64,000 nucleotides of DNA from an uncultured Rickettsiales bacterium (GTDB taxonomy: Bacteria > Pseudomonadota > Alphaproteobacteria > Rs-D84). The position numbers were made by a program, and so were the translations under genes. How positions within the stretch are numbered: the first letter of the stretch is position 1; every line of letters starts with the position of its first letter. The notes under the pieces were generated by a model. The model searched no databases. It saw only the letters and a list, made by a program, of their open reading frames with translations, and was not told the origin of the DNA. The stretch covers positions 4,570-68,569 of the forward strand of contig URSJ01000001.1 in the NCBI GenBank assembly GCA_900550495.1, written 5' to 3'. Of the stretch, positions 1 to 64,000 are shown piece after piece.

Positions 1-1
1 T

Positions 2-706
2 CCTCATCCGAATCCTGTACATGCTTATGGAACAACATATGGCGCTCATAGAGAATTTTTAGAATTCACCGTTGAACAGCATAGAGAGTTAAAAAAATAT
101 TGTGAAGAATGCGGGCTCGTTTATTCCTCGTCTGTATGGGATATTATTGCAGCACAAGAGATTGTTTGTATGCAACCGGAACTAATAAAAGTTCCTTCCG
201 CATGCAATACTGACATAGAAATGCTTGAATATTTGTGCCGTAATTTTAAAGGAGATATACACGTATCTTTGGGGATGACCAGATTACAAGAAGAACGTGA
301 TTTGATAGAAGTGTTTTGTAAAAACAATCGATTGGGTAGCTTGGTGCTTTATTCTTGCACGTCTGGCTATCCTGTTCCTGCGGAAGATATTTGCCTTTTG
401 GAAATACAAAGATTAAAGCGTTTATATGGAAATGATGTTAAAGGTATAGGTTTTTCTGGACATCATTTGGGAACGGCAATAGATATTGCGGCGATGACGT
501 TGGGGGCGCAATATATCGAAAGACATTTTACATTGGACAAAACATGGAAGGGAACAGATCATGTGGCAAGTCTTGAACCGCATGAATTACAAAAAATGAT
601 GCAAGATTTAGAAACTGTAAATAGTGCATTAAAATTCAAAAAATGCGAAATCTTAGAAATAGAGAAAGCGCAACGTAAAAAATTGAAAAGGAAAATATCA
701 GAATGA
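2..706 (+). CDS. NeuB-family nonulosonic (sialic/pseudaminic/legionaminic) acid synthase, 5'-truncated at window edge
   Basis: The reading frame is open from base 2 with no stop codon. The C-terminal region contains GIGFSGHHLGTAIDIAAMTLGAQYIERHFTLDK, typical of the NeuB/PseI family His-containing metal site. Confidence 0.55.
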   Translation, partial: PHPNPVHAYGTTYGAHREFLEFTVEQHRELKKYCEECGLVYSSSVWDIIAAQEIVCMQPELIKVPSACNTDIEMLEYLCRNFKGDIHVSLGMTRLQEERDLIEVFCKNNRLGSLVLYSCTSGYPVPAEDICLLEIQRLKRLYGNDVKGIGFSGHHLGTAIDIAAMTLGAQYIERHFTLDKTWKGTDHVASLEPHELQKMMQDLETVNSALKFKKCEILEIEKAQRKKLKRKISE

Positions 707-1704
707 ATATCGCATTTATCCCGGTAAGGGGCGGTTCTAAGTCAATACCTTTAAAAAATATAAAAATAATTGCTGGAAAACCTTTGGTGTTTTGGGTTGC
801 GGATGCGGCAAATAAAGCTAATTTTATAGATGAAGTGGTTGTCGCGACAGATGATGACAGGATAAAGACCGTTGTAGGCTCGATGAATTTACCAAAAGTA
901 TGTGTGTTTGAGCGTGATGCAGAGAATGCAACCGATACTGCCAGCACAGAAAGTGTTATGTTGGAATTTATAAGTAAGTCGAATTTGAATCCTGATGATA
1001 ATATATTCCTTATTCAGGCGACGTCCCCCTTGCTAAAGGCGGATATGATAGATGATATGTTTCAAAAATTTATTCAGTCAGGTAAGGATTCTGCCTTATC
1101 TGCTGTACGAAATAAAAGATTTTTTTGGAATGAAGAGGGCGTTGCTTTGAATTACGATGTCAATCATCGTCCACGCAGACAGGATTTTTCAGGCTGTTTA
1201 ATGGAAAATGGTGCGGTGTATATAAATTCTGTAAAAAACATATTCAGCTCTAAATGTCGTCTGTCGGGAAACATATTCATATACGAAATGCCGGAAAGGA
1301 TGGGGTTAGAACTAGACGAACCAATTGACTGGATTGTTGTGGAGCAGTTGCTAGCGGCTTCACAAACAAAAAAATTAGTGACTAATAAAACATTTTGCTT
1401 TGATATAGATGGTGTTATTGGTGAAAAATCAGATATTAAAGATATGGATGGTTCTTATGTTAATAATACTGCAAATAAAGAAATAATACGGATTTGTAAT
1501 AAGTTATACGCTAATGGAAATAAAATTGTACTATATACAGCACGTGGCAGTGGCAGCGGAATTGATTGGAGTGAGATGACAAAAAAACAACTGGACTCAT
1601 GGGGGCTAAAATACCATGAGCTACACTTTGGAAAACCGGCTGCGGACTTTTATATTGACGATAAAATGTTGGCGTTATCGCAACTAGGTTGTCTGTTTGA
1701 ATAG
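703..1704 (+). CDS. acylneuraminate cytidylyltransferase (CMP-NeuAc synthetase family) with C-terminal HAD-like domain
   Basis: The N-terminus IAFIPVRGGSKSIPLKNIK is a cytidylyltransferase P-loop. The C-terminus has FCFDIDGVI, a HAD motif I (DxD). It overlaps the upstream synthase by 4 nt, consistent with an operon. Confidence 0.6.
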   Translation: MNIAFIPVRGGSKSIPLKNIKIIAGKPLVFWVADAANKANFIDEVVVATDDDRIKTVVGSMNLPKVCVFERDAENATDTASTESVMLEFISKSNLNPDDNIFLIQATSPLLKADMIDDMFQKFIQSGKDSALSAVRNKRFFWNEEGVALNYDVNHRPRRQDFSGCLMENGAVYINSVKNIFSSKCRLSGNIFIYEMPERMGLELDEPIDWIVVEQLLAASQTKKLVTNKTFCFDIDGVIGEKSDIKDMDGSYVNNTANKEIIRICNKLYANGNKIVLYTARGSGSGIDWSEMTKKQLDSWGLKYHELHFGKPAADFYIDDKMLALSQLGCLFE

Positions 1705-2205
1705 TTTTTCCATATTTAAATAGTTCTTTATCATATCAAGCCCAGGGGTGATGGAAGGTATAAAAGTACCGTCTTTTTGCATTGCTGATATTTCATCTAA
1801 TGATACCCATTTGGCACTTTGCACTTCAGTTGGCTGCAGCACTAACTCAGACAGCAGTGTATCGTCATAAACAAGCCATACATCAACAAAATCAAAAGGG
1901 CGTTTGAATGTGCCAATCCAAATAGATTTATTTATGTCTGGGGATATTCCCAGTTCTTCTATAGATTCACGAACGCAGCAGTCCCAACTGCTTTCGCCGG
2001 ATTGAGCGCCACCACCGGTTTGTCCCCACATGTTGGGAAATTTCTTGGCGGAAGCCACGCGCTGCTGCAACAGGAATTTTTCTTCGGAATTCATAAACCA
2101 AACGTGTACAGAAAGCTTGTTCTCGCCCGTTTGTAGCGGCGCCCTTCGTTCTGCAGTTCGAACAAATTGTCTTGCGTTATTATATAAATCAATCACCTCT
2201 GGCAT
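1684..2205 (-). CDS. NUDIX hydrolase
   Basis: Nudix box GGGAQSGESSWDCCVRESIEELGI. Confidence 0.5.
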   Translation of the reverse strand: MPEVIDLYNNARQFVRTAERRAPLQTGENKLSVHVWFMNSEEKFLLQQRVASAKKFPNMWGQTGGGAQSGESSWDCCVRESIEELGISPDINKSIWIGTFKRPFDFVDVWLVYDDTLLSELVLQPTEVQSAKWVSLDEISAMQKDGTFIPSITPGLDMIKNYLNMEKLFKQTT

Positions 2206-2664
2206 TTATTTACCTCTTTGTAGATATTGAAACATTTCGTACTTCTTTAGACACTGTTGCACCGCGATTCTCTCTCCATCGTCTTCTGTCATATGAAGTA
2301 TTATGTCAAATACGTATGGATATACAATTTTAGAATACTTTGCGCGGATAGCCTCTTTTAATTGTTCCGCCTGCATAAACGTAAATCTGCGCTTGCGGGG
2401 CACATACTCTTTTGTTGGATTGTGTATATTTATCTCAAAAAATACAATGTTATTACTTGGAAATTTGGACATTGCTTCTAACTTTGCACTTATTCTATGT
2501 TCTGGAATAGTATCGAATTTATAAATGTCCCTAACAAATTCGGGATAGCGTTTACCCAGGTTATAATAACGCAAAGTGATTATATCATACGACTGCTGTA
2601 TATCAGATAATATCGCATCTGAATGTTGATATGCCGCATTCCAAATAATTCCTGAAAAAATCAT
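2206..2664 (-). CDS. hypothetical protein (glycan island)
   Basis: A long ORF tightly packed with its neighbours. No motif recognised. Confidence 0.3.
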   Translation of the reverse strand: MIFSGIIWNAAYQHSDAILSDIQQSYDIITLRYYNLGKRYPEFVRDIYKFDTIPEHRISAKLEAMSKFPSNNIVFFEINIHNPTKEYVPRKRRFTFMQAEQLKEAIRAKYSKIVYPYVFDIILHMTEDDGERIAVQQCLKKYEMFQYLQRGK

Positions 2665-2666
2665 AT

Positions 2667-4154
2667 TTAGCTCATTGTGTTTTGTGATTTTGATATAATT
2701 TGGTCCACCGTGGTCAATATATCATCAATATTTACGGGTGTCCATATTTCTTTATGTATATTGCGCGGTTGTATCAGTTTGCTTGATTTAATGGTTTTAT
2801 ATAATTCATTTGGTTTTTGTATATAATGTACCCCGTTTCGGGTGCCTAAAATCGCACGTGTTTGTTCGGCACCATATAAGTTGTCGATGATAAACGTTGG
2901 AATTCCAAAGCGCAAACCCTCATATAAGACTGTGCTGTAAACGCCAACTTGACACATTGCATTGCTTAGATAGAAGTAGATATCTTTATCATTGGTTCCG
3001 ACGACGGTTATATTAGGGTGCTGTAAATCTGAATAATCGGCTTCTTTTTCGTATGGATGTTTTTTATAGGTTATTTGAAAATCGTCGTCTGGCTGTAGCA
3101 AATCAGCCAGATCTTTAGCAAATTTTCGTAACTCTTTGTTTAGAGTTCCTTGTGATACAATAAGGATCTGTGATTTCTTTTTGTTAGTTGTCAGTTTGTC
3201 TTGATATTCTACAAGTTTATTATCTAAAAACATATATCCTGTTGGAATTACATGTTGCGATACGTGTTTAAAAGGCAAAAATTTTTGGTCGAATAATGCG
3301 TCGCCGAACGTGAATATATAGTTCGGTAAAGGGGTATAGTTTCCCTTATGTTTGAATTTATAGAACAGATTTTCGGCGGCATAAACCCCATGTTGCATTT
3401 CTATGACGGGAATATTACGCTCGTTGGCAATATATGTCATTATGTTTCTAAAAGTTCCAGGACAATAAAATTCGATTAGTAAGTTAGGGGCAATTCGGTC
3501 GAATATGCGTTCATATTTTTTGAACATAATAGTTATATATAATAATAAATCCAACAAGATAGCATGATAACTAGATATAGATACGCCAAAAAACTTATCA
3601 ATTTTGTTCAATAAGTCATCCAACATATTGGATGCGTGAATAAAAATTGGTTTTCTGAATTTTTTTACAAAAAACTTTTTAACTATAAATGTTATGTCAA
3701 ATAAGTCTGTATAGAATAAGTCATTATAAGGGGTTGGACGAAAATGCGCCGTTTTTGAACCGATATATTCAGCCCAATACGGTTCTTCCAGGGCAATGGT
3801 AGAATAATGATTACCAAGGGCTTTTTTAATAAAATCGGTATATATACAGTAATATTTATCATCTGGCTGTTTTATGCGTCGCGGATGGGGGATAAATAAT
3901 ATGTCGGCTTTTTTGATTTTTGTACTGCGTGCATAATAAAAAATAGCTTTCAGTGCGTTTGAATAAAAATTATTTCTCATCATGCTTTTTACGGGCAGGT
4001 CAATTTTACTACATGAAGTGGTCAAAAAAGTATACACCCAGCAACGTATAAACCCCCATATTTTAATTCCGTTTAATTCTAAATCAAACAGCTGATTTTG
4101 ATACTCAAAATCTAAAAAAGATTCGACCAAATTTTTCGAATTTATTCTTTGCAT
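2667..4154 (-). CDS. hypothetical protein, possible capsule/glycan biosynthesis transferase
   Basis: A 495 aa ORF in the same block as the neuA/neuB-like genes. The assignment is by context only. Confidence 0.35.
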   Translation of the reverse strand: MQRINSKNLVESFLDFEYQNQLFDLELNGIKIWGFIRCWVYTFLTTSCSKIDLPVKSMMRNNFYSNALKAIFYYARSTKIKKADILFIPHPRRIKQPDDKYYCIYTDFIKKALGNHYSTIALEEPYWAEYIGSKTAHFRPTPYNDLFYTDLFDITFIVKKFFVKKFRKPIFIHASNMLDDLLNKIDKFFGVSISSYHAILLDLLLYITIMFKKYERIFDRIAPNLLIEFYCPGTFRNIMTYIANERNIPVIEMQHGVYAAENLFYKFKHKGNYTPLPNYIFTFGDALFDQKFLPFKHVSQHVIPTGYMFLDNKLVEYQDKLTTNKKKSQILIVSQGTLNKELRKFAKDLADLLQPDDDFQITYKKHPYEKEADYSDLQHPNITVVGTNDKDIYFYLSNAMCQVGVYSTVLYEGLRFGIPTFIIDNLYGAEQTRAILGTRNGVHYIQKPNELYKTIKSSKLIQPRNIHKEIWTPVNIDDILTTVDQIISKSQNTMS

Positions 4155-4657
4155 CTTTTTAGGACCTCTTCGTACTTAGCCATAATATAAGGAATAAAAT
4201 GGCAAAGCCTATTTTGATTAAACCAATTTATAGAATAATCAACAGAGAAATCTTCATCATATACAACCGCTGGAATTTTAGGGATGTCGTTATAAAGCGA
4301 TAAAGCCATTCGGTGTGAGCCGTCTAATAACTCTTTGCTTTTATTTAATATTATTGGGTGGTCGGTGTTATATCCATTCTCAAAACTTGTTATTAAATCA
4401 CAAAACTTATCTTTATAGTCGATTTGGTGTTTGGGCATAAATTGATTAGTGCGCGATCTGGCGTGTTGCATCTCTGTGTACAGATTAAACCCAAAGTCAT
4501 TTTTATTGTAAAAATCGTCAATGGCAAGCATTCGCACCAGAATATCGGCTCGATTTATATTATCGTGCATAAAATGCATAAAGGCCCATTTGGTGTTTAA
4601 AACGATAGAGGCAAGAATAATGGGATTTTTTCTCATTAACATATATCCGTTTAACAT
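4142..4657 (-). CDS. hypothetical protein
   Basis: A 171 aa ORF that overlaps the upstream gene by 13 nt. Confidence 0.3.
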   Translation of the reverse strand: MLNGYMLMRKNPIILASIVLNTKWAFMHFMHDNINRADILVRMLAIDDFYNKNDFGFNLYTEMQHARSRTNQFMPKHQIDYKDKFCDLITSFENGYNTDHPIILNKSKELLDGSHRMALSLYNDIPKIPAVVYDEDFSVDYSINWFNQNRLCHFIPYIMAKYEEVLKRCKE

Positions 4658-4751
4658 AAATTATAGATAATAAATGTATAAAATCAATCAAATATAAAAT
4701 TTGACTTAGTATAATTTATAAAATAAAATAACTCTCCTACAGGAGTATTTT

Positions 4752-6038
4752 ATGGCCAAATTTGTTGCGGGTATAGATTTTGGAACAACTAATTCATCAG
4801 CTGCGATTTCTGATGGTGGCACGCCACGTATGGTTGATTTAGAAGGTGGACACGATACAATCCCGACAGCATTGTTTTTCCCAGATCGGTCATCTGCGGT
4901 TTATTTCGGCCGTGATGCACAACAAAAATATACAGATGGCGACCTTGACGGTCGTTTTATGCGCAGCATAAAGCGCATTTTGGGCAGTGACATAATGCGC
5001 GGCGGTACCATAATTAACGGTCGCCCCGTTAAGTTCGAGGCGATTATTGGACACTTTCTGCAACACCTTAAAAAGAAAATAGATGCCGCTGCCGGTGAAT
5101 CTGTTGAGGCGGTTGTTATGGGGCGCCCGGTTCACTTTCGTGATAATGACCCGGCCGGCGATGCTCGTGCCCAAGATGAACTGGAAAGAATAGCGCGCGC
5201 GGTGGGGTTCAAAGATGTTTCGTTTCAGTATGAACCGATTGCGGCTGCATTCGCGCATGAACAGGGGTTAAAATCAGAAAAATTAGCATTTGTCGCGGAT
5301 ATTGGTGGTGGTACATCGGACTTTACGGTTATTCGCCTGTCGCCGACGCGTGCGGTCAGTTCGGACCGAACGGATGACGTTTTGGCAAATACTGGTGTAC
5401 GCATCGGCGGAAATGATTTTGATAAAGCGCTAGCATTAAAAGCATTTATGCCATGTTTTGGAATGGGGACGGAATATAAAATATATGATAAAACGATTGC
5501 GTTACCGACCAAACCTTATTTCAGTCTGGCTACTTGGAGTCATGTGAACGAAGTTTATAATTACAAAACACTGAATATGGTTCGTGGATACACCGTATGG
5601 GGATTAGAACGGGAAAAGGTTAAACGCTTATATGAAATAATTGAAAAGCGTCTGGGGCATAAAAATCTGGATTATGTGGAACTGGCAAAAATGACCTTGT
5701 CGGGCCAATCAGCGGTTCGTATGCGTTTGGACTTTTTGTCGGATGCGCCGACAATAGATACCACACGTGATGTGTTTGAGGCCGCAATCCAACCAGACAT
5801 GAAAAAGATAGAAGCGGCGGTTCAGGAATGTATTGCACGCGCGGGTATAAAAAACACAGATATAGAATTGGTTATTCTGACGGGTGGCTCAACGGAAATA
5901 CCGTACGTCAGCCGTGTTATGCAGTCGAATTTCCCAAATGCTGAAATTTCTGCATCAAATAAAATGGCCAGTGTCGGACTGGGACTGGCGTACGACAGTA
6001 TGCGTCGCTATTTACAGCAAAACATACGGCAAAAATAA
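4752..6038 (+). CDS. Hsp70-family actin-like ATPase (YegD-like, nucleotide-binding domain only)
   Basis: AGIDFGTTNSSAA phosphate-1 motif and DIGGGTSDF phosphate-2 motif. At 428 aa it is too short for DnaK. Confidence 0.6.
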   Translation: MAKFVAGIDFGTTNSSAAISDGGTPRMVDLEGGHDTIPTALFFPDRSSAVYFGRDAQQKYTDGDLDGRFMRSIKRILGSDIMRGGTIINGRPVKFEAIIGHFLQHLKKKIDAAAGESVEAVVMGRPVHFRDNDPAGDARAQDELERIARAVGFKDVSFQYEPIAAAFAHEQGLKSEKLAFVADIGGGTSDFTVIRLSPTRAVSSDRTDDVLANTGVRIGGNDFDKALALKAFMPCFGMGTEYKIYDKTIALPTKPYFSLATWSHVNEVYNYKTLNMVRGYTVWGLEREKVKRLYEIIEKRLGHKNLDYVELAKMTLSGQSAVRMRLDFLSDAPTIDTTRDVFEAAIQPDMKKIEAAVQECIARAGIKNTDIELVILTGGSTEIPYVSRVMQSNFPNAEISASNKMASVGLGLAYDSMRRYLQQNIRQK

Positions 6039-6330
6039 ACGGTTTTAGTACTTGTATGGTTGGTCTATATACCTTGGTGGGGGGCGGGGTGTGCTGATAA
6101 AATCCCTGTTTTGCGAATATAATTCCCTGTTATTTATATTGCCTTGTTTTGTGTAAATTGGCGGAATTTGGCGATGTGATACAATCTGTGATTGAATAAT
6201 TGGCGGTGCCCGGGTGTGCAAATTACAAAAAATCCCTGTTAATCCCTGTATTTTGTTGTATGGCGTTTGCCGTAGAATATTGGTACACCGCCAGGAATAA
6301 CTTATGAAATTACTTAAATTTTTAATATAA

Positions 6331-6362
6331 AACCGCTGCCGGGCCAGCGGTTTTCTTTTTCT
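6331..6362 (+). terminator. rho-independent terminator
   Basis: Hairpin ccgctg/cagcgg followed by a T-run. Confidence 0.5.
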
Positions 6363-6600
6363 GTCTTATGAGGTATCTATGGGCGACAAACTGGCGAAAT
6401 ATTGGCTTTTGTGCGGCTAAAAATATCGTAGCAAAACACTTTATATAAAAAGAAGGAACTCACACACATAACCAAAATTTTCCGCCTTTTGAATATCTTT
6501 TGATCCGCCAGCATGTTCCCCTAAGGTTTTAGGAGATTTTTTCATTTTATCTTTACTTTGACCAGGGCATTTTATTAACATAAATAAAAAAGGATAAACT

Positions 6601-7203
6601 ATGGAATACCTGGATATTTATGATGAATATATGAATAAAACAGGGACTGAAAGTCGCGAAACAGTTCATAAAAATGGCATATGGCATAAAACTGTGCATT
6701 GTTGGATGTATGATGATGATGGAAATGTATATTTTCAAATCAGGGCTGATTCTGGGAAATTATATACAACTGCGTCTGGACATATTTTGGCTGGTGAGAG
6801 TGTACGCGATGCTTTTCAACGCGAAATCAAAGAAGAAATTGGAGTCGATACAGATGTGACAAATGCTGTTCCAATCGAAATTGTATTTTGGCGACAAGAC
6901 AAGCCAGAAAAACAATGGCATGACCGGGCTTTTGCTCATGTTTATGCGAACAAACTGCCGATTGGGTTTACTAATTTTCATTTGCAGCCCGAAGAAGTTA
7001 GTGGGGTCGTGCGCGTAAATGCAAAAAATTGTCTGGATTTATTAATGGATAAAAAAACATCTGTGCACGCAACAAAAATCACAGCAGACAAGATGATTGA
7101 AACAGATATTGTAAAAAACGATTTTCTGGTTGCGCCTGACGAAACCCCCATCATCAAATACGGTTTTGTATTACAAAGAATTATTCAGCACTTGCACATT
7201 TAA
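6601..7203 (+). CDS. NUDIX hydrolase
   Basis: Nudix box GHILAGESVRDAFQREIKEEIGV. A terminator hairpin follows at 7282-7306. Confidence 0.55.
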   Translation: MEYLDIYDEYMNKTGTESRETVHKNGIWHKTVHCWMYDDDGNVYFQIRADSGKLYTTASGHILAGESVRDAFQREIKEEIGVDTDVTNAVPIEIVFWRQDKPEKQWHDRAFAHVYANKLPIGFTNFHLQPEEVSGVVRVNAKNCLDLLMDKKTSVHATKITADKMIETDIVKNDFLVAPDETPIIKYGFVLQRIIQHLHI

Positions 7204-7281
7204 GTATGGGAAAGTTTGCAACAGAACACTAGCCCGCCAGGAATCTGATATGTTTTTGTAATATAGACATATCGTTCGCAG

Positions 7282-7306
7282 GGCCCCGATAAACCGGGGC
7301 TTTTTT
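7282..7306 (+). terminator. rho-independent terminator
   Basis: Hairpin gggccccgataaaccggggc followed by tttttt. Confidence 0.55.
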
Positions 7307-7900
7307 GATGCAACTCACCCACGGTATAACGGTATTTTTCAAAAATCTGCAATTAAACATGGCTTTCTATACTTTGGCCTTTTTCGGCCTGGCAGTGGTT
7401 TTGGGGTTAAATCTGATTTTTCGGTGCAATGGCAAACAGTTCGTCCATACTATATGACTCTTTGCCGGACAGAATATTGTTCACTTTTTCTGGGTGCATA
7501 TAGTAGATTGCAGAGCTGTCGTTGGCTTTTCGTATGCAGAACCATTACATTTGGAAAATTATGCGTGTAATATTAACGTATTTACTAAATCTTCGTCATG
7601 CAAAAAATGTGGATTAAATGAAGCGTTCCCGTATCTTGTACAATGTAAAGATGATTTTTCATGTATCAAAGATATAGATTATGTCGATTTATGTAATGCA
7701 ATTGAAGAACAATTAAATAAAAAAAACAAAAGCCGTGGAAACCGATGGAGTTATGCCAAAACCAACCCCAGCAAACGGTATAGACGATTATTTAAAACGA
7801 TTTGGTCGAATACCAGATAAAGAAATTTGTTGAAAATAAAAAATAATACGATTATCATTTCACAGACGCCTGGCTTTAATATAACCATGCAGGGTTTGAT

Positions 7901-9640
7901 ATGAACGTTTACAAATTAATTTCTGAAAAAATAAAAGACAAATTACAAACTGTACCTGAATTACAAACTGTTTTAGGGTCAAACAGTTGGAATAATATTG
8001 TTGTAGAAGTCCCGAAAAATCGTGATTTTGGCGATTTTTCCACAAATGTTGCCATGGTTTTATCTAGAGATTTAAAGAAAAATCCGCGTGAAATCGCAGA
8101 TTTGCTTTGTTCATATATCAAAGAAATCCCAGAAATAACGGAAGTTTCTGTTGCTGGCCCAGGTTTTATAAACATGAATGTTTCTGGCAAATTGTGGGAA
8201 AACTTATTAAAAACTATCTTAACAAATCCGCAAGAATATGGGAATTCTGACATAGGCAACAACGAAAAAATTAATGTTGAATTTTTGTCTGCTAATCCGA
8301 CTGGACCGGTGCATATTGGTCATGCCAGGGGTGCAATTTTAGGTGATATTTTGGCGAGATTGTTGAAGAAAAATGGGTTTGATGTTACCAAAGAATACTA
8401 TATAAATGATTACGGACATCAGGTTGATGTTTTGGCGCATTCTGTATTTTGGCGCTATCAAGAACTGTTTGGGTTGCACGATGGTGAATCTTTACCCGAA
8501 GGCGCATATCCTGGGGATTACTTAATTCCTGTTGCCAAAGATATAAAAGACAAAGATGGCGATAAATGGTTATCTGCAACCGAAGATGAATATGTCCCGT
8601 ATTTCAAAAAGATTGCTTCCGCTGCGATGATGGTTTTAATCAAAGACAGTTTACGCAAGATAGGAATTGAATTTGATGTGTTTACATCTGAACGCGAATT
8701 AGTAGAATCTCAGCAGGTCGCAAAAACTTTAGATTATATGCAAAGTCAGGGCCTGTTATACAAAGGAACATTACCAAAGCCTTTAGGTGAAGCCGATGAA
8801 GATTGGGTGCCAACAGAACAATTATTATTTAAATCTACACAATTTGGTGACGATTCAGATCGCGTGATTGCTCGTTCAAATGGTGAAACTACTTATTTTG
8901 CTTCTGACATTGCATATCATCTAAATAAATTTAATCGTGGTTTCAAAAAACAAATTAATGTGTGGGGTGCGGATCATGGTGGATATGTTAAACGTATTAA
9001 AGCCGCATTAGGGGCTGTCACAAACAACAAAGCAACTTTGGATGTTGTGTTGTGTCAAATTGTTAATTTGGAAAAAGATGGCAAACCGTTTAAAATGTCT
9101 AAACGTGCTGGCAATTTCGTGATGATAGAAGATGTCCTGGAAGAAATTGATGCGGATGTTTTAAGATTGTTTATGGTTATAAAAAGTCCTGATACTCAAA
9201 TGACTTTTGATTTAGAAAAAGCAAAAGAACAATCTAAAGACAATCCGGTGTATTATATGCAATATGCTTATGCTCGTGCATGTTCCGTATTGAAAAAGTA
9301 TGATACGATATTCCCGGGCAGCTTAGATACGTTATTACAAAAGCAATACGATTTTTTGTCAGCCAGTGATATTGAACGCAGACTTATAAAAATGCTAGGG
9401 GATTATCCAGCTGTTGTAGAAAGTGCTTGCAAAAACAATGCCCCTAATTTGTTAACAAAATATTTGGAAGAAGTGTCTGCTGCATTTCATTCTCTGTGGT
9501 CTTCTGGTGCCGGTGTTAAACTGATAAACGAAGAGGAAAAAACGTTAACAGATAACCATATGCTGATGGTTAACGCATTAAAGAATGTGATTGCAAACGG
9601 TTTGGAAACTCTTGGTTGTACTTTAAAGGAAAGTATGTGA
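7901..9640 (+). CDS. argS: arginine--tRNA ligase
   Basis: HIGH motif PTGPVHIGHARG and KMSK motif. Length 579 aa. Confidence 0.9.
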   Translation: MNVYKLISEKIKDKLQTVPELQTVLGSNSWNNIVVEVPKNRDFGDFSTNVAMVLSRDLKKNPREIADLLCSYIKEIPEITEVSVAGPGFINMNVSGKLWENLLKTILTNPQEYGNSDIGNNEKINVEFLSANPTGPVHIGHARGAILGDILARLLKKNGFDVTKEYYINDYGHQVDVLAHSVFWRYQELFGLHDGESLPEGAYPGDYLIPVAKDIKDKDGDKWLSATEDEYVPYFKKIASAAMMVLIKDSLRKIGIEFDVFTSERELVESQQVAKTLDYMQSQGLLYKGTLPKPLGEADEDWVPTEQLLFKSTQFGDDSDRVIARSNGETTYFASDIAYHLNKFNRGFKKQINVWGADHGGYVKRIKAALGAVTNNKATLDVVLCQIVNLEKDGKPFKMSKRAGNFVMIEDVLEEIDADVLRLFMVIKSPDTQMTFDLEKAKEQSKDNPVYYMQYAYARACSVLKKYDTIFPGSLDTLLQKQYDFLSASDIERRLIKMLGDYPAVVESACKNNAPNLLTKYLEEVSAAFHSLWSSGAGVKLINEEEKTLTDNHMLMVNALKNVIANGLETLGCTLKESM

Positions 9641-9652
9641 CGAATAACAAAA

Positions 9653-10256
9653 TTATTCTGTCACAACTTTGATAATTGTTTCAAAGGCCTCAGTCATTTT
9701 TGGCAGTACTTTGCCAAACCAGATATCCTTGTCTGAAAGTCCTTTGTAATCCCCTTCAGAATTGTGTATTTCATCAGATAATACAGATATTGAAACCACA
9801 GATGTTTTTCTATCTATTCCAAAAGCAAACAATGCGCTAGATTCCATATCTGTACCAATTGCTCCGTCACTTATTCTTCTTGCGATAATCAACATTTTTT
9901 ATCACAGGAAAATCATATCCATAACAAGCATCCATCACAATAGAATCAAATGCAGGAGAACAATCAAAATATTCTTTTTCATCACAATTCGTAAGTTTGC
10001 CTATGATTAAACCACGAACGTTATTAAACATCCCGGCAATTCGCATAGATTGCAGAATCATGTTTATCTTGTTCAATTCTGTATCTATTGCTTCCAAAAA
10101 CAATATAATGTCTCTGTTATAAGGGAAATAAGGTGTCCGATATGTGTTATGTACCGTTTCTAACCATCCACCAACAGCGACACCAGATGCACAGCCTGGA
10201 CGTAAAATATCAATTTCAGAATACTGTGGTAACAAAATTTCATCATATGGATTCAA
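9653..10256 (-). pseudogene. MTA/SAH-nucleosidase (PNP_UDP family) gene, frameshifted
   Basis: Two overlapping minus-strand ORFs lie in different frames. The N-terminal part has NNVRGLIIGKL (compare MTAN NAVRGLIVSGD). The C-terminal part has AIGTDMESSALFAFG...SVVSISVLSDE (compare AVEMEATAIAHV...RAISD). The frame breaks near 9867-9895. Confidence 0.4.
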
Positions 10257-10610
10257 AATATTACAAAAATGTTTTATGTTTCGTTCTTTTTGTGCGGAAT
10301 TTGGTGCACCAAAACAGTTTATTACATCAACACCGTGTATTGTTTTTATACCTGTTTTAGCGATGGGGTGGTTTTGATTGATTTTTTAGGTAAATTATGA
10401 TACAATTTAGTCTGTTAAATTCCATTAAACGGGCGGTGTTTTTACCGGCCGTTTTTATTTTGTCCCACGGGGGTATCCACAAAGATTTACAATTTTTATG
10501 TGGGCCGATGGGTGGGATTTTATAAATTTACCAAATTTTTATGCAATCTGTCGCAACCAAATAATTACTGGGGCGAGGGGGGGTATTTGGTACAGAAAAG
10601 GGTTGGCAAT

Positions 10611-11111
10611 ATGAAAATGAGCAATAATGGTATAAATATGTTAAAACGCGTTGAAGGCAGTGTTAAACGTGGCAACAATCATATTATTTATGATGACAAG
10701 ACTGGCCGTCCTGTAAATACAAAAGGCACATTGCCCATCGGCGCGACGATTGGTTATGGGCATCTGATAAAATCAGGCGAAGATTTTAGAAATGGTATCA
10801 CAGAAAGCGTCGCCACCGAATTATTGCGTTCTGATATTGCAGTAGCAGAACGCGCCGTGCAAGATAATATAAAAGTATCGCTGTCACAGAATCAGTTTGA
10901 TGCGCTGGTGTGTTTAGCGTATAACATTGGCACAAAAAATTTTGCGAATTCAACAGTTGTAAAATACATCAACGACCCAAAATTTCGCAGTCCAACATAC
11001 CCTGATTTAGAATCCGCATGGAAGGCGTGGAATCGTCTGCGGGGAAAAATTTCAAATGGTTTAATTAAACGCAGACAATACGAGTGGGATATGTATAGTC
11101 GAGCCATATAG
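10611..11111 (+). CDS. phage-type GH24 lysozyme (T4-lysozyme-like endolysin)
   Basis: The motif ...EG..L..Y.D..G.PTIGYGHL... is seen as VEGSVKRGNNHIIYDDKTGRP...GATIGYGHLI. There is an aaaggg RBS before the ATG at 10611. Confidence 0.6.
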   Translation: MKMSNNGINMLKRVEGSVKRGNNHIIYDDKTGRPVNTKGTLPIGATIGYGHLIKSGEDFRNGITESVATELLRSDIAVAERAVQDNIKVSLSQNQFDALVCLAYNIGTKNFANSTVVKYINDPKFRSPTYPDLESAWKAWNRLRGKISNGLIKRRQYEWDMYSRAI

Positions 11112-11381
11112 TTATTTTTAGAAAAAACGAATCGGTCAGGTGAAAAAAGTATGACAAAAATCCTAGTTTTTGTTTGATGTATGTCCTATGAAAAAATTTT
11201 TTTCTAAGAAAATATTCGCTTTTTATGTCCTAAAAAATCAATTTTTCCTGGATTTCAGCGGGTTCTGCTGGGTGCCCCAAATTATACACGGTTGCATATA
11301 AAAAGGGGATAAGCGGAAATATCCCCATATGAATTATATTGTTATTACAGACAAAACAACGAAACAAAGGTGAAAAAAATA

Positions 11382-11618
11382 ATGACTCATAGCGATGTTT
11401 GGTATGCCATCGATTGCTTTGCCAGCGCACACAAAATGTCGTGTTCTGGCCTGGCGCGACGCAGCGGCTTGGATCCAACGATATTTAACAAAAGCAAACG
11501 GTGGTCCAAATATGGTCAGCCACGGTGGCCGTCCACAGGCAGTATTGCAAAAATTCTGGCGGCGACAGGTGAAACAGTTAGTGATTTCACCAAATATTTT
11601 AAGCAAAAAGAAATTTAA
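11382..11618 (+). CDS. HTH protein homologous to N-terminal DNA-binding domain of alphaproteobacterial S24/CI-type repressors (peptidase domain absent), copy 1
   Basis: Contains MSCSGLARRSGLDPTIFNKSKRWSKYGQPRWPSTGSIAKIL. It is a paralog of the ORF at 48087-48332. The RBS is aaggtga, and a terminator hairpin lies at 11632-11670. Confidence 0.5.
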   Translation: MTHSDVWYAIDCFASAHKMSCSGLARRSGLDPTIFNKSKRWSKYGQPRWPSTGSIAKILAATGETVSDFTKYFKQKEI

Positions 11619-11784
11619 TGTAGCATGATACCGTGGTCAAAGTATCACGGTATTATTTTTTATCAAAAATCGAAAAATCTATCTTTTATGCTGTTTTTCA
11701 AGTTTTAAATCATGTATAATAAGAATAAACAATTATATTCACGTATTTTTGTTGCGGGTTGATTTTTAATCAAAGAGCATAGAT

Positions 11785-12687
11785 ATGGCTACGATAAAAA
11801 CCAGAGTGACCTTGTTAAAAGAACTGTTGGCCTTAAAGGAAGTAATTGACACGGGGCAGATTCAGGTTGCTGCAAATAAAAACGGCATAAAACATTCCAA
11901 TATGTCCAAATTAATTTCTGATTTAGAAATGCGTTTGAACGCGACGCTGTTACAGCGCACCCCAACGGGCAGTTTGCCAACAAATGCGACACCAGAAATT
12001 TATTCTAATATTGAAACGATATGTAATGCGTTGGACAGTATAATTGATAATGCGGCGCCAGAAGACGATTTGACAGGTTACATTTCAGTGCTGGTGGCCG
12101 AAGGGCTGGTAGGCAGTTATATTTTACACGACCTGTCGCGGTTCTATGCGATGTATCCGAAAATCCGCCTGGATTTATTGACCAATCGCCAGCAAAACCT
12201 GTCAAGTGTTGAAGTTGCGATTGTTGACACTAAATCGAATTATCAAATACCAGGGCGGACATTATTTCGTCTGCGTGCCAAAGCGCATTTTTTCACAAGC
12301 CAAGAATATTTGGACACGCACGGCATGCCCCAGAATATGGACGATATGCTGGAAAACTTTGACTTGTGTATGTATCAGTCGTATCTGAATTTACCCGAGT
12401 GTTCTTTTATTGCAAAGCGGTCGCGAAAATTAAACACGACGACGGATTCTGTTGGATTGGTATTCCGGTTGATACGTGACGGTGAAGGCATTGGATTATT
12501 ACCAGCGTGGTCAGCGCAACAGCCACCAAAACTGGTGCGGGTGCCGAACATAGATTTTGAATATGAACACCGTATGGTTGCGGCGTGTAGTCCGAAACTG
12601 ATTAATTCACCAAAGGTCAGGGCGTTTATCCGATTCCTGGACGATTTCTGTCGGCGACATGATATCCCAATTGAACGAGTATGCTAA
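11785..12687 (+). CDS. LysR-family transcriptional regulator
   Basis: An N-terminal HTH is followed by a substrate-binding-domain-sized C-terminus, 300 aa in total. Confidence 0.6.
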   Translation: MATIKTRVTLLKELLALKEVIDTGQIQVAANKNGIKHSNMSKLISDLEMRLNATLLQRTPTGSLPTNATPEIYSNIETICNALDSIIDNAAPEDDLTGYISVLVAEGLVGSYILHDLSRFYAMYPKIRLDLLTNRQQNLSSVEVAIVDTKSNYQIPGRTLFRLRAKAHFFTSQEYLDTHGMPQNMDDMLENFDLCMYQSYLNLPECSFIAKRSRKLNTTTDSVGLVFRLIRDGEGIGLLPAWSAQQPPKLVRVPNIDFEYEHRMVAACSPKLINSPKVRAFIRFLDDFCRRHDIPIERVC

Positions 12688-12695
12688 GGGGCCAT

Positions 12696-13178
12696 ATGAA
12701 CATAAAGTCTGAATATTTGTCACCCGTTGGCGTGTTGACGATTGTGGTGTCGGATGGTGCGCTGGTGGGATTGTGGCTGCGTGGCCAAAAATATCACGGC
12801 CCCACGGCGGCAATTCCCGCTGGGGATAATGACGTTATGCGTCGCGTGACGCGTTGGTTGGATGAATATTTCGCAGGCGGTCGCCCCAAAATTGATTTTA
12901 AATTGGCCGCCACCGGCACCGCATTCCAGCAACGGGTGTGGCACGCATTGGGCCAGATTCCATATGGTAAAACCGTAACATATGGCGATGTTGCACGCCG
13001 CGTTGGGTGTGGCACGCCACGTGCGGTGGGCACTGCAATTGGCCATAACCCAATTTCAATAATTGTCCCGTGTCATCGTGTGGTGGGCGCAAATGGTAAC
13101 CTTGCCGGTTATGCGGGTGGATTGCGTGCCAAAGAAATATTATTGGGGATAGAGCAGGGGATTATTCCCGCCAAATAA
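12696..13178 (+). CDS. ogt: methylated-DNA--protein-cysteine methyltransferase
   Basis: Active site IIVPCHRVVGANGNLAGYAGG (PCHRV motif). Confidence 0.75.
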   Translation: MNIKSEYLSPVGVLTIVVSDGALVGLWLRGQKYHGPTAAIPAGDNDVMRRVTRWLDEYFAGGRPKIDFKLAATGTAFQQRVWHALGQIPYGKTVTYGDVARRVGCGTPRAVGTAIGHNPISIIVPCHRVVGANGNLAGYAGGLRAKEILLGIEQGIIPAK

Positions 13179-13863
13179 CAGACGTGAACATTTCATCAAT
13201 CGCATGGCGCAAATTCGCATCGGTAAAGAATTGGTTGCGGGCGTCCGGTGTGGTGCCGTGTTCGTTATCTTCGAAATGTGGAATATACTTTTGTATTGCA
13301 ATGTGTGTAACGCCACGGTCGTGCAGGTCGCGCGTAATTTCCATTAAATCCAGTTTTGTGACAAATCGCGGGTCGCATGTAATGCGCACCTCGTAATCCT
13401 TGCCGGTTGCCTGCCATACGTCTAGACTGTGAATCATATGGTCGTGAGCAATGTTTTGACCGACCAGGCTGCCATACTTGTTGCGCGTTGTTTTATAGTC
13501 CAGACCAATCCAATCAACAACATCTGCGGCACGTTTCAGATTTTCAGGATAAAAACCATTGGTATGTAATCCGATTTTAAAACCTAAATCGCGTACACGA
13601 CGCATATAGTCAATGGCGACATCACCTTGCATCAAGGCCTCGCCACCGGAAAAAACGACCGCTTCTAACTTGCCGACGCGGTCGTGCAACCAATCCAAAA
13701 CCTTGGCCGGGTCGTATTCGCCGTCGCCGACATTTAACAGATGTGGGTTGGAACAATACGCACACCGCAACGGACAGCCACGCAAAAACAGCACAGCCGC
13801 CAATTTGCCCGGATAGTCAATCGTTGTGAATGAAACCAACCCACCAATCTGAATTTCACGCAT
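13162..13863 (-). CDS. nrdG: anaerobic ribonucleoside-triphosphate reductase activating protein (radical SAM)
   Basis: CPLRCAYCSNP matches CxxxCxxC. It sits immediately downstream of nrdD. Confidence 0.8.
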   Translation of the reverse strand: MREIQIGGLVSFTTIDYPGKLAAVLFLRGCPLRCAYCSNPHLLNVGDGEYDPAKVLDWLHDRVGKLEAVVFSGGEALMQGDVAIDYMRRVRDLGFKIGLHTNGFYPENLKRAADVVDWIGLDYKTTRNKYGSLVGQNIAHDHMIHSLDVWQATGKDYEVRITCDPRFVTKLDLMEITRDLHDRGVTHIAIQKYIPHFEDNEHGTTPDARNQFFTDANLRHAIDEMFTSVIWRE

Positions 13864-14099
13864 TTTGTTATGCCGCTTTTTTTAACAGTTCGCTGTGACG
13901 TGCACCAGTTGTCAGGCTGTTTGCCTCTGTAAATGTTTTTCTTTCACAGAATTCAGAATACTTGCCAACATTAAAGTTCGAAACTGGTCTGATGAATCCC
14001 ATAGAACGCGAAAAAACTTCACATTGTGTTCTCTGAGTGTTTGCTGCCTGCATAGTTTTCCTCCCTTATTTTTGTGCAATGCGTGGTTAGCGTTGTTGT

Positions 14100-16133
14100 T
14101 TATTGTTCACTGTTCTGATTTGCGGCGATTTCCGCGTCGCATTTCGGACAGAATTCATGGCGTCCCGGCAGATATCCGTGTTTCGGACATATTGAAAATG
14201 TCGGGGTCAGCGTCATATACGGAATCTTGTAGTTTTCAAAGATTGTCCGCACGATTTTCTGGGCGGCCTCGCCACTGGATACTGGTTCGCCCATATACAG
14301 GTGCAACATTGTTCCACCGGTATATTTACGCTGTAATTCTTCCTGGTGTTCCAGTGCGACGAACGGGTCATCGGTAAAGTTCACTGGCAACTGGGTTGAA
14401 TTGGTATAATATGGTGCATCATGCGTGCCCGCCGTGATAATGTCTGGGTAATTTTTTACATCGGTTTTGGCAAATCGATATGAACAACCCTCGGCAGGTG
14501 TCGCTTCTAGATTATACAGGTTTCCGGTTTGTTCCTGGAAATTCGCCAAGTTTTCACGGATAAAGTCCATTACGTCCAGAACCAATTTCTTGCCCATTGG
14601 TGTGGCAATATTTTCACGGTCGCCGGTAAAGTTGCGAACCATTTCATTTGCACCATTGACACCAATTGTCGAAAAGTGGTGTGACCAATCGCCCAAGTAG
14701 CGACGGGTAAACGGATACAACCCACGTTCCATATTCTTGGTAATAATCTTGCGCTTGATTTCCAGGGAATCACGTCCCAAATCCAACAGACGCTTTAATT
14801 CTGCAAACAGCCCGTCACGGTCACCACGGTGAACATAGCCCAGTCGCGCCAGGTTGATTGTCACAACACCAATAGAACCTGTCTTTTCTGCTGATCCAAA
14901 CAGGCCGCCACCGCGCTTTAACAATTCGCGCACATCTAAACGCAGACGGCAACACATAGAACGGACGTCGGTCGGATTCAAATCAGAATTCAAAAAATTC
15001 TGGAAATTTGGAATGCCGTATTTTGCCGCTAAATCAAATAATGGTTTTACATTTGGGTGATTCCATGGGAAATCATCTGTGATATTATATGTCGGAATTG
15101 GGAATGTGAATGGACGGCCCAACGCGTCACCTTCGGTCATAACCTCTAAGAATGCCTTGTTGATGATATCCATTTCCGCCTGCAGATCGCCATAGGTAAA
15201 ATCAACCTGTTTTTTGCCGATAAACGGACGCTGGTTACGCAAATCCTTTGGGCAGGTCCAGTCAAATGTAAAATTGATAAACGGCGTCTGGGTGCCCCAG
15301 CGGCACGGCACAGCACAGTTAAAAATCAATGTCTGCATTGCATTTTTCACGTCGGCATACGACAGGTTGTCAATCCGGACATATGGTGCTAAATATGTAT
15401 CCACAGACGAAAATGCCTGAGCACCAGCAAATTCGTTCTGTAACGTGCCTAAAAAGTTTACCATATGTGAAATTGCGGTTGCCATATGACGGGCAGGTTC
15501 ACATTGCAGGTAACCCGGAACGCCGTTAAATCCCTCGTATAACAACTCGCGCAATGACCAGCCTGCACAATACCCTGTCAGCCACCCCAGGTCATGAATA
15601 TGGATTGCGGCGGTCTTATGCGCCTCGGCAATTTCGCGTGGATACAGATTCAACCAGTATTCTGCCGTAACGCGTTCACTGGTGCGCAGAATCAATCCGC
15701 CAATTGAATAGCCAACGTTTGCATTTTCTTTGATTCGCCAATTGGAACCACCGACATAGCCTTCTATAACCTCGACAGCGTCAACGTATGAATCGCGGAT
15801 TTCACTGCGCTTCTGGCGATAAATAATATACGCCTCGGCTGTTTTATAGGCACGGGCGTTCATCAATGTCTGAATAACGATTTCCTGGATTTCTTCAACC
15901 TTGGGTGTTTTAGATGCAAATTTCTCACCTAATGTATCCAGGGCTGTCTGGGCAATACGGATAATTTCATCGTCTAATACCTCGCGCGTGACAGCAACCG
16001 CCTTTTTAATCGCATCATATATCTTCTTGGCATCAAACGGAACAGTTTCGCCACTGCGTTTCTGGACCGCAGCCAGGCTGGATGTAAGTGTTGGAATAAT
16101 CTCTATTTTTATTTCGTTCTGTGTCCCAGACAT
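14100..16133 (-). CDS. nrdD: anaerobic ribonucleoside-triphosphate reductase (class III)
   Basis: The C-terminal Zn-ribbon CPKHGYLPGRHEFCPKCDAE lies around the glycyl-radical region, and the ORF is large. The start is taken at ATG 16133 (MSGTQNEIK), which has an aggggc RBS. The upstream part of the longer ORF is the AT-rich leader. Confidence 0.8.
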   Translation of the reverse strand: MSGTQNEIKIEIIPTLTSSLAAVQKRSGETVPFDAKKIYDAIKKAVAVTREVLDDEIIRIAQTALDTLGEKFASKTPKVEEIQEIVIQTLMNARAYKTAEAYIIYRQKRSEIRDSYVDAVEVIEGYVGGSNWRIKENANVGYSIGGLILRTSERVTAEYWLNLYPREIAEAHKTAAIHIHDLGWLTGYCAGWSLRELLYEGFNGVPGYLQCEPARHMATAISHMVNFLGTLQNEFAGAQAFSSVDTYLAPYVRIDNLSYADVKNAMQTLIFNCAVPCRWGTQTPFINFTFDWTCPKDLRNQRPFIGKKQVDFTYGDLQAEMDIINKAFLEVMTEGDALGRPFTFPIPTYNITDDFPWNHPNVKPLFDLAAKYGIPNFQNFLNSDLNPTDVRSMCCRLRLDVRELLKRGGGLFGSAEKTGSIGVVTINLARLGYVHRGDRDGLFAELKRLLDLGRDSLEIKRKIITKNMERGLYPFTRRYLGDWSHHFSTIGVNGANEMVRNFTGDRENIATPMGKKLVLDVMDFIRENLANFQEQTGNLYNLEATPAEGCSYRFAKTDVKNYPDIITAGTHDAPYYTNSTQLPVNFTDDPFVALEHQEELQRKYTGGTMLHLYMGEPVSSGEAAQKIVRTIFENYKIPYMTLTPTFSICPKHGYLPGRHEFCPKCDAEIAANQNSEQ

Positions 16134-16157
16134 AGTTTTGCCCCTATTATTAAAAAA

Positions 16158-16172
16158 ACACAATATATAGTG
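16158..16172 (-). promoter_or_regulatory. NrdR-box-like operator upstream of nrdD
   Basis: ACACAATATATAGTG matches the NrdR box consensus acaCwAtATaTwGtgt. It lies 25 bp upstream of the nrdD ATG. A weaker second copy, AACAATATATAGATT, lies at 16192-16206. Confidence 0.4.
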
Positions 16173-16582
16173 GTTGTTTTTCTTGTTTGATAACAATATA
16201 TAGATTCTTAGGTTTTCTATCAATACAGAAAAAGTAGTTTTTTTTTTATTTTTTGCTTTACTTTTAAAAAAGTAACTTTTCTGGGCACTGCGTCGTTTTT
16301 GTCTGGGACGAATCGTCATACTAAACGCGTTTTTGTATCGTAAAAATCCAGATTATGTATAAATGACTGATTCGTTTTTTATCAAAAATACAAAATATAG
16401 ATATGTTTTTGTTAAAAAGCATCTATATCTTGACAAAAACAAAGTTTTTTTAGACAGAAACACATTTTGTTGCGTTTTATTAAAATAGGTTGTGTTTCCT
16501 GGAATAAAAACAGTATACTGGTCTCAGGCCTGGGTAATGGTTGTCCAGGCTTTTAACAAAAAACATAAAGAGCATAATTATC

Positions 16583-18166
16583 ATGATGAAAAACGTTTAT
16601 GAAATGCTGCGTGATGTATGTTCTCAGAACAAAGACAGTATTTTCTTTGTCAGACAAAACGAAACATACGCAGATTTGTTAAAAAAGGTAAAGCAACGCG
16701 CAGTGCTGCTGGCCAAACACTTTGGCATTAAAAAGGGCGATACGGTTGCGATTTTGTCGGGCAATACACCTGAATTTATCAAATCGTATTTTGCGATTCT
16801 GTCCCAGGGCGCACGTGCATTGATGTTAGACACAGGGCTGTCTGCATCAGAACACTTGAATATGATGCAGCGCACAAACTGTAAATTGGCGTTGGCACAA
16901 AAATCACACTTTGTTGATGGCGGACCAGAAATGTTTGATATCGAATCAATTGATGATACCGATGAAAACGAATTCGTCGCCGCTGATGTTGATCGTAATG
17001 ATATTGCAATGTTGTCATTTACGTCGGGTTCAACTGGCAACCCAAAAGTTGTTGGACTGACACATGATAACTTGTTGTCATTAGCGGATGGTGCACTGTT
17101 TTACACGCCTGTGATTCATCCAGGATATACGTTTTATGGGTTCTTGCCGCTGTATCATATATATGGTGTGGTTATAAACATTATCGCGCCGATTATATTG
17201 CGGGGCAAATTATTGTTGCAACCGGTGTTAAATCCGCGCGAATTTTTGAAAGATTTTAAACAATATCGTCCAGAGGTTATTCCAGCAGTCCCCCGTGTCT
17301 GGGAAGGGTTCTATAAAAAGATTGTTGATGCCGCCCGTGAAAAGCATATGTATCTGGTAATGCGTATGGTTATGTCATCGCGTCGTGTATTACGTGCAAT
17401 CGGATTAGGATTCTTGGTGAACAAGGTGACAAAACCGATACACGAAATTTTCGGCGGTAACACCAAGGTGTTGGTATCGGCTGGCGCAACATTAAAACCG
17501 ACAATACGTAAATTCTTTGAAGATTTAGATTTTGTTGTTGGCGATTGTTATGGACTGACCGAAACGACGGGGCCCGCAAACTTTAACTTTGCGTTTCGTC
17601 GCGCCGACGGTTCAATGTATTACGCTGGCCCGCTGCCAGGTAATGAAATCCAGATTCACAACCCAGACCGCGAAGGCGTCGGGGAAATTTGGATGCGTGG
17701 TAATATGGTTATGCCAGGATACTTGGATAATGACGAGGCAAATGCTGCCGCATTTGAAAATGGTTGGTTTAAAACAGGCGACTTGGGGAAATTAGATAAA
17801 TATGGTCGTCTGGTTGTCAAGGGACGCCAGAAACAGGTCATCGTTTTGGACAGTGGTAAAAATGTCTATCCTGATGAACTGGAAGATTTATATCTGCAAA
17901 ACGATGAAATTTTGGCGGCGGCGGTATTCGAATACGTTCTGAACGGGAAAATTGTTCCGTTCGCCGTATTCCAGGTAAAGCCTGGGACATCTGTTGCGCG
18001 TACCGCGATGTTATTAAAGGCGTCAAACCTGAAAATTGCACCGTATAAGTGGGTTAAACACTTTGCAATTACCGAAGAAGAATTACCCCAAACGTCTGCG
18101 AAAAAGATAAAACATTTTGCCGTGCGTGAGATGTTGGATAATGGTGCGTTTATCCGCGCAGAATAA
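16583..18166 (+). CDS. AMP-dependent synthetase/ligase (acyl-CoA synthetase family)
   Basis: AMP-binding signature SFTSGSTGNPKVV. Length about 528 aa. The ORF table start at 16541 is TTG; the first ATG is at 16583. Confidence 0.65.
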   Translation: MMKNVYEMLRDVCSQNKDSIFFVRQNETYADLLKKVKQRAVLLAKHFGIKKGDTVAILSGNTPEFIKSYFAILSQGARALMLDTGLSASEHLNMMQRTNCKLALAQKSHFVDGGPEMFDIESIDDTDENEFVAADVDRNDIAMLSFTSGSTGNPKVVGLTHDNLLSLADGALFYTPVIHPGYTFYGFLPLYHIYGVVINIIAPIILRGKLLLQPVLNPREFLKDFKQYRPEVIPAVPRVWEGFYKKIVDAAREKHMYLVMRMVMSSRRVLRAIGLGFLVNKVTKPIHEIFGGNTKVLVSAGATLKPTIRKFFEDLDFVVGDCYGLTETTGPANFNFAFRRADGSMYYAGPLPGNEIQIHNPDREGVGEIWMRGNMVMPGYLDNDEANAAAFENGWFKTGDLGKLDKYGRLVVKGRQKQVIVLDSGKNVYPDELEDLYLQNDEILAAAVFEYVLNGKIVPFAVFQVKPGTSVARTAMLLKASNLKIAPYKWVKHFAITEEELPQTSAKKIKHFAVREMLDNGAFIRAE

Positions 18167-18177
18167 AGTGGCGCATA

Positions 18178-18205
18178 ATGCCGCCCATTTGGGCGGCGTT
18201 TTATT
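18178..18205 (+). terminator. rho-independent terminator
   Basis: Hairpin gccgcccatttgggcggc followed by gtttta. Confidence 0.45.
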
Positions 18206-18263
18206 ATACAAAACTTGACAAAATTTGATTTTGCGCTATATATTACATATGTAACAAAAGGGG

Positions 18264-19145
18264 TTGCAAATGCATAATTTGGGTGACAAGACCATCAAGA
18301 TGATACTGGAATACAACACCATGCGTCCGTATTTTGGCACGTTGACGGCGGATAATTTGGCCACGGCATATGCCAGGTTAAAGACCAGCGAAAAAAGGGA
18401 CGCCCCACTGAAAAAGGCAGATGTTCCGGTTGGATTGATTGATGGTAATGTGATTTGTAATGCGTTGTGGTATGAAATGTCGTATAACCCTGTGCGATTT
18501 GGAACCGTGTCGCCATTTATGTATAACGGCAAAAATAACATATTTCATTTTTGCAACCATGGTGCGCCAACATGGTCGCCGGTTGCAGGGCGCGAGGTAT
18601 TGGAACGTGTTCGTTACGAATTGGTAAGGTATATGCAATTGAATGCCATGCCTAATGGTCAGTGGTGTGATGTGGTCCAGGCTGATAAGCGCGGAAACGT
18701 CGCAATTGCGATGGAAAACGGGCACTCGGATAATATGTATAAAATCCTGGCGCACTTGCGTAACAGTATTAAGTTTGTAACGCGTCAAAACATGACGGAC
18801 TTTTCAAAGTATTACGGTTCACATCGGCCAGCAATTATGGCTGTTATCGCTGTGCGCCATCCGCATGGATTGCGTTCTGATGCGACGGAACCGTTAGATG
18901 CCGCCGTGCCATACAATGGGGATTTATTTTCAAAATCGCCGGTTGCGCCTGTGAAAAAAACGTCACATGCCCCAGAACAGTCGAATGACATTTCGGATTT
19001 GATTGCCCAAGAACGCATAGATGACCAGTTGGACAGTCTGCAAATAACAATTGATAATCGTGATAATGTCAGTACGGATTTATATAACCAGGCAGTGCAA
19101 GACTTGATAGATATTTTAGGGCAAAATAATATACGCCAGAAATAA
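18264..19145 (+). CDS. hypothetical protein
   Basis: A 293 aa ORF bounded by a bidirectional terminator at 19150-19180. Confidence 0.4.
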   Translation: MQMHNLGDKTIKMILEYNTMRPYFGTLTADNLATAYARLKTSEKRDAPLKKADVPVGLIDGNVICNALWYEMSYNPVRFGTVSPFMYNGKNNIFHFCNHGAPTWSPVAGREVLERVRYELVRYMQLNAMPNGQWCDVVQADKRGNVAIAMENGHSDNMYKILAHLRNSIKFVTRQNMTDFSKYYGSHRPAIMAVIAVRHPHGLRSDATEPLDAAVPYNGDLFSKSPVAPVKKTSHAPEQSNDISDLIAQERIDDQLDSLQITIDNRDNVSTDLYNQAVQDLIDILGQNNIRQK

Positions 19146-19176
19146 AAATATGGACGCCAGTTGCAGGCGTCCTTTT

Positions 19177-20406
19177 TTATTTGCATACAGCGATGTATGG
19201 TGGTGCGGATTTTTCGGTATCAATTACCCCGTCGCCACAATCGCGACAGTTAAAACGTCGATTCCCACCCGTCTGGATTACATATTCTGCGACCGCGTCA
19301 ACGTTTGCCGCATATGAATAATTTGGAAAACCGAAATAGAACGCGCGACTGGGGCCTGTGCACTCACGCGGGTCGCCCGCATAGCACGCCGTATCGTTTA
19401 ATTTGGTCGTGTCAGGGACACAATATGATGTGCATGAATCTTCGTCAATAATCATTTTCTCGCAATCTGTACACGATGTTCGCGTTGTGCGCAGGGTGGC
19501 ACCAATCGTGCCTTGGACATCATGACTGACGAATTTATCGCACTTTGATTTCGTAGTGGTGTTATTCGGATCTTCAACACATTCCCATTCCAGTGTATTG
19601 TAATTCAGGCGTGCAACCATTTTATCTGGGCATGTCTTGGCAGTAAAAGGGTCAATACATTCCCATACATTGTCTACGATAACGGCGGTCTGCTGCGATG
19701 CACACAGTGGCTTGCGTGATTCATCTGGGACGCATTCATATAAAACCGAATCCCAAATCATATCACCCGCACAGTTTGATTTTGTATTATATCCGATACA
19801 TTGCCAGCGACCAAAACGATACGTCTTGACCGAGCCGGTCGGGCATAATATGTCGACTGTGTCCGCGGTTGTGATTGCATTTGTTGCGTCCGGCATTTCA
19901 TACTGGGTCATATATACCAATTGTCCATCGGATAATTTTAGTTCAGACAATATGGTTTTGGGGACAGCGCGCTTTGTCCCTGTGCCCCCAGACGTGATTT
20001 TTCCGTTTTGTAAAATTCCAAATGTTCCGGCGTCGGCATAATATTCTTCCAGAACGTTCATCATTTCGTTAAAATCAGATGACGGTAACGGTGCAGTTGT
20101 TGTAATCATGTAACTGTATGCGGGTTTTTTATTATGAATAATCTCGCATTTTGTTTCGCGTCCGTCATTGTTCAGGCAATACAGTTGACTGGTAATTTTA
20201 TTTTGACTGACGCATATGTCATTAAATTTTGTGCCCCGAATCTGTGCGTTATGTGCGGCGGCAGCGCATTGGGCAATTGTGTGCAAATCAGCACGCGCAA
20301 CCGCGTATTCGGTTTCTGTTTCAGGAATGCGCTGGCTGGGGCTGTCTATGATATAATAGCCCAGCATAAATATTGCCACCAGAATCATTATAAAAATATT
20401 CATCAT
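19177..20406 (-). CDS. hypothetical secreted Cys-rich protein
   Basis: N-terminal hydrophobic segment MMNIFIMILVAIFMLGYYII, then many Cys residues. Length 409 aa. Confidence 0.4.
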   Translation of the reverse strand: MMNIFIMILVAIFMLGYYIIDSPSQRIPETETEYAVARADLHTIAQCAAAAHNAQIRGTKFNDICVSQNKITSQLYCLNNDGRETKCEIIHNKKPAYSYMITTTAPLPSSDFNEMMNVLEEYYADAGTFGILQNGKITSGGTGTKRAVPKTILSELKLSDGQLVYMTQYEMPDATNAITTADTVDILCPTGSVKTYRFGRWQCIGYNTKSNCAGDMIWDSVLYECVPDESRKPLCASQQTAVIVDNVWECIDPFTAKTCPDKMVARLNYNTLEWECVEDPNNTTTKSKCDKFVSHDVQGTIGATLRTTRTSCTDCEKMIIDEDSCTSYCVPDTTKLNDTACYAGDPRECTGPSRAFYFGFPNYSYAANVDAVAEYVIQTGGNRRFNCRDCGDGVIDTEKSAPPYIAVCK

Positions 20407-20498
20407 TCCCTCTTGCGATTTATTAAAAGTCTAGGTAATATAAGGATAAAATGCAATAGGAAATCGCATCTGGTATTCAAAAAAAAGGCGCGAAAATT

Positions 20499-20975
20499 AT
20501 GAAAAAAATTCTGGCAGTTGCATGTGTGGTGTCATGTGTAGGGTGCGGATTTCGTCCAATGTTCTCGGGGGCGGACACTGATATTCACGTTGCACCCATC
20601 AGTGGGATAAACGGTATTGAATTACGCAATGCGTTGAATGCAAAATTTGGTGGCATGCATGATAGCAATGCAAAATATACATTGACAGTCGCATTGGGTG
20701 AACCATACACAAAATACAAGGCGTTAGAGCAAACAGGTGACGCCACCTGGCAAGAAATTATCGTCCGCGCAGATTACACGCTGACGCGTGGCGATGTTGA
20801 AATTGCGCATGGCACGGAAAGTGCGTCGGAATCATACACGTTTGTGCGCTATCTGGTTGCGGCAAACGCGTCATACAATAATGCGGTAAAGAACACAATT
20901 ACGGTATTGGCAGAAAAAATCGGAACACGTGCAATTGCCGAAACCGCCCGTGATGAAACGTCTGATGTAAAATAA
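20499..20975 (+). CDS. lptE: LPS-assembly lipoprotein LptE-like
   Basis: Lipobox VSCVGCG and a length of about 160 aa. It sits immediately upstream of holA, the conserved lptE-holA arrangement. Confidence 0.5.
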   Translation: MKKILAVACVVSCVGCGFRPMFSGADTDIHVAPISGINGIELRNALNAKFGGMHDSNAKYTLTVALGEPYTKYKALEQTGDATWQEIIVRADYTLTRGDVEIAHGTESASESYTFVRYLVAANASYNNAVKNTITVLAEKIGTRAIAETARDETSDVK

Positions 20976-21967
20976 TGAAATGGAAGGAATCTGATTTTAA
21001 CAGTGGCATTGGCACAATTCGTGCCGTGTTGATATATGGCCCTGATGCAGGCCAGGTTGATGAATACTGTGACCGCGCAACTGAAAAACTGGAAATAGAC
21101 AAGGATAATTTGTTCGCGCTGGATGCAGATGAATTGCGCGAAAAACAGGACGCCCTGTTTGCCGAGAGTTGCAGCCCATCTATGTTTGGTGGTCGCAAAT
21201 TGGTAATAATTTCTGGGGCAACCGACAGTATGGCAAAATCAATTTCTGAATTGGTTCTGTGTCCCGGGTTGTGTGCAACGATTATTGTTTGTGCAGGTGA
21301 TTTGCGTGCGGGTGGCGGCCTGCGCAGTTTATTCGAGGGCACAGACAACATCGCAGCATTACCATGCTATACTGATGATGCGCGGGCTCTCGCAGCATTG
21401 ATACGGCGCGAATTATCCGCCGATGCTGGTATTCAACAGATTACCCCTGATGCCATGGCGTATATGACATCGCACATGGGGGGGGACCGTGGAATTACAC
21501 GCGGTTTTTTGGCAAAGATTGCATTATATGTTGATGACAAGAAAATTGTAGAACTGGACGATGTTGAAAAATGTTTGCCTGATACGGCGGCAGCCGATAT
21601 GGATGATTTTGTGTATTCGCTGACTGCTGGGTATATTGCCCAAACGATGCAGGCGCTGGACCGATTATTGTATGTCGGCACAGAGCCAAATATGCTGGTG
21701 CGCGTTTTGGATTCACATTTCAAGAAATTACAAACTGCTGTTGTTGATGGCCAGTTGCCCCGTCTGTTCTGGAAAGTGGCTGAAAAATTCAACCAGGCAA
21801 TCAAGATATGGTCAGAATCTGAAATTACTGCGGTTTTAATTCGACTGAACGAATTGGAAAAGCAATTAAGAACAACCGGTATGCCGGGCGAGGTTTTGTT
21901 GCGTGATTTTGCACTAAAATTATCAATGCGGGCATTCAAGTTGTCTATAAATAAGCGGAGGAGTTAA
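20975..21967 (+). CDS. holA: DNA polymerase III delta subunit
   Basis: N-terminal VLIYGPDAGQVDEY is typical of HolA. Length 330 aa. Confidence 0.55.
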   Translation: MKWKESDFNSGIGTIRAVLIYGPDAGQVDEYCDRATEKLEIDKDNLFALDADELREKQDALFAESCSPSMFGGRKLVIISGATDSMAKSISELVLCPGLCATIIVCAGDLRAGGGLRSLFEGTDNIAALPCYTDDARALAALIRRELSADAGIQQITPDAMAYMTSHMGGDRGITRGFLAKIALYVDDKKIVELDDVEKCLPDTAAADMDDFVYSLTAGYIAQTMQALDRLLYVGTEPNMLVRVLDSHFKKLQTAVVDGQLPRLFWKVAEKFNQAIKIWSESEITAVLIRLNELEKQLRTTGMPGEVLLRDFALKLSMRAFKLSINKRRS

Positions 21968-21972
21968 ATAAA

Positions 21973-22734
21973 ATGCTGGCGTCTGTATATGCCCCAAAGG
22001 ATTTTAAACGTTTGCGTGCGTCGGGCGATTTGGTCGCACGTTGTTTTGATTACATTACACCGTATATCCAGGCGGGAATTTCAACTGGTGAAATTGACCG
22101 TATGGTCGCGTCGTGGTTGCATGCAAATGGTGCACGTTCATCAGACCTGGGATACGAAGGATATCCAAAAAGCATATGCACATCGGTCAATGATGTTATT
22201 GTTCATGGCATACCTAGTGATGATTGCATATTAAAAGATGGCGATATTGTGAATATTGATCTAACGGCCGAGTACAAGGGTTTTCATGGCGATATGTCAC
22301 GTATGTTTATGATTGGTAACGTTGCGCCACGTGCGCGTGAATTGGTCCAGACATGTCAGGACGCACTGAATTCGGCAATTGCGGTTTGTGCGCCCGGTGT
22401 GCCATTATCAGAAATTGGCAAAACGATAGAGGCTGTTGTCAAACCACATGGATTTTCAATTTCGCGTGATTTCGTTGGTCACGGCATTGGCAAGGTTATG
22501 CACGATGAGCCACAAATATATCACTTTTATGACCCCATCTGGGACAAGGTAAAAATGGTTCCGGGGCTGGTGTTTACAATTGAGCCTATGATAAACACAG
22601 GTCGTGCCGAATGCAAAATTGATGCCGATGGCTGGACTGCACGCACGGTTGATGGTGGGCTGTCGGCCCAGTGGGAACACACCCTGGGAATTACCGAAGA
22701 TGGGGTTACTATATTCACAGAACGCATGATTTAA
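21973..22734 (+). CDS. map: methionine aminopeptidase type I
   Basis: Metal-binding ligands in the DGDIVNIDL...FVGHGIG...EPM context. Length 253 aa. Confidence 0.85.
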   Translation: MLASVYAPKDFKRLRASGDLVARCFDYITPYIQAGISTGEIDRMVASWLHANGARSSDLGYEGYPKSICTSVNDVIVHGIPSDDCILKDGDIVNIDLTAEYKGFHGDMSRMFMIGNVAPRARELVQTCQDALNSAIAVCAPGVPLSEIGKTIEAVVKPHGFSISRDFVGHGIGKVMHDEPQIYHFYDPIWDKVKMVPGLVFTIEPMINTGRAECKIDADGWTARTVDGGLSAQWEHTLGITEDGVTIFTERMI

Positions 22735-22741
22735 TAAAGAC

Positions 22742-23422
22742 ATGGCTGGGGCGGATACTTCTTTTCATATTGGACATCGCGAACGCCTGCGTCAAAAATT
22801 TTTGGACGGGCGATTAGCGGATTATGAATTACTGGAATTATTATTAGGTTATGCGATTCCGCGTCGTGATGTGCGGCCATTGGCACATACGTTGGTTGCA
22901 AAGTTTGGTGGCGTTGGGGCAGTGTTGACCGCGCCAATTGATAAATTGACCGAGGTTTCAGGTATGGGGCAAAACACTGCGGTATTTATCAAGTCAATAA
23001 ATCAACTGATGATAATCGGCTATCACGATGATATGAAAATTCAATCTATATTTCACGACCGTCGCACATTGGCGAATTATTGCAAGGCGCAATTGTCGGG
23101 CAAAACCATAGAAGAGGTGCATGCCCTGTATCTGGACGTGGATTATCGATTGTTGTCGGACGAGGTGCACACTCGTGGCACGCGCGATGAAGCATCAATA
23201 TATCCGCGCGAAATTTTAAAACGTGCGCTGGTCCTGAATGCGCGCAGTGTCGTCATGGTGCACAATCATCCAACCGCGGGACATTCTTTTTCCCAAGATG
23301 ATATTGAAATCACGACCCGTGTCCAAGAATTACTGAATACAGTCGGCGTTGAATTATATGACCATTTGGTCGTATCTGGGACGATTGTTTATTCGGCACG
23401 TGATTTGTTACTGTTGAAATAA
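22742..23422 (+). CDS. radC: RadC-family JAB-domain protein
   Basis: JAMM motif VVMVHNHPTAGHSFSQDD. Confidence 0.8.
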   Translation: MAGADTSFHIGHRERLRQKFLDGRLADYELLELLLGYAIPRRDVRPLAHTLVAKFGGVGAVLTAPIDKLTEVSGMGQNTAVFIKSINQLMIIGYHDDMKIQSIFHDRRTLANYCKAQLSGKTIEEVHALYLDVDYRLLSDEVHTRGTRDEASIYPREILKRALVLNARSVVMVHNHPTAGHSFSQDDIEITTRVQELLNTVGVELYDHLVVSGTIVYSARDLLLLK

Positions 23423-24037
23423 ATCAGAAACATCGCATACAGTGCGCAATTGCGTTGATGCGCCGGCATAAAATGCGTTTTTCTTGATTGTATAGTTTAT
23501 CTGACTGGCCATTGTAGGGGTTGACCAGGTTTCTTGCCATGGACGTGAAATTTTTTCAACGTGAAAATCGGGCTTGAAATAAAAACGCAATTTTTGCAGT
23601 GCGCAAGTCGCACCTTCGGTTGTGCGAAAACCGTCCGGGGTAATATCAATATACCCGTCTGGGGTGTTTAATTCAATACGGTATTCGTAATAGAAATGCG
23701 GTGTGCCATTTTCAATACGGGTGCGTGTGATACGGTCTGGGCGACCATCGTTGTTTATGTCGCGGTTAAACACGCTGGTTTCAGCAATGCCGGCACCAAA
23801 CTCATCTAGGGTGCCTTGGGTTACGCTGTTTGGTCGCCCTAAGCCGTCATTAAATTCGTCATAATCATTTGTGACGGACGTGGTATCGGACATAATTGGA
23901 GATATAACATCTGTGACGGTGGTGGTTTCTAGCGTATCACGACGCATTACCAGCATATATGTCAATATGCCAATTGCCACTAACAAAATTGTCATCGCAG
24001 CATAGAATGTAATGCCACCACGTTGTAATTTATTCAT
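23408..24037 (-). CDS. hypothetical membrane-anchored protein
   Basis: A single N-terminal TM segment is followed by a Thr/Asp-rich region. Confidence 0.35.
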   Translation of the reverse strand: MNKLQRGGITFYAAMTILLVAIGILTYMLVMRRDTLETTTVTDVISPIMSDTTSVTNDYDEFNDGLGRPNSVTQGTLDEFGAGIAETSVFNRDINNDGRPDRITRTRIENGTPHFYYEYRIELNTPDGYIDITPDGFRTTEGATCALQKLRFYFKPDFHVEKISRPWQETWSTPTMASQINYTIKKNAFYAGASTQLRTVCDVSDLFQQ

Positions 24038-24039
24038 GT

Positions 24040-25122
24040 CTACTCCCTTATAATTCGACCAGGTTGCCAGCCCTCTATTTCACGTATGGCGGTGGCAACA
24101 CGTGATATTTCGGTTTCACTCAGGTCACTCATTCTGCGGTTGATGGACATACCGGTCAGTTGTTCAATGCGTCTGTGATATCCCGCTGTATTGTTTTCAG
24201 ATGGTGGGGCATATCGACTGATTGCGCCTGCAATGGTCAGGTGATTATATGAATTGCTGCGCAACAATGACTCAATAGCGCGCATTCCTGTTTTTTCGTC
24301 TGGGAAAACCGCAAATCCGCCTGCGCGGCCAATTGCGCCAACGCGGCGTGCAAAGTCAGAATATCGGATATTGCCCGGGTTCAAGTTGCGCCATGCGCGT
24401 GTCCCGCCGGTGCGACGCGTGCGCGAACCATCGGCGTTTTCGTATATAACGTCGCGTGAATTCTGGGGGGCACTGGCGCGGACAGGCAAGGACGCCGATG
24501 AATTGGCGGAACTTGTGGCGGACTGTGGCGTCGGCGTGAGAACACTGGCTGTGCCACTGCTGCTGCCGCTGGCATTAGATAGTCGCGGGTTGATTGTGAC
24601 ATTTGTGTCTTCGGACACGGTGACGATGACTTCTTTGGCATCGCCTGATGATGGCAGTGGGGCATCGGCATACGGTGTTTCTGCCTGGATTGCCCCAGTA
24701 TCAGAAATCTGGATATTTTCGTATAAATCGGTTTGGTCTGATTGTAATGTTGCCTTGCGTGCGTCTAACAGGCGGTTTAATTCGGCCGTGCTGACTGTGA
24801 TAGTGCGACAACCGCGCACAAATAAATCATCACCATAAATCAGATTGATTATTGGGCCTGCCGCCGATAATACACCAAAAATCAGTATTAAATTACGCAG
24901 TTTAGTGAATATATCGTGTTTTGAACCACGAATCATGGATATTGCCCAACCAAACAACAGCAATGCCGTCAAGATGAAAATAATTGTCCATGCGTATTCA
25001 ACAAATGTCTGGAAACTGCGCAGAATGCACGATGGGTCTTCCAGATAAACGTTTGCACCATCGGTTCCCAAAACGTTAAATCCAGAATTTTTCAACAGTC
25101 TAAAAATTGTTTCAATTTCCAT
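24040..25122 (-). CDS. hypothetical membrane protein with Ser/Thr-rich linker
   Basis: Two predicted TM segments, a low-complexity S/T/A tract, and a C-terminal domain containing WRNLNPGNIRY. Confidence 0.35.
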   Translation of the reverse strand: MEIETIFRLLKNSGFNVLGTDGANVYLEDPSCILRSFQTFVEYAWTIIFILTALLLFGWAISMIRGSKHDIFTKLRNLILIFGVLSAAGPIINLIYGDDLFVRGCRTITVSTAELNRLLDARKATLQSDQTDLYENIQISDTGAIQAETPYADAPLPSSGDAKEVIVTVSEDTNVTINPRLSNASGSSSGTASVLTPTPQSATSSANSSASLPVRASAPQNSRDVIYENADGSRTRRTGGTRAWRNLNPGNIRYSDFARRVGAIGRAGGFAVFPDEKTGMRAIESLLRSNSYNHLTIAGAISRYAPPSENNTAGYHRRIEQLTGMSINRRMSDLSETEISRVATAIREIEGWQPGRIIRE

Positions 25123-25136
25123 ACGTACATATCATT

Positions 25137-26219
25137 TTATTTTTTTGACGCAACGCCGGTAAAGAATCCTGGCATTGAAAAATCGTCATCGTTTGCGGCA
25201 ATGCCCGCCCAGCCAAACAAATCACCCATCAATCCCGGGTCATCGCGGCGGGTCTTTTTAAATGGCAAAATGTTTTTCAGTTTGCCGATTTTTCCACGAC
25301 CTTCATTCTTTGGCGATGTGTGTATTTTATCCTGATTTTCAGCAAATTCTGTTGCTAATTGTTCCAACGTCGCGTCCGTATTACCATCAGTAATCGCTGG
25401 GGAAATATCATCGGGCATTACGATTTCATCATCAGGTTCAACAGGTGTGGAATCGGTGGCAATTTCGTTATGATCCTCGCACAGGGGTGTCATGCTTTCT
25501 AATAATTGTTCCAGTGTTTTTTCAATTGGTGCGTCTGGCGCGTCATCGGTAATCATGTCGGTGATTGTTTCATCGGTCACATCAGCAATCGGTGTGTCAT
25601 TCAACGCATGTGCGTCATCTGTGACGGCAATCGTTTCGGAAACTATGTTCGTAACGGGGGCGTCATCTAATGTAGTGGTGACTGCTGTATCTGGGATTGG
25701 GGCGTCCGCGACCGATGCCTTGTCGTCCGATTTGGATTTCAGAACGGACAATATTGATGCAACCGGTACAACGGTGGCGTCCTGGGCCCCGTCCAGGGTA
25801 TCCACTGTGGCGATTGTTGTCTTGTCGTCAGTATTTGCATCTGGGGAAATTTTTGCTGTTTTGGTTGGGCGACCGCGTGATTTTTTCTTTGGCGCGGTTG
25901 CGATGTCTGGAATTTCGTCCGTAGTTACGGGCGCAATGGCCGGCGTATCGGAATTTACTGGGGCCGGTGTCGGAACTGGTGCGTCTTTTACAATTGCGGT
26001 CGTGACAGCAACGGTATCTTCGACCGCCACTGGTGCGTGGGCCAAAGCGTCATCATTATCCACAGGAACACCAAACAATACTGTGTCCGTCCCCAGTTCC
26101 AGTGCGGCTCGCACCTCGTCAAAAGCGGCGCGGATATCCGCCATTTCAAAAACTTCACTGCCCGAGATATAGATAATTTTTGTTTTCATACGCATGCCCC
26201 ATGAATTTAACAGGGACAT
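25137..26219 (-). CDS. acidic D/T/A-rich protein with AT-hook
   Basis: The tract KKKSRGRPTK is AT-hook-like. The protein is otherwise extremely acidic and low-complexity. Confidence 0.4.
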   Translation of the reverse strand: MSLLNSWGMRMKTKIIYISGSEVFEMADIRAAFDEVRAALELGTDTVLFGVPVDNDDALAHAPVAVEDTVAVTTAIVKDAPVPTPAPVNSDTPAIAPVTTDEIPDIATAPKKKSRGRPTKTAKISPDANTDDKTTIATVDTLDGAQDATVVPVASILSVLKSKSDDKASVADAPIPDTAVTTTLDDAPVTNIVSETIAVTDDAHALNDTPIADVTDETITDMITDDAPDAPIEKTLEQLLESMTPLCEDHNEIATDSTPVEPDDEIVMPDDISPAITDGNTDATLEQLATEFAENQDKIHTSPKNEGRGKIGKLKNILPFKKTRRDDPGLMGDLFGWAGIAANDDDFSMPGFFTGVASKK

Positions 26220-26271
26220 TATATCACATTTTGGTGTTGAACGTATATAAAAAATATCTTAAACTGGGGTT

Positions 26272-26481
26272 ATGGCAGATATAAAACAGCAGATTTTTTC
26301 AGAATTAAACGCGTTGGAAGAGGCCGCAGCCCGCCTGCGCGGAACCGCGGTTGCGGCAGGTAAACAAACAGATTTAGAAGTGGCGATTTTAACCGAACAG
26401 GTGCGCACTCTGCGCGATAAAAACGTCCGCGCAACTGAATTGATTGATAAATCCATTTCAATATTAAAGAAGTTAAAATGA
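26272..26481 (+). CDS. small coiled-coil protein (ZapA-associated, DUF4164-like)
   Basis: A 69 aa coiled coil whose end overlaps the zapA start by 4 nt. This is the conserved alphaproteobacterial arrangement. Confidence 0.45.
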   Translation: MADIKQQIFSELNALEEAAARLRGTAVAAGKQTDLEVAILTEQVRTLRDKNVRATELIDKSISILKKLK

Positions 26482-26756
26482 GTGTTGTTTCCATACCAAT
26501 TGTAAATAAGAACTATCCGATGGGATGTGAAGATGGGCAAGAGGCACGCCTGGTTGAGCTGGGCAAAATGGTTGACGCCCGTGCTCGCGAAATTTTGGAT
26601 AAAATTGGGCCGTTGCCCGAAAGTGCATTGCTGGCAACACTGTGTATTGTCCTGGCGGACGAGGTGCATAATCGCCCCGTGCCCGTTGCAACAGATGCGG
26701 ACTTGCGCGAAATTTTAGCCCGGATTCGTGAAATAAAACATAAAATTGCACAGTGA
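26478..26756 (+). CDS. zapA: cell division protein ZapA
   Basis: A 92 aa ZapA-like protein beginning SIPIVNKNYPMGCEDGQEARL, with a helical C-terminus. Confidence 0.55.
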   Translation: MSVVSIPIVNKNYPMGCEDGQEARLVELGKMVDARAREILDKIGPLPESALLATLCIVLADEVHNRPVPVATDADLREILARIREIKHKIAQ

Positions 26757-26765
26757 TAAAAATAA

Positions 26766-26790
26766 AAAACGCGCCATTGGCGCATTTTTT
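26766..26790 (+). terminator. rho-independent terminator
   Basis: The gcgcc/ggcgc hairpin is flanked by an A-run and a T-run. Confidence 0.45.
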
Positions 26791-27952
26791 ATATCGTCCG
26801 CTGGGACTTTTGCAGGATAGTTATCGTGTTATCCTGGGGGACTTTGTTCATGGCCAGTATGCCACGGACGTGGTTAGGCTGCTGGACAGGCATTGCCTGG
26901 TGAAAATAGCGTTCGCGTGCCAATTTTAACAATTCTTCACGTGATGCGCCCGCCAAGCGGCCACGTGTGTCTGGCTTTGGTGCAACATATTGCAACAAAT
27001 CTGAATCACTCAGATTTTCAATCTTGCGCCATTCTTGGGAATACAAAACGCGTGCAATTTTGCGTGTGTCAGATGCGAAAATGTTGCGAGTTCCCCATGT
27101 TTCAACCAAATCACCCATGCGTTCGCGGTTGTGACCAACATACATATGACGACCGTTTTTATCCGCAACAAAGTTACCTTTGACAATGCGACCACGCCCC
27201 AAATACATAATCAAATGTCCGCCATTACGAACCAGCATCATTGAGCCTGGTGATAATTCATCGGCCGAAAAATTGTTACGTGCAAATGCTTTTTCTGCCT
27301 TGATGCGAACCGAAGCATTTGTTTTTGATGTAATTTTTTGTGATGCCAGGTAACGGTTCAACGCTGCGTCGTATGCTGCGTCGTTTTCATACATGCGGCC
27401 CTGGCGAATGACACCCGCAAATTCCGGCCCCGAATATTTTTTCTTCATCAGTGCCTTGAATGTTGTGCATGCGCGACTGGCATCGTGTGGAACAATGGTC
27501 AGTGTATCGCCCATTTCCTGTAATGCGCGGGCCAACTGTGTATATTGACCAAATACACAGTGGTTGCCGACAGGTGCACCTGGCAATTCGCGCAACACTG
27601 CCGCACGATAGCCACGTTTGCCCAACATTGGTGCTAAACGCTGTTGTGCATCCAGCATATTGTTCATATACGCGTCAACCAGTTCATCTGCCTTGTTGTC
27701 CAGATATTTATTGTCCATAAACTGCATGTAATATTTCATGTCCAATGCAGGAATAGTCCGGGTAAATTTGCTATTGTTTATAGCAATTTGATTTTTCAAT
27801 TCTGTTGGAATTTCCAAGCGTGGTCGCACAAAGTCGCGCTTGTGTTGAATCATATTGCCACGTACCCGCGAGGACGATGGAATTGAAATTGCATACATTG
27901 CCAGAAAATATGGAATAATAATTTTCATTTTCATTTTTTTACCTCTTTGCAA
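26789..27952 (-). CDS. hypothetical secreted protein (possible Cys/His peptidase-like)
   Basis: Signal-like N-terminus KIIIPYFLAMYAISIPSS, plus conserved Cys (GNHCVFGQY) and His (GGHLIMYLG). Confidence 0.35.
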   Translation of the reverse strand: MQRGKKMKMKIIIPYFLAMYAISIPSSSRVRGNMIQHKRDFVRPRLEIPTELKNQIAINNSKFTRTIPALDMKYYMQFMDNKYLDNKADELVDAYMNNMLDAQQRLAPMLGKRGYRAAVLRELPGAPVGNHCVFGQYTQLARALQEMGDTLTIVPHDASRACTTFKALMKKKYSGPEFAGVIRQGRMYENDAAYDAALNRYLASQKITSKTNASVRIKAEKAFARNNFSADELSPGSMMLVRNGGHLIMYLGRGRIVKGNFVADKNGRHMYVGHNRERMGDLVETWGTRNIFASDTRKIARVLYSQEWRKIENLSDSDLLQYVAPKPDTRGRLAGASREELLKLARERYFHQAMPVQQPNHVRGILAMNKVPQDNTITILQKSQRTI

Positions 27953-28285
27953 TCAAACAGACACTAACGGCCGTGATATGTCGTTGTGTGTCAATATTGT
28001 TACGTTTTTTTTGATTGGTTCACCGCGATAAAAAATCAGTCCGCGATGTACATTCAGACAATTTGGCGTAACCAAATCGCCCCGACTTGCCATTTTTGTG
28101 TTACCGGCAGCCCGCCCAAAAAGGGAACCAAAGTTTGTATATACATATAATAATTATGTGCGAAATAAATTTCAAGTAAAAAATTAAAAAAATGTTAAAA
28201 TTTTTAATGAATTTTTTCCGCCGTCTGAAAATAACGGATTTTTTCTGTTGTTATTTTTTTTCAAATGTTCTAAATTTTCGGGGAA

Positions 28286-30517
28286 ATGAGCAAGGAAATT
28301 ATTGAAAATATTGAATCACAACAGCTGTCTGATGCATTGTCACAGCGGTATTTGTCGTATGCAGTCAGCACGATTGTATCGCGTGCGCTGCCAGATGTTC
28401 GTGATGGACTGAAACCGGTACATCGCCGTATTTTATATTCTATGTTGCGTCAGAAATTATCGCCTGCGGCGGCATTCCGCAAGTGTGCAACGGTGGTGGG
28501 CGATGTTTTGGGGCATTATCACCCCCACGGGGACAGTTCTGTTTATGACGCAATGGTGCGCTTGGCCCAGGATTTTTCGGTTCGGTACCCGCTGATTGAT
28601 GGCCAGGGGAATTTTGGTAATATTGACGGTGACCCCCAGGCAGCGTATCGTTACACTGAATCCAAGATGACTGATGCGGCAATGTTGATTATGGACGGCA
28701 TTGACGAAAACAGTGTTGATATGATGCCGAATTTTGACGGCACAACGACCGAGCCCGTGGTTATGCCGGGGGCATTTCCGAATTTGCTGGCCAATGGAGG
28801 TATGGGTATCGCGGTTGGTATGGCGACGAATATCCCGACCCACAATGTGGCCGAGGTTTGTGATGCCTTGAACCTGGTGGTGGACAAGCCTGACGCGACA
28901 ACGGCCCAGATTATGAAAAAAATGGTTGGGCCGGATTTTCCGACAGGTGGCATTTTAATTGACAGTTTTGATACAATTGTTAAAAACTATGAAACAGGTC
29001 GCGGCGCATTTCGTATTCGTGCGCGTTGGGAAATTGAAAAACTGGACCGTGGGGCCGAGCAGGTGGTTATCACTGAAATCCCGTATGGTCTGCTGAAATC
29101 CAAACTGGTTGAACAAATCGCCGGCCTGATTGATGCACGCAAATTACCACTGGTTGACGATATTGTTGATGAATCAACAACCGATGTTCGTATTGTCATT
29201 ACACCAAAAAGTCGTAATGTCCCATTAGACAAGATGATGGCGCACTTGTTCGCGATGACCGATTTAGAATATCGGTTTAATATGAACTTCAACGTCATTG
29301 ATTCAAATGGTGCACCGCGTGTGATGGGTATTGGGGACGTGTTGCGTGAATTCATTGCGCATCAGAAAAATGTCCTGGTTCGTCGGACGAATTGGCGTTT
29401 AGGGAACATTGAACGTCGTCTAGAAATCTTGGGCGGATTGCTGATTGTGTATCTGAATCTGGACCGTGTCATTGAAATTATTAGAACTGAAGATGATGCT
29501 AAATCTGTTTTGATATCCGAATTCCAGTTGACCGAGGTTCAGGTAGAGGCGATTTTGAACACCCGCTTGCGCAGTTTGCGTAAACTGGAAGAAATGGAAA
29601 TCCGTCGCGAAGATGCGGCGTTGTTGGCGGAACAGAAACAGTTGCAGGAATTGCTGGCGTCTGACCAGATGCAGCGTGACCAGTTAAAGGCCTGGTTTGT
29701 TGACATTAAAAAACGCTATGACAAAAAGACCGCGCTGGGGCGTCGTCGCACAACGTGGGCGGAACAAACCGAAGAACTTGTTGTAAATACTGACGAATTT
29801 ATTGAAAAAGAACCGTTGACTATAATCTTGTCTGCGATGGGCTGGATTCGTGCAGCCAAGGGCACACTGGATTTGAACGGTCTGGACCTGAAATTCAAAG
29901 AAGGTGATGAACTGCAATTCGCGTTTCATGCGATGTCCACGGATAAAATCAACTTGTTCACGTCTGGGGGCAAAATGTTCACACTGGCTGCGAATGAGCT
30001 GCCGTCTGCCCGTGGTTTTGGGGAATCAGTGCGTTTAATGGCAGATATTGGGGCGGATGAAAACATCGTTCGTGCGTTCGTGCTGAATATCGCGGCGAAA
30101 TACCTGGTGGTGGGGCGTCATGGCACAGGATTTATTGTGTCGGGTGAAAATTGTTTGGCCCAAACGAAAAACGGTAAACAGGTTATGAATACTGATACGG
30201 CCAATCCTGCTATCATGTGTGTTCCGGTCACAGGTGATACGATTGCTATGTCTGGGTCTAATGACAAACTGTTGATATTCGGGACTAATGAAATCCCAGA
30301 AATGACTCGGGGCAAGGGTGTAATTTTACAGAAATACAACGCCGACCGAACGTATGTACTGGACGTTATGTTCTTTAATGCGGCGGACGGGTTTGGCTGG
30401 ACAACAGGGCGCGGGACAACAAAGCTGGACGATTGGACTCCATGGACAGGGCGTCGTGCGTCCCAGGGACGCACCGTGCCGTTGGGATTCCCACGAACCG
30501 GTAAATTTACAAAGTAA
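28286..30517 (+). CDS. parC: DNA topoisomerase IV subunit A
   Basis: Type IIA topoisomerase A-subunit catalytic region [22 protein letters not shown]...AYRYTE carries the active-site Tyr. At 743 aa with no GyrA-box-like C-terminal extension, it is called ParC rather than GyrA. Confidence 0.75.
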
Positions 30518-30540
30518 AAATGCCCTACGGGGCATTTCTT

Positions 30541-30897
30541 ACAGAGCGCAGAGTGTAGAGAGCAATGGATGTGTCCGCCGATGGCGGACACTCTTCATTG
30601 TCATTCCTGCGCAGGCAGGAATAGGGACTATGCAGTGCGAGTGAATGCGAGCCAAACACAGAATGTTGCGGTGTTATTTGATAAAGGTTATCAGGCCATT
30701 TTTGCTGAATATTGTGCAACAGTGAACAGAAGTAATTTCAAAGTCCCTATTCCTGCCTGCGCAGGAATGACACCGCAGGTGCGGTGAAACCAATCCAAGC
30801 GGAGCACAGGATACGGCAAGGACGTAGTCCGCAGGCGACACATGAATAGTTTTCTATTCTTAAACTATAACACTATATCACTTTATCACTCACTCAC
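30541..30897 (+). mobile_element. MITE-like palindromic repeat element, copy 1
   Basis: Internal hairpins tgtccgccgatggcggaca and ttcctgcgcaggcaggaa, and a subterminal inverted repeat tcattcctgcgcaggcaggaataggg / ccctattcctgcctgcgcaggaatgac. It is near-identical, in the opposite orientation, to the element at 43527-43820. Confidence 0.5.
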
Positions 30898-30911
30898 TTT
30901 AATTGCTCGCT

Positions 30912-30940
30912 AAAAAAATCACCCCAAGTGGGGTGATTTA
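30912..30940 (-). terminator. rho-independent terminator of rpmG
   Basis: Hairpin atcaccccaagtggggtgat with a T-run on the minus strand. Confidence 0.55.
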
Positions 30941-30941
30941 A

Positions 30942-31121
30942 TTAGTGGGGCATTTTGCCTTCGGTCATGACCACGTGCTTGCGCAACTTTGGGTCATATT
31001 TACGGAATTTCATTTTGCCAGCCGTATTTTCGGACTTGGTATTTTTGGTCGTTGTATAGAAGTAACCGGTTTCCTTGTTTTCCAGTTTTACAACTTCTTT
31101 GCTGCCTTTTTTAGATGCCAT
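30942..31121 (-). CDS. rpmG: 50S ribosomal protein L33
   Basis: Translation is MASKKGSKEVVKLENKETGYFYTTTKNTKSENTAGKMKFRKYDPKLRKHVVMTEGKMPH. It is under 60 aa, so it is absent from the ORF table. Confidence 0.75.
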   Translation of the reverse strand: MASKKGSKEVVKLENKETGYFYTTTKNTKSENTAGKMKFRKYDPKLRKHVVMTEGKMPH

Positions 31122-31194
31122 GTTTATTACCTTTTTATTATTCTGATGCCGATTTTATGTCAAAAATTACCAGAAAGCAAGTCTTTTTTATTTT

Positions 31195-31268
31195 TGGTGC
31201 GGGCGAAGAGATTTGAACTCTTACGGGTTGCCCAGACAGGCCCCTAAATCCAGCGCGTCTACCAGTTT
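31195..31268 (-). pseudogene. tRNA-Leu 3' two-thirds fragment (tandem partial duplicate, no acceptor 5' strand)
   Basis: Shares about 70 nt with the tRNA-Leu at 31333-31417 (D-loop TGGTAGAC through CCA, a few substitutions). The 5' part is replaced by an unrelated hairpin ggttgcg/cgcaacc at 31269-31289. Confidence 0.4.
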
Positions 31269-31332
31269 GGTTGCGGCTGTCGCGCAACCGCACGACACGT
31301 TGCGTCGTAGTCGCCACAGGCATATTTATTTT

Positions 31333-31417
31333 TGGTGCGGGCGAAGAGATTTGAACTCTTACGGGTTGCCCCACAGGAACCTAAATCCAGCGCGTCTACC
31401 AATTTCGCCACGCCCGC
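31333..31417 (-). tRNA. tRNA-Leu (anticodon UAG)
   Basis: Acceptor GCGGGCG/CGCCCGC, T-arm AAGAG-TTCAAAT-CTCTT, long variable arm, anticodon loop TTTAGGT, encoded CCA. Length 85 nt. Confidence 0.7.
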
Positions 31418-31673
31418 ATTTTTTTGATTTTTAATATACTGGATAATTGCGTGGGTATGACGAGTCAGTTTTTTCCAAATCTGATTTCACGCCACACGCG
31501 GCGACCGCCATTGTTGCGACCAGCAAAAATCCAATAAATACTTTTTTCATGCCCGCATTATACCCAGCGCACAACAAATAGTCAAATATTTGTCATGGTG
31601 CGGTATTCTGTCCTGTGTTATGCGTGTAGTATATGCCGTAGAATAATCTCACATACAGCAAAGGAGAAATACT

Positions 31674-33446
31674 ATGTATCACAGCAATGGTAATTACGAG
31701 GCATTTGCCGACGCGCGCAAACCAGCCGGCGCAGATAAAAAATCGGCATACATTGTCGGCGGGGGACTGGCCGGGTTGGCAGCCGCGGTGTTTATGATTC
31801 GCGACGCAAAAATGTCTGGCAAAAAGATTCAAATTTTTGAAGAACTGTCCGTCCCAGGCGGCAGTATGGACGGTATAAAAAATCCAAAATTGGGCTATAT
31901 TATTCGTGGTGGTCGTGAAATGGAGGCGCATTTTGAAACCCTGTGGGATTTGTTCCGTTCGATTCCATCATTGGAAGATGAAAATGTATCGGTGTTGGAT
32001 GAATTTTATTGGCTGAACAAAGACGACCCCAGTTTTTCACACACGCGTATAATTGAAAATCGCGGCCAGCAAATTCCTGACGATGGAAAGTTGACCCTGA
32101 CGCCGCGTGCGATTCGTGAATTAGTTGATCTGGCTATGACGCCCGAAGACAAATTGCAAGATGTTCAAATTGACCAGGTATTCAGTGAAGAATTCTTTGC
32201 GTCAAATTTCTGGATGTATTGGGCAACGATGTTTGCGTTTGAACGCTGGTCCAGTGCGATGGAAATGCGTCGTTACATATTGCGCTTTATCCACCATGTG
32301 GGCAGTTTGGCCGATATGTCCGCACTGAAATTTACAAAATATAACCAGTATGAATCATTGATAACGCCGCTGGTGCGCTGGCTGACCGCGCGTGGTGTTG
32401 TATTCCACTATGACACGCGCGTGACAAATGTTGTGATTGATTCCGGCGCGTCAACCAAGGTTGCTAAATCTATTGAAATGATGCACGGTAATCGCAAGAA
32501 AATAATTAATCTGTCGCCAGATGATTTAGTATTTATCACAAACGGATCTATTACCGAAAATAGCACATATGGCGACAACAATACACCTGCGCCAAAGCCC
32601 ACTGGTGTTGGCCCCAGTTGGGATTTGTGGAAAAATATTGCGGCACAAAATGTTGAATTTGGACGACCGGAAAAATTCTGTGAAAACATACCGGCTGCAA
32701 ACTGGGTTATGTCGGCAACGATTACATTGACCAACGATCGCGTTGTGCCATATATCAAACGCATTTGTAAAAAAGACCCATACAGCGGGTCTATCGTATC
32801 CAGTGGCCCAGTCACAATTCGTGATTCAAACTGGCTGTATGGATTTTCTATCTCGCGCCAGCCGCATTTTCGCGCGCAAAAGAAAAACGAAATCGTGGTG
32901 TGGACGTATGGATTGCTGTCGGATAAACCAGGTAACTATGTGAAAAAGAAAATCGCAGATTGCACAGGCGCGGAACTGTGCGCCGAATGGCTGTATCACA
33001 TTGGTGTCCCAATGGCCGAAATTGACGATATTGCACAAAACGCGTCGCATACCGTCCCGTGCCATATGCCGTTTATCTCGACATACTTTATGCCACGTGC
33101 ATTGGGCGACCGACCACTGGTCGTGCCCAAGGGTGCGGTCAATTTCGCATTTATCGGAAACTATGCCGAAACAGAACGCGACACAGTGTTTACAACCGAA
33201 TATTCGGTCCGCACCGCGATGGAGGCCGTATATACCCTGTTAAATGTTGACCGTGGCGTGCCCGAAGTATTCGGTTCGTGTTTTGACGTGCGCGTCCTGA
33301 TGCGCAGTGTGTATTATCTGAACGATAAAAAGAAACTGGCGGACATAGAAATGCCGTGGTTTATGAAAATGCTCAGCGCTGCTGGCCTGAAACATGTACA
33401 CGACACCTATATCGCTGAATTGATGCACCAAGAAGGATTGATATAG
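31674..33446 (+). CDS. oleate hydratase (MCRA family, FAD-dependent)
   Basis: N-terminal FAD fold YIVGGGLAGLAAAVFMIRD. The 590 aa length is typical of the family. Confidence 0.7.
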   Translation: MYHSNGNYEAFADARKPAGADKKSAYIVGGGLAGLAAAVFMIRDAKMSGKKIQIFEELSVPGGSMDGIKNPKLGYIIRGGREMEAHFETLWDLFRSIPSLEDENVSVLDEFYWLNKDDPSFSHTRIIENRGQQIPDDGKLTLTPRAIRELVDLAMTPEDKLQDVQIDQVFSEEFFASNFWMYWATMFAFERWSSAMEMRRYILRFIHHVGSLADMSALKFTKYNQYESLITPLVRWLTARGVVFHYDTRVTNVVIDSGASTKVAKSIEMMHGNRKKIINLSPDDLVFITNGSITENSTYGDNNTPAPKPTGVGPSWDLWKNIAAQNVEFGRPEKFCENIPAANWVMSATITLTNDRVVPYIKRICKKDPYSGSIVSSGPVTIRDSNWLYGFSISRQPHFRAQKKNEIVVWTYGLLSDKPGNYVKKKIADCTGAELCAEWLYHIGVPMAEIDDIAQNASHTVPCHMPFISTYFMPRALGDRPLVVPKGAVNFAFIGNYAETERDTVFTTEYSVRTAMEAVYTLLNVDRGVPEVFGSCFDVRVLMRSVYYLNDKKKLADIEMPWFMKMLSAAGLKHVHDTYIAELMHQEGLI

Positions 33447-33472
33447 AGCAGACCGAATAGGGCACATAGCAC

Positions 33473-33497
33473 AAAACGCCCCCATGGGGGCGTTTTC
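33473..33497 (+). terminator. rho-independent terminator
   Basis: Hairpin aacgcccccatgggggcgtt immediately after the oleate hydratase stop. Confidence 0.5.
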
Positions 33498-34235
33498 CTG
33501 GCGCATCCTTCGTGGGACTTTGGGCAAAATAAAAAATGACCCGTTCGGGTCATAACAGTTTCGCTCGGGCACAGCCCTGCGCGGCATTCCTGACGCATCG
33601 CGCTAAATCGCTCTGCTACTCATAGTGGCAGCCCCACTCGCCACCTTGATAAACAATAATCAAACGCCATGCAAAAACTCTAATATAACATATCCGTTTT
33701 TGCGGGTTTGCTAATTGTTTATCTGCGTATTCGCCATGCGTGCCGTTGGCACTCTGGCGCATCCTTCGTGGGACTTGGGGCAAAATAAAAAATGACCCGT
33801 TCGGGTCATAACAGTTTCGCTCGGGCACAGCCCTGCGCGGCATTCCTGACGCATCGCGATAAATCGCTCTGCTACTCATAGTGGCAGCCCCACTCGGATT
33901 GTTCGTTGCACTCACCACACGTAAGGCGCGAACGGCGCGCAAAGCGTTGCGCTTGTTCTTGCCAACTATCGTGTCGAACCTGCGGTTCTCATCCGGGTGC
34001 TTCACAAAATAAAAAGACCACCATTTGGTGGTCATTTTATCTTGGCAGCCCCACTCGCCACCTTGATAAACAATAATCAAACACCATGCAAAAACTCTAA
34101 TATAACATATCCGTTTTTGCGGGTTTGCTAATTGTTTATCTGCGTATTCGCCATGCGTGCCGTTGGCACTCTGGCGCATCCTTCGTGGGACTTGGGGCAA
34201 AATAAAAAATGACCCGTTCGGGTCATTTATTATTT
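33498..34235 (-). repeat. tandem repeat array downstream of tRNA-Glu carrying three extra copies of the tRNA 3' end
   Basis: The 15-16 nt tRNA-Glu 3' terminus (tggcagccccactcg, plus strand) recurs at 33626, 33882 and 34043 in addition to the tRNA itself at 34236. The units of 160-256 bp share the modules ctggcgcatccttcgtgggac...aaaataaaaaatgacccgttcgggtcat (a terminator-like hairpin) and ccaccttgataaacaataatcaaac... Confidence 0.6.
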
Positions 34236-34310
34236 TGGCAGCCCCACTCGGATTCGAACCGGGATTCTCGCCTTGAAAGGGCGGTGTCCTAACCATTAGA
34301 CGATGGGGCC
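34236..34310 (-). tRNA. tRNA-Glu (anticodon UUC)
   Basis: The sequence GGCCCCATCGTCTAATGGTTAGGACACCGCCCTTTCAAGGCGAG... is very similar to E. coli tRNA-Glu. The anticodon loop is CTTTCAA and the CCA is encoded. There is one C-A mismatch in the T-stem. Confidence 0.75.
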
Positions 34311-34414
34311 AAAACTTTATTGCCGCCAGATTATAACTGGTGCACAACATTTTGTCAAGCGGAAATAAAAACCAGGACGCAATGATTGCGTCCTGGGGAT
34401 TTTTGTGTTGTTTT

Positions 34415-34879
34415 TTATTTGGTTGCCACCGGTGCGTCAACAACAACTGTTTCGGTTTCTTCTGTGACAACCGTGTCGTCTGGCACAGCGTCGGCATAAA
34501 CCTGTTTGAACGTCATTGTTTTACCGTCGTTTGCGGTCAATGTCAATGTGCCGTCGTTCAGGTTATACTTTTCAACCTGGGTCAAGAACTGGAAATAGTC
34601 GCGTTCGGCGGCCATTGCGTCGGCTGGGCCCATCATCATTGTGGTTGCGCCCTGGTCGAATTTGATACGGTCGCCGGCGGCGCGGTATGAACCGTTATAC
34701 AGATTCACAACCTGGCCATAAAAGCGCATTTCATTTTCGTCAAACGACAGTGTGATATTTGTCGCGTCGCCCGCGGAAACAAAGCTGGTCCCGCGCAGGT
34801 TCGCTGGATTTTGGCCATTGTCGCCACATGCAGCCAGTGCCAGCATTGTCGCGCCCAGTGTGAATGCCTTGAATGTCAT
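34415..34879 (-). CDS. META-domain (HslJ-like) lipoprotein
   Basis: Lipobox LALAACG. The 154 aa length and composition resemble DUF306/META-domain proteins. Confidence 0.45.
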   Translation of the reverse strand: MTFKAFTLGATMLALAACGDNGQNPANLRGTSFVSAGDATNITLSFDENEMRFYGQVVNLYNGSYRAAGDRIKFDQGATTMMMGPADAMAAERDYFQFLTQVEKYNLNDGTLTLTANDGKTMTFKQVYADAVPDDTVVTEETETVVVDAPVATK

Positions 34880-35076
34880 AATGTTTTCTCCCTTGTTTGT
34901 TTTGAAACGATTATTACCATAGCATTATTTTACATAAATGCAATGTTGAACAAGGTGTTTATATTCCCATATATGACCCAACGTAATCCAATCTGCCACA
35001 GTTTAAATAAATTTTTCGTTTTATGAAAAAAATACTTGCGTTTGTGTTGCATACAGTATAATATAAGCCTTGCTTT

Positions 35077-35153
35077 GGGGTTGTAGCTCAGCTGGTTAGA
35101 GCGTCTGCCTGTCACGCAGAAGGTCGAGGGTTCGAGCCCCTTCAATCCCGCCA
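35077..35153 (+). tRNA. tRNA-Asp (anticodon GUC)
   Basis: Sequence GGGGTTGTAGCTCAGCTGGTTAGAGCGTCTGCCTGTCACGCAGAAGGTCGAGGGTTCGAGCCCCTTCAATCCCGCCA. A terminator follows at 35164-35191. Confidence 0.85.
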
Positions 35154-35163
35154 GTTAAATAAA

Positions 35164-35191
35164 AAACACATCGGAAACGATGTGTTTTTTG
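35164..35191 (+). terminator. rho-independent terminator
   Basis: Hairpin aacacatcggaaacgatgtgtt followed by tttt. Confidence 0.55.
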
Positions 35192-35423
35192 TTTAACCCG
35201 GAAGTATTCTGGGCGAGAACCCGGGCAGAGGGTTCGTGTGCAGAGTTGGCAAGAACAAGCACGCATGCATGTGCGCCGTTCGCGCCTTACGCGCCGAAAG
35301 GGTTCCGCCGCGTCCAGCGGTGGGAATTTACAACCCCGTGGTCCCGCCAGAATTTATCGCCGTTTCGGCGGTATTTTTTTTGATTTTTGTGTATAAAAAA
35401 ACGCCCGTGTGGGCGTTTGTTTT

Positions 35424-35624
35424 TTATTCCGCATCGGGCATATCCTTGGGGACGTTCACGATAATCTTGCCACCTTGGCCTGTTTTTATCCATTCCAGTG
35501 CGGCAATTCGTCCGTCAATGTGGCGTTTATCCTGGTCGTTATCCAGGTGCAATTCTTTCATCAAACGGATTGTGTTGTCAATCGATGCGATTATTTCCGG
35601 GGTCAGGACTTTGTTTTTCTGCAT
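35424..35624 (-). CDS. small hypothetical protein
   Basis: A 66 aa ORF bracketed by bidirectional terminators at 35386-35416 and 35703-35733. Confidence 0.35.
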   Translation of the reverse strand: MQKNKVLTPEIIASIDNTIRLMKELHLDNDQDKRHIDGRIAALEWIKTGQGGKIIVNVPKDMPDAE

Positions 35625-35702
35625 GACGGCTCTCCTTTTCTTGGGGTTATCTGGGACACTGCATATGTAATGATGTGACTGATTTTTTGCAAGTGGTGCA
35701 AA

Positions 35703-35733
35703 TAAAAAAACGGGGCAGGGCCCCGTTTTTTAT
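35703..35733 (-). terminator. rho-independent terminator after gap
   Basis: Hairpin aacggggcagggccccgtt flanked by A-runs and T-runs. Confidence 0.55.
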
Positions 35734-36731
35734 TTAATCAATTTCCCCATCGCAACGGCGGTATCGCACATACGATTTGAAAATCCCCATTCATTATCAT
35801 ACCATGCGGTCACATGAACCAGGTTGTCGCCCAGGACCTTGGTCTGGCTGGCGTCAAAGATGGAACTGTGTGCGTCGTGGGTAAAGTCAATGGAAACCAA
35901 TGGTTTGTCATTGTATCCAAATATTTTCGATTCTGCTGCGCGCATTGCGGCGTTGACCGCGTCAACAGTTGTGGTGCGTTCCAGATTTACAACCAATTCA
36001 ACAACTGATACGTCCGGGGTCGGCACGCGAATTGCCATGCCGTCTAATTTGCCCGCCAGTTTTGGCAGAACCAGACCAATTGCCTTGGCTGCACCGGTGC
36101 TGGTCGGAATCATAGACAGGTTTGCCGCACGTGCGCGACGGAAATCCTTGTGATTTTTATCCAATAATTGCTGGTCGCCGGTGTATGCATGCACGGTTGT
36201 CATCCAGCCTGATATAATGCCGAATGTATCGTCCAAAACGCTAGCCACCGGGGCCAGACAGTTTGTTGTACATGACGCATTTGAAACAATCAGGTCGGTT
36301 GGTTTCAATGTGTCTTGGTTTACCCCATATACAATTGTGGCGTCTGACCCCGCCGATGGAGCGGAAACCAAAACGCGTTTTGCGCCCGCGTCCAGGTGGA
36401 CACGCGCCTTGTCTGCGGCGGTAAAGATACCAGTGCATTCCATAACAACATCGATATTCAATTCGCGCCATGGCAATTTTGTTGGGTCTTTTTCCGCCAG
36501 ACATTTGATTTTCTGGTCGCCGACGATAATATATTCGCCGTCCAATTTAACGTCCATTGGCAATTTTCCATGAACAGAATCATATTGCAACAGGTATGCG
36601 TTCTGTTCTGCCGGTGCCAAATCATTTACAGCAACAAATTCAATATCGTCACGCTTTGACTCTAAGGCCGCACGCAATACCAGGCGACCAATGCGGCCGA
36701 ATCCGTTTATAGCAACTCTGATTTTTGACAT
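35730..36731 (-). CDS. gap: glyceraldehyde-3-phosphate dehydrogenase
   Basis: N-terminal MSKIRVAINGFGRIGR and active-site SNASCTTNCLAP. The start is set at ATG 36731 (333 aa). Confidence 0.9.
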   Translation of the reverse strand: MSKIRVAINGFGRIGRLVLRAALESKRDDIEFVAVNDLAPAEQNAYLLQYDSVHGKLPMDVKLDGEYIIVGDQKIKCLAEKDPTKLPWRELNIDVVMECTGIFTAADKARVHLDAGAKRVLVSAPSAGSDATIVYGVNQDTLKPTDLIVSNASCTTNCLAPVASVLDDTFGIISGWMTTVHAYTGDQQLLDKNHKDFRRARAANLSMIPTSTGAAKAIGLVLPKLAGKLDGMAIRVPTPDVSVVELVVNLERTTTVDAVNAAMRAAESKIFGYNDKPLVSIDFTHDAHSSIFDASQTKVLGDNLVHVTAWYDNEWGFSNRMCDTAVAMGKLIK

Positions 36732-36798
36732 GTTTCTTCCTTTCTTGTTTTCTGTTACTTTAACGCGCGTATCATAGCGCGTTGTTGACAAAATTACA

Positions 36799-37701
36799 AT
36801 GGAATTTTATACTTATAGCCAAATGAAACATGCAGCATATATTATCACTGGTCCAACTGCGTCAGGTAAATCTGATTTTGCCCATCGTTTGGCGCACGTG
36901 GTTGATGGCACAATTATAAATTGCGACAGTGTCCAAATTTACCGCGGAATTGAAAACATTTCGGCCAGTCCATTTGCAGGTCGCGAAATTACCGATGAGA
37001 TTGATGGTATTCCGTATAAATTGTTTTCTATATTATCATTGGATAAGCAAATTAGTGTGGCAGATTACCTGAATCTGGCGCGATGTGAATATAACGCAGC
37101 ACTGGCTGCTGGGCGCACACCAATATTTGTCGGGGGAACCGGATATTACATAAATGCGATTATAAACGGTATCTCGCCAATGCCAGATATTGATGATGTA
37201 GTGCGTCGTCGCGCACGTGAATTGGTGGTAAATGATATCGACGCGGCGCGTCGCATGTTGCCCGCTGAATTTACCGCAACTGACCCGCAGCGTGTTGCTC
37301 GCGCAGTCGAAGTGTTTCTGCAAACCGGTCGCCATATCACCGAATTTCAAAGTGCACCACGCACGGGTGCGATTGCACATGATGCGTTTAAAATCCTGAT
37401 AAATCCGCCATTAAATGTATTGCGCGGTCGCATTTCGGCGCGCATTCCAAAAATGTTGTCGGGTGGCGCAATTGATGAAGGTCGCGCGGTAATTGATGCA
37501 AAATGGGACGTGCGACGTGCGATTGGTGCGGCCCAGATTGTTGCATACCTGCGCGGGGAAATTGATATGGACACATGTGTCCAAAATTGGATTACAAAAA
37601 CAAATCAATATGCAAAACGGCAGCGAACATGGTTTCGCACCCAGTTCGCTGCCGACTTAATTTTAGACAGTTCTGATGTCCCGGTTACTGATTACCGTTG
37701 A
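36799..37701 (+). CDS. miaA: tRNA dimethylallyltransferase
   Basis: P-loop ITGPTASGKS. Length 300 aa. Confidence 0.8.
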   Translation: MEFYTYSQMKHAAYIITGPTASGKSDFAHRLAHVVDGTIINCDSVQIYRGIENISASPFAGREITDEIDGIPYKLFSILSLDKQISVADYLNLARCEYNAALAAGRTPIFVGGTGYYINAIINGISPMPDIDDVVRRRARELVVNDIDAARRMLPAEFTATDPQRVARAVEVFLQTGRHITEFQSAPRTGAIAHDAFKILINPPLNVLRGRISARIPKMLSGGAIDEGRAVIDAKWDVRRAIGAAQIVAYLRGEIDMDTCVQNWITKTNQYAKRQRTWFRTQFAADLILDSSDVPVTDYR

Positions 37702-38156
37702 TGGCCAGTTTTGCCATTAAATGCCACACGAACAACGGGACGTCGCGCATTACGTGCAGATTCCTGGGTGGCCTTTAATTTAATGATATACGGAAATTCG
37801 GTGAACAACTGGCGTTTCAGAATTTCCTTGGCAACCTTGCGCTTTGGTACGTCGGGCGCACGCATTGTATATGCTGATAGATAATCTGCCATCCGTGTGG
37901 TCAATGCATCCAGGAACCCCAAGTTTTTAGAGTCAGAAGAATCTTCGTCTAGCATACGAACAAACACGCGTGCCTTTAACACCAACAAATCGGCAATTTC
38001 CTGGGTATACGGTAAATTTGCACGCCATGTGTTACGGACAGTGTCCAGGGTTGAATATGATGGGCAATAGCGTTCAATAACCTCGGTCGAGATTTTACGT
38101 GTGAATTCGCTAAATTTTGCCTGGCTGGCGGTTTGTTTTTTGTTAAAGTGTTCCAT
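37692..38156 (-). CDS. hypothetical protein
   Basis: Start at MEHFNKK with an aaggggac RBS. Its 3' end is convergent with miaA and overlaps it by 10 nt. Confidence 0.35.
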   Translation of the reverse strand: MEHFNKKQTASQAKFSEFTRKISTEVIERYCPSYSTLDTVRNTWRANLPYTQEIADLLVLKARVFVRMLDEDSSDSKNLGFLDALTTRMADYLSAYTMRAPDVPKRKVAKEILKRQLFTEFPYIIKLKATQESARNARRPVVRVAFNGKTGHQR

Positions 38157-38224
38157 GCGACACGTCCCCTTGGTTTTATTTATTACAGGGGTAATATAGG
38201 ACAAAAATATTTGTTGTCAATATT

Positions 38225-38962
38225 TTATTTGTCGTCAGTGGAATTTTTTTCTGGTTGCATTGATTGATATTCAGACTGTATCGCAATCAGAATATCAGAC
38301 GCACGCATCTTTTTTGAAAACGCGGTGCAATTATTGAATTCTGTGTCCAGTCGGCCCCAGCCTGCATATTCCCAATCAATCAGTCCAACAATATCCATAG
38401 TTTTTGGATTTATGATAATGTTGTTACATATGTCGTTATGGTTCCAACCATCGCCATCGCCACGTTGCATGTCACGGATTTCGGTCGGTCGGGCATTGTG
38501 CACGGCGTTTATAAATCCGGCCAGTTGCGCGCCCCAACGCCATGCATTTCGACGGATTGTTCGGGTAGAGCACATATTAAGATTTTTCCCCGGGATAAAA
38601 TTGTATTTATAGAACGTGTATTTGCCCGCGTTGATAATTTCAATCTTTGGTATGCGCAGGGGGGAAATTGTTTCAAATGCGTCGGTAATTCGCTTTTCCC
38701 GCATTATACGGTCCGCCGGAACGTTTGCATTAAAAAACTTGCGTGTTTTAAAAACGTATTTGTGGTCAACGATAAAACCGATGTTCCAGCCGCCCTTTAT
38801 CATCTTTACATGTCGGAATTTTAATTCTGGGCACGCTGCACGCAGGGCGTTGTATTTCGCACGCCAATCAAACAGTTTCTTTTTACGAATGCGACGGCGG
38901 ATGTGCTTATCTGGTATCAGGTTGCATAAAATATCACAAATCTCGTAAAACTGTTTCCACAT
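38225..38962 (-). CDS. aminoglycoside/choline-kinase-family phosphotransferase
   Basis: Catalytic loop HNDICNNIII (HxDxxxxN) and IDWEYAGWG. Confidence 0.5.
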   Translation of the reverse strand: MWKQFYEICDILCNLIPDKHIRRRIRKKKLFDWRAKYNALRAACPELKFRHVKMIKGGWNIGFIVDHKYVFKTRKFFNANVPADRIMREKRITDAFETISPLRIPKIEIINAGKYTFYKYNFIPGKNLNMCSTRTIRRNAWRWGAQLAGFINAVHNARPTEIRDMQRGDGDGWNHNDICNNIIINPKTMDIVGLIDWEYAGWGRLDTEFNNCTAFSKKMRASDILIAIQSEYQSMQPEKNSTDDK

Positions 38963-39034
38963 GTATTCCCCGCATTGTTAAAAATTATAATAAATGGTAT
39001 TGAAAAAAACAAAAAAAACAAGTATTTTGTCATT

Positions 39035-41233
39035 ATGTTTAACGCAGGCGATGTCGTCAAAGTTTTAATACCAAATGTTGTAAATGCCGGATACGATTAC
39101 CGGCTGACCGCGCCGGCGGATTTGGGGCAATTTGTCGCGTGTCGTGTTATGAATCGACCATATATTGGTGTCGTGTGGGGAATCGGGGATTCGGGATTGC
39201 CCGCGGAAAAAATCAAAAATGTGTCTGATGTGTATGACGCACGTTTATCGGTCGCAGATTTGCAATGGATTGCCAAGATGTCTGGGTGGACGTTGATGAC
39301 GCCTGGCGCAGTGTTGCGCTTGATTGTAAATGTGCCGGACGCATTTTTGCCGCCAAAGATGGAACAATTATATGGCTTGAATATCACGGATAACGTGCGT
39401 ATGACCGCACCACGTTTGGCGGTGGCGGATGCGTTTGCATCAAACGATGGCGACCCGATGTCGGCGGCGGATATTCAAAATATCGCACATGTCAGCGCGT
39501 CCGTCGTCCGAACAATGATTGGTCAGGGCTTGCTGACCCCCAGAGAGCAAAGAGCATCCGTCTCCGCTGCGCTCCGTCGCGATACAATGTATCATGATTG
39601 TGGCAATATAAAACTAAATGCCGAGCAACAGTTAGCGGCGGATACGATAGGTGCGACGATTGACGCGGGTGGTTTCTCTGTGTTCTTGTTAGATGGTATC
39701 ACAGGCAGTGGTAAAACCCAGGTTTATTTTGATGCCGCATGGCGTGCGTATTCGCGCGGGGCGTCGGTGTTGCTGATGATGCCAGAAATCGCACTGACGG
39801 CGCAATTTATGCACCGATTTGCCGAACGATTTGGTGCCGCCCCCGTTGTATGGCACAGCAATTTAACCGCCGCGCGTCGGCGTGAAATCTGGCGCGGGGT
39901 GTTGCGTGGCGAAATTCGTATGGTGGTCGGCACGCGCAGCGCATTATTCTTGCCGTGGCAAAACCTGGGGCTGATTGTTGTAGACGAAGAACATGACACA
40001 TCATACAAACAGGAAGACATGGGTAACTATCACGCGCGTGATATGGCGGTCCTGCGCGCAAAAATCGCGGGGTTTCCGGTTGTGTTGGCCAGTGCGACGC
40101 CTGCCGCCGAAACGTTACAAAATGTTATGTCGGGTAAATATAAATCGCTGCGCCTGGTGTCGCGATTTGGTGGTGCGCAGATGCCAACGATTGAAACGAT
40201 TGATTTGCGTGAAAATCGTCCTGGTCAATATCAGGTTTCAGATGTGTTGCATAATGGATTTCTGTCGATTCCATTGTGCAATGCGATTTCAGATACAATC
40301 GCATCGCATCGCCAAGTAATGCTGTTTATAAATCGGCGTGGTTTTGCCCCGATTGTTCAGTGTAAAAAATGTGGTTGGGTTGCCGGTTGCCCTGATTGCA
40401 GTGTGGGTATGACATATCACCGCGCTGTGGGTAAATTGCTGTGCCACATGTGTGGACGCACAGCACCAATGCCGACCAAATGTCCGGACTGTGGTGGTGA
40501 CGTATCCATGCGTGGCGCGGGATTGGAAAAGATAGCAGAAGAAGTTTCTGCTCGTTTTCCATCGGCGCGGGTTGCATTGGTGTCCAGTGATACGATTTCA
40601 TCGCGCCAGGCATTGGAACGCCTGGTCACGAAAATGGAAAAGGGTGAAATAGATATCGTTATCGGAACCCAAATTCTGGCCAAGGGACATCATTTCCCGA
40701 ATCTGACACTGGTTGGTGTGGTAGATGCCGATATGGGACTGTTTGGAACTGATTTTCGCGCAGCTGAACATACGTTCCAACAATTGTTTCAGGTTGCAGG
40801 TCGCGCCGGTCGTGGTGAATTTCCGGGGCGTGTATTACTGCAAACGTATCAACCTGACCACCCAGTTTTGCGGGCGATATGTGCGTGCGACCGCGATGCG
40901 TTTATGGTGTCTGATATGGCATCACGTCGGTCGGCCAAAATGCCGCCGTTTGGGCAATTGATAGCAGTGATTGTTGAATGTCAACGCGAAGATGCGTTAA
41001 AAAAATACTGTGCCGCATTGGCTGCCGCCGTGCCGAATGCGCCAGGTGTAAAAATCATGGGGCCAATTGCGGCGGGGGTTTATCAAATCAGGAATTGGTA
41101 TCGTATGCGTTTCCTGGTTATTGGTGGGCCGACAACATTATTGCAACCGGTGGTCGCACACTGGTTGCGCACAGTGCGTGCGCCAGCAAACATGCGGGTC
41201 AAGGTTGATGTGAATCCACAAAACTTTATGTAA
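39035..41233 (+). CDS. priA: primosomal protein N' (replication restart helicase)
   Basis: Walker A GITGSGKTQVY, DEEH box and a C-terminal Cys4 zinc region CKKCGW...CPDC...CHMCG...CPDCGG. Start at ATG 39035. Confidence 0.85.
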   Translation: MFNAGDVVKVLIPNVVNAGYDYRLTAPADLGQFVACRVMNRPYIGVVWGIGDSGLPAEKIKNVSDVYDARLSVADLQWIAKMSGWTLMTPGAVLRLIVNVPDAFLPPKMEQLYGLNITDNVRMTAPRLAVADAFASNDGDPMSAADIQNIAHVSASVVRTMIGQGLLTPREQRASVSAALRRDTMYHDCGNIKLNAEQQLAADTIGATIDAGGFSVFLLDGITGSGKTQVYFDAAWRAYSRGASVLLMMPEIALTAQFMHRFAERFGAAPVVWHSNLTAARRREIWRGVLRGEIRMVVGTRSALFLPWQNLGLIVVDEEHDTSYKQEDMGNYHARDMAVLRAKIAGFPVVLASATPAAETLQNVMSGKYKSLRLVSRFGGAQMPTIETIDLRENRPGQYQVSDVLHNGFLSIPLCNAISDTIASHRQVMLFINRRGFAPIVQCKKCGWVAGCPDCSVGMTYHRAVGKLLCHMCGRTAPMPTKCPDCGGDVSMRGAGLEKIAEEVSARFPSARVALVSSDTISSRQALERLVTKMEKGEIDIVIGTQILAKGHHFPNLTLVGVVDADMGLFGTDFRAAEHTFQQLFQVAGRAGRGEFPGRVLLQTYQPDHPVLRAICACDRDAFMVSDMASRRSAKMPPFGQLIAVIVECQREDALKKYCAALAAAVPNAPGVKIMGPIAAGVYQIRNWYRMRFLVIGGPTTLLQPVVAHWLRTVRAPANMRVKVDVNPQNFM

Positions 41234-41235
41234 AT

Positions 41236-41262
41236 AAAAACGCGCAGATGGCGCGTTTTTTA
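41236..41262 (+). terminator. bidirectional rho-independent terminator
   Basis: Hairpin aacgcgcagatggcgcgtt with flanking A-runs and T-runs. Confidence 0.55.
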
Positions 41263-41502
41263 ACGTTGCTTGGCGTTTTGTTTTTTTATTTGGTTGGCTT
41301 TATCCTTGGCGTTAAACAGTCGTTTTACGCGGTCTATTCCGTCCAAGAAATGGTCAAACCAGGTTACTTTTTCTATTGCCTCGCGTTCCTTGCGGGCGGC
41401 GTGACGCAGTTTCGCCTTGCGGTTTTCGTCCAGTTGTTTTTTTATTTCTTCTTCGGATTTTGTCATATCTGGGTATGTTACAATTTCGTCAGGCAGTATC
41501 AT
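41260..41502 (-). CDS. small basic hypothetical protein
   Basis: An 80 aa Lys/Glu-rich ORF. Confidence 0.3.
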   Translation of the reverse strand: MILPDEIVTYPDMTKSEEEIKKQLDENRKAKLRHAARKEREAIEKVTWFDHFLDGIDRVKRLFNAKDKANQIKKQNAKQR

Positions 41503-41539
41503 TATTAGTCTCCTTTATGTTTTTTATTGTTTATGCATA

Positions 41540-42499
41540 TTATACAACTTCTGTGACGGCACGCAAGGCCCCATCACGCGATAATTGCACAACACGGATT
41601 TTTTTCTTCATTTCCGCTATCAGGTCAGTGCGGTCATATGCAGGTTGCGTATGCAAAATACGGTCGGCAAATGCGGCATAGGCGGCATCTGCACTCTCGG
41701 CATGAATAGTGGTATAGAAATGGTCGTGTCCTGTCCCCAGCATTTCCCACAGCACCGCCGCATTATCAGTTGAAATTTCGCCGCCTATAATTACGTCCGG
41801 CGTCATGCGCACAACCAAGTCCAACAATCGCGCATAGTTAAAATTATTAGACTGTTCCGTTCGGGACAGGATAAAATGCACACGATTTGCCTGGGGAACG
41901 TGAATTTCCCGCGCGTCTTCGACCGTGATTACGCGGCTGTTCTGGTCAATCAGGGTCAGCATATGGTTTAAAAATGTGGTTTTACCGGTTGCAGTCGCGC
42001 CACTGATTAAAATCGGACTGCCATCATTGATGGCGGACATCAGTCGGTCGTATGGGTCGTCTGGTCGCACGTTTTCACGTGGTTTAACCTTTAACAATTC
42101 GCGTCCGCGTTCCAGGTGATAATTCGCAAATGACGTATCGGTCACGCCGCTTCCACGGATATTCAGTGCAACACCGCCGGTAATGTCGCGTTCGTCATAC
42201 TGGACGTTTGGGCCCGCAATGGCAGTAAATCGATGGTTGCCAGGTAATGTTGCATACACGACTGGAATCCCGTGGATTGGGTCAAAGGGCCGTTCATAGA
42301 TATTTGCCACCGTGTGAATTAAATCAATCAGATACTGCTTGCTGAGTATCGGGGCGTCATACGCCACCCACGGCACGCGTGCGCCGTGCAGGCGCATCCA
42401 CACCTGGCCCGCGTGGTTGATTGCGATTTCTTCAACAAAAGACGGTCGGTAAAATTCCGACAATGGTTTCAGCAAAGAATCCAGAACTACGTTTGACAT
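41540..42499 (-). CDS. VirB11/TrbB-family type IV secretion ATPase (orphan)
   Basis: Walker A ILISGATATGKTT, ITVEDAREI, and His box PDVIIGGE. The 319 aa length is VirB11-sized. Confidence 0.55.
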   Translation of the reverse strand: MSNVVLDSLLKPLSEFYRPSFVEEIAINHAGQVWMRLHGARVPWVAYDAPILSKQYLIDLIHTVANIYERPFDPIHGIPVVYATLPGNHRFTAIAGPNVQYDERDITGGVALNIRGSGVTDTSFANYHLERGRELLKVKPRENVRPDDPYDRLMSAINDGSPILISGATATGKTTFLNHMLTLIDQNSRVITVEDAREIHVPQANRVHFILSRTEQSNNFNYARLLDLVVRMTPDVIIGGEISTDNAAVLWEMLGTGHDHFYTTIHAESADAAYAAFADRILHTQPAYDRTDLIAEMKKKIRVVQLSRDGALRAVTEVV

Positions 42500-42581
42500 T
42501 ATAATAATATTTTATCATAAATCCGCCCTTGAATCAAAAAGGATTATTTGATAAAATTAAAAAAAACAAGAGAGATTGAGT

Positions 42582-43145
42582 ATGAAAAAATCCTTGCTGT
42601 GTATGATTTGCGGTGCGTTGATTCTGGGCGGGTGCGCCACGGATAAAGATATACCGTATAATGAAACAGATTTTGCAAATGGCGGGGCAGATGCGCCACT
42701 GTATAACGAACGCACCAGCACGTTTATGCAATCTGACAACCAGTATTCTAATATTGATTCATACAAGCCGAAAACAGCGGCCGAAAAAGAACAATCTGAT
42801 AACAAGTGGAAAACATCACGTATGGAAACCCGGTGGCAGGAATACAAGGGTGCAATGGTGCGTGTCCAGATTTTGCTGGGCAATACTGATATGCGCGAAA
42901 TGCGTTTGCGTTTGGTACAAAATGCCGACGGTATGGATATTGATGGCGATGCCCGCACAATATTGGGGCATGTTGCCGATTATGAAATGAAACGCGTATG
43001 CGGTCGTAATGCCGACAGTATTGTTATGGTTTATGATCGCCCATCGTTTGACGTGATGCGTCCGACCCCGTTCTTTGATTACCGGATAGAGGCCGAAGGC
43101 GTCACTATGCGCGAATACGGTTTCAGATGTGTGTATAATAACTAA
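42582..43145 (+). CDS. lipoprotein, hypothetical
   Basis: Lipobox ILGGC after MKKSLLCMICGAL. Confidence 0.4.
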   Translation: MKKSLLCMICGALILGGCATDKDIPYNETDFANGGADAPLYNERTSTFMQSDNQYSNIDSYKPKTAAEKEQSDNKWKTSRMETRWQEYKGAMVRVQILLGNTDMREMRLRLVQNADGMDIDGDARTILGHVADYEMKRVCGRNADSIVMVYDRPSFDVMRPTPFFDYRIEAEGVTMREYGFRCVYNN

Positions 43146-43164
43146 CAGCCAAAGGAAAATAGCG

Positions 43165-43497
43165 ATGAAAAAAATTATGTCTGCGGCGGCAATGGTCGGC
43201 GCAATGTTGTTGGGCGCATGCGACAGCAATGCAAATGATGTTGCAAAAAATGGCGACACAGTTGTAATTGACTTTGCCGGATTCAAAGATGGCGTCCAGT
43301 TCGATGGTGGCACGGCCACTGGGTATAAACTGACATTGGGCAGTGGTCAATTCGTCCCAGGTTTTGAAGATCAGGTTGTTGGAATGACGCGTGGCGAAAC
43401 GCGTGACATCAACATCACGTTCCCAGAAAACTATTACCCAGAATTGGCGGGTCAGGCCGTTGTATTCAAGGTCACTGTTCAAGACATCATCAAATAA
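43165..43497 (+). CDS. FKBP-type peptidyl-prolyl cis-trans isomerase lipoprotein
   Basis: Lipobox LLGAC. The FKBP domain reads GDTVVIDFAGFKDGVQFDGG...LTLGSGQFVPGFEDQVVGMTRGE. Confidence 0.65.
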   Translation: MKKIMSAAAMVGAMLLGACDSNANDVAKNGDTVVIDFAGFKDGVQFDGGTATGYKLTLGSGQFVPGFEDQVVGMTRGETRDINITFPENYYPELAGQAVVFKVTVQDIIK

Positions 43498-43526
43498 AAA
43501 AACGTCCCACCGGGACGTTTTTTTAT
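43498..43526 (+). terminator. rho-independent terminator
   Basis: Hairpin aacgtcccaccgggacgtt followed by ttttttt. Confidence 0.55.
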
Positions 43527-43820
43527 AGAGAGCAGAGAGCAATGATAAAGTGATATAGTTTTAGAATAGAAAACTTAAAAACTTGTCATTCCTGCGCAGG
43601 CAGGAATAGGGTCTCTAAATTACTTCCGTTCACTGTTATACAATATTCAGCAAAAACGGCCTGATAACCTTTATCAAATAACACCGCAACATTCTGTGTT
43701 TGGCTCGCGTACGCTCGCACTGCATAGTCCCTATTCCTGCCTGCGCAGGAATGACAATGAAGAGTGTCCGCCATCGGCGGACACATCCATTGCTCTCTGC
43801 TCTCTGCACTCTGCTCTCTG
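43527..43820 (-). mobile_element. MITE-like palindromic repeat element, copy 2 (inverted relative to copy 1)
   Basis: Reverse complement of the 30541-30800 core, flanked by agagagcaatga / tcattgctctct inverted ends. It is inserted between two gene terminators. Confidence 0.5.
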
Positions 43821-43846
43821 AAAAAACGCCCCAGTGGGGCGTTTTT

Positions 43847-44668
43847 TTATTCCACGGCAACGATAAATATTTTTGCATCGTTAGCAGCACGAATTGTCGC
43901 CTCTTTATCCACGACAAAGCATGTTTTTGCATTCACTATAATCCCACGCAAGTGGGCTGCTGCGACTGCGCGAACAGTATCAACGCCAATCGCCGGAATA
44001 TCAATACGCAAATCTTGACCAGGTTTGGTCATTTTTGCAAATACCCCGCTGGTGCGACGTTTGTTTTTGCGCATATCAACCACGCGTTCCAGCATTTTGG
44101 CGGTGCCTTCGGCGGCCTCGACCGCGATGACCTGTTTATCAACAACAACCGATGCACCAATGTCTGCCGCACCAATAGTATGCGAAACATCAATCGCGCG
44201 TTCAATGTCACGAGTGTCGCGTGCGCTGGGCTTTGTTTTGGTCTTTACCCCAGCGGTTTCAAACGCCAGTTCTGGTGCTGCGTCCTGAGCAGCGATGATT
44301 TCAAATCCACGTTTTTCAAGTGCCTTGTTCAATGCAACCCCCATAGAATCATATCCCCGTTGATGTTTCATAATGCTTATCAGCATACCTATTGACCACC
44401 AGTCTGGACGAATATCAGCAAGATTTGGATGCCCCAATGCCCCAACAAACGTTAATTTATGAATCCCGCGTCGACGAAATTCACGAATTGCCGGCCATGC
44501 GCCGCCCAGGCGAACAGTAATGTCTGGGTTTAACTTTGGGTCAACGAAATTTTTCAGCCCGACGATATACACATCCCATCCCGCACGCCGCAATGCGTCA
44601 CGCGTAAAAAACGGCAGGGACAACGCCCCCGCCACCAGGGCAATTTTTTTGTCTGTGTTTTTCTTCAT
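43847..44668 (-). CDS. lpxI: UDP-2,3-diacylglucosamine hydrolase LpxI (DUF1009)
   Basis: A 273 aa protein with the two-domain LpxI composition. This is the alphaproteobacterial replacement for LpxH. A terminator lies at 43821-43846. Confidence 0.6.
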   Translation of the reverse strand: MKKNTDKKIALVAGALSLPFFTRDALRRAGWDVYIVGLKNFVDPKLNPDITVRLGGAWPAIREFRRRGIHKLTFVGALGHPNLADIRPDWWSIGMLISIMKHQRGYDSMGVALNKALEKRGFEIIAAQDAAPELAFETAGVKTKTKPSARDTRDIERAIDVSHTIGAADIGASVVVDKQVIAVEAAEGTAKMLERVVDMRKNKRRTSGVFAKMTKPGQDLRIDIPAIGVDTVRAVAAAHLRGIIVNAKTCFVVDKEATIRAANDAKIFIVAVE

Positions 44669-44752
44669 GCGTTAAATCATACGCGCAAAAGAGGCTGGAA
44701 TCAAGTTGCAATTTATGATAGAATTTTAAAAAGATACAGTAATGGGTATAAG

Positions 44753-45523
44753 TTGATGAAAAAAATATCATATTTTGGAATTCTGGCGGTCATATTGCCA
44801 TCGGTGGCGTTGGCTGGATACAGTGACAGGGGCTTTCAGGCCGAGGTGACCGAGGGGCTGGATCTGGTTGGGGCACGCAAAAATGTAGACGCTGTGCCAG
44901 ATGTCGCACCGGGTGAACTGGGGGCAGATGTATACCAGACGGTTGGTGCAGCGGATAATTCTGATATTCGCATGTTTATCCCGACGACGATGTATGTGCG
45001 TTTTGGGGGCGGATTAAACTTGGGCTTTGCAACCGAGCAGGCGCGTTTCGGTGACCACAAGTACGAAAGCAGCGGCAGTTGGTCTACACAAATCGGATTG
45101 GGGTGGAATTTGTCGTCGTTCGTGCGTGGCGAATTTGATTTCCAGGAATCGACGTTTGAATTTTCTGACTTGGGTGACGTCCAGGCGACGTATCACACGG
45201 TTGGGACAATGTTATATTTTGATTTGGCGCGTCGCTATGTCCAGACAGGTGACGTAACTCGTCGTCGGACATTTGTGCCGTTTATTGGTGTTGGGGCCGG
45301 CATGGGCCGTTATCAGTTTGATGGACCGCGTGGTGCCGATGGGTTGGTGATTGCGGCCCCGCGTGCGGCGGCTGGGTTTAACGTGATGTTGACCGACTTG
45401 ATTGGAATTGATGTTATGTATCAATACCAGTTGATGATTGGTAATGGGTTTGGTTGGGATGTTCGTCGTGGTGGCGCAAACAGCGTCAGCAACATCATGG
45501 CGTCATTTCGTGTGAATTTCTGA
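44753..45523 (+). CDS. outer-membrane beta-barrel protein (OmpA-like/Omp25 family)
   Basis: Signal peptide, alternating beta-strand pattern, and C-terminal ...FRVNF aromatic end. Confidence 0.55.
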   Translation: MMKKISYFGILAVILPSVALAGYSDRGFQAEVTEGLDLVGARKNVDAVPDVAPGELGADVYQTVGAADNSDIRMFIPTTMYVRFGGGLNLGFATEQARFGDHKYESSGSWSTQIGLGWNLSSFVRGEFDFQESTFEFSDLGDVQATYHTVGTMLYFDLARRYVQTGDVTRRRTFVPFIGVGAGMGRYQFDGPRGADGLVIAAPRAAAGFNVMLTDLIGIDVMYQYQLMIGNGFGWDVRRGGANSVSNIMASFRVNF

Positions 45524-45537
45524 TGTGGGTGGCAAAG

Positions 45538-46185
45538 ATGAAGTCAAAATTATTATTTAGTGTAATGTGCATGTTACCGTTCGCAGCAAATGCGGCGATT
45601 CCGTATCGTGTGCAACAGGTTGTTGTTCCAGCCAATGAAGTTTCCGGTAATGATGACCAGGCCTTTGCCAGTCGTCATCGTTTCTATGTCGGTGGTATGT
45701 ATGATTTTTCAATGTGGGGCAATTATACATCAGATGAAATGGTTCATGTGTCTGGTAAAAACACATCTTCGTTCGAGGCTGTTGTCGGCGTTCGCCCAAT
45801 GGACACATTCCGGGTCGAGGCGAACTATATCCGCACCGATGCCAAATGGGGGGCTTTTAAATTGACGGGTGACACCGCCATGGTCAACGCGATATTTGAT
45901 GCCCGTATTGACAGTATGTATCGTCTGTTCCATACCCAGCGTATCGTGCCATATGTTGGCGCGGGGGCGGGGCTGTCCTGGAATTCGGCGGATGATGCGC
46001 GACTGGATAAAAAAATCAGTGGCGTGTTTGCAGCACTGGCGGGTGTCGGATTTGAATTGGGTGAATACTTTACAGTCGACCTGGGGTATCGTTACATGTA
46101 TATGCTGAAACCAGAATTTGATACGGTGCCTGATTTTGCGCCAACCGCGCACCAGTTTCGTGCCGGTGTGCGCCTGAATTTCTAG
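45538..46185 (+). CDS. outer-membrane beta-barrel protein, paralog
   Basis: Signal peptide MKSKLLFSVMCMLPFAANA and a C-terminal ...GVRLNF. It is a tandem paralog of the previous gene. Confidence 0.55.
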   Translation: MKSKLLFSVMCMLPFAANAAIPYRVQQVVVPANEVSGNDDQAFASRHRFYVGGMYDFSMWGNYTSDEMVHVSGKNTSSFEAVVGVRPMDTFRVEANYIRTDAKWGAFKLTGDTAMVNAIFDARIDSMYRLFHTQRIVPYVGAGAGLSWNSADDARLDKKISGVFAALAGVGFELGEYFTVDLGYRYMYMLKPEFDTVPDFAPTAHQFRAGVRLNF

Positions 46186-46187
46186 AC

Positions 46188-47123
46188 ATGGGAACACCAA
46201 TGAAAACATGTCCGTTCTTTGGCGTGTGTGGGGGGTGTCGGTTTGATTTTACCGCGCCCGATTATCAGAATAAAAAATTGGCAATGTTGCGCAATGTCGC
46301 ACCCACAGGTGCCCCAGTTTGGATACCTGCCGGTATGCGTCGTCGCGCAGATTTTGCGTTTGCAGGTGGACAATTTGGTTTTTATGCTGCGCGTGCCAAA
46401 GATATTGTTCCCGTGCGGTCGTGCCCGAATTTGGTGCCAGAAATAAACCACGTCCTGCCATTGTTGGCAGCGTTGCCGTGGAATAGTGCCGGCGCATGTC
46501 TGGTGACCCTGTGCAACAATGGGCTGGATGTTGCGATTACGTCAAATGTTCCGTATTTTTCGGCCGATTTTCGTGCTGCAGCGGAAAAACTGCCCGTGAT
46601 TCGTATTACGTGGAACGACCGCGTGATTGCGTGTCACGACACCCCAATGGTCAGTTTTGATGGCCATGCGGTCCAATATCCAACAGGCGCGTTTTTACAG
46701 CCAACGGTGGCCAGTGCGGATGCACTGCGTCATATGGTTGTGGCGGCAGCCCAGGGCGCACACCGCACGGCTGATTTGTTTTGCGGACTGGGGAATTTTA
46801 CATTTGCATTAAATGCCGATGGATTTGATATTGTCGGCACGGGCGCAAAGCGCGATTTATTCACGCACCCATTAACGGTTGGAATGCTACGCACATATGA
46901 TTGCGTGGTGCTGGACCCGCCGCGTGCCGGTGCATTGGCCCAGTGTCAGGAAATTGCAAAGTCTGATGTCGTGCGCGTAATCTATGTATCGTGCAATCCC
47001 GCGACATTTGCCCGTGATGCCCAGGTATTGACCCGTGGCGGGTATAAAATGCGTCGATTGGTTCCTGTTGACCAGTTCGTGGGCAGTGCGCACTGGGAAC
47101 TGTTTTCTGTATTTGAAAAATAA
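46188..47123 (+). CDS. RNA (uracil-5)-methyltransferase, RlmD/TrmA family with Fe-S Cys cluster
   Basis: N-terminal CPFFGVCGGCRF, SAM-binding LFCGLGNF, and the catalytic region LDPPRAG...YVSCNP. Confidence 0.6.
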   Translation: MGTPMKTCPFFGVCGGCRFDFTAPDYQNKKLAMLRNVAPTGAPVWIPAGMRRRADFAFAGGQFGFYAARAKDIVPVRSCPNLVPEINHVLPLLAALPWNSAGACLVTLCNNGLDVAITSNVPYFSADFRAAAEKLPVIRITWNDRVIACHDTPMVSFDGHAVQYPTGAFLQPTVASADALRHMVVAAAQGAHRTADLFCGLGNFTFALNADGFDIVGTGAKRDLFTHPLTVGMLRTYDCVVLDPPRAGALAQCQEIAKSDVVRVIYVSCNPATFARDAQVLTRGGYKMRRLVPVDQFVGSAHWELFSVFEK

Positions 47124-47124
47124 A

Positions 47125-47469
47125 TTATCGTTTCAATAATTCGTGACGCAATTCGCCCAGGTCGCGCACGATTGTATCAATCATGCACTGTATTTTCCCG
47201 TAATCCAGAACGCGACATTTTGCGTCTGGAAATCCATTTTCAAAAAATGGTGTTACCGATATTTCCAGTGCGTCTGCGAATTGGCACATCCGCCACAGTG
47301 AAACGCGATTCTCGCCCGATTCATATTTTTGCACCTGTTGAAATGTGATGCCGGTGCGTGTGGCAAGTTCTTTCTGGGTCAATCCCTGCATCATGCGCAC
47401 CCGGTGCAAAAATAATCCTGCCTGGCGGTTGAATTCATTTTCGACCATACTTTTGGTAATTGCGGTCAT
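47125..47469 (-). CDS. XRE-family HTH transcriptional regulator
   Basis: HTH QGLTQKELATRTGITFQQVQKYESG. Start at ATG 47469 with a gggggg RBS. It is divergent from the CI-HTH paralog at 48087. Confidence 0.55.
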   Translation of the reverse strand: MTAITKSMVENEFNRQAGLFLHRVRMMQGLTQKELATRTGITFQQVQKYESGENRVSLWRMCQFADALEISVTPFFENGFPDAKCRVLDYGKIQCMIDTIVRDLGELRHELLKR

Positions 47470-47897
47470 ATTCCCCCCCGTGTGTAAAAATAAAACCACC
47501 ATATGAATTCAGGTGGTTGGAGGTTAAGAACTAAGCAAGATGTTAGTGCTGTTTATTCAATATTCACAGCCCTCCAACCATCGGTTGGAGTTTTTTATGT
47601 CCCTGCGGACAATCTTGCCGGGGTTCTTACACCCCACAACGGCAACCCGCCGTTGCAACCGTATTATATAATGTTCGTTGTATGAATACAAGCAAAGAAA
47701 AAAACGCCGCCGGTTTTGCCCGGCGGTGTTTCCGAATGCCCTGAAAGGAAGGAAAGGAGAAAAAGAAATGGGCATTCTAAACTTTCAAATTGGGTTGGGG
47801 CCCAGAGTCCAGAGGAGAGAGAATGTAGGAGGGAGTCTGAATCCCTGAACCCCGTGTCACTGGGGTCGCCCCCTTTGACGAATCGAAATGTAATACA

Positions 47898-47928
47898 ATA
47901 TTTGTTATTTGTCAAGAATATTTGTCAA
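47898..47928 (+). promoter_or_regulatory. direct-repeat operator-like motif (TATTTGTCAA x2-3) upstream of 48087 gene
   Basis: The sequence atatttgttatttgtcaagaatatttgtcaa lies in the divergent intergenic region between two HTH regulators. Confidence 0.3.
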
Positions 47929-48086
47929 AAAAAAATTACGACAATTTTCGTGGGGCTTTTATACCTGAGGGATTTATTGCCTAACTTGTTGAAAATCCTA
48001 GGAAATCGTGCTTGTTGTTCGGTCGCGCATCGTGGAATAAAATCACGGTATAGGAATGACACCTATTATAACCAGAGGAGATAATA

Positions 48087-48332
48087 ATGACACACGAAGA
48101 TGTATGGCGCGCAATTGAACGATTCGCTGACGAGCACGGCATGTCGTGTTCTGGATTGGCAAAATGCAGTGGTTTGGACCCAACCACATTTAACCGCAGC
48201 AAACGCTGGTCGCGCGAAGGTCAGCCCCGCTGGCCGTCAACAAACAGTATTTCCAAAATTTTGTCGTCAACAGGCGCAAATATTGGCGATTTTACCAAGT
48301 TTATTGACCCGCGTAATCCAACTAGGGAATAG
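48087..48332 (+). CDS. HTH protein homologous to N-terminal DNA-binding domain of S24/CI-type repressors (peptidase domain absent), copy 2
   Basis: Contains MSCSGLAKCSGLDPTTFNRSKRWSREGQPRWPSTNSISKIL. It is about 60% identical to 11382-11618. The RBS is agaggag. Confidence 0.55.
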   Translation: MTHEDVWRAIERFADEHGMSCSGLAKCSGLDPTTFNRSKRWSREGQPRWPSTNSISKILSSTGANIGDFTKFIDPRNPTRE

Positions 48333-48422
48333 TCGCGATATTGTGAAGCGCAAAGCCCAGACCGTGCACATGCGCGGTCTTTTTCCCTGGACATAAGGAT
48401 TCCCATCGTTTATCCTGGTTAT

Positions 48423-48842
48423 ATGCTGACTGGAATCAGAATCTATTCTGGCGACGCGGTTTGGCGTTCGGTGCTGGCCGATTTAAATGCGGTGGTGGTG
48501 GATGCGCCTGATATCGCGACAGTCATTTTTGACGAATTAAATATCCCCGCGCATTGCACAATATTGGAATTAAAGGCGGCGATTCTGGCGGCGATGGACA
48601 ATACAAATATTATTCAGTCAATATTTGGACGAAATGTCGCACTGGCCCCATTACAACGGCAAATAATTGTTTTGTTACAGAAAAGTGGTGGTATGACGGG
48701 GGCACAATTGCGCACGGCATTGGGGTATTCGCCACGTGCGACAACACATACTGTTGATACGGCGATATATCAGTTGCGCAAGGTATATGGACACGATTTA
48801 ATCAAAAATATTGATGGGGTGTATACAATTGGTCGGATATAA
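48423..48842 (+). CDS. putative transcriptional regulator with OmpR/PhoB-type winged-helix C-terminal domain
   Basis: The C-terminus LAPLQRQIIVLLQKSGGMTGAQLRTALGYSPRATTHTVDTAIYQLRKVYGHDLIKNIDGVYTIG resembles trans_reg_C. The N-terminus is not a receiver domain. Confidence 0.4.
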   Translation: MLTGIRIYSGDAVWRSVLADLNAVVVDAPDIATVIFDELNIPAHCTILELKAAILAAMDNTNIIQSIFGRNVALAPLQRQIIVLLQKSGGMTGAQLRTALGYSPRATTHTVDTAIYQLRKVYGHDLIKNIDGVYTIGRI

Positions 48843-49497
48843 ACTGATTTCTTTTGATAAAATTCCCAGTACGCAAACATATGCGTTGGATTTGATTTCT
48901 CGTGGTGCGGCACGCGACCGCACAGTTGTTGTCGCGTTGGCCCAATCTGCGGGGCGTGGGCGGTATCGTCGGACATGGGTTTCGCATCATGGCAATTTGT
49001 ATGCCAGTTTTATTTTTGCATCTGAAAATCGCGATTCGCGCTTGTCGTATGTTGTTGCGGTTGCAATCGCTGAAACATTGATTTCATTCGGCATTCGTCC
49101 AACAATAAAGTGGCCAAATGATATTCTGATTGACGGTGCCAAGGTGTGCGGTGTCTTGATTGAATACGCAGGTGCGTTTGTGATTGTCGGCATTGGTATA
49201 AATATAAAATCAAATCCGACAGTGCCCGAATATAAAACAACCAAATTGGAAAATTATGCTAGTGTGGAACGCACAGAACTGTTAAATCGTCTGATGCGTA
49301 ATCTGGACAAATGGATGCGTGCTGATTTTGCTGATGTGCGTGCACGTTGGATGGAATTGGCTGCAGCATTGAACAAGGTGGTACGTTATCGTGGTGAAAA
49401 TGTAGAACTGATTGGAATAAATGAATCTGGCGCATTAGTTTTGCGGCGCGGAACGCAATATTTGTTGGCATATGGTGACGAAATTAGTATGAAATAA
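48811..49497 (+). CDS. birA: biotin--[acetyl-CoA-carboxylase] ligase (group I, no DNA-binding domain)
   Basis: Contains ALAQSAGRGRYRRTWVSHHGNLYAS and KWPNDILIDGAKVCGVLIE. Confidence 0.7.
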   Translation: MMGCIQLVGYKLISFDKIPSTQTYALDLISRGAARDRTVVVALAQSAGRGRYRRTWVSHHGNLYASFIFASENRDSRLSYVVAVAIAETLISFGIRPTIKWPNDILIDGAKVCGVLIEYAGAFVIVGIGINIKSNPTVPEYKTTKLENYASVERTELLNRLMRNLDKWMRADFADVRARWMELAAALNKVVRYRGENVELIGINESGALVLRRGTQYLLAYGDEISMK

Positions 49498-49540
49498 ATG
49501 CCAGATTTCTGGGGCTGTGTGGCAATGTAAAAATATACAC

Positions 49541-49569
49541 TTGACTTTTTATATCATTTGTGATACCAT
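49541..49569 (+). promoter_or_regulatory. sigma70-like promoter candidate (TTGACT-17-TACCAT)
   Basis: -35 TTGACT, 17-bp spacer, -10 TACCAT. It is followed by two intrinsic terminators at 49595-49618 and 49626-49652, before the hydrolase gene. Confidence 0.3.
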
Positions 49570-49594
49570 TCAAAGCATCAACAGTAAAGATTCT

Positions 49595-49652
49595 GTCCGC
49601 GCAATGTGCGGATTTTTTATTTTTTGACCGCGTAAATCACGCGGTCTTTTTT
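49595..49652 (+). terminator. two tandem rho-independent terminators in leader of phage-like operon
   Basis: Hairpin 1: tccgcg-caatg-tgcgga followed by tttttt. Hairpin 2: gaccgcg-taaatca-cgcggtc followed by tttttt. Confidence 0.5.
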
Positions 49653-49691
49653 ATTGCCAAAAAAACAAGATGGAAAGAGGGGAGTTCGCAC

Positions 49692-50102
49692 ATGCAACTT
49701 GAATTGATAACAAACCCAGATGTGTCACAGTGTGCCGCATATAAAATTGCACGCGTGGTTTATGCTGAAACTGGTGCAACTTCATTATCATTGGTCGAGG
49801 CATTTACATCAATGATTTCAAATCTGGCCCGGTGTCGCGGCGTTGACCCAGATGTTGTTATAACAGACCATGATGTGTTTTTATCGCTGGACGAAAATAA
49901 TGCGCGTCACGAATTATTAAATGTTGCACCAGACGTGCGTGCGTTTCAAATGTGTCTGCGTGTAGTGCGGCGGATGCTGCACGGTAATTTGCCCGATGCG
50001 TCATTTGGCGCGACACGTTTCCATCGCGCCGATGAAATGCCCGCATGGTCAACATCGCGCGGATATATCGCCGACATTGATGGCGTATTGTTCTATTTAT
50101 AA
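49692..50102 (+). CDS. cell-wall hydrolase (SleB/Hydrolase_2-like), putative endolysin
   Basis: VVYAETGATSL...ATRFHRADEMPAW resembles the cell-wall hydrolase family. The RBS is aagagggg. Confidence 0.45.
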   Translation: MQLELITNPDVSQCAAYKIARVVYAETGATSLSLVEAFTSMISNLARCRGVDPDVVITDHDVFLSLDENNARHELLNVAPDVRAFQMCLRVVRRMLHGNLPDASFGATRFHRADEMPAWSTSRGYIADIDGVLFYL

Positions 50103-50115
50103 CCAGGTGGTAAAT

Positions 50116-50313
50116 ATGCGCATACAAAAAATTATTCGTGGTGGATGGTTGGCCGACCGACGCACGCACGTTATGTCGGTTGTAGGTGTGCTGTCGGCGG
50201 TGGCGGCGTATTTGGTCGGTGACAGTGATATTTTTGTTTTGTGCCAGGCACTGTTCACATTGGGCGGAATTTATTTTATTCGTAAATCAAACAATCAAAA
50301 CAAAGGAAATTAA
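50116..50313 (+). CDS. small membrane protein, putative holin
   Basis: A 66 aa protein with two hydrophobic segments (VMSVVGVLSAVAAYLV and ALFTLGGIYFI) and a charged C-terminus. It lies directly downstream of the hydrolase. The RBS is aggtgg. Confidence 0.4.
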   Translation: MRIQKIIRGGWLADRRTHVMSVVGVLSAVAAYLVGDSDIFVLCQALFTLGGIYFIRKSNNQNKGN

Positions 50314-50315
50314 AA

Positions 50316-50972
50316 ATGGAAAATATTCCTGAAAAATTTAAAAACCAAGATGGAACATTAAATGCAGACGCATTGATAAAATCATATGTGGCATTAGAAA
50401 AGAAAATCGGAACGATGATATCGGTGCCGTCTGATGATGCTGACGATGATATGCGTAACCGTTTCAGACGCGCAATTGGTGTGCCCGATGCGCCGGATAA
50501 TTATCCAAAAAATGATTTGTTTGATGATGAAAATTTGCGAGCAAAATTTTTTGAAATTGGATTGACGTCATCACAGGTTTCGCAAATTTATAACATCGCC
50601 CAAGAATTTTTATCACCAGTCATATCTGATTTGTTCGCAACACAATCCCAGGCCGCAGCAATTTCTGAATTAAAAAATTTCTTTGGCAGTGATGAAAAAA
50701 TGAACGATGCAATCAAACAAATAAATGCATTTGGAACGCAGTTTTTACCACGTGACGCATTTGATGCGTTGTGCACTACACCCCAGGGAATCCAAGGCAT
50801 ATACAGAATGATGCAATCAATGGAACCACATGTTCAAACCGCCGATAGTGATGATATAAATTTATCCGATAATGATTTGCGACGCATGATGCGCGACCCA
50901 AAATATTGGCGTGATCACGATAGTGAATACGTTCGAAAAATTGAAAATGGATTTAAAAAGTTATATTCATAA
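50316..50972 (+). CDS. putative capsid scaffolding protein (T7 gp9-like position)
   Basis: An acidic, helical 218 aa protein upstream of the capsid gene. The assignment is by position and composition. Confidence 0.4.
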
Positions 50973-51076
50973 TAAAAAAATACACTTTCTTCTTTACTAT
51001 GTTTTATGTTTCGTATAAAATATACAGTAAGAACAAAAAAATTTGTTCTATCCAAAAAAATAGAAAGGAGAGAAGA

Positions 51077-51448
51077 ATGGCATTCACATTCTTGAAGCCA
51101 GCAGCGAAAAAAGTTGCTGCTAAAAAACCGGCTGCGAAACCAGCGGCGAAAAAAGTAGCGGCAAAACCAGCTGCCAAGAAAGTTGCTGCGAAACCAGCGG
51201 CAAAAAAAGTTGCGGTTAAAAAGCCAGCAGCGAAACCAGCAGCCAAGAAAGTTGTTGCGAAAAAAGCACCGGCAAAAAAGCCAGTTGCCAAGAAAGTAGC
51301 GGCAAAACCAGCGGCGAAAAAAGTTGCTGCAAAAAAGCCAGTTGCAAAAAAAGTTGCGGTTAAAAAACCAGCAGCGAAAAAAGTTGTTGCAAAGAAAGCG
51401 CCGGCCAAAAAGCCAGTTGCCAAGAAAACAGCAACCAAGAAAAAATAA
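51077..51448 (+). CDS. Lys/Ala/Pro-repeat histone-H1-like protein ([17 protein letters not shown] repeats)
   Basis: A 123 aa protein almost entirely of KPAAKKVA repeats. RBS aaaggagag; start at ATG 51077. The antisense ORFs here are repeat artefacts. Confidence 0.55.
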
Positions 51449-51451
51449 TAT

Positions 51452-51530
51452 TTTCCCCACCGTCCGGTGGGGTTTTTGTTCGAAGAAAGTATCAGTCGCA
51501 TCATATTAGTGCGACTGAAATTTTTTTTAC
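51452..51530 (+). terminator. two tandem rho-independent terminators between repeat-protein gene and capsid gene
   Basis: ccccaccgtccggtgggg followed by ttttt, and tcagtcgca-tcatattag-tgcgactga followed by aattttttttac. Confidence 0.45.
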
Positions 51531-51667
51531 GGATAATTCTGAATCTGTGTTTGGAACCCGATATGTTTGTTTCGTCGTGGCGCACGTTTGTGCATAACCA
51601 TGTGATGAAATTTTATCGGCGCAATTTATTGCGCCACAACTTACAGAATTTAACCAAAGGAAAAAAT

Positions 51668-52501
51668 ATGTCTGTTTCCATAGACCAAGTATTTGTAAAA
51701 CAATTCGAGGCAGATGTTCATTTAGCATACCAGCAAATGGGCACAAAACTGCGTGGAACCGTTCGCAGCAAATCGGGCGTCGTCGGTGCGTCAACAACTT
51801 TTCAAAAAGTTGGTCGTGGCACCGCCGCAACAAAATCACGTCATGGCATTGTGCCGGTTATGAACCTGAATCATGAGCCGGTTGAATGCGTGTTACAGGA
51901 TTATTATGCAGGTGATTGGGTTGACGCATTAGATGAATTAAAGACGAATGTCGATGAACGTCGTGTCGTGGCCAGTGCCGGCGCATATGCGTTGGGGCGC
52001 AAAACCGACGAACTGATTGTGAACGCCATGTCGGGTGCAACCGCGTCTGTTGGTGATTATTCAGTGGGACTGAGTAAAGATTTGATTTTGTCAGCGGTTG
52101 AAACGCTGAACAGCAAGGATATCCCAGACGATGGTCGTCGCTTTGCCGTTGTTGGTGTGCACCAGTGGAACGAATTGCTGAAAATCACAGAATTTGTTTC
52201 GGCAGATTACGTTGGCAATAATGATTTGCCGTTGATTTCTGGTGGCGCATCTAAAAAGTGGTTGGGTATTACATGGGTGCTGTATAACGCGTTGCCATTA
52301 TCAGATACGACAAAACGCGATTGCTTTATCTATCACGCGGCCAGCATCGGTCACGCATGCGGCCAGGAAGTAAAAACAGATATTTCATGGCATGGTGAAC
52401 GTGCCGCGCACTTTATCAGCAACAGCATGTCCCAGGGCGCGGTCTTGATTGATGGTGACGGTATTGTTCGTATCAAATGCAAAGACAACGACGCACAATA
52501 A
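51668..52501 (+). CDS. phage major capsid protein (T7-like podovirus type)
   Basis: Start at ATG 51668 (MSVSIDQVF...) with an aaaggaaaaaat RBS. The composition and position match the T7 gp10 class. The upstream part of the longer ORF overlaps a terminator. Confidence 0.55.
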   Translation: MSVSIDQVFVKQFEADVHLAYQQMGTKLRGTVRSKSGVVGASTTFQKVGRGTAATKSRHGIVPVMNLNHEPVECVLQDYYAGDWVDALDELKTNVDERRVVASAGAYALGRKTDELIVNAMSGATASVGDYSVGLSKDLILSAVETLNSKDIPDDGRRFAVVGVHQWNELLKITEFVSADYVGNNDLPLISGGASKKWLGITWVLYNALPLSDTTKRDCFIYHAASIGHACGQEVKTDISWHGERAAHFISNSMSQGAVLIDGDGIVRIKCKDNDAQ

Positions 52502-52523
52502 AAAATAACCAAAGGAAAAATAA

Positions 52524-52754
52524 ATGGCTTTTCAGAATAAAAATTTGTCTGTGATTGCATATGCAAACGGGTTTACTCTGTGGCACTATGCAGAAAATGT
52601 TACATTGGCAACAATCACCGCCAGTGGTTATTTTAACGCTGTGAATACACTGATGAATACAGGCGATATTATTATCGTCAATGCGTCAGATAAAACGTCA
52701 ATCAAGGCGATAACCGTTACATCTGGAACTGTCACAACAGCGGCGTTGGGATAA
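52524..52754 (+). CDS. small phage structural protein (hypothetical)
   Basis: A 76 aa protein with an aaaggaaaaa RBS, between the capsid and tail-tube genes. Confidence 0.35.
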   Translation: MAFQNKNLSVIAYANGFTLWHYAENVTLATITASGYFNAVNTLMNTGDIIIVNASDKTSIKAITVTSGTVTTAALG

Positions 52755-52836
52755 AAATAAAATCATAAGTGATTTTTGTTTTGGGGTGGTGTGTACCACC
52801 CCAGGTTTTCTGTATCAACCAATGGGGGAAACGAAA

Positions 52837-53355
52837 ATGTTGACCAAGATAGATTTATGTTCAATGGCATTGCTGAAACTGGGCGAAAAACCGATACAAT
52901 CGTTATTAGATGACGCGCCGGCTGCGCAACTGGCCCGCACATTATTTGATCCGGTGATGGACGCATTGATTGCAGTGCACCCGTGGCGGTTTGCATGTCG
53001 CCGATTTGATTTAATCAAGGATGTCGATGGTGATTTCACCTTGCCGACCGAATGTCTGCGAGTAGTGAGGTCTGTCGGCAATATTGTTGGCAATAAAATC
53101 ATTGCACCGACCGATAGAATTTCTGTAATTGGTTTGGTGCGCGTTACACCGGACGCATTTCCGGGATATTTTGTTTCGGTGGCGGCAACAAAACTGGCGA
53201 TGGAATTTTGCGTCCCGCTGACCGGGGATCAAACGATATTCAGAATGCTGGCCGCGCTGTATGAATCAGAGTTACAGACGGCAAAATTCATTGATGGCAC
53301 AACATCATCGCCATCAAATATTGAAAACTTTTCACTGATAAATTCACGATTTTAA
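52837..53355 (+). CDS. tail tubular protein A (T7 gp11-like)
   Basis: N-terminal SMALLKLGEKPIQSLLDDAPAAQLARTLFDPVMDALIAVHPWRF aligns with T7 gp11 [44 protein letters not shown]. Confidence 0.55.
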   Translation: MLTKIDLCSMALLKLGEKPIQSLLDDAPAAQLARTLFDPVMDALIAVHPWRFACRRFDLIKDVDGDFTLPTECLRVVRSVGNIVGNKIIAPTDRISVIGLVRVTPDAFPGYFVSVAATKLAMEFCVPLTGDQTIFRMLAALYESELQTAKFIDGTTSSPSNIENFSLINSRF

Positions 53356-53373
53356 CGAATTACGGGGGATATA

Positions 53374-55089
53374 ATGGCAAATTTTATAAATACCCAGAAT
53401 TCTTTTGCAGATGGGGAAATTTCTCGCGAATTTTACACGCACGATAATCTGAACGGATTGGCACAATTATTAAATATGGATGTAATGTCGGGCGGCGGAA
53501 TAACGCGCCGTCCAGGATTGTGCGCGGGTGCCGAGTTGCCAAACGTGGCGCGTCTGGTGCCGTTTTCGGTTGGGGCGGATGCGGAATACATGCTGGCCAT
53601 TACCGATGGACATATATTGGTATTTTCGGGCACACAACAAATCCAGGACATCGCCGCGCCGTGGCCGGCAGATGCGATAAAATCACTGCAATACGCCCAG
53701 CGTTTTGGAACTATGATTTTTGTTCATCCAGATTTTCAGCCACGCGTGTTCCAGAGCGCGGCCGATGGATTTTCATTGTCACTGTTTGACTTTTCGCGCA
53801 ATGATTCTGATTTATCGGTCAATATTCCATTTGTGCGATTTGACGATACCGATGGTATTGAAATAACCGTAACAGCAAACAGCGCAGGTAATAACTATGC
53901 TACATTTACGACGAATCACGATTTTTGGACGTCTGATGACATAGGTGGTCGATTTATAGTTCTTGGTCGCCAGTGGACAATTACGTCAGTTACAGGCCCA
54001 ACTGTTGCCACAGCGCATACAAACGGAACATTCACATTGCCCGCCGCCGCCGTTACAGATTGGCGTCAGGCCGCGTTCAGCACGCGTCGTGGTTGGCCGG
54101 TCAGCATAACATTTCACCAGGACCGATTGGTATTCGGTGGCGCACGTGACTATCCGGCGGGCGTGTGGATGTCCCAGGTCGGTCGACACAATAACTTTGA
54201 CGTTGGGACCGGTTTGGATGACCAGGCGATATTTATCACATTACTGTCAGCCCAGCGGCAACAGATTTGCACGGTTGTCAGCGCGGATAACCTGCAAATT
54301 CTGACGACGGTGGGCGAATGGGCAATTGCGAATAAACCACTGACACCGTCATCGGTTGACATAAAGCAACACACGTCGGTCGGCAGTGTGTCGTCACGCT
54401 ATATGCCACCGCAAAAGATAGAGGGCGCAACCGTTTTTGTTGCCGCGTCCAGGCGTGATATTCGTGAACTGGCACTGGATGAACTGGGCGAAAATTATAA
54501 TGCGACCGACTTGTGCGCGTATGCGAAGCATTTAATGCAGTCCCCGGTTGACATTGCGTATAACAGTGCCGAACGGCAATTATTTGTCGTTATGGCGTCA
54601 GGCGATATGGCTGTATTGAATCAGAATACGGCGTTGGGGATTTCTGCGTGGGCCCAGTATAAAACAAACGGCGAATTTAAATCTGTTGCGGTATCGGCGG
54701 ACAAAACGTTCGTTGTTGTCGCGCACGATGGAAAATATTTCCTGGAATATTTTTCGCACGACGCGCTGTGTGATGCGCCGGCGTATAATTTCAGTGTCGT
54801 GGCCGCGGGCGTTCCCCTGCGGGGCAGTGGGCATAACGCCGCGCGTGCGCGTATTCGTAAAATTGCTGCACGGGTCAGTGATACAAAATCAATACTGATA
54901 AATGATATGCGATGTGTGTTGCCAGATGAAATATACGTCGCATCACATTCAGGCTTTACCGGTGATGTGTCAGTTGGTGCATTGGGCTGGATGAATGACT
55001 GTGTCGTGTCGCCATGGCGAATTTCGTCCCAGGATGCGGCAAAAATAACTGTCTTGTCGGTCACAATGTATGGATATTACACAGTTTAA
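53374..55089 (+). CDS. tail tubular protein B (T7 gp12-like nozzle)
   Basis: N-terminal FADGEISREF...GGGITRRPGL resembles T7 gp12 LKGGISQQPD...GLQKRPPL. A 571 aa protein immediately after the gp11-like gene. Confidence 0.5.
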   Translation: MANFINTQNSFADGEISREFYTHDNLNGLAQLLNMDVMSGGGITRRPGLCAGAELPNVARLVPFSVGADAEYMLAITDGHILVFSGTQQIQDIAAPWPADAIKSLQYAQRFGTMIFVHPDFQPRVFQSAADGFSLSLFDFSRNDSDLSVNIPFVRFDDTDGIEITVTANSAGNNYATFTTNHDFWTSDDIGGRFIVLGRQWTITSVTGPTVATAHTNGTFTLPAAAVTDWRQAAFSTRRGWPVSITFHQDRLVFGGARDYPAGVWMSQVGRHNNFDVGTGLDDQAIFITLLSAQRQQICTVVSADNLQILTTVGEWAIANKPLTPSSVDIKQHTSVGSVSSRYMPPQKIEGATVFVAASRRDIRELALDELGENYNATDLCAYAKHLMQSPVDIAYNSAERQLFVVMASGDMAVLNQNTALGISAWAQYKTNGEFKSVAVSADKTFVVVAHDGKYFLEYFSHDALCDAPAYNFSVVAAGVPLRGSGHNAARARIRKIAARVSDTKSILINDMRCVLPDEIYVASHSGFTGDVSVGALGWMNDCVVSPWRISSQDAAKITVLSVTMYGYYTV

Positions 55090-55114
55090 GACAAAATAAC
55101 CAAGGGAGTGAAAA

Positions 55115-55462
55115 ATGGGACAATTGGTTTCCGATATCCAAGAAGTTTTGGACTATAAAAAAAACAAGAGTGAGGCCAGCACCGCTCGCAAGAAAATCTT
55201 GGCAGATATGGCGGCTGACGAAAAAACAAAAACAAATTTGGTAAAAAAAGCCTTGGCAACCCAGCGCGCAAAATACGGTGCGTCGGGGATGTCAAATCGT
55301 GGCATGACCGAAGATGCCGTGTTGCGACGCCTGCAATCTGAAACGGCCGCGCCATATGATGAAAAGCGTCGCGCGTCGTTGGAAAAACTGCGCCGAGTCA
55401 AGGCAACAAAACCAAATTTGTTGAAAAAATTAATGGACCGATTTGACGATTTGGTCGCTTAA
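55115..55462 (+). CDS. small basic virion-associated protein (gp13-like position), hypothetical
   Basis: A 115 aa protein with an aagggag RBS. Confidence 0.35.
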   Translation: MGQLVSDIQEVLDYKKNKSEASTARKKILADMAADEKTKTNLVKKALATQRAKYGASGMSNRGMTEDAVLRRLQSETAAPYDEKRRASLEKLRRVKATKPNLLKKLMDRFDDLVA

Positions 55463-55473
55463 AGGGGGCGAAT

Positions 55474-56028
55474 ATGTATAAAATATCATATGTCGCTGAT
55501 GGCGTTACGACCGAATATCAATTTGTATTCCCGTTTTTTCAAAATGCTGATGTGCATGTCGCAATTGATGGCGTGGCCACAGACGCCGCTGCGGGAGTAT
55601 ATTCGGTTGTGCCAAACGATGATTTTACCGGTGGCAGTGTCGTATTTCAAAACCCTGTGCGCACGGATGCAACGATTGATATATTTCGGCGCGTCGCACT
55701 GAGCCGTGTGATTGATTACCAGCCGACGATGAAAGTTGACCCAGAATCACTGAACGCGGACTTTAATTTTTTATTGGCTGCATTTAGTGACCTGGACGGG
55801 GTGAATGTTGACCTGGCCGAGTGGAAAAATACCCACGATAATGTAATGAATTTTTTGAATTACAACCTGGCGGTGATTCAAGACAAATTATCGGGCGGGG
55901 CGGTATTGGGACTGTATCAAAATCTGCTGTCGGTGCTGGATGGGGCGTTGCCAAAATTGGTCAATGATTATGGGATGATTACTGATGTCGCGCCAAATGA
56001 AAACCGCGATGACTATGGCGTTCTGTGA
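55474..56028 (+). CDS. T7-tail-fibre N-terminal adaptor domain protein (no distal fibre/spike domain)
   Basis: YKISYVADGVTTEYQFVFPFF...VHVAIDGV parallels the T7 gp17 N-terminus TVLTYQLDGSNRDFNIPFEYL...VVVTLIGV. Only 184 aa. Confidence 0.5.
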   Translation: MYKISYVADGVTTEYQFVFPFFQNADVHVAIDGVATDAAAGVYSVVPNDDFTGGSVVFQNPVRTDATIDIFRRVALSRVIDYQPTMKVDPESLNADFNFLLAAFSDLDGVNVDLAEWKNTHDNVMNFLNYNLAVIQDKLSGGAVLGLYQNLLSVLDGALPKLVNDYGMITDVAPNENRDDYGVL

Positions 56029-56614
56029 TTTTATGGACCAATGGAACGCATTGCTGGGGATGAAAACGCCCGCGCACCATCGGCGGATAATGGAATTCTT
56101 GGTGGATACCTGGACCGCGCCACCAAATAGGGGTTTGCTGATGGCATTTCGGCATTCGGGTAAATCCACCGTTGTGGGGATTTTTGCAGCATGCGTGTTA
56201 TGTATGCGACCAGAATCGCGTATTCTGATTTTATCCGCAGAAACCACACTCTCGTCGCGCATGGTTGGACATATTCGTAACATATTAGAAAATCATCCGC
56301 GTTGCGTTGATATGATTCCAACCGGACGGCGAACGTGGGCCAGTGACCGAATAACAGTAAATCGGCCAATTGGCATACGTGAACCGTCGGTCATCTGTGC
56401 TGGTGTTGCCGGTAACATAACGGGCGCACGCGCAGATTTAATAATATGCGATGATGTCGAAGTTCCAAATACCAGCAACACCGCCGACAAACGTGAAAAG
56501 TTACGTGAACGATTACGGGAATTGGATTTTATCTTGTCCCCAGGTGGCACAATGATTTATATCGGAACGCCACATACGGTTGATACGATTTATCGCACCA
56601 GCGATGACGACTAA
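55985..56614 (+). pseudogene. terminase large subunit, N-terminal ATPase fragment (gene split by 3.3 kb insert)
   Basis: Walker A AFRHSGKST and Walker B LIICDDVE. It ends after GTPHTVDTIYRT. The remainder of the gene resumes at 59956. Confidence 0.55.
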
Positions 56615-57330
56615 ATCGATGTCGGCGCGTCGGGCGCATTGTCGGTATCAATTGGATCACGTGTGCTGATAAACGTGCGCAGTTTGCGCAGCAATTCATC
56701 ACCCGCATCACCAAACATCGGCAGATATGTTTCATATTCGGGCATGTCAGCCTGCAATTGCGCCCGTGCACGTTCCGACAGCGGTTCGTTCAGCATATCT
56801 GTTGCGACATGCCACAAGAAATACGCACGATATGTCTTGGTAATGACGGTCCATTTTGATAACAGTTCCGGTTTTTGGGCCAGGGCGGAATGAATTGCAA
56901 CCGGCCATTCATCGCCAAATTTGCGGATAACATTCAATTGCTGAATCTGGTTCAGGCCTTTTTCATCGGGGGTAAATGCAGCTATGCCAGATTCCAGTTC
57001 GCGCCACTCGTCTGCGTTTAGGGGGATTGTCACAATCGTTTCGGCCATTTGACCGCCATATGGTAACAATTCACGGTCAATGGTATCCATTCGTGTTTTG
57101 CCACTGCGCAGGTTTTCAATATGCTGGATTAACATTTTTCCGGTTGGCAAGACGCGCAACTCGCGTATGACTTCGTCATCAGCCTCGGCCACAAAGACGG
57201 GATTTATCGCCGCCCAGCCGCCGATTATGACGTGTTCCTGACGATACAGGTTTAGCAATTTTTGTGCGATTGTGCTGGCTCTGGCTTTCATGGGTTCTCT
57301 CTCTAATTTCTTGGGGTTATTCCATAACAA
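56611..57330 (-). CDS. hypothetical protein
   Basis: A 239 aa ORF overlapping the adjacent repressor gene by 14 nt. Confidence 0.35.
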   Translation of the reverse strand: MLWNNPKKLEREPMKARASTIAQKLLNLYRQEHVIIGGWAAINPVFVAEADDEVIRELRVLPTGKMLIQHIENLRSGKTRMDTIDRELLPYGGQMAETIVTIPLNADEWRELESGIAAFTPDEKGLNQIQQLNVIRKFGDEWPVAIHSALAQKPELLSKWTVITKTYRAYFLWHVATDMLNEPLSERARAQLQADMPEYETYLPMFGDAGDELLRKLRTFISTRDPIDTDNAPDAPTSI

Positions 57331-58324
57331 TCATAATAACCTTGTGCATGGTCTGACCGATTATTTTTTCGTCAGGCGATGAAATCTGGCCGTATATTTT
57401 GCCACGTGAATCTTGGCGCACACTGACAATTTGGGCTGTGGCAACCGTATCAGATGCCAATGCGCTAAAATCAGTGTCGATGCATACGGCCAAGTCACCA
57501 ACGGTGGGTGTCTGTGTTGCATCAGCGAAAACATACGAGTGTTCCGGGATAAAACCACCCATACGTTTCGAATTTGGAATAACAGCGTATATTCCGCTGC
57601 GTCCTTCCAGCGGCATTGGGGCAACAATCATCGTTTCATCGGATTTTTTGAATGCGATTGATTTGCCAGCGGGCGCACCAAATACCGGGACCAATTTTTT
57701 ACGTGCACTGTCATACAATTTTGCGCCATACAGCCCCCCGTGCATATCAATACCAGATGCAGGATTGTCTGGAATCAGAACAGATTTTACACGTTCTTTA
57801 ACCTTGCTGATTTGTTTGTTTAATTCGCCAGATTTATAAAGTGTGGCGATTTTATCGAACAGGCTTTGTGCACTCATTGCGAATGACCGGGCCAGTGGTT
57901 CAATTTCGTTTTGGTAAATTTCACGTTGGCCAACCTCTATCTTGTGATAGACGGATAGCGTCATGCCGGCGTCGTGTGCCGCCTGGGCAATCGTTTTACC
58001 GGTTTGCTGGCGAATCTTGCGCAGGCCCGAACCAAATATTTTCAGACCGCTGTCCTCGTTATCGGTCAGACGACGTTTAATTTCACTCTGCCATTGGTCG
58101 GCAACGGCGTCGTCTTCCTTGATAAATATGTCGGATAATTTGCAACCCAAAATGTTACAGATGTTCAGTAACTGTTTCTGGTTCAGACGGCGAACACCCT
58201 TTTCAATCTTGGATACGGCGGACAGGGACAAGTGCGACTGGCGTGCCAGTTCGGTCATTTTCATCCCCGCGGCCAAGCGGATGTTACGAATATTGTTTGG
58301 AAAAATGATTTCTTCTTGGGCCAT
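57317..58324 (-). CDS. CI/LexA-type repressor: two XRE HTH domains + C-terminal S24-peptidase-like domain
   Basis: HTH1 is MTELARQSHLSLSAVSKIEKG. HTH2 is IAQAAHDAGMTLSVYHKIEVG. The C-terminus VPVFGAPAG...AVIPNSKRMGGFIPEHSYVFAD...VSVRQDSRGKIYGQ parallels the LexA/CI cleavage domain. Confidence 0.55.
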   Translation of the reverse strand: MAQEEIIFPNNIRNIRLAAGMKMTELARQSHLSLSAVSKIEKGVRRLNQKQLLNICNILGCKLSDIFIKEDDAVADQWQSEIKRRLTDNEDSGLKIFGSGLRKIRQQTGKTIAQAAHDAGMTLSVYHKIEVGQREIYQNEIEPLARSFAMSAQSLFDKIATLYKSGELNKQISKVKERVKSVLIPDNPASGIDMHGGLYGAKLYDSARKKLVPVFGAPAGKSIAFKKSDETMIVAPMPLEGRSGIYAVIPNSKRMGGFIPEHSYVFADATQTPTVGDLAVCIDTDFSALASDTVATAQIVSVRQDSRGKIYGQISSPDEKIIGQTMHKVIMIVME

Positions 58325-58397
58325 AGCAAAACTCCTGCACTTGGGTGTTTCTTGACAAAATATTAGTCAATTTTTGCACGCGCCGCAAGTAAAATAA

Positions 58398-59957
58398 TTA
58401 TAATTCCATATCGTCAGGTATTGCCGATGCGTCAATTTGTTCAAATGCATCAACATTATCGGAATCAGATTTTGGCTGAGCCGTCGGCGTTTGGGCAAAA
58501 TCATTTTCGCCACGTGCGTCTATTTCATCCAGATTGTCAAACAGACTGTAATCGCCAAAAAACGCAGTTCGAACCGTTTCTGGACGACCATGACGGTTTT
58601 TACCGATGATGATGTCCGCCTTGCCACGGGCGCGTTCCAGGCGTTTTTGATATGATTCCTGAATCTTGTCGTTTGTGTTGCCTGAAATTCGTTGTGACGG
58701 ATCACGGTTGTCCAGATAGTATTCTTCGCGGTATGTGAACATGACAATGTCTGCGTCCTGTTCAATAGAGCCTGATTCGCGCAAATCCGCCAACTGGGGG
58801 CGTTTATCGTCGCGATTTTCCACACTGCGCGATAACTGGGACAGGGCGATAACTGGGACATCTAATTCCTTGGCCAGCATTTTCAGACCACGAGTGATTT
58901 CAGAAATTTCCTGGACACGGTTGTCATTTTTGCGCCCGCCCGGTGACGTCATCAGTTGCAGATAGTCGATTACAATCAATGCAATCCCGCCGCATTTACG
59001 CGCCAAACGACGGGCACGTGTGCGCATCATTGGCACCGACATGCCGGGCGTGTCATCGATATACAATGGCACGCGACTGATTGCCTGGGAATACTGGGAC
59101 ATTTTTAAAAATTCTTCATCAGAAAATGATCCTTCGCGCATTGCAGATGCAGGAATCTTGGACTGGGACGACAGCACACGCGTCGCCAGCTGTTCCTGGG
59201 ACATTTCCAGACTGAAAAACACGACCGCGCCCTTGTATTGGTCATTGGCGCGCCCCGATAGAATTGCGTTCGCGGCGTTAAATGCAATATTCATTGCCAG
59301 CGTTGTTTTACCCATCGCTGGACGACCCGCGATAATAATCAAATCACTGTGGTGCAGACCGCTGATTGATTTATCCAGTGCGTTCAGCCCCGTGGTCAGA
59401 CCTGATAATTTGCCGTCGGCCTTGTATGCAATCTCGGCCTCTTTCAATGCGCCCTGTAATGCGGTTGCGATTGGCGTAACCTCGCGACGGGTTTCACCCG
59501 CCGACGCCAGGTTGAATAATTTTTGTTCGGCAACCTCTATCTGGGTGGTGACAGGGTTATCCAAATCTTCGACAAATGCGTTGTCGGTAATTGATTGTCC
59601 CAAATCAATCAGTTGGCGCCGCAGGGCGTTTTCATAAACGATACGCGCATATTGTTCAACGTTTACAACCGTTGCGCCAGCACCCGCCAACTGGGTCAGG
59701 TAATCAACGCCACCAACAGATTCCAACGTTCCCTGTTGGTCCAGGTAATTTTTCGCGGTGATAATATCAAACGGAATACCCGCGGCAAATTGGCGTTCGG
59801 CCAATTTATAAATTTCCTGGTGCGCGGGATGCGAAAAATGTTCCGGTTTCAAAAATTCAGAAATGCGTTCTAATGCGCGGTTATTCATCAACACCGCGGC
59901 CAGGACAGCCTGTTCGGCCTCTAAATTAGTTGGCAAAGTTTTGGGAGTAAAGTCCAT
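58398..59957 (-). CDS. dnaB: replicative DNA helicase DnaB
   Basis: N-terminal domain PTNLEAEQAVLAAVLMN, Walker A GRPAMGKTTLAMNIA, and an acidic C-terminal tail. Start at ATG 59957; the longer ORF has an implausible N-terminal extension. Confidence 0.85.
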   Translation of the reverse strand: MDFTPKTLPTNLEAEQAVLAAVLMNNRALERISEFLKPEHFSHPAHQEIYKLAERQFAAGIPFDIITAKNYLDQQGTLESVGGVDYLTQLAGAGATVVNVEQYARIVYENALRRQLIDLGQSITDNAFVEDLDNPVTTQIEVAEQKLFNLASAGETRREVTPIATALQGALKEAEIAYKADGKLSGLTTGLNALDKSISGLHHSDLIIIAGRPAMGKTTLAMNIAFNAANAILSGRANDQYKGAVVFFSLEMSQEQLATRVLSSQSKIPASAMREGSFSDEEFLKMSQYSQAISRVPLYIDDTPGMSVPMMRTRARRLARKCGGIALIVIDYLQLMTSPGGRKNDNRVQEISEITRGLKMLAKELDVPVIALSQLSRSVENRDDKRPQLADLRESGSIEQDADIVMFTYREEYYLDNRDPSQRISGNTNDKIQESYQKRLERARGKADIIIGKNRHGRPETVRTAFFGDYSLFDNLDEIDARGENDFAQTPTAQPKSDSDNVDAFEQIDASAIPDDMEL

Positions 59958-60804
59958 GTCCAATATAGTATCCAAAAAATTTATGTTTTCAACGCCTTTT
60001 TTGCACGGATATAAAACACTGAAAATTCCGGTGGTTGATGATGCCGGCCTGTCCGTCTGGCCCGAATTATTCCCGCCGCATCGCATTGACGAATTGCGGG
60101 CGGCGGTTGGTCCACGACATTTTGCGGCGCAAATGATGTTGGAACCGGTTGCGCCCGAACGTATGCGCCTGGACCCCGGGGCATTACATTTATATGATAA
60201 TGCGTTTGATGCGCACAGTGCCAAAATTGGTGAACATAAAATCACTGGCGCATCGGTATATTGGGATCCATCAACGGGACGACGCGGTCGCGACGGCAGT
60301 GTGTGCGTTATGCTGTATCGTGATGACACAACGCGATGCGTGTTTATTCACGACATTTTATATATGACGGCGTCGGACGATGACGCGCACCCATTGGCGC
60401 ACCAGTGTGATGCGGTGCTGGAATTTATGGCGCGTCACAATATGCGTCGCATAGCGATTGAAACAAATGGAATAGGAAACGCGTTGCCAGAAATAATGCG
60501 TGACGCGGCCAGTCGCGTGGGTGCGCCAATTACAATTATGCGCATTACCAATAACAGGCCAAAGGTTGACCGAATCTTGGACGCAATTGAACCGGCCCTG
60601 GCCGCCGGGCGATTGTATGCGCACCGTGCGTGTTCACAAACACCATTTATTGCCGAAATGTTGGGCTGGTCGCCAATTGGCGGGGCGGGGCATGACGACG
60701 GACTGGACGCGGTGGCGGGCGCAATATGTGCCACGCCAACACCAATCCGCCCCACGGGACACCACGCCCCCACATATTCCGCAAACACGAATTTCAAGGT
60801 TTAA
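59956..60804 (+). pseudogene. terminase large subunit, C-terminal (ATPase lid + nuclease) fragment
   Basis: KIPVVDDAGLSVWPELF...AAQMMLEPV, then nuclease-domain acidic residues (DPSTGRRGRDGSVCVM...HDDGLDAVAGAI). ATG 59956 has a GGGAG RBS and overlaps the dnaB start codon on the opposite strand. Confidence 0.5.
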
Positions 60805-60832
60805 TGCATAACAACAAAACAAAGGAGAAAAT

Positions 60833-62056
60833 ATGCAAAATGATTTAGAAAAAATGTATCGGCGTGCGCTGGACGCGCGTGCGCCGTGGTTAAATCGCTG
60901 GGACGCGGCAATGCGATATACTATGCCGACCGACGACACAGATGCCGCAACACTGTTTGACGCAACCGCGGCAGACGCGGCAGACAACCTGGCGGCGTCA
61001 ATATATTCGCTGATGACGCCACCAGAATCGCTGTGGATATCACTGGTCCCGGAAAGCGACGCGTCCCCCGACGCAGATGCCGCAACCATTGCATTACGCG
61101 CGAACCTGAACGATTCAAATTTCTATACCACAATTCATCAATGCTATCTGGATTTGGTGATTTTGGGAACGGCGTGTCTATTTATGGCAGAAACACCAAT
61201 CGGTGCGTCGTCGGCGTTTTCGTTCACCGCCGTGCCTATGCGTGATATTGCGATTTTGCCGGGTGCAGTATTTCACACAGCGACAATGCCGGCGCACGAA
61301 GTGCTGGAAAAATATCCAACCTGGACGCCACCAGCCGATGTTGCCGACCAAATCAAGCACGACCCGGCAACGCCGTTGCGCCTGGTCCAAAGTTTGGTTG
61401 GCACAGAATTCACCGCGTGGTTGGACGTTGGGGGAAATCTGGAAAACAATATCGTTGCGCGTGGCACATTTGAAACCAACCCATACATCATTTTCCGGTG
61501 GAGTGTTTTAAGCGGTGAACAATATGGTCGTGGGCCGGTCTTGCGCGCATTGCCAGATATTAAAACTGCGAACAAGGTTGTTGAACTGGTGCTGAAAAAC
61601 GCAACGATTGCCGTGTCTGGGATATGGCAGGCCGACGATGATGGCGTCATAAATCTGAACAATATAAACCTGACGCCGGGGGCAATTATCCCCAAGGCCG
61701 TTGGGTCATCAGGGCTGACGCCGCTGTCGTCGGGCGCAGATTTTGATGTGTCGCAAATAATATTAAAAGACCTGCGCGAACGGATTCGCCACGCGTTGTT
61801 GGCCGACCGATTGGGGTTGCTGTCTGAAAAAGAAATGACCGCGACCGAAATCATGGCACGTAATTCTGATATGGTTAGAATTCTGGGGGCGACATACGGG
61901 CGATTGCTGCATGAATTTATTCGGCCATTGACCGACCGGGGATTACAGATTTTATCGCGCCGTGGGGTGATTGCGCCAATCGCGCTGAACAGTGACGCAG
62001 AATTGAAATACATTGCGCCAATCGCACAAATGGCTGTGTCTGAAAACTTGATTTAA
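60833..62056 (+). CDS. portal (head-to-tail connector) protein, T7 gp8-like, short
   Basis: ARAPWLNRW resembles T7 gp8 NDRAPYETR. YGRGPVLRALPDIKTANKVVELVLKNATIAVSGIW resembles gp8 YGRSYIEEYLGDLRSLENLQEAIVKMSMISSKVIGLV. Length 407 aa. Confidence 0.55.
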   Translation: MQNDLEKMYRRALDARAPWLNRWDAAMRYTMPTDDTDAATLFDATAADAADNLAASIYSLMTPPESLWISLVPESDASPDADAATIALRANLNDSNFYTTIHQCYLDLVILGTACLFMAETPIGASSAFSFTAVPMRDIAILPGAVFHTATMPAHEVLEKYPTWTPPADVADQIKHDPATPLRLVQSLVGTEFTAWLDVGGNLENNIVARGTFETNPYIIFRWSVLSGEQYGRGPVLRALPDIKTANKVVELVLKNATIAVSGIWQADDDGVINLNNINLTPGAIIPKAVGSSGLTPLSSGADFDVSQIILKDLRERIRHALLADRLGLLSEKEMTATEIMARNSDMVRILGATYGRLLHEFIRPLTDRGLQILSRRGVIAPIALNSDAELKYIAPIAQMAVSENLI

Positions 62057-62261
62057 CAACGGGGAAAAATATGAACGAAACAGAACAAAATTACGCACGC
62101 GCATTTTCAACCGCCGCCGGTGCGGCAGTATTACAACATCTGCGAAAAATGACTATTGAACGTGTCTTGGGGCCAAATGCGTCGGACGCCGAATTGCGCA
62201 GCCTGGAATCCCAGCGTGCGTTGGTGCATTTGATTGAAAATATGATATCACGGGGGCGAAA

Positions 62262-62522
62262 ATGAAACAGGAAACGAGTGCCTTGGGCGGTATTATCGCG
62301 ACCCTGCGCGACAGTTGGTTTTTAATCGCGTTTATCGGCGGCTTGATTTATTGGGTCGCACGCCAGGATTCGTCATTGGCGGACATTCAACGCGCCGACA
62401 CGCGTATTACCACGCTGGAAAATCGCACTACGATATTGGAAACTGGCATCGGTCAATTACAGATAAAACTGGATACGATTCGCGACGACGTGTCGTTGAT
62501 AAAAACCGCCGTGATAAAATAA
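62262..62522 (+). CDS. membrane-anchored coiled-coil protein (i-spanin/Rz-like)
   Basis: N-terminal TM segment FLIAFIGGLIYWV followed by a heptad-rich helix. A terminator lies at 62521-62550. Confidence 0.35.
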   Translation: MKQETSALGGIIATLRDSWFLIAFIGGLIYWVARQDSSLADIQRADTRITTLENRTTILETGIGQLQIKLDTIRDDVSLIKTAVIK

Positions 62523-62550
62523 AAAACGGGGCAGACGCCCCGTTTTTATA
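62521..62550 (+). terminator. bidirectional rho-independent terminator
   Basis: Hairpin aacggggcagacgccccgtt followed by ttttt. Confidence 0.55.
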
Positions 62551-62555
62551 CTTGA

Positions 62556-62699
62556 TTATTTGCCGCAGCTACCAATCAATTTAGAGATAGAAATATCTTT
62601 GTGCAGCAAGAAATCGTATTCGCAGTTACCTGATTTGTAAGAACCTGTGCAGGCGGCCAATGTCATAACGGCAAACAATGCCAACATAACTTTTTTCAT
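62556..62699 (-). CDS. small lipoprotein (entericidin-like size)
   Basis: MKKVMLALFAVMTLAACTG lipobox. 47 aa. RBS ggagaaaac. Confidence 0.4.
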   Translation of the reverse strand: MKKVMLALFAVMTLAACTGSYKSGNCEYDFLLHKDISISKLIGSCGK

Positions 62700-62763
62700 G
62701 TTTTCTCCTTTTATCAAAAAGTCTGGGCAAATTATACAGGACCAAATTCCCAAATGCAAGCAT

Positions 62764-63105
62764 TTATATCGCCGCGCGTGCGTGATGTATGCGCAGACCA
62801 CACACAATTATCACATCAAAACGCGCGTCAAATCCCGGAAATTCCCGTGCCAGAAATGTTTCCGCACTGCGACGCAGGCGTGCCGCCTGGGCGTGCGTAA
62901 TTGCGTCCCAACCGGCGGCGATGGTTGGGCGACGTTTAACCTCTATGAAAACGATGGTTTTGCCGCGGCGGGCAATAATATCAATTTCGGCGCGGCCCGT
63001 GTTGCGCCCGGTAACGTATCGCGATCGCAAAATGCGGTATCCATGTATGCGCAAATACATGCGCGCCCAAAATTCTGCAAATAACCCAGATTCATATGAA
63101 TTCAT
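62764..63105 (-). CDS. UPF0102/YraN-family endonuclease
   Basis: Contains GRAEIDIIARRGKTIVFIEVKRR...RFDVIIV. Start at ATG 63105. Confidence 0.55.
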   Translation of the reverse strand: MNSYESGLFAEFWARMYLRIHGYRILRSRYVTGRNTGRAEIDIIARRGKTIVFIEVKRRPTIAAGWDAITHAQAARLRRSAETFLAREFPGFDARFDVIIVCGLRIHHARAAI

Positions 63106-63254
63106 ACCTGTTATTATAACAATCAAATCCAATAAACGCCAAGAAATAAAAATCATGCGCGGGTGCGGGCGCACATTGCGTTTTTATCCTTGACCGGGGT
63201 GCGTGAATTTTCTTATAATTTGACCAAGAATTGAAAGCAAAGAGGGGAAAAATC

Positions 63255-63401
63255 ATGAAGAAAGTATTTCTGGCGTTCTTTGTTGCGTTGGCATTGGCCG
63301 GCTGTGGTCAGGTATATGACCGTGAACCTGTTGGTGTCGGTTATGACAACAATGAATTGAAACTGAGTCCGTGCGCCTGCATCATGGTATTCCAGGCATA
63401 A
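63255..63401 (+). CDS. small lipoprotein
   Basis: MKKVFLAFFVALALAGCGQ lipobox. 48 aa. RBS agagggg. Confidence 0.35.
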   Translation: MKKVFLAFFVALALAGCGQVYDREPVGVGYDNNELKLSPCACIMVFQA

Positions 63402-63431
63402 AATCCACCGGTAAGTTTATGTGGGGGGATT

Positions 63432-64000
63432 TTGTTGGATTATCCAAATAATTTTGATACACCGGCATTTCCAGCGGGAAAACGCATTGCCGTCTCCCGG
63501 GCTGTATCCATTTTAGTTTCGGCGTTGTTCTTTGTAATCATATGCGTGTGCGGCCTGTTGATTTGGACATCGCGCAGTGCAACCGTTGACCCATTTATAA
63601 TATCGGTGGACAGTGTGACCGGCACGTGGTCCGTGGTCGGGCATTCGCACGGCACAATGCAATACAGCGCATCACGCACGATGCAGGAATCAGTTGTTGC
63701 AAATTTCACACGCGATTGGTTCACCGTTGGCGATGATTCTGAAAACCAGGCACTGTGGCAAACGTGTGATCGGGGCCAGGTATGCATGTCTGAAAATGCA
63801 CCCGCGCGCGCCGATGGAATTTGTGCGATATACTGTGCGACAAATGACACCGTATTTAACAGATTTACAAATGATGTCGTTCCCACATGGCAGGAAATTG
63901 CCGCCGCGTCGGGACGGTTGAATTTGGATACATCGTCGTTACAGATTGATCCCGTCGGCGCGGTCGGTGATAACGGTGGTATGTGGCGCGTGCGTGCAAC
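63432..64000 (+). CDS. membrane-anchored periplasmic protein, 3'-truncated (possible VirB8/TrbF-like)
   Basis: A TTG start, the TM helix AVSILVSALFFVIICVCGLLIW, then a soluble domain. The ORF runs off the window. The family assignment is speculative. Confidence 0.25.
   Translation, partial: MLDYPNNFDTPAFPAGKRIAVSRAVSILVSALFFVIICVCGLLIWTSRSATVDPFIISVDSVTGTWSVVGHSHGTMQYSASRTMQESVVANFTRDWFTVGDDSENQALWQTCDRGQVCMSENAPARADGICAIYCATNDTVFNRFTNDVVPTWQEIAAASGRLNLDTSSLQIDPVGAVGDNGGMWRVRA

Follow-up and report, generated by a model that had tools for sequence, protein, structure and literature searches.

A conserved T7-supergroup podovirus locus enclosing the dnaB gene of gut Alphaproteobacteria (order Rs-D84): a probable domesticated, gene transfer agent-like element

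What is a compact set of T7-like head, tail and lysis genes doing in the chromosome of a bacterium with a genome smaller than 1 Mb? We addressed this question for a 64-kb stretch of DNA (the window) from the order Rs-D84 (Ca. Enterousia and relatives), gut Alphaproteobacteria with reduced genomes. These genomes nonetheless have a normal coding density (81-94%), and their owners are believed to rely on partner organisms (PMC12306168). A sequence-only reading had weighed a domesticated podovirus-type locus against a decaying prophage. The module (49541-62547) spans ~13 kb, or ~1.5% of such a genome, and groups T7-supergroup genes for head, tail, DNA packaging and lysis. Its proposed limits proved exact: it starts with the -35 hexamer (49541) of a promoter that is conserved, and ends at a bidirectional terminator hairpin (62522-62547; 11-bp stem between A-runs and T-runs). 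Host genes flank the module on both sides and account for the other open reading frames (ORFs) scanned within the window. The two host genes reported as inside or adjacent to the module divide between these positions, with birA adjoining it (upstream in 24/24 loci that extend that far) and dnaB lying inside. Searches for att-like repeats flanking the module returned none, and the missing T7 genes were not among the ORFs scanned around it.

Profile searches recovered all of the T7-like structural and packaging proteins proposed earlier (scaffold, capsid, gp11-like, gp12-like, fiber N-terminus, large terminase [TerL] and portal). The genes are on the plus strand except for three minus-strand genes (56611-59957) inside TerL, an exception to the "same-strand set" of the sequence-only reading. 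A T7 gp9-type scaffolding protein (50316-50972; PF05396, 1.7e-10) precedes the 277-aa major capsid protein (51668-52501, the start codon being corrected to 51668; PF19821, 9.5e-71), which is 81-99% identical over 80 genome loci and 73% identical in the most divergent locus (L136). A 76-aa small head-associated protein follows (52524-52754; phrog_18004, 1.3e-12), a placement shared with phage relatives. Next are tail tubular proteins A (gp11-like; 52837-53355; PF17212, 4e-5; phrog_394, 2.8e-30) and B (gp12-like; 53374-55089; phrog_376, 1.4e-79) and a conserved 115-aa basic helical protein (55115-55462; in 115 loci) for which family and profile searches gave no match. The tail fiber is truncated to 184 aa (55474-56028; phrog_1640, 8.5e-12, residues 4-98) and comprises an N-terminal adaptor domain of the T7 gp17 type and ~80 further aa. 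This stub was detected in 70 loci, versus 126 for the N-terminal half of TerL, and is absent in ~45% of lineages; the loci without it have no room for one. Past the terminase lie a 407-aa portal protein of the T7 gp8 family (60833-62056; PF12236, 3.6e-80) and a Bbp19-like small phage protein (62071-62265; PF25181, 1.8e-11).

The lysis genes are assigned less securely than the structural genes. The proposed SleB-like hydrolase, a 136-aa protein (49692-50102) present in all loci that reach the gene, had no match in Pfam or NCBIfam and is endolysin-like by a single PHROG match (phrog_938, 7e-6). The holin-like and Rz-like proteins were recognized by hydropathy profiles. The former (50116-50313; 65 aa) has two hydrophobic segments, is kept in 67 loci and is a candidate holin; the latter (62262-62522), with one N-terminal transmembrane segment, a polar tail and weak PHROG matches, is a putative spanin. 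As anticipated, no integrase, single-subunit RNA polymerase, replication genes or large internal proteins were present among the window ORFs scanned, and no gp14/15/16-like ejection (core) proteins were found in the module. Judging from gene content, the ancestral podovirus appears to have kept what a DNA-filled short-tailed particle would need for assembly and release, and to have lost its genes for replication, integration, RNA polymerase and large ejection proteins, together with the bulk, or even the whole, of the fiber.

A scan identified relatives of the locus in 249 species genomes, and we examined 138 loci (80 from genomes and 58 from IMG/VR; all sequence data are MAGs). Gene order and the split of TerL were identical in 138/138, as the domestication hypothesis predicted, in lineages whose DnaB is 59-100% identical to that of the window. 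Nearly all module genes were full length across the loci, rather than the pseudogenized homologs of an ordinary prophage. Purifying selection was also evident (dN/dS 0.05-0.18), with values of 0.051 for the capsid, equal to dnaB (0.052), 0.059 for the portal, 0.11 for the holin-like protein, 0.125 for the basic helical protein and 0.17 for the endolysin-like protein. Distances at capsid and portal run parallel to those at yraN, a host gene beside the module (r 0.92-0.93), which, with the constant presence of birA upstream, points to vertical descent. Codon usage is host-like (RSCU correlation with host genes 0.94; GC3 0.475 vs. 0.470) and, together with the lack of att repeats, suggests a long residence in the host.

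Could the locus still be a T7-like prophage, defective or in decay, whose deletion is merely pending? The missing genes (for replication, integration, core proteins, RNA polymerase and a complete fiber) would fit such a relic, as would the interruption of TerL and the internal deletions in 3 of ~105 loci (L008, L036 and L059), which indicate that decay or mis-assembly occurs occasionally. However, a relic would have had to retain one architecture across 138 loci of such divergent lineages, intact ORFs with dN/dS as low as that of dnaB, and invariant catalytic residues in both TerL halves, all in hosts under strong genome reduction. The normal coding density of the host genomes also argues against the accumulation of pseudogenes (PMC12306168). 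Selection and synteny already contradict this explanation, which we regard as extremely unlikely. The shared architecture, full-length genes, low dN/dS, yraN tracking, host codon usage, host flanks and lack of att repeats argue instead for a domesticated, vertically inherited element, the option that the sequence-only reading had put forward.

In this putative domesticated element, TerL is encoded in two pieces (209 and 282 aa) with the three minus-strand genes flush between them. The N half (55985-56614; phrog_38 positions 275-459, 1.3e-44) is the ATPase, with Walker A, Walker B and GTPH motifs invariant in 116 sequences. The C half, or TerC (59956-60804; PF22530, PF17289; phrog_38 positions 468-701, 3.5e-35), is the RNase-H-like nuclease, with YWDP, ExNG and DDGxDA motifs invariant in 130 sequences; alternative starts at 59863 and 59983 were rejected in favor of 59956. 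Among the best TerC homologs, 119/120 are stand-alone proteins of 262-288 aa. Joined, the two halves align as a single piece (residues 4-481) to T7-like terminases, with 25-27% identity to those of the T7 group, and are 41% identical over 478 aa to an unsplit 505-aa relative, an alignment that places the break in a variable linker. The nested genes encode an all-helical, lineage-specific 226-aa protein (56611-57291), a 335-aa regulator (57317-58324; dN/dS 0.06) with two XRE-type helix-turn-helix (HTH) domains (PF01381 matched twice) and a C-terminal beta domain, and a 519-aa host-type replicative helicase, DnaB (58398-59957). The regulator is 75-99% identical over 80 genome loci, and no full-length match falls below 70%. 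Fold searches with the two non-helicase proteins gave no informative match, the structure model of the regulator matching HTH domains only. The stop codon of the TerL N half overlaps that of the convergent 226-aa gene and the dnaB start codon overlaps that of TerC as CATG, an arrangement of overlapping start and stop codons found in 137/138 loci.

Such nesting could in principle explain retention by itself. If large deletions are lethal because dnaB and a histone-H1-like gene (described below) are embedded in the element, the phage proteins could be functionless passengers of essential host genes. The flush insertion of dnaB in TerL and the H1-like gene, with a promoter of its own between scaffold and capsid, lend themselves to this scenario. 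Nesting guards against deletions, though, and not against point mutations or frameshifts, and 15/15 phage genes have intact reading frames and show purifying selection, including the endolysin-like, holin-like and scaffold genes, which are far from dnaB and equally conserved. We therefore consider passive retention very unlikely.

Another candidate reading is a mobile satellite of the PICI-like or capsid-forming kind, or a minimal virus, still active, that has speciated alongside its hosts and replicates via dnaB. In its favor, capsid, portal and terminase are all encoded in the locus, as in capsid-forming PICIs; the opposite strand carries a helicase and an HTH regulator, much like an immunity/replication module; and the 58 IMG/VR copies are filed as viral contigs. 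Those contigs are, however, provirus cuts that begin exactly at the capsid gene, and birA is invariably the left-hand neighbor of the locus. The ORFs scanned included no integrase, primase or Rep, no att site was detected, and codon usage is fully host-like. Furthermore, DnaB passes the chromosomal equivalog model (NF006606, 613 bits vs. a cutoff of 540) and was rejected as a phage_DnaB (TIGR03600, 413 bits vs. the 499 needed). A satellite or virus is thus highly improbable.

How might a domesticated locus of this kind be expressed? A sigma-70 promoter found by consensus scan (49541-49569, plus strand; TTGACT, 17-nt spacer, TGnTACCAT with extended -10) is conserved in 24/24 loci that extend far enough upstream. 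A regex search of the window for comparable sites (TTGAC[AT]-N16-18-TAnnAT) matched only upstream of two tRNA genes and at site 4701. The leader between this promoter and the first gene contains two tandem intrinsic terminators (49595-49654, plus strand; stems 49595-49613 and 49626-49646, with a T-run behind each), and in 24 loci the two hairpins persist while their stem sequences differ, indicating compensatory changes. A second promoter (TTTACT, 17-nt spacer, TAAAAT) is followed by an invariant palindrome (AGAACAAA-N3-TTTGTTCT, 51030-51049; promoter and palindrome together span 50993-51049, plus strand), and its nucleotides and those of the palindrome are near-invariant across 24 diverse loci. 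It serves a 123-aa histone-H1-like protein with Lys/Ala/Pro repeats (51077-51448; PF07382, 2e-13; 50 bits against NF038053, under that model's cutoff), a call that replaces a 149-aa ORF at 50999. The H1-like gene lies between scaffold and capsid in every locus, a position where phage relatives lack it, and is a host-type insertion. Downstream are a terminator (51455-51472) and a capsid-gene leader RNA (the two spanning 51455-51601, plus strand) of conserved structure, with hairpin HP1 (51492-51518) and its U-run preceding HP2 and HP3. Pairing in this RNA was preserved in 93.3% of cells vs. 81.0% in shuffles (58 sequences; 0/500 shuffles reached the observed value), fell to 21-41% when partners were slid, and showed double-sided changes in 17/23 pairs; no Rfam family matched. 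Another intrinsic terminator follows the capsid block (52780-52805, plus strand; hairpin and T-run); the 24 loci that retain it have stems unrelated in sequence, and we take its position to be analogous to that of T7 T-phi.

In lambdoid phages, late transcription is controlled by a strong promoter, efficient terminators and the antiterminator Q ahead of the lysis and morphogenesis genes. The resemblance of the locus to this system (constitutive PR', tR', Q) is one of layout only: its terminators lie within ~50-110 nt of the strong promoter, ahead of lysis and morphogenesis genes, and no Q-like protein or other antiterminator was identified in the module. The layout of promoter then terminators points to processive antitermination, as in the lambdoid late operons and in the gene transfer agents (GTAs) CcGTA and BaGTA. 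Control by terminators and antitermination has been shown for CcGTA (PMC11150451), and a processive antiterminator acts on the long leader of the BaGTA capsid operon (bioRxiv 10.1101/2024.11.20.624540).

The likeness to GTAs goes beyond regulation. RcGTA/CcGTA-type elements (Rhodogtaviriformidae) are also chromosomal, phage-derived head-tail(-lysis) clusters of ~14 kb, vertically inherited under purifying selection and devoid of replication and integration genes, and they too are kept in highly reduced alphaproteobacterial genomes (PMC9254644). In contrast to their siphovirus-like organization (HK97-type head, long tail), the locus has a T7-type portal, scaffold, tubular proteins A/B and TerL, the latter split, with dnaB nested within, and no recognizable small terminase (TerS). 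BaGTA, too, is a phage locus that was domesticated and is conserved across a whole lineage of host-associated Alphaproteobacteria (Bartonella), and it is tied to replication, although through a run-off replication module with a phage origin rather than the host dnaB gene itself. By length alone, its unsplit 447-aa TerL, 620-aa portal and 372-aa capsid-sized product (PMC3610622) compare with 209 + 282, 407 and 277 aa here. The earlier statement that sipho- or myoviruses gave rise to the known GTAs is no longer up to date, because FpGTA of Faecalibacterium was reported to be podovirus-like in morphology (PMC12946183). By description, FpGTA is a GTA-like element of a gut bacterium; it differs in belonging to Firmicutes, in its 10.5-kb operon plus separate 5.5-kb operon, and in that its packaging was shown experimentally.

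Among phages, Pelagibacter phage EXVC031P Hodr has a capsid 44% identical to that of the locus and shares, in the same local order, the portal, the Bbp19-like protein near it, the scaffold, the small head protein and tubular protein B. Unlike the locus, Hodr is 34 kb long, with ~20 kb of other genes beyond the shared module, large internal proteins of 784 and 1248 aa at the position where the locus lacks ejection proteins, a 350-aa protein after tubular B, a scaffold-capsid gap of ~40 nt and no nested host gene. Compact T7-like provirus calls of ~13.7 kb in other Alphaproteobacteria (Siccirubricoccus phaeus and others; L145-L149) share the portal, scaffold, capsid (55-58% identical), tubular A/B, fiber, TerL and lysin, and also leave no room for large core proteins. 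They differ in their canonical portal-first order, single 483-aa TerL, full 773-aa fiber and lack of dnaB.

Several observations count against a GTA-like reading: the lack of ejection proteins, a fiber stub missing from ~45% of lineages, the lack of a recognized TerS or antiterminator, and the three loci with internal deletions. An exapted particle or capsid system could instead serve a role other than gene transfer, such as programmed lysis of some cells to release DNA or nutrients, action as a decoy containing DNA or against phages, or delivery to other species or the host epithelium. Loss of the ejection proteins, and of the fiber in many lineages, argues against classical injection; the conserved lysis genes and the supposed partner dependence of the hosts also fit such a role. 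Yet strong conservation extends to the terminase, the portal and the tail tubular proteins, which implies DNA packaging and a closed tail, and PADLOC returned no defense signature, only generic HTH matches. Moreover, DNA entry from RcGTA relies on competence proteins of the recipient, so that injection machinery is not strictly required. We deem an exapted role of this kind unlikely.

On balance, the locus is probably a domesticated T7-supergroup podovirus remnant of the Rs-D84 chromosome that is GTA-like and controlled by antitermination. Capsids would be assembled in a subpopulation of cells, the ATPase and nuclease halves of the terminase would join in trans to package chromosomal DNA for transfer, and the endolysin, holin and spanin would release the particles. 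Expression most likely begins at the one strong conserved promoter and runs into the tandem terminators; the terminators before and after the capsid gene would then have to be passed as well. A polymerase bound for terC and the portal gene would have to cross the nested dnaB operon in antisense, an interval that yielded no conserved antisense promoter when searched. Such read-through would interlock particle production with the shut-down of the replicative helicase. We found no published description of this locus, which looks like a previously undescribed, gene transfer agent-like device.

We located the module between birA (48811-49497) and yraN (62764-63174, minus strand), and profile searches recovered nearly all of the gene assignments of the sequence-only reading. 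The limits that it had drawn correspond to the -35 hexamer of a promoter at the start and to a bidirectional terminator at the end. Families identified in this interval included a gp9-type scaffold (PF05396, 1.7e-10), the capsid (PF19821, 9.5e-71), a 76-aa head-associated protein (phrog_18004), the tail tubular proteins A (gp11 family; PF17212 and phrog_394) and B (gp12 family; phrog_376, 1.4e-79), a portal of the T7 gp8 family (PF12236, 3.6e-80) and a Bbp19-like protein (PF25181). The module also encodes a fibre stub of 184 aa, the first 100 residues of which match tail-fibre N-terminal domains (phrog_1640). Thus, the structural hallmarks of the T7 supergroup (gp8 portal, gp9 scaffold, gp11 and gp12 tail tubular families) are all present, as is a T7-type large terminase (TerL, gp19) with the Terminase-T7 RNaseH-like domain PF22530, its gene divided between two ORFs. 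The lysis genes fared less evenly: the endolysin assignment held weakly (phrog_938, 7e-6) and the others rest on hydrophobic segments, two in the 65-aa holin-like protein and a single N-terminal membrane segment in the 86-aa spanin-like protein. The remaining ORFs scanned in the window are host genes (priA, lpxI, trmA-like, parC/gyrA-like, gap, miaA, nrdD, argS and tRNAs). GC is low at positions 1-11000 (33-37%; GC3 0.33 vs 0.47 elsewhere), where argS lies along with genes for a cytidylyltransferase and an Hsp70-like ATPase; this stretch may be an island, or a region of different composition. Type IV secretion-like pieces also lie near the module, at 41540-42499 (-) and 24040-25122 (-) in the window and at 12603-13295 in the related locus L001; they comprise an ATPase of the VirB11 type, a protein whose C-terminus is a lytic transglycosylase domain and, downstream of yraN, a weak match to VirB8.

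An ENA metagenome assembly includes a 196-kb MAG scaffold to which the window sequence is identical, and a scan in which each GTDB species was represented by one genome returned relatives of the locus in 249 genomes. The best 80 of these 249 were all uncultured gut Alphaproteobacteria of the order Rs-D84 (Candidatus Enterousia, ‘uncultured Rickettsiales UMGS’ and ruminant, bird and human MAGs), whose genomes are approximately 0.75-1.0 Mb with normal coding density (PMC12306168). Mapping of the window proteins revealed an identical gene order in the 80 genome loci and in 58 loci from IMG/VR: endolysin-like gene, holin-like gene, scaffold, histone-H1-like gene, capsid, small protein, tubular A, tubular B, 115-aa protein and (where present) fibre stub, followed by the N-terminal ATPase half of the terminase (TerN), three minus-strand genes (unknown, HTH and dnaB), the C-terminal nuclease half (TerC), portal, Bbp19-like and spanin-like genes. 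We did not accept the IMG/VR contigs as a sign of a free virus, because they are segments cut from proviruses and open exactly at the capsid gene; the locus accounts for the ‘10-12 kb provirus’ repeatedly flagged in Rs-D84 MAGs by IMG/VR. The most divergent locus, L136 (IMGVR_UViG_2820136564_000001), carries dnaB and an 834-aa unknown protein inside the split terminase, a ParA-like gene and a 155-aa ORF between TerC and portal, and a canonical phage lysozyme (PF00959) after the Bbp19 gene.

The genes of the module are full length in nearly every locus. Three loci are exceptions (L008, L036 and L059), with internal deletions running from tubular A/B (in L059, from the capsid gene) to TerN and all other genes intact; the cause is either rare loss confined to individual lineages or faulty assembly of the MAGs. 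L008 was binned as Bacteroides fragilis. Pairwise Nei-Gojobori estimates from 150 locus pairs gave dN/dS values of 0.051 for the capsid, 0.059 for the portal, 0.08 for TerN, 0.12 for TerC, 0.13 and 0.14 for tubular A and B, 0.17 for the endolysin-like gene and 0.18 for the scaffold, compared with 0.052 for dnaB. Capsid and portal distances correlate with those of the flanking yraN (r 0.92-0.93) and of dnaB (r 0.71-0.77), and codon usage is indistinguishable from that of the host (RSCU r 0.94; GC3 0.475 vs 0.470). Upstream, birA is the neighbor in 24/24 loci extending that far. The downstream neighbor varies among host genes (yraN, VirB11-like plus priA, trmA, recG, rng and uppS), which looks like local rearrangement rather than mobility. 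No att-like direct repeats were found flanking the module. An integrase, a single-subunit RNA polymerase, a replication module and large internal virion proteins were all missing from the ORFs scanned in the window. The RNA polymerase and DNA replication module characteristic of Autographiviridae were likewise absent from the ORFs scanned in the 64-kb window and its 10-kb flanks. Nor does the locus resemble a functional temperate prophage, having no integrase, att site, replication module or complete virion set and the same compact content in all 138 loci, or a PICI or capsid-forming PICI, since it has no integrase, Rep or att, a constant left flank and a presence across species.

The sequence-only reading had favored a domesticated podovirus-type particle locus over a decaying T7-like prophage, and synteny, dN/dS, codon usage and the lack of att sites bear out that preference. 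A decaying prophage would be at odds with intact genes under low dN/dS, divergence that tracks yraN and dnaB, the constant birA flank, host-like codons and the lack of att-like repeats; together, these observations rule it out for practical purposes and make it the least credible of the explanations considered. The phage genes could instead have been retained passively through the essential genes nested among them, yet this explanation fails to account for amino-acid-level selection on all fifteen phage genes and we consider it very improbable. Domestication of the element is, by comparison, a conclusion that we hold with high confidence.

The large terminase is interrupted. TerN (55985-56614) covers positions 275-459 of the terminase profile and TerC positions 468-701; joined, they form one segment (residues 4-481) that aligns with T7-group terminases at 25-27% identity and, over 478 residues, with an unsplit relative of 505 aa at 41% identity. 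The two halves part in a linker that is not conserved, directly after the GTPHxxDTIY motif. Across 116 distinct TerN sequences, no change occurs in the Walker A, Walker B or GTPH motif, and across 130 TerC sequences none occurs in the nuclease motifs YWDP, ExNG and DDGxDA. Furthermore, 119 of the 120 best TerC homologues measure 262-288 aa, so the split form is the norm. The nearest TerN relatives outside the clade are unsplit terminases (450-510 aa, 45-52% identity).

Between the two halves, on the minus strand, are genes for a 226-aa helical protein, a 335-aa regulator with two XRE HTH domains and DnaB. The DnaB protein scores above the cutoff of the NCBIfam chromosomal equivalog NF006606 (613 vs 540 bits) and below that of the phage_DnaB model (413 vs 499 bits). 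Its best ‘phage’ match, MT835812, was discarded as a relative of the module because the two have nothing else in common. The insert is flush with the terminase halves at both ends: the TAA of TerN shares bases with the convergent gene's stop codon (CTAA, 56611-56614) and the ATG of dnaB overlaps that of TerC (CATG, 59955-59958), which places the true start of TerC at 59956, preceded by zero intergenic space. The CATG overlap is present in 137/138 loci, and in some lineages an in-frame insertion of 15-18 nt provides an AAGGA Shine-Dalgarno for dnaB. A promoter-like TTGAAA-N16-TACTAT sequence (59965-59992, minus strand) lies within the opening codons of TerC and stops 8 nt short of the dnaB start codon, which suggests that the dnaB mRNA may be leaderless. 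For the 335-aa regulator, the AlphaFold2 model reached a pLDDT of 64 and Foldseek matches were limited to the XRE HTH domains, leaving out the C-terminal beta domain; a PADLOC search returned generic HTH matches only. We rejected the possibility that this protein is an autocleaving S24 repressor because conservation does not extend to the serine at its LexA-like position.

A second host-type insertion, found between scaffold and capsid in every locus, is a gene (51077-51448, plus strand) for a histone-H1-like protein of Lys/Ala/Pro (AKKP) repeats; in phage relatives, by contrast, the scaffold-capsid gap is only ~35-40 nt. The H1-like gene has its own near-invariant promoter (TTTACT-N17-TAAAAT, in the region 50993-51448), near which are an invariant palindrome, AGAACAAA-N3-TTTGTTCT, and a strong Shine-Dalgarno. 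Its product may belong to the host nucleoid, or may be packaged and condense DNA.

The closest free phage by capsid is the 34-kb Pelagibacter podophage Hodr (EXVC031P; 44% identity), which after tubular B encodes proteins of 160, 784, 1248 and 350 aa; the module has only the 115-aa protein and the 184-aa fibre stub. The core and ejection proteins gp14, gp15 and gp16 are absent between tubular B and fibre, where the 115-aa ORF stands alone, and no small terminase was recognized in the module. The fibre stub was found in 70 loci, compared with 126 for TerN, and the loci that lack it have no room for one. Any delivery of packaged DNA to recipient cells would therefore have to proceed without ejection proteins and with a fibre of patchy distribution. 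A 170-aa fibre-like gene (phrog_9648, phrog_1396) adjoins or lies near the module in L072 (13389-13901) and 16 other loci, all in lineages that keep the fibre stub, and has no counterpart in the window. Compact modules of a related kind were recovered from five IMG/VR proviruses of ~13.7 kb (L145-L149), one of them (L146) from Siccirubricoccus phaeus (Acetobacteraceae). These sister modules are portal-first in order and contain portal, scaffold, capsid (55-58% identical), tubular A and B, a full 773-aa fibre, an unsplit 483-aa TerL and a lysin, with no room for large core proteins. Hence, compact T7-like modules may be spread more widely in Alphaproteobacteria; the terminase split and the dnaB nesting are specific to the Rs-D84 lineage. 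The 115-aa ORF was dismissed as a TerS or gp14 equivalent, having no similarity to the Siccirubricoccus ORFs at corresponding positions.

The cis-regulatory layout offers clues about expression of the module. Its promoter (49541-49569) is kept in 24/24 loci that extend that far and is followed, ~30-110 nt downstream, by two tandem terminators (hairpin plus T-run) whose stem sequences vary by lineage with pairing always kept. Further sense-strand terminators follow the H1-like gene and the capsid block, the latter (52780-52805) conserved in structure and not in sequence. No conserved antisense promoter for terC was detected inside the dnaB operon: along all three of its genes, the profile of synonymous-site variability has no marked dip (lowest windows 0.58-0.62, mean 0.72). 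The simplest reading would be a single regulated, antiterminated transcript from 49570 to 62522, which would pass the dnaB operon in antisense. Lambdoid late operons have a similar arrangement of promoter and terminators, and the layout also parallels those of CcGTA (PMC11150451) and BaGTA (bioRxiv 10.1101/2024.11.20.624540), both controlled by antitermination. Just upstream of birA (47125-48842) are three small DNA-binding-type ORFs, encoding a 125-aa XRE HTH protein (minus strand), an 81-aa HTH-like protein (48087-48332) and a 139-aa winged-helix-like protein (48423-48842), which are possible regulators of the module; the 125- and 139-aa ORFs have tblastn matches at the same position in the few loci reaching that far.

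The capsid gene is preceded by a ~110-nt leader RNA (51490-51601, plus strand) of three helices. In 58 sequences, 93.3% of cells were paired compared with 81.0% in shuffles (0/500 reached the observed value) and 21-41% in slid controls, and double-sided changes affected 17 of the 23 pairs, a strong covariation signal. The distance between a GGATAAT motif and the arm of the first hairpin varies by lineage (12-19 nt), which led us to reject a promoter and to read the region as RNA structure. Rfam searches with the leaders, at gathering and E-value thresholds, returned no family match. The leader is a candidate new cis-regulatory RNA.

Elements of the RcGTA type (Rhodogtaviriformidae) have a siphovirus-type portal, an HK97 capsid with protease and a tape measure. 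In our profile searches all matches were to podovirus families, with no tape measure, protease or tail tube families, and the locus is therefore not an RcGTA-type cluster. To our knowledge, recognized GTA families are few, and none of those characterized in Alphaproteobacteria (RcGTA/CcGTA type and BaGTA) is of the T7 type. GTA particles package near-random host DNA in pieces too small for the whole encoding system; the capsid protein of the locus is as long as that in a 34-kb phage. BaGTA (Bartogtaviriformidae) differs from the locus in a comparison of gene lengths (PMC3610622). The sequence-only reading had traced all known GTAs to sipho- or myoviruses. As to morphology this no longer stands, since the FpGTA of Faecalibacterium, a member of another phylum, is reported to be podovirus-like (PMC12946183); a podovirus-derived GTA is thus not unprecedented in form. 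Literature searches found no paper describing the Rs-D84 element.

By every genomic criterion examined, the locus appears to behave like a GTA: phage-derived particle genes are fixed in the chromosome, vertically inherited and under purifying selection, and no replication or integration functions or att sites that would allow self-propagation were found, dnaB being a host-type equivalog. As a whole explanation, we infer a GTA-like function with antitermination and read-through, which seems to us somewhat better than an even prospect. Rather unlikely, in our estimation, is the fuller scenario of an ancient, independent and nearly order-wide domestication of a T7 podovirus into a GTA-like element, in which the dnaB operon would have split TerL into trans-acting halves, antiterminated read-through would generate dnaB antisense RNA as a hard-wired switch coupling replication arrest to particle production and lysis, and the new leader RNA would gate the capsid.

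A T7-type element across at least 249 species would represent a further independent origin of phage domestication, in a host that is a common, uncultured member of the human and livestock gut microbiota. The large terminase, which appears functional in two pieces, and the essential host gene set flush inside it with overlapping start codons are each unusual in themselves. The maintenance of 13 kb of phage genes under dnaB-strength selection in genomes of <1 Mb implies a substantial benefit. The locus thus bears on an old question, the purpose of GTAs, which might for example be DNA repair or recombination where populations are small, clonal and partner-dependent.

Follow-up and report, generated by a model that had tools for sequence, protein, structure and literature searches.

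A phage-derived gene cluster whose large terminase (TerL) is encoded in two pieces, conserved across the alphaproteobacterial order Rs-D84, points to a working two-chain terminase and to a possible new podovirus-type gene transfer agent (GTA). The cluster was analysed in a 64,000-nucleotide stretch of DNA (the window), where it covers 13 kb (49.5-62.5 kb) with genes for endolysin, scaffold, capsid, tail tube, TerL and portal. We consider it probable, with real room for doubt, that the cluster has been domesticated as a GTA-like element, works with a two-chain terminase and is inherited vertically across Rs-D84, and that it is not a prophage. Rs-D84 ('Candidatus Enterousia' and relatives, a genome-reduced order of gut bacteria) would pass on the cluster vertically; the cluster encodes a T7-type head, a stub tail, lysis proteins and a DNA-packaging enzyme; the large terminase would be made as two separately translated polypeptides; and particles would be produced and DNA transferred. 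Genomes of Rs-D84 are smaller than 1 Mb (PMC12306168).

The T7-type TerL occupies two ORFs in the window, TerL-N and TerL-C, separated by 3.34 kb of opposite-strand DNA with genes for a 226-aa protein and a double-HTH regulator, and dnaB:

55985-56614, plus strand: TerL-N, 209 aa, with the C-terminal end ...GTPHTVDTIYRTSDDD* (ORF call)
56611-57291, minus strand: h239, a conserved, all-helical protein of 226 aa, start at 57291
57317-58324, minus strand: HTH335, 335 aa, two XRE-type HTH domains (HTH_3 twice, Pfam) and a C-terminal domain of about 150 aa
58352-58370, no strand assigned: perfect palindrome TTGAC-N9-GTCAA just upstream of the HTH335 gene, a candidate operator or promoter
58398-59957, minus strand: dnaB, 519 aa, DnaB and DnaB_C domains (Pfam), host-type replicative DNA helicase
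59956-60804, plus strand: TerL-C, 282 aa, start ATG at 59956 (ORF call)
59965-59992, minus strand: predicted dnaB promoter TTGAAA-16-TACTAT (consensus scan), 7 nt upstream of the dnaB ATG and inside TerL-C codons 4-13

ORF calls, Pfam and NCBIfam agree with a preliminary description of this DNA, which had a T7-type TerL split by three minus-strand genes including a bacterial-type dnaB. It had also taken both fragments to derive from TerL, and they do: Pfam assigns Terminase_6N to TerL-N, and Terminase_6C with a T7 RNaseH-like domain to TerL-C. TerL-N exceeds the NCBIfam termin_lrg_T7 cut-off (227 bits vs 150) and aligns with residues 52-217 of the T7 and PhiV-1 TerL. When aligned with an intact phage TerL by tblastn, the joined sequence gave one segment covering residues 4-490; it is colinear with ten intact homologues, so that the proposed alignment of the fragments to intact TerL left no residue missing. 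TerL-N holds Walker A, motif III and Walker B with its catalytic Glu; the ATPase core strand that comes next, together with the lid and an RNaseH-like nuclease domain, is in TerL-C. The earlier placement of the split at the ATPase/lid junction is thus roughly right; in finer detail, the cut interrupts the ATPase core between motif III and the beta-strand that comes next, ahead of the lid. Alignment with intact TerLs shows a length-variable loop at the junction. In an AF2 model of the joined protein, whose best fold matches are full-length large terminases, pLDDT falls below 50 at residues 198-222 around the junction (209/210), and the core strand follows at 229-233; the model accordingly places the cut in a variable surface loop within the ATPase core. 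Because the cut lies inside this core, TerL-N and TerL-C would have to reassemble non-covalently into the ATPase, and the fragments would associate and be active. No intact TerL was found in close relatives: in a search of 5.8 billion proteins, intact TerLs reached at best 40-46% identity, and separate C-fragments of about 280 aa reached 60-91%.

The enclosed genes fit between the TerL halves with no spare bases, stops overlapping at one end and starts at the other. The stop codons of TerL-N and h239 overlap by 4 nt, and the ATGs of dnaB and TerL-C share the sequence CATG, with GGGAG 9 nt upstream of the TerL-C ATG. This ribosome-binding site, the ATG and its overlap with that of dnaB had been described before; they are present as described and kept at almost every related locus. 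Conserved stop or start codons delimit each fragment separately, with a largely conserved ribosome-binding motif (GGGAG/GGGGT) upstream, and the N-terminus of TerL-C is conserved among orthologues. Programmed gene rebuilding is known from the skin element in sigK and from prophage 'regulatory switches', and an intact terL might likewise be rebuilt in terminally differentiated producer cells by excision or inversion of the 3.3-kb segment. The colinearity of the two frames, with nothing missing, would suit such a process, and the loss of dnaB would be tolerable in a cell already bound for lysis. We nevertheless regard it as very improbable, as each fragment carries the translation signals just described, and the longest junction repeats across 77 loci were at chance level, both direct (6.7 nt vs 6.6 nt in shuffles) and inverted (7.0 vs 6.8). 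The target-site duplications that had been suggested were looked for at the junctions, and none was found. Pfam and NCBIfam searches detected no recombinase gene in or near the segment, and in locus L174 the ORF ends are unchanged even though the DNA between them is of another size and content.

The dnaB-strand consensus across loci is TTGAAA-N16-TACnAT-N7-ATG, and synonymous-site entropy drops to 0.12 in TerL-C codons 1-15, compared with 0.75 on average over the gene. A dnaB promoter is therefore predicted within the first 12 codons of TerL-C, and part of the conservation of the TerL-C 5' end would be due to this embedded promoter rather than to terminase function. Such a promoter would also be expected if the cluster were a slowly decaying prophage remnant with a dead terminase, its TerL fragments persisting only for signals of the essential dnaB operon. 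We give little credence to this explanation, in which those signals would be the dnaB promoter in the 5' end of TerL-C and a termination region in the 3' end of TerL-N. Internal deletions in 3 of about 77 species (L013, L053 and L069) do agree with it: tail genes and the beginning of TerL-N are gone, and the 3' part adjoining h239 is spared. These deletions also mean that the cluster is dispensable and able to decay. However, synonymous entropy is normal past TerL-C codon 15, and L174 keeps TerL-C though it no longer adjoins dnaB.

Selection along the full length of both fragments also argues against a remnant. The dN/dS values, which are approximate given that dS is near saturation for many pairs, were 0.10 for TerL-N and 0.14 for TerL-C, compared with 0.12 for h239, 0.06 for HTH335, 0.065 for dnaB, 0.21 for the scaffold, 0.07 for both the capsid and the tail tubular B-like protein, and 0.04 for the portal. 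Walker A, Walker B and motif III were invariant in 74/74 TerL-N orthologues, and so were the acidic (Asp/Glu) nuclease residues in 82/82 TerL-C orthologues; the invariant residues include catalytic ones distant from the junctions. Capsid (median pairwise distance 0.14) and portal are as conserved as DnaB despite strong reductive pressure on the genomes, and correlate with dnaB in pairwise distance (rho 0.58-0.73). By these substitution patterns both TerL halves are under purifying selection. The preliminary description had offered a choice between a dead terminase, making the element defective, and a function as two polypeptides; dN/dS values of 0.10-0.14, invariant catalytic motifs in 74-82 orthologues and the order-wide split speak against the former, and a two-polypeptide terminase fits the evidence, as we infer from sequence.

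The enclosed genes are, judging from their families and distribution, host genes and not a phage repressor module. DnaB scores above the NCBIfam equivalogs NF006606 (613 bits, cut-off 540) and TIGR00665 and under the phage_DnaB cut-off; dnaB was found at every related locus, and the copy in the window would be the only one. The N-terminal 130 or so aa of HTH335 are almost invariant in 78 species, and the palindrome, kept in 78 loci, is the sole perfect copy in the window. HTH335 had been described as a tandem-HTH S24 repressor; the two HTH_3 domains hold, while a search for an S24 peptidase domain gave no confirmation. The HTH335/h239 pair also occurs amid host genes in other alphaproteobacterial MAGs, where neither phage genes nor dnaB accompany it, so that the earlier assignment to a phage CI/LexA-type module is not sustained. 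For the same reason 'insert' is in one respect a misleading term for the 3.3 kb. The hypothetical protein, called at 239 aa, is 226 aa in every orthologue.

The split point and the nesting were the same in all 80 species-representative loci retrieved, with the gene order scaffold-capsid-tube A-tube B-...-TerL-N-[h239, HTH, dnaB on the minus strand]-TerL-C-portal-Bbp19-p86. One of these loci lies in a closed long-read circular chromosome of 958,618 bp, and a deep lineage with 43% TerL-C identity has the identical split point. Since the arrangement recurs in more than 80 independent assemblies, including the circular chromosome, it is neither chance nor misassembly, and on this distribution the split is not a recent lesion. 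The left flank is lipB wherever visible; the right flank is rearranged in many lineages, with the cluster intact.

The remainder of the cluster comprises the following features.

49541-49646, plus strand: promoter-like site TTGACT-17-TACCAT with an upstream TG, then two hairpin/T-tract terminator-like elements, between lipB and the first cluster gene (consensus scan)
49692-50102, plus strand: g136, endolysin-like (PHROG 938 endolysin, E 9e-6)
50116-50313, plus strand: g65, small conserved protein, same position in all loci
50316-50972, plus strand: T7-type scaffolding protein (PF05396)
51077-51448, plus strand: g123, Lys/Ala-rich small protein (ORF and translation)
51668-52501, plus strand: major capsid protein (PF19821 Phage_capsid_2)
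52524-52754, plus strand: g76, conserved small virion-module protein (PHROG 18004)
52837-53355, plus strand: tail tubular protein A-like (PHROG 394 tail protein, E 3e-30)
53374-55089, plus strand: tail tubular protein B-like, nozzle (PHROG 376 tail protein, E 1e-79)
55115-55462, plus strand: p115, homologue of the protein that follows tail tubular B in intact-TerL relatives
55474-56028, plus strand: p184, N-terminal anchor domain of a tail fibre or spike (PHROG tail-fibre families)
60833-62056, plus strand: T7-type portal, head-to-tail connector (PF12236, E 4e-80)
62071-62265, plus strand: Bbp19-family small protein (PF25181), after the portal in intact-TerL relatives as well
62262-62522, plus strand: p86, N-terminal hydrophobic segment and coiled coil
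62522-62547, no strand assigned: strong palindromic hairpin with T-tracts at the cluster end (terminator-like scan: 11 pairs, 6 G-C)

The block at 49541-49646 is kept in the 26 loci where the region is visible and may reflect antitermination-type control. The g136 protein is 26-43% identical to the Hydrolase_2 gene product that comes after TerL in intact relatives, and its L173 orthologue has a weak Hydrolase_2 match; the L170 orthologue of the tail tubular A-like protein weakly matches PF17212 Tube. Neither g65 (NCBIfam, PHROG) nor g123 (PHROG) matched a family, and a role of g65 as holin is only a guess. g76 is kept in both split-TerL and intact-TerL relatives. A profile search with p115 matched L087_183 (E 5e-11), L088_114 and L005_202, leaving unmatched the ORF of about 100 aa that lies ahead of intact TerL. 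The p184 protein, undetected in about half of the related loci, matches PHROG tail-fibre families over their first 110 or so positions only (of 650-1450) and has no receptor-binding part. p86 has weak profile similarity (E 0.018) to a protein of 106-107 aa that comes after intact TerL and is possibly a lysis-cassette protein.

Neither integrase nor replication genes were found within 10 kb on either side of the cluster, and no tRNA gene within 14 kb (the nearest is at 35,077-35,153). Since it has no integrase, replication genes or phage regulatory module, the cluster is better read as a domesticated GTA-like element than as a prophage. IMG/VR does include predicted viral segments from the region (L090-L095 and others), as would be expected of an active temperate phage that acquired a host-gene cassette (moron) in its terminase gene. 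But the listed segments are just 10-12 kb, excised from bacterial contigs, and the same arrangement in more than 80 species, diverging in step with dnaB beside a fixed left flank and with no integrase, replication or immunity module, leaves this idea next to no probability.

No small terminase was recognised in the cluster, where the ORF of about 100 aa preceding TerL in intact relatives has no counterpart, and neither a receptor-binding tail fibre nor T7-type internal core proteins were found there. Delivery of DNA to a recipient is uncertain for this reason, unless the genes lie elsewhere. The same absences would fit a functional, selected cluster that serves some other end, for instance to kill, to release cell contents or to interact with a partner cell, or TerL halves co-opted for a DnaB-linked transaction on host DNA. 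A partner-dependent life as symbionts or parasites is assumed for the hosts (PMC12306168), and the cluster is physically interlocked with dnaB, which also accords with such roles. We judge them rather unlikely: portal, scaffold and capsid are conserved jointly with both active sites of the terminase (ATPase and nuclease), which is what marks a head that packages DNA, and the missing functions may sit elsewhere in the genome, as in RcGTA, some of whose genes, e.g., those for tail fibres, are at other loci.

Several known systems resemble the domesticated GTA-like element in part. 'Fractured genes' with split inteins (Dassa et al. 2009, PMC2677866) and intein- or intron-bearing phage TerL genes likewise have one enzyme in two separated ORFs. 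The Rs-D84 TerL, in contrast, has no intein: its summed length equals that of intact TerLs, with no extra segments of about 100 aa (N-intein) or about 35 aa (C-intein), and the intervening genes are cellular, on the opposite strand, and not a homing endonuclease. In skin/sigK, SPbeta/spsM and the comK prophage, a gene is also split by several kb of unrelated DNA, with halves that sum to a complete protein; unlike these, the Rs-D84 locus has neither recombinase nor att-like repeats, each half has its own translation signals, and the segment carries a probably essential housekeeping gene. The large terminases of T7 (gp19) and PhiV-1 (PDB 4BIJ, 8DGC) belong to the same family, share the catalytic motifs and match the fold of the joined model over full length, but are single chains of about 586 aa, compared with two chains of 209 and 282 aa encoded 3.3 kb apart. 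A homologous gene set (portal, Bbp19, scaffold, capsid, g76, tube A, tube B, p115-like, TerL and endolysin) is also found in other Alphaproteobacteria, in prophage-like clusters whose TerL is intact (Skermanella sp. TT6, Roseospira and Acetobacteraceae MAGs; L005, L087, L088). These differ in a TerL of 479-501 aa (40-46% identity), an order with portal first and TerL-endolysin last, the ORF of about 100 aa ahead of TerL and, in some, a full tail fibre, with no dnaB, HTH or h239 gene nearby.

FpGTA of Faecalibacterium prausnitzii is, by the part of its description available (PMC12946183), likewise GTA-like and from a gut bacterium, and its morphology is inferred to resemble that of a podovirus; it is called there the first GTA-like element in the gut and the first podovirus-like one. 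It differs in its Firmicutes host and in that encapsidated host DNA was shown experimentally, and that part of the description mentions neither a split terminase nor a nested dnaB. The alphaproteobacterial GTAs (RcGTA, BaGTA and Caulobacter GTA) share with the Rs-D84 cluster a phage-derived structural and packaging gene set of about 13-15 kb that is chromosomally fixed, vertically inherited and under purifying selection, without replication or integration genes. The Rs-D84 cluster differs from them in its two-piece TerL with no recognised small terminase, and in being of T7/podovirus type (T7 portal, T7 scaffold, tail tubular A/B and T7-type TerL) rather than siphovirus-like.

The large terminase of the phage-derived cluster (13 kb, 49.5-62.5 kb of the window) is encoded by two plus-strand reading frames, TerL-N and TerL-C, which enclose three genes on the opposite strand. 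This arrangement, proposed in the preliminary description, was borne out by the ORF list and the sequence. The genes concerned are as follows.

55985-56614, plus strand: TerL-N, N-terminal part of the T7-type large terminase, 209 aa, C-terminal end GTPHTVDTIYRTSDDD followed by the stop codon
56611-57291, minus strand: h239, 226 aa in this reading (the ORF can be read as 239 aa)
57317-58324, minus strand: HTH335, double-HTH regulator, 335 aa
58398-59957, minus strand: dnaB, 519 aa
59956-60804, plus strand: TerL-C, C-terminal part of the terminase, 282 aa
60833-62056, plus strand: T7-type portal, directly after TerL-C (Pfam Head-tail_con)

The gene first described as a hypothetical of 239 aa is indeed a minus-strand ORF of that length, but it encodes 226 aa in every orthologue. 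Every locus encodes the terminase halves as separate ORFs that have stop and start codons of their own and a distance of 3.34 kb between them; the enclosed segment measures 3293-3358 nt across loci. In nearly all of them the stop ends of TerL-N and h239 overlap by 4 nt, and the start codons of dnaB and TerL-C have a CATG in common.

Both fragments proved to be TerL-derived, as had been assumed. TerL-N scored 227 bits against the T7-type TerL equivalog NF033889 of NCBIfam (cut-off 150; profile positions 2-191 of 500), matched Pfam Terminase_6N, and aligned with residues 52-217 of the T7 and PhiV-1 terminases. TerL-C alone gave 105 bits against NF033889, below the cut-off of 150, and passed both Pfam Terminase_6C (30.5, cut-off 22.6) and Terminase-T7_RNaseH-like (29.7, cut-off 27). 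When the two products were concatenated (N+C), they matched an intact phage TerL in a single tblastn segment (residues 4-490) and were colinear with ten intact homologues, so that the alignment originally suggested as a check revealed no missing residues. Inteins or introns are common in TerL genes; a split intein or a fractured gene was rejected here, because N+C has the length of an intact terminase and the junction holds no extra segments. On intact TerLs, the TerL-N match stops at about 197-205 and the TerL-C match starts at about 199-214, and the junction falls in a loop of variable length, flanked by the motif III strand (YIGTPHT..TIY) and a conserved PFL.GY..L.IP segment. The AlphaFold2 model of N+C, whose best fold matches were the full-length large terminases of PhiV-1, HK97, T4, T7, Sf6 and D6E, has pLDDT <50 at residues 198-222, with the junction at 209/210; a beta-strand (229-233) and then the lid helices come after the junction. 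Because alignment and model place the junction before this strand, the cut lies inside the ATPase core, and TerL-C supplies part of the core in addition to lid and nuclease. ATPase activity would require both chains.

A single polypeptide with ATPase and nuclease, as is usual for T7-type TerL, is not what this locus encodes, and a dead terminase was one of the two possibilities raised at the outset. The ATPase motifs GKS (Walker A), CDDVE (Walker B and catalytic Glu) and GTP (motif III), and the motifs of the acidic nuclease triad (WDP, ETNG and DDGLD), are invariant in 74-82 orthologues. By the Nei-Gojobori method, applied to pairs with dS of 0.1-1.2, dN/dS was 0.10 for TerL-N and 0.14 for TerL-C; it was 0.07 for capsid, 0.04 for portal, 0.07 for tail tubular B, 0.065 for dnaB, 0.06 for HTH335 and 0.12 for h239, with a range of 0.04-0.21 over the tested genes. 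A dead terminase is therefore unsupported: it conflicts with the invariant catalytic residues, with purifying selection on both halves and with an order-wide split that is kept across the sampled loci.

The window is a piece of a 195-kb metagenome scaffold. A search of N+C against 5.8 billion proteins retrieved C-fragment-only proteins of 279-284 aa in dozens of 90%-identity clusters (60-91% identical), and the best intact TerLs in the same search, from Skermanella, Roseospira and Acetobacteraceae MAGs, were only 40-46% identical. A species-level scan (one genome per species) yielded 406 relatives, the best 80 of which were analysed. These 80 loci come from gut alphaproteobacterial MAGs named 'Candidatus Enterousia', UBA6376, 'uncultured Rickettsiales' and the like, and include a circular chromosome of 958,618 bp. 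Enterousia belongs to the order Rs-D84, all members of which have reduced genomes, mostly <1 Mb, and are thought to be dependent on a partner cell (PMC12306168). In host genomes of <1 Mb, every kilobase retained argues for function.

Gene order was the same in every sufficiently flanked locus: the small genes g136 and g65, scaffold, capsid, the small gene g76, tail tubular A, tail tubular B, p115, (p184), followed by TerL-N, the minus-strand genes h239, HTH and dnaB, TerL-C, portal, Bbp19 and p86, where p115, p184 and p86 are small proteins. IMG/VR fragments had an order identical to that of the species loci. In a deep lineage (L174), TerL-C is only 43% identical and the split point is the same (DTIYKS with the stop codon, and M...PREPFLRGY). 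The junctions of this locus are loose, and an IS1595 transposase, a 765-aa AEP-TOTE/DEAD-box helicase protein and three small ORFs lie between dnaB and TerL-C (2342-8552 of the locus). As the split point is found there with loose junctions, the split is older than the sampled radiation and independent of tight junctions. The L174 TerL-C also carries a low-complexity insertion of ~60 aa.

In relatives whose TerL is intact, the genes run portal, Bbp19, scaffold ... TerL, endolysin. As their clusters start with the portal and end with TerL and endolysin, the Enterousia cluster is also rearranged, with lysis genes first and the portal block after TerL. Two IMG/VR contigs (L120 and L144) carry a homologous cluster in cyclically rotated order (TerL, endolysin, portal, scaffold, capsid, tail tubular A/B), and no terminal repeats were found in them. 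In another gut metagenome organism (L088/L089, 1779-13433), a compact ~10-kb cluster comprises portal, Bbp19, scaffold, capsid, tail tubular A/B, an intact TerL and endolysin; it is flanked by a rubrerythrin gene on one side and by the S10 ribosomal operon on the other, and a gene for an S24 repressor lies upstream. This cluster may represent the same family of GTA-like elements, with its terminase undivided.

Rejoining of the two halves at the DNA level was also considered. Target-site duplications and direct or inverted repeats, which the preliminary description had proposed to look for, did not exceed the shuffled expectation at the junctions of the window and of 77 loci, and no recombinase gene was recognised by a family match in Pfam and NCBIfam searches. 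Excision, inversion and recent transposition were rejected, since junction repeats are at chance level; an excisable intervening element and programmed DNA rejoining were rejected for want of both a site-specific recombinase and flanking repeats. A 402-aa TerL-C protein (P0003) was likewise rejected as a fused TerL intermediate, since it proved to be an internally duplicated TerL-C whose nested context is the usual one. At this locus (L170, 8228-9436), ~120 nuclease-domain residues are tandemly duplicated; the duplication is either genuine or an artefact of assembly.

The cluster extends from a conserved promoter-like site with two hairpin/T-tracts (49541-49646) to a strong hairpin (62522-62547). 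Within 49541-49646, the promoter-like site is followed by two hairpin/T-tract terminator-like elements before the first cluster gene; this block is kept in all 26 loci that show the region, and its layout resembles antitermination-type control of a late operon. The spacer between g123 and capsid (51449-51667) holds a further pair of conserved hairpin/T-tract elements along with other conserved blocks, e.g. GGCGCA...GCATAACC. The g123 gene itself (51077-51448), between the scaffold and capsid genes, encodes a Lys/Ala/Pro-rich protein with histone-H1-like AAKKPAAK repeats; it had no family match, and similarity was detected only in the closest relatives. The cluster encodes an endolysin-like protein, T7 scaffold, capsid, tail tubular A and B, the p115 protein, which matches the gene after tail tubular B in relatives, a tail fibre represented by its N-terminal anchor only, the split TerL, portal, Bbp19 and a small protein with a hydrophobic segment and a coiled coil. 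In relatives, a candidate small terminase of ~100 aa is encoded directly ahead of the intact TerL; the cluster has no counterpart of this ORF.

Thus, the cluster holds head, tail and packaging genes; neither an integrase nor replication genes were found within +/-10 kb of it, which is the gene content expected of a gene transfer agent (GTA). The nearest tRNA gene, at 35,077-35,153, is more than 14 kb away, and Rfam and tRNA scans returned nothing in the cluster. The left flank is lipB wherever visible. The right flank is variable among 76 loci (yraN in 26, trmA in 3 and other genes in 47), and the cluster is intact. An active phage conflicts with these flanks and with the missing integrase and replication genes. 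Positions 1-12000 of the window have a G+C content of 33-38% versus 42-54% in the remainder, and may be a horizontally acquired island.

Inheritance of the cluster is vertical and under purifying selection, as in GTAs, with identical synteny in the best 80 of 406 relatives and with dnaB as the comparison gene. Median pairwise distances were 0.14 for capsid, 0.18 for portal and 0.16 for DnaB, and all cluster genes had distances that correlated with the dnaB distances (rho 0.58-0.73). Deletions in three species (L013, L053 and L069) have removed genes for tail tubular proteins and the 5' portion of TerL-N, and in L053 also most of portal and Bbp19; the enclosed host genes and TerL-C are kept in all three. 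These deletions show that the element is dispensable and decays occasionally. L013 is filed under a Bacteroides fragilis bin, probably a binning error.

The genes between the terminase halves belong to the host. The enclosed 519-aa helicase matched Pfam DnaB and DnaB_C, passed NF006606 (613 bits, cut-off 540) and TIGR00665 (514, cut-off 385), and remained below the cut-off of the phage_DnaB family (413 vs 499). One dnaB copy is present in the 64-kb window and one in each 20-kb locus. Universal retention, a dN/dS of 0.065 and genomes of <1 Mb argue for dnaB being single-copy per genome, and hence essential.

The second enclosed gene had been described as a CI/LexA-type repressor. The N-terminal HTH part of this description holds, with two XRE-type HTH_3 domains in Pfam and a first ~130 residues that are almost invariant in 78 species. 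No Pfam Peptidase_S24 match was obtained for HTH335, and its C-terminal domain gave no PDB match by profile and nothing against LexA in hhalign; against the L088 S24 protein, hhalign returned a weak alignment (E 0.043, probability 1%) with an invariant Lys at the position of the catalytic Ser. Its identity as a phage repressor did not hold: double-HTH and h239 genes lie side by side in two other alphaproteobacterial MAGs (L171, 8913-10708; L172, 8953-10687), in ordinary host surroundings next to YidC or an MFS transporter, with dnaB and phage genes absent nearby. Because the pair occurs among host genes elsewhere, HTH335 is not a leftover phage repressor; the pair is an uncharacterised two-gene module. 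No match to h239 was found in Pfam, NCBIfam or PHROGs, and only 49 representatives were present among 1.84 billion proteins; distant homologues, traced by profile, gave nothing informative in Pfam. The protein is all-helical (AF2 model, pLDDT 77), and its model has no PDB fold match.

A palindrome, TTGAC-N9-GTCAA (58352-58370), lies in the 73-nt dnaB-HTH335 spacer just upstream of the HTH335 gene. Kept in 78 loci, it probably serves the double-HTH regulator as operator or promoter. An operator common to the HTH335 promoter and the cluster was rejected, since the 64-kb window has no second perfect copy; the palindrome search of the window thus gave nothing that connects the regulator with the phage genes.

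In TerL-C, codons 1-15 have a synonymous-site entropy of 0.12, compared with 0.75 over the whole gene. On the dnaB strand, these codons read TTGAAA-N16-TACnAT-N7-ATG, from which we infer a sigma-70-like dnaB promoter and an mRNA that would be leaderless or nearly so. There was no comparable dip in dnaB codons 1-45 (0.61-0.70 vs 0.72), and no synonymous-site dip indicating a promoter elsewhere in dnaB. The 90 nt preceding TerL-C hold no plus-strand promoter-like element of strong conservation, and expression of TerL-C and portal may therefore depend on head-on transcription through the dnaB promoter. One possibility is that TerL-C and portal are transcribed by upstream read-through, antisense to the dnaB operon, possibly over its whole length. 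Such head-on transcription, the basis of the speculative commitment-switch reading given below, would tie the maturation of particles to a shut-down of the replicative helicase. A core replication gene and its promoter placed between phage-gene halves without spare bases is an unusual architecture, and the nesting of dnaB would either make the element hard to delete or link replication control to particle production.

Judged from sequence, the best-supported reading is that of a domesticated, GTA-like, T7-type element with a two-chain terminase and with host replication and regulatory genes between the halves. The head of a T=7 T7-type particle would have a capacity of ~40 kb, more than the 13-kb cluster. 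That Rs-D84 harbours an unrecognised podovirus-type GTA with an obligate two-chain terminase, in which the dnaB interlock may act as a commitment switch, is a further-reaching proposal that we regard as rather improbable.

In some phages, the TerL ATPase and nuclease domains are encoded by adjacent genes; we know of no terminase in which the cut falls within the ATPase core and cellular genes separate the halves. No description of a split terminase of such kind, of phage genes in Enterousia or Rs-D84, or of a T7-type GTA was found in the literature searched. A 2026 study presents FpGTA of Faecalibacterium as the first gut and the first podovirus-like GTA-like element (PMC12946183). The Rs-D84 cluster is a strong candidate for a new GTA lineage, of T7/podovirus type, in Alphaproteobacteria of the animal gut. 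Large terminases are usually described as single-chain motors, whereas the Rs-D84 version would consist of two chains. An order-wide TerL cut in the ATPase core, under selection, would be a natural split-protein experiment, and could show how ATPase core, lid and nuclease communicate.
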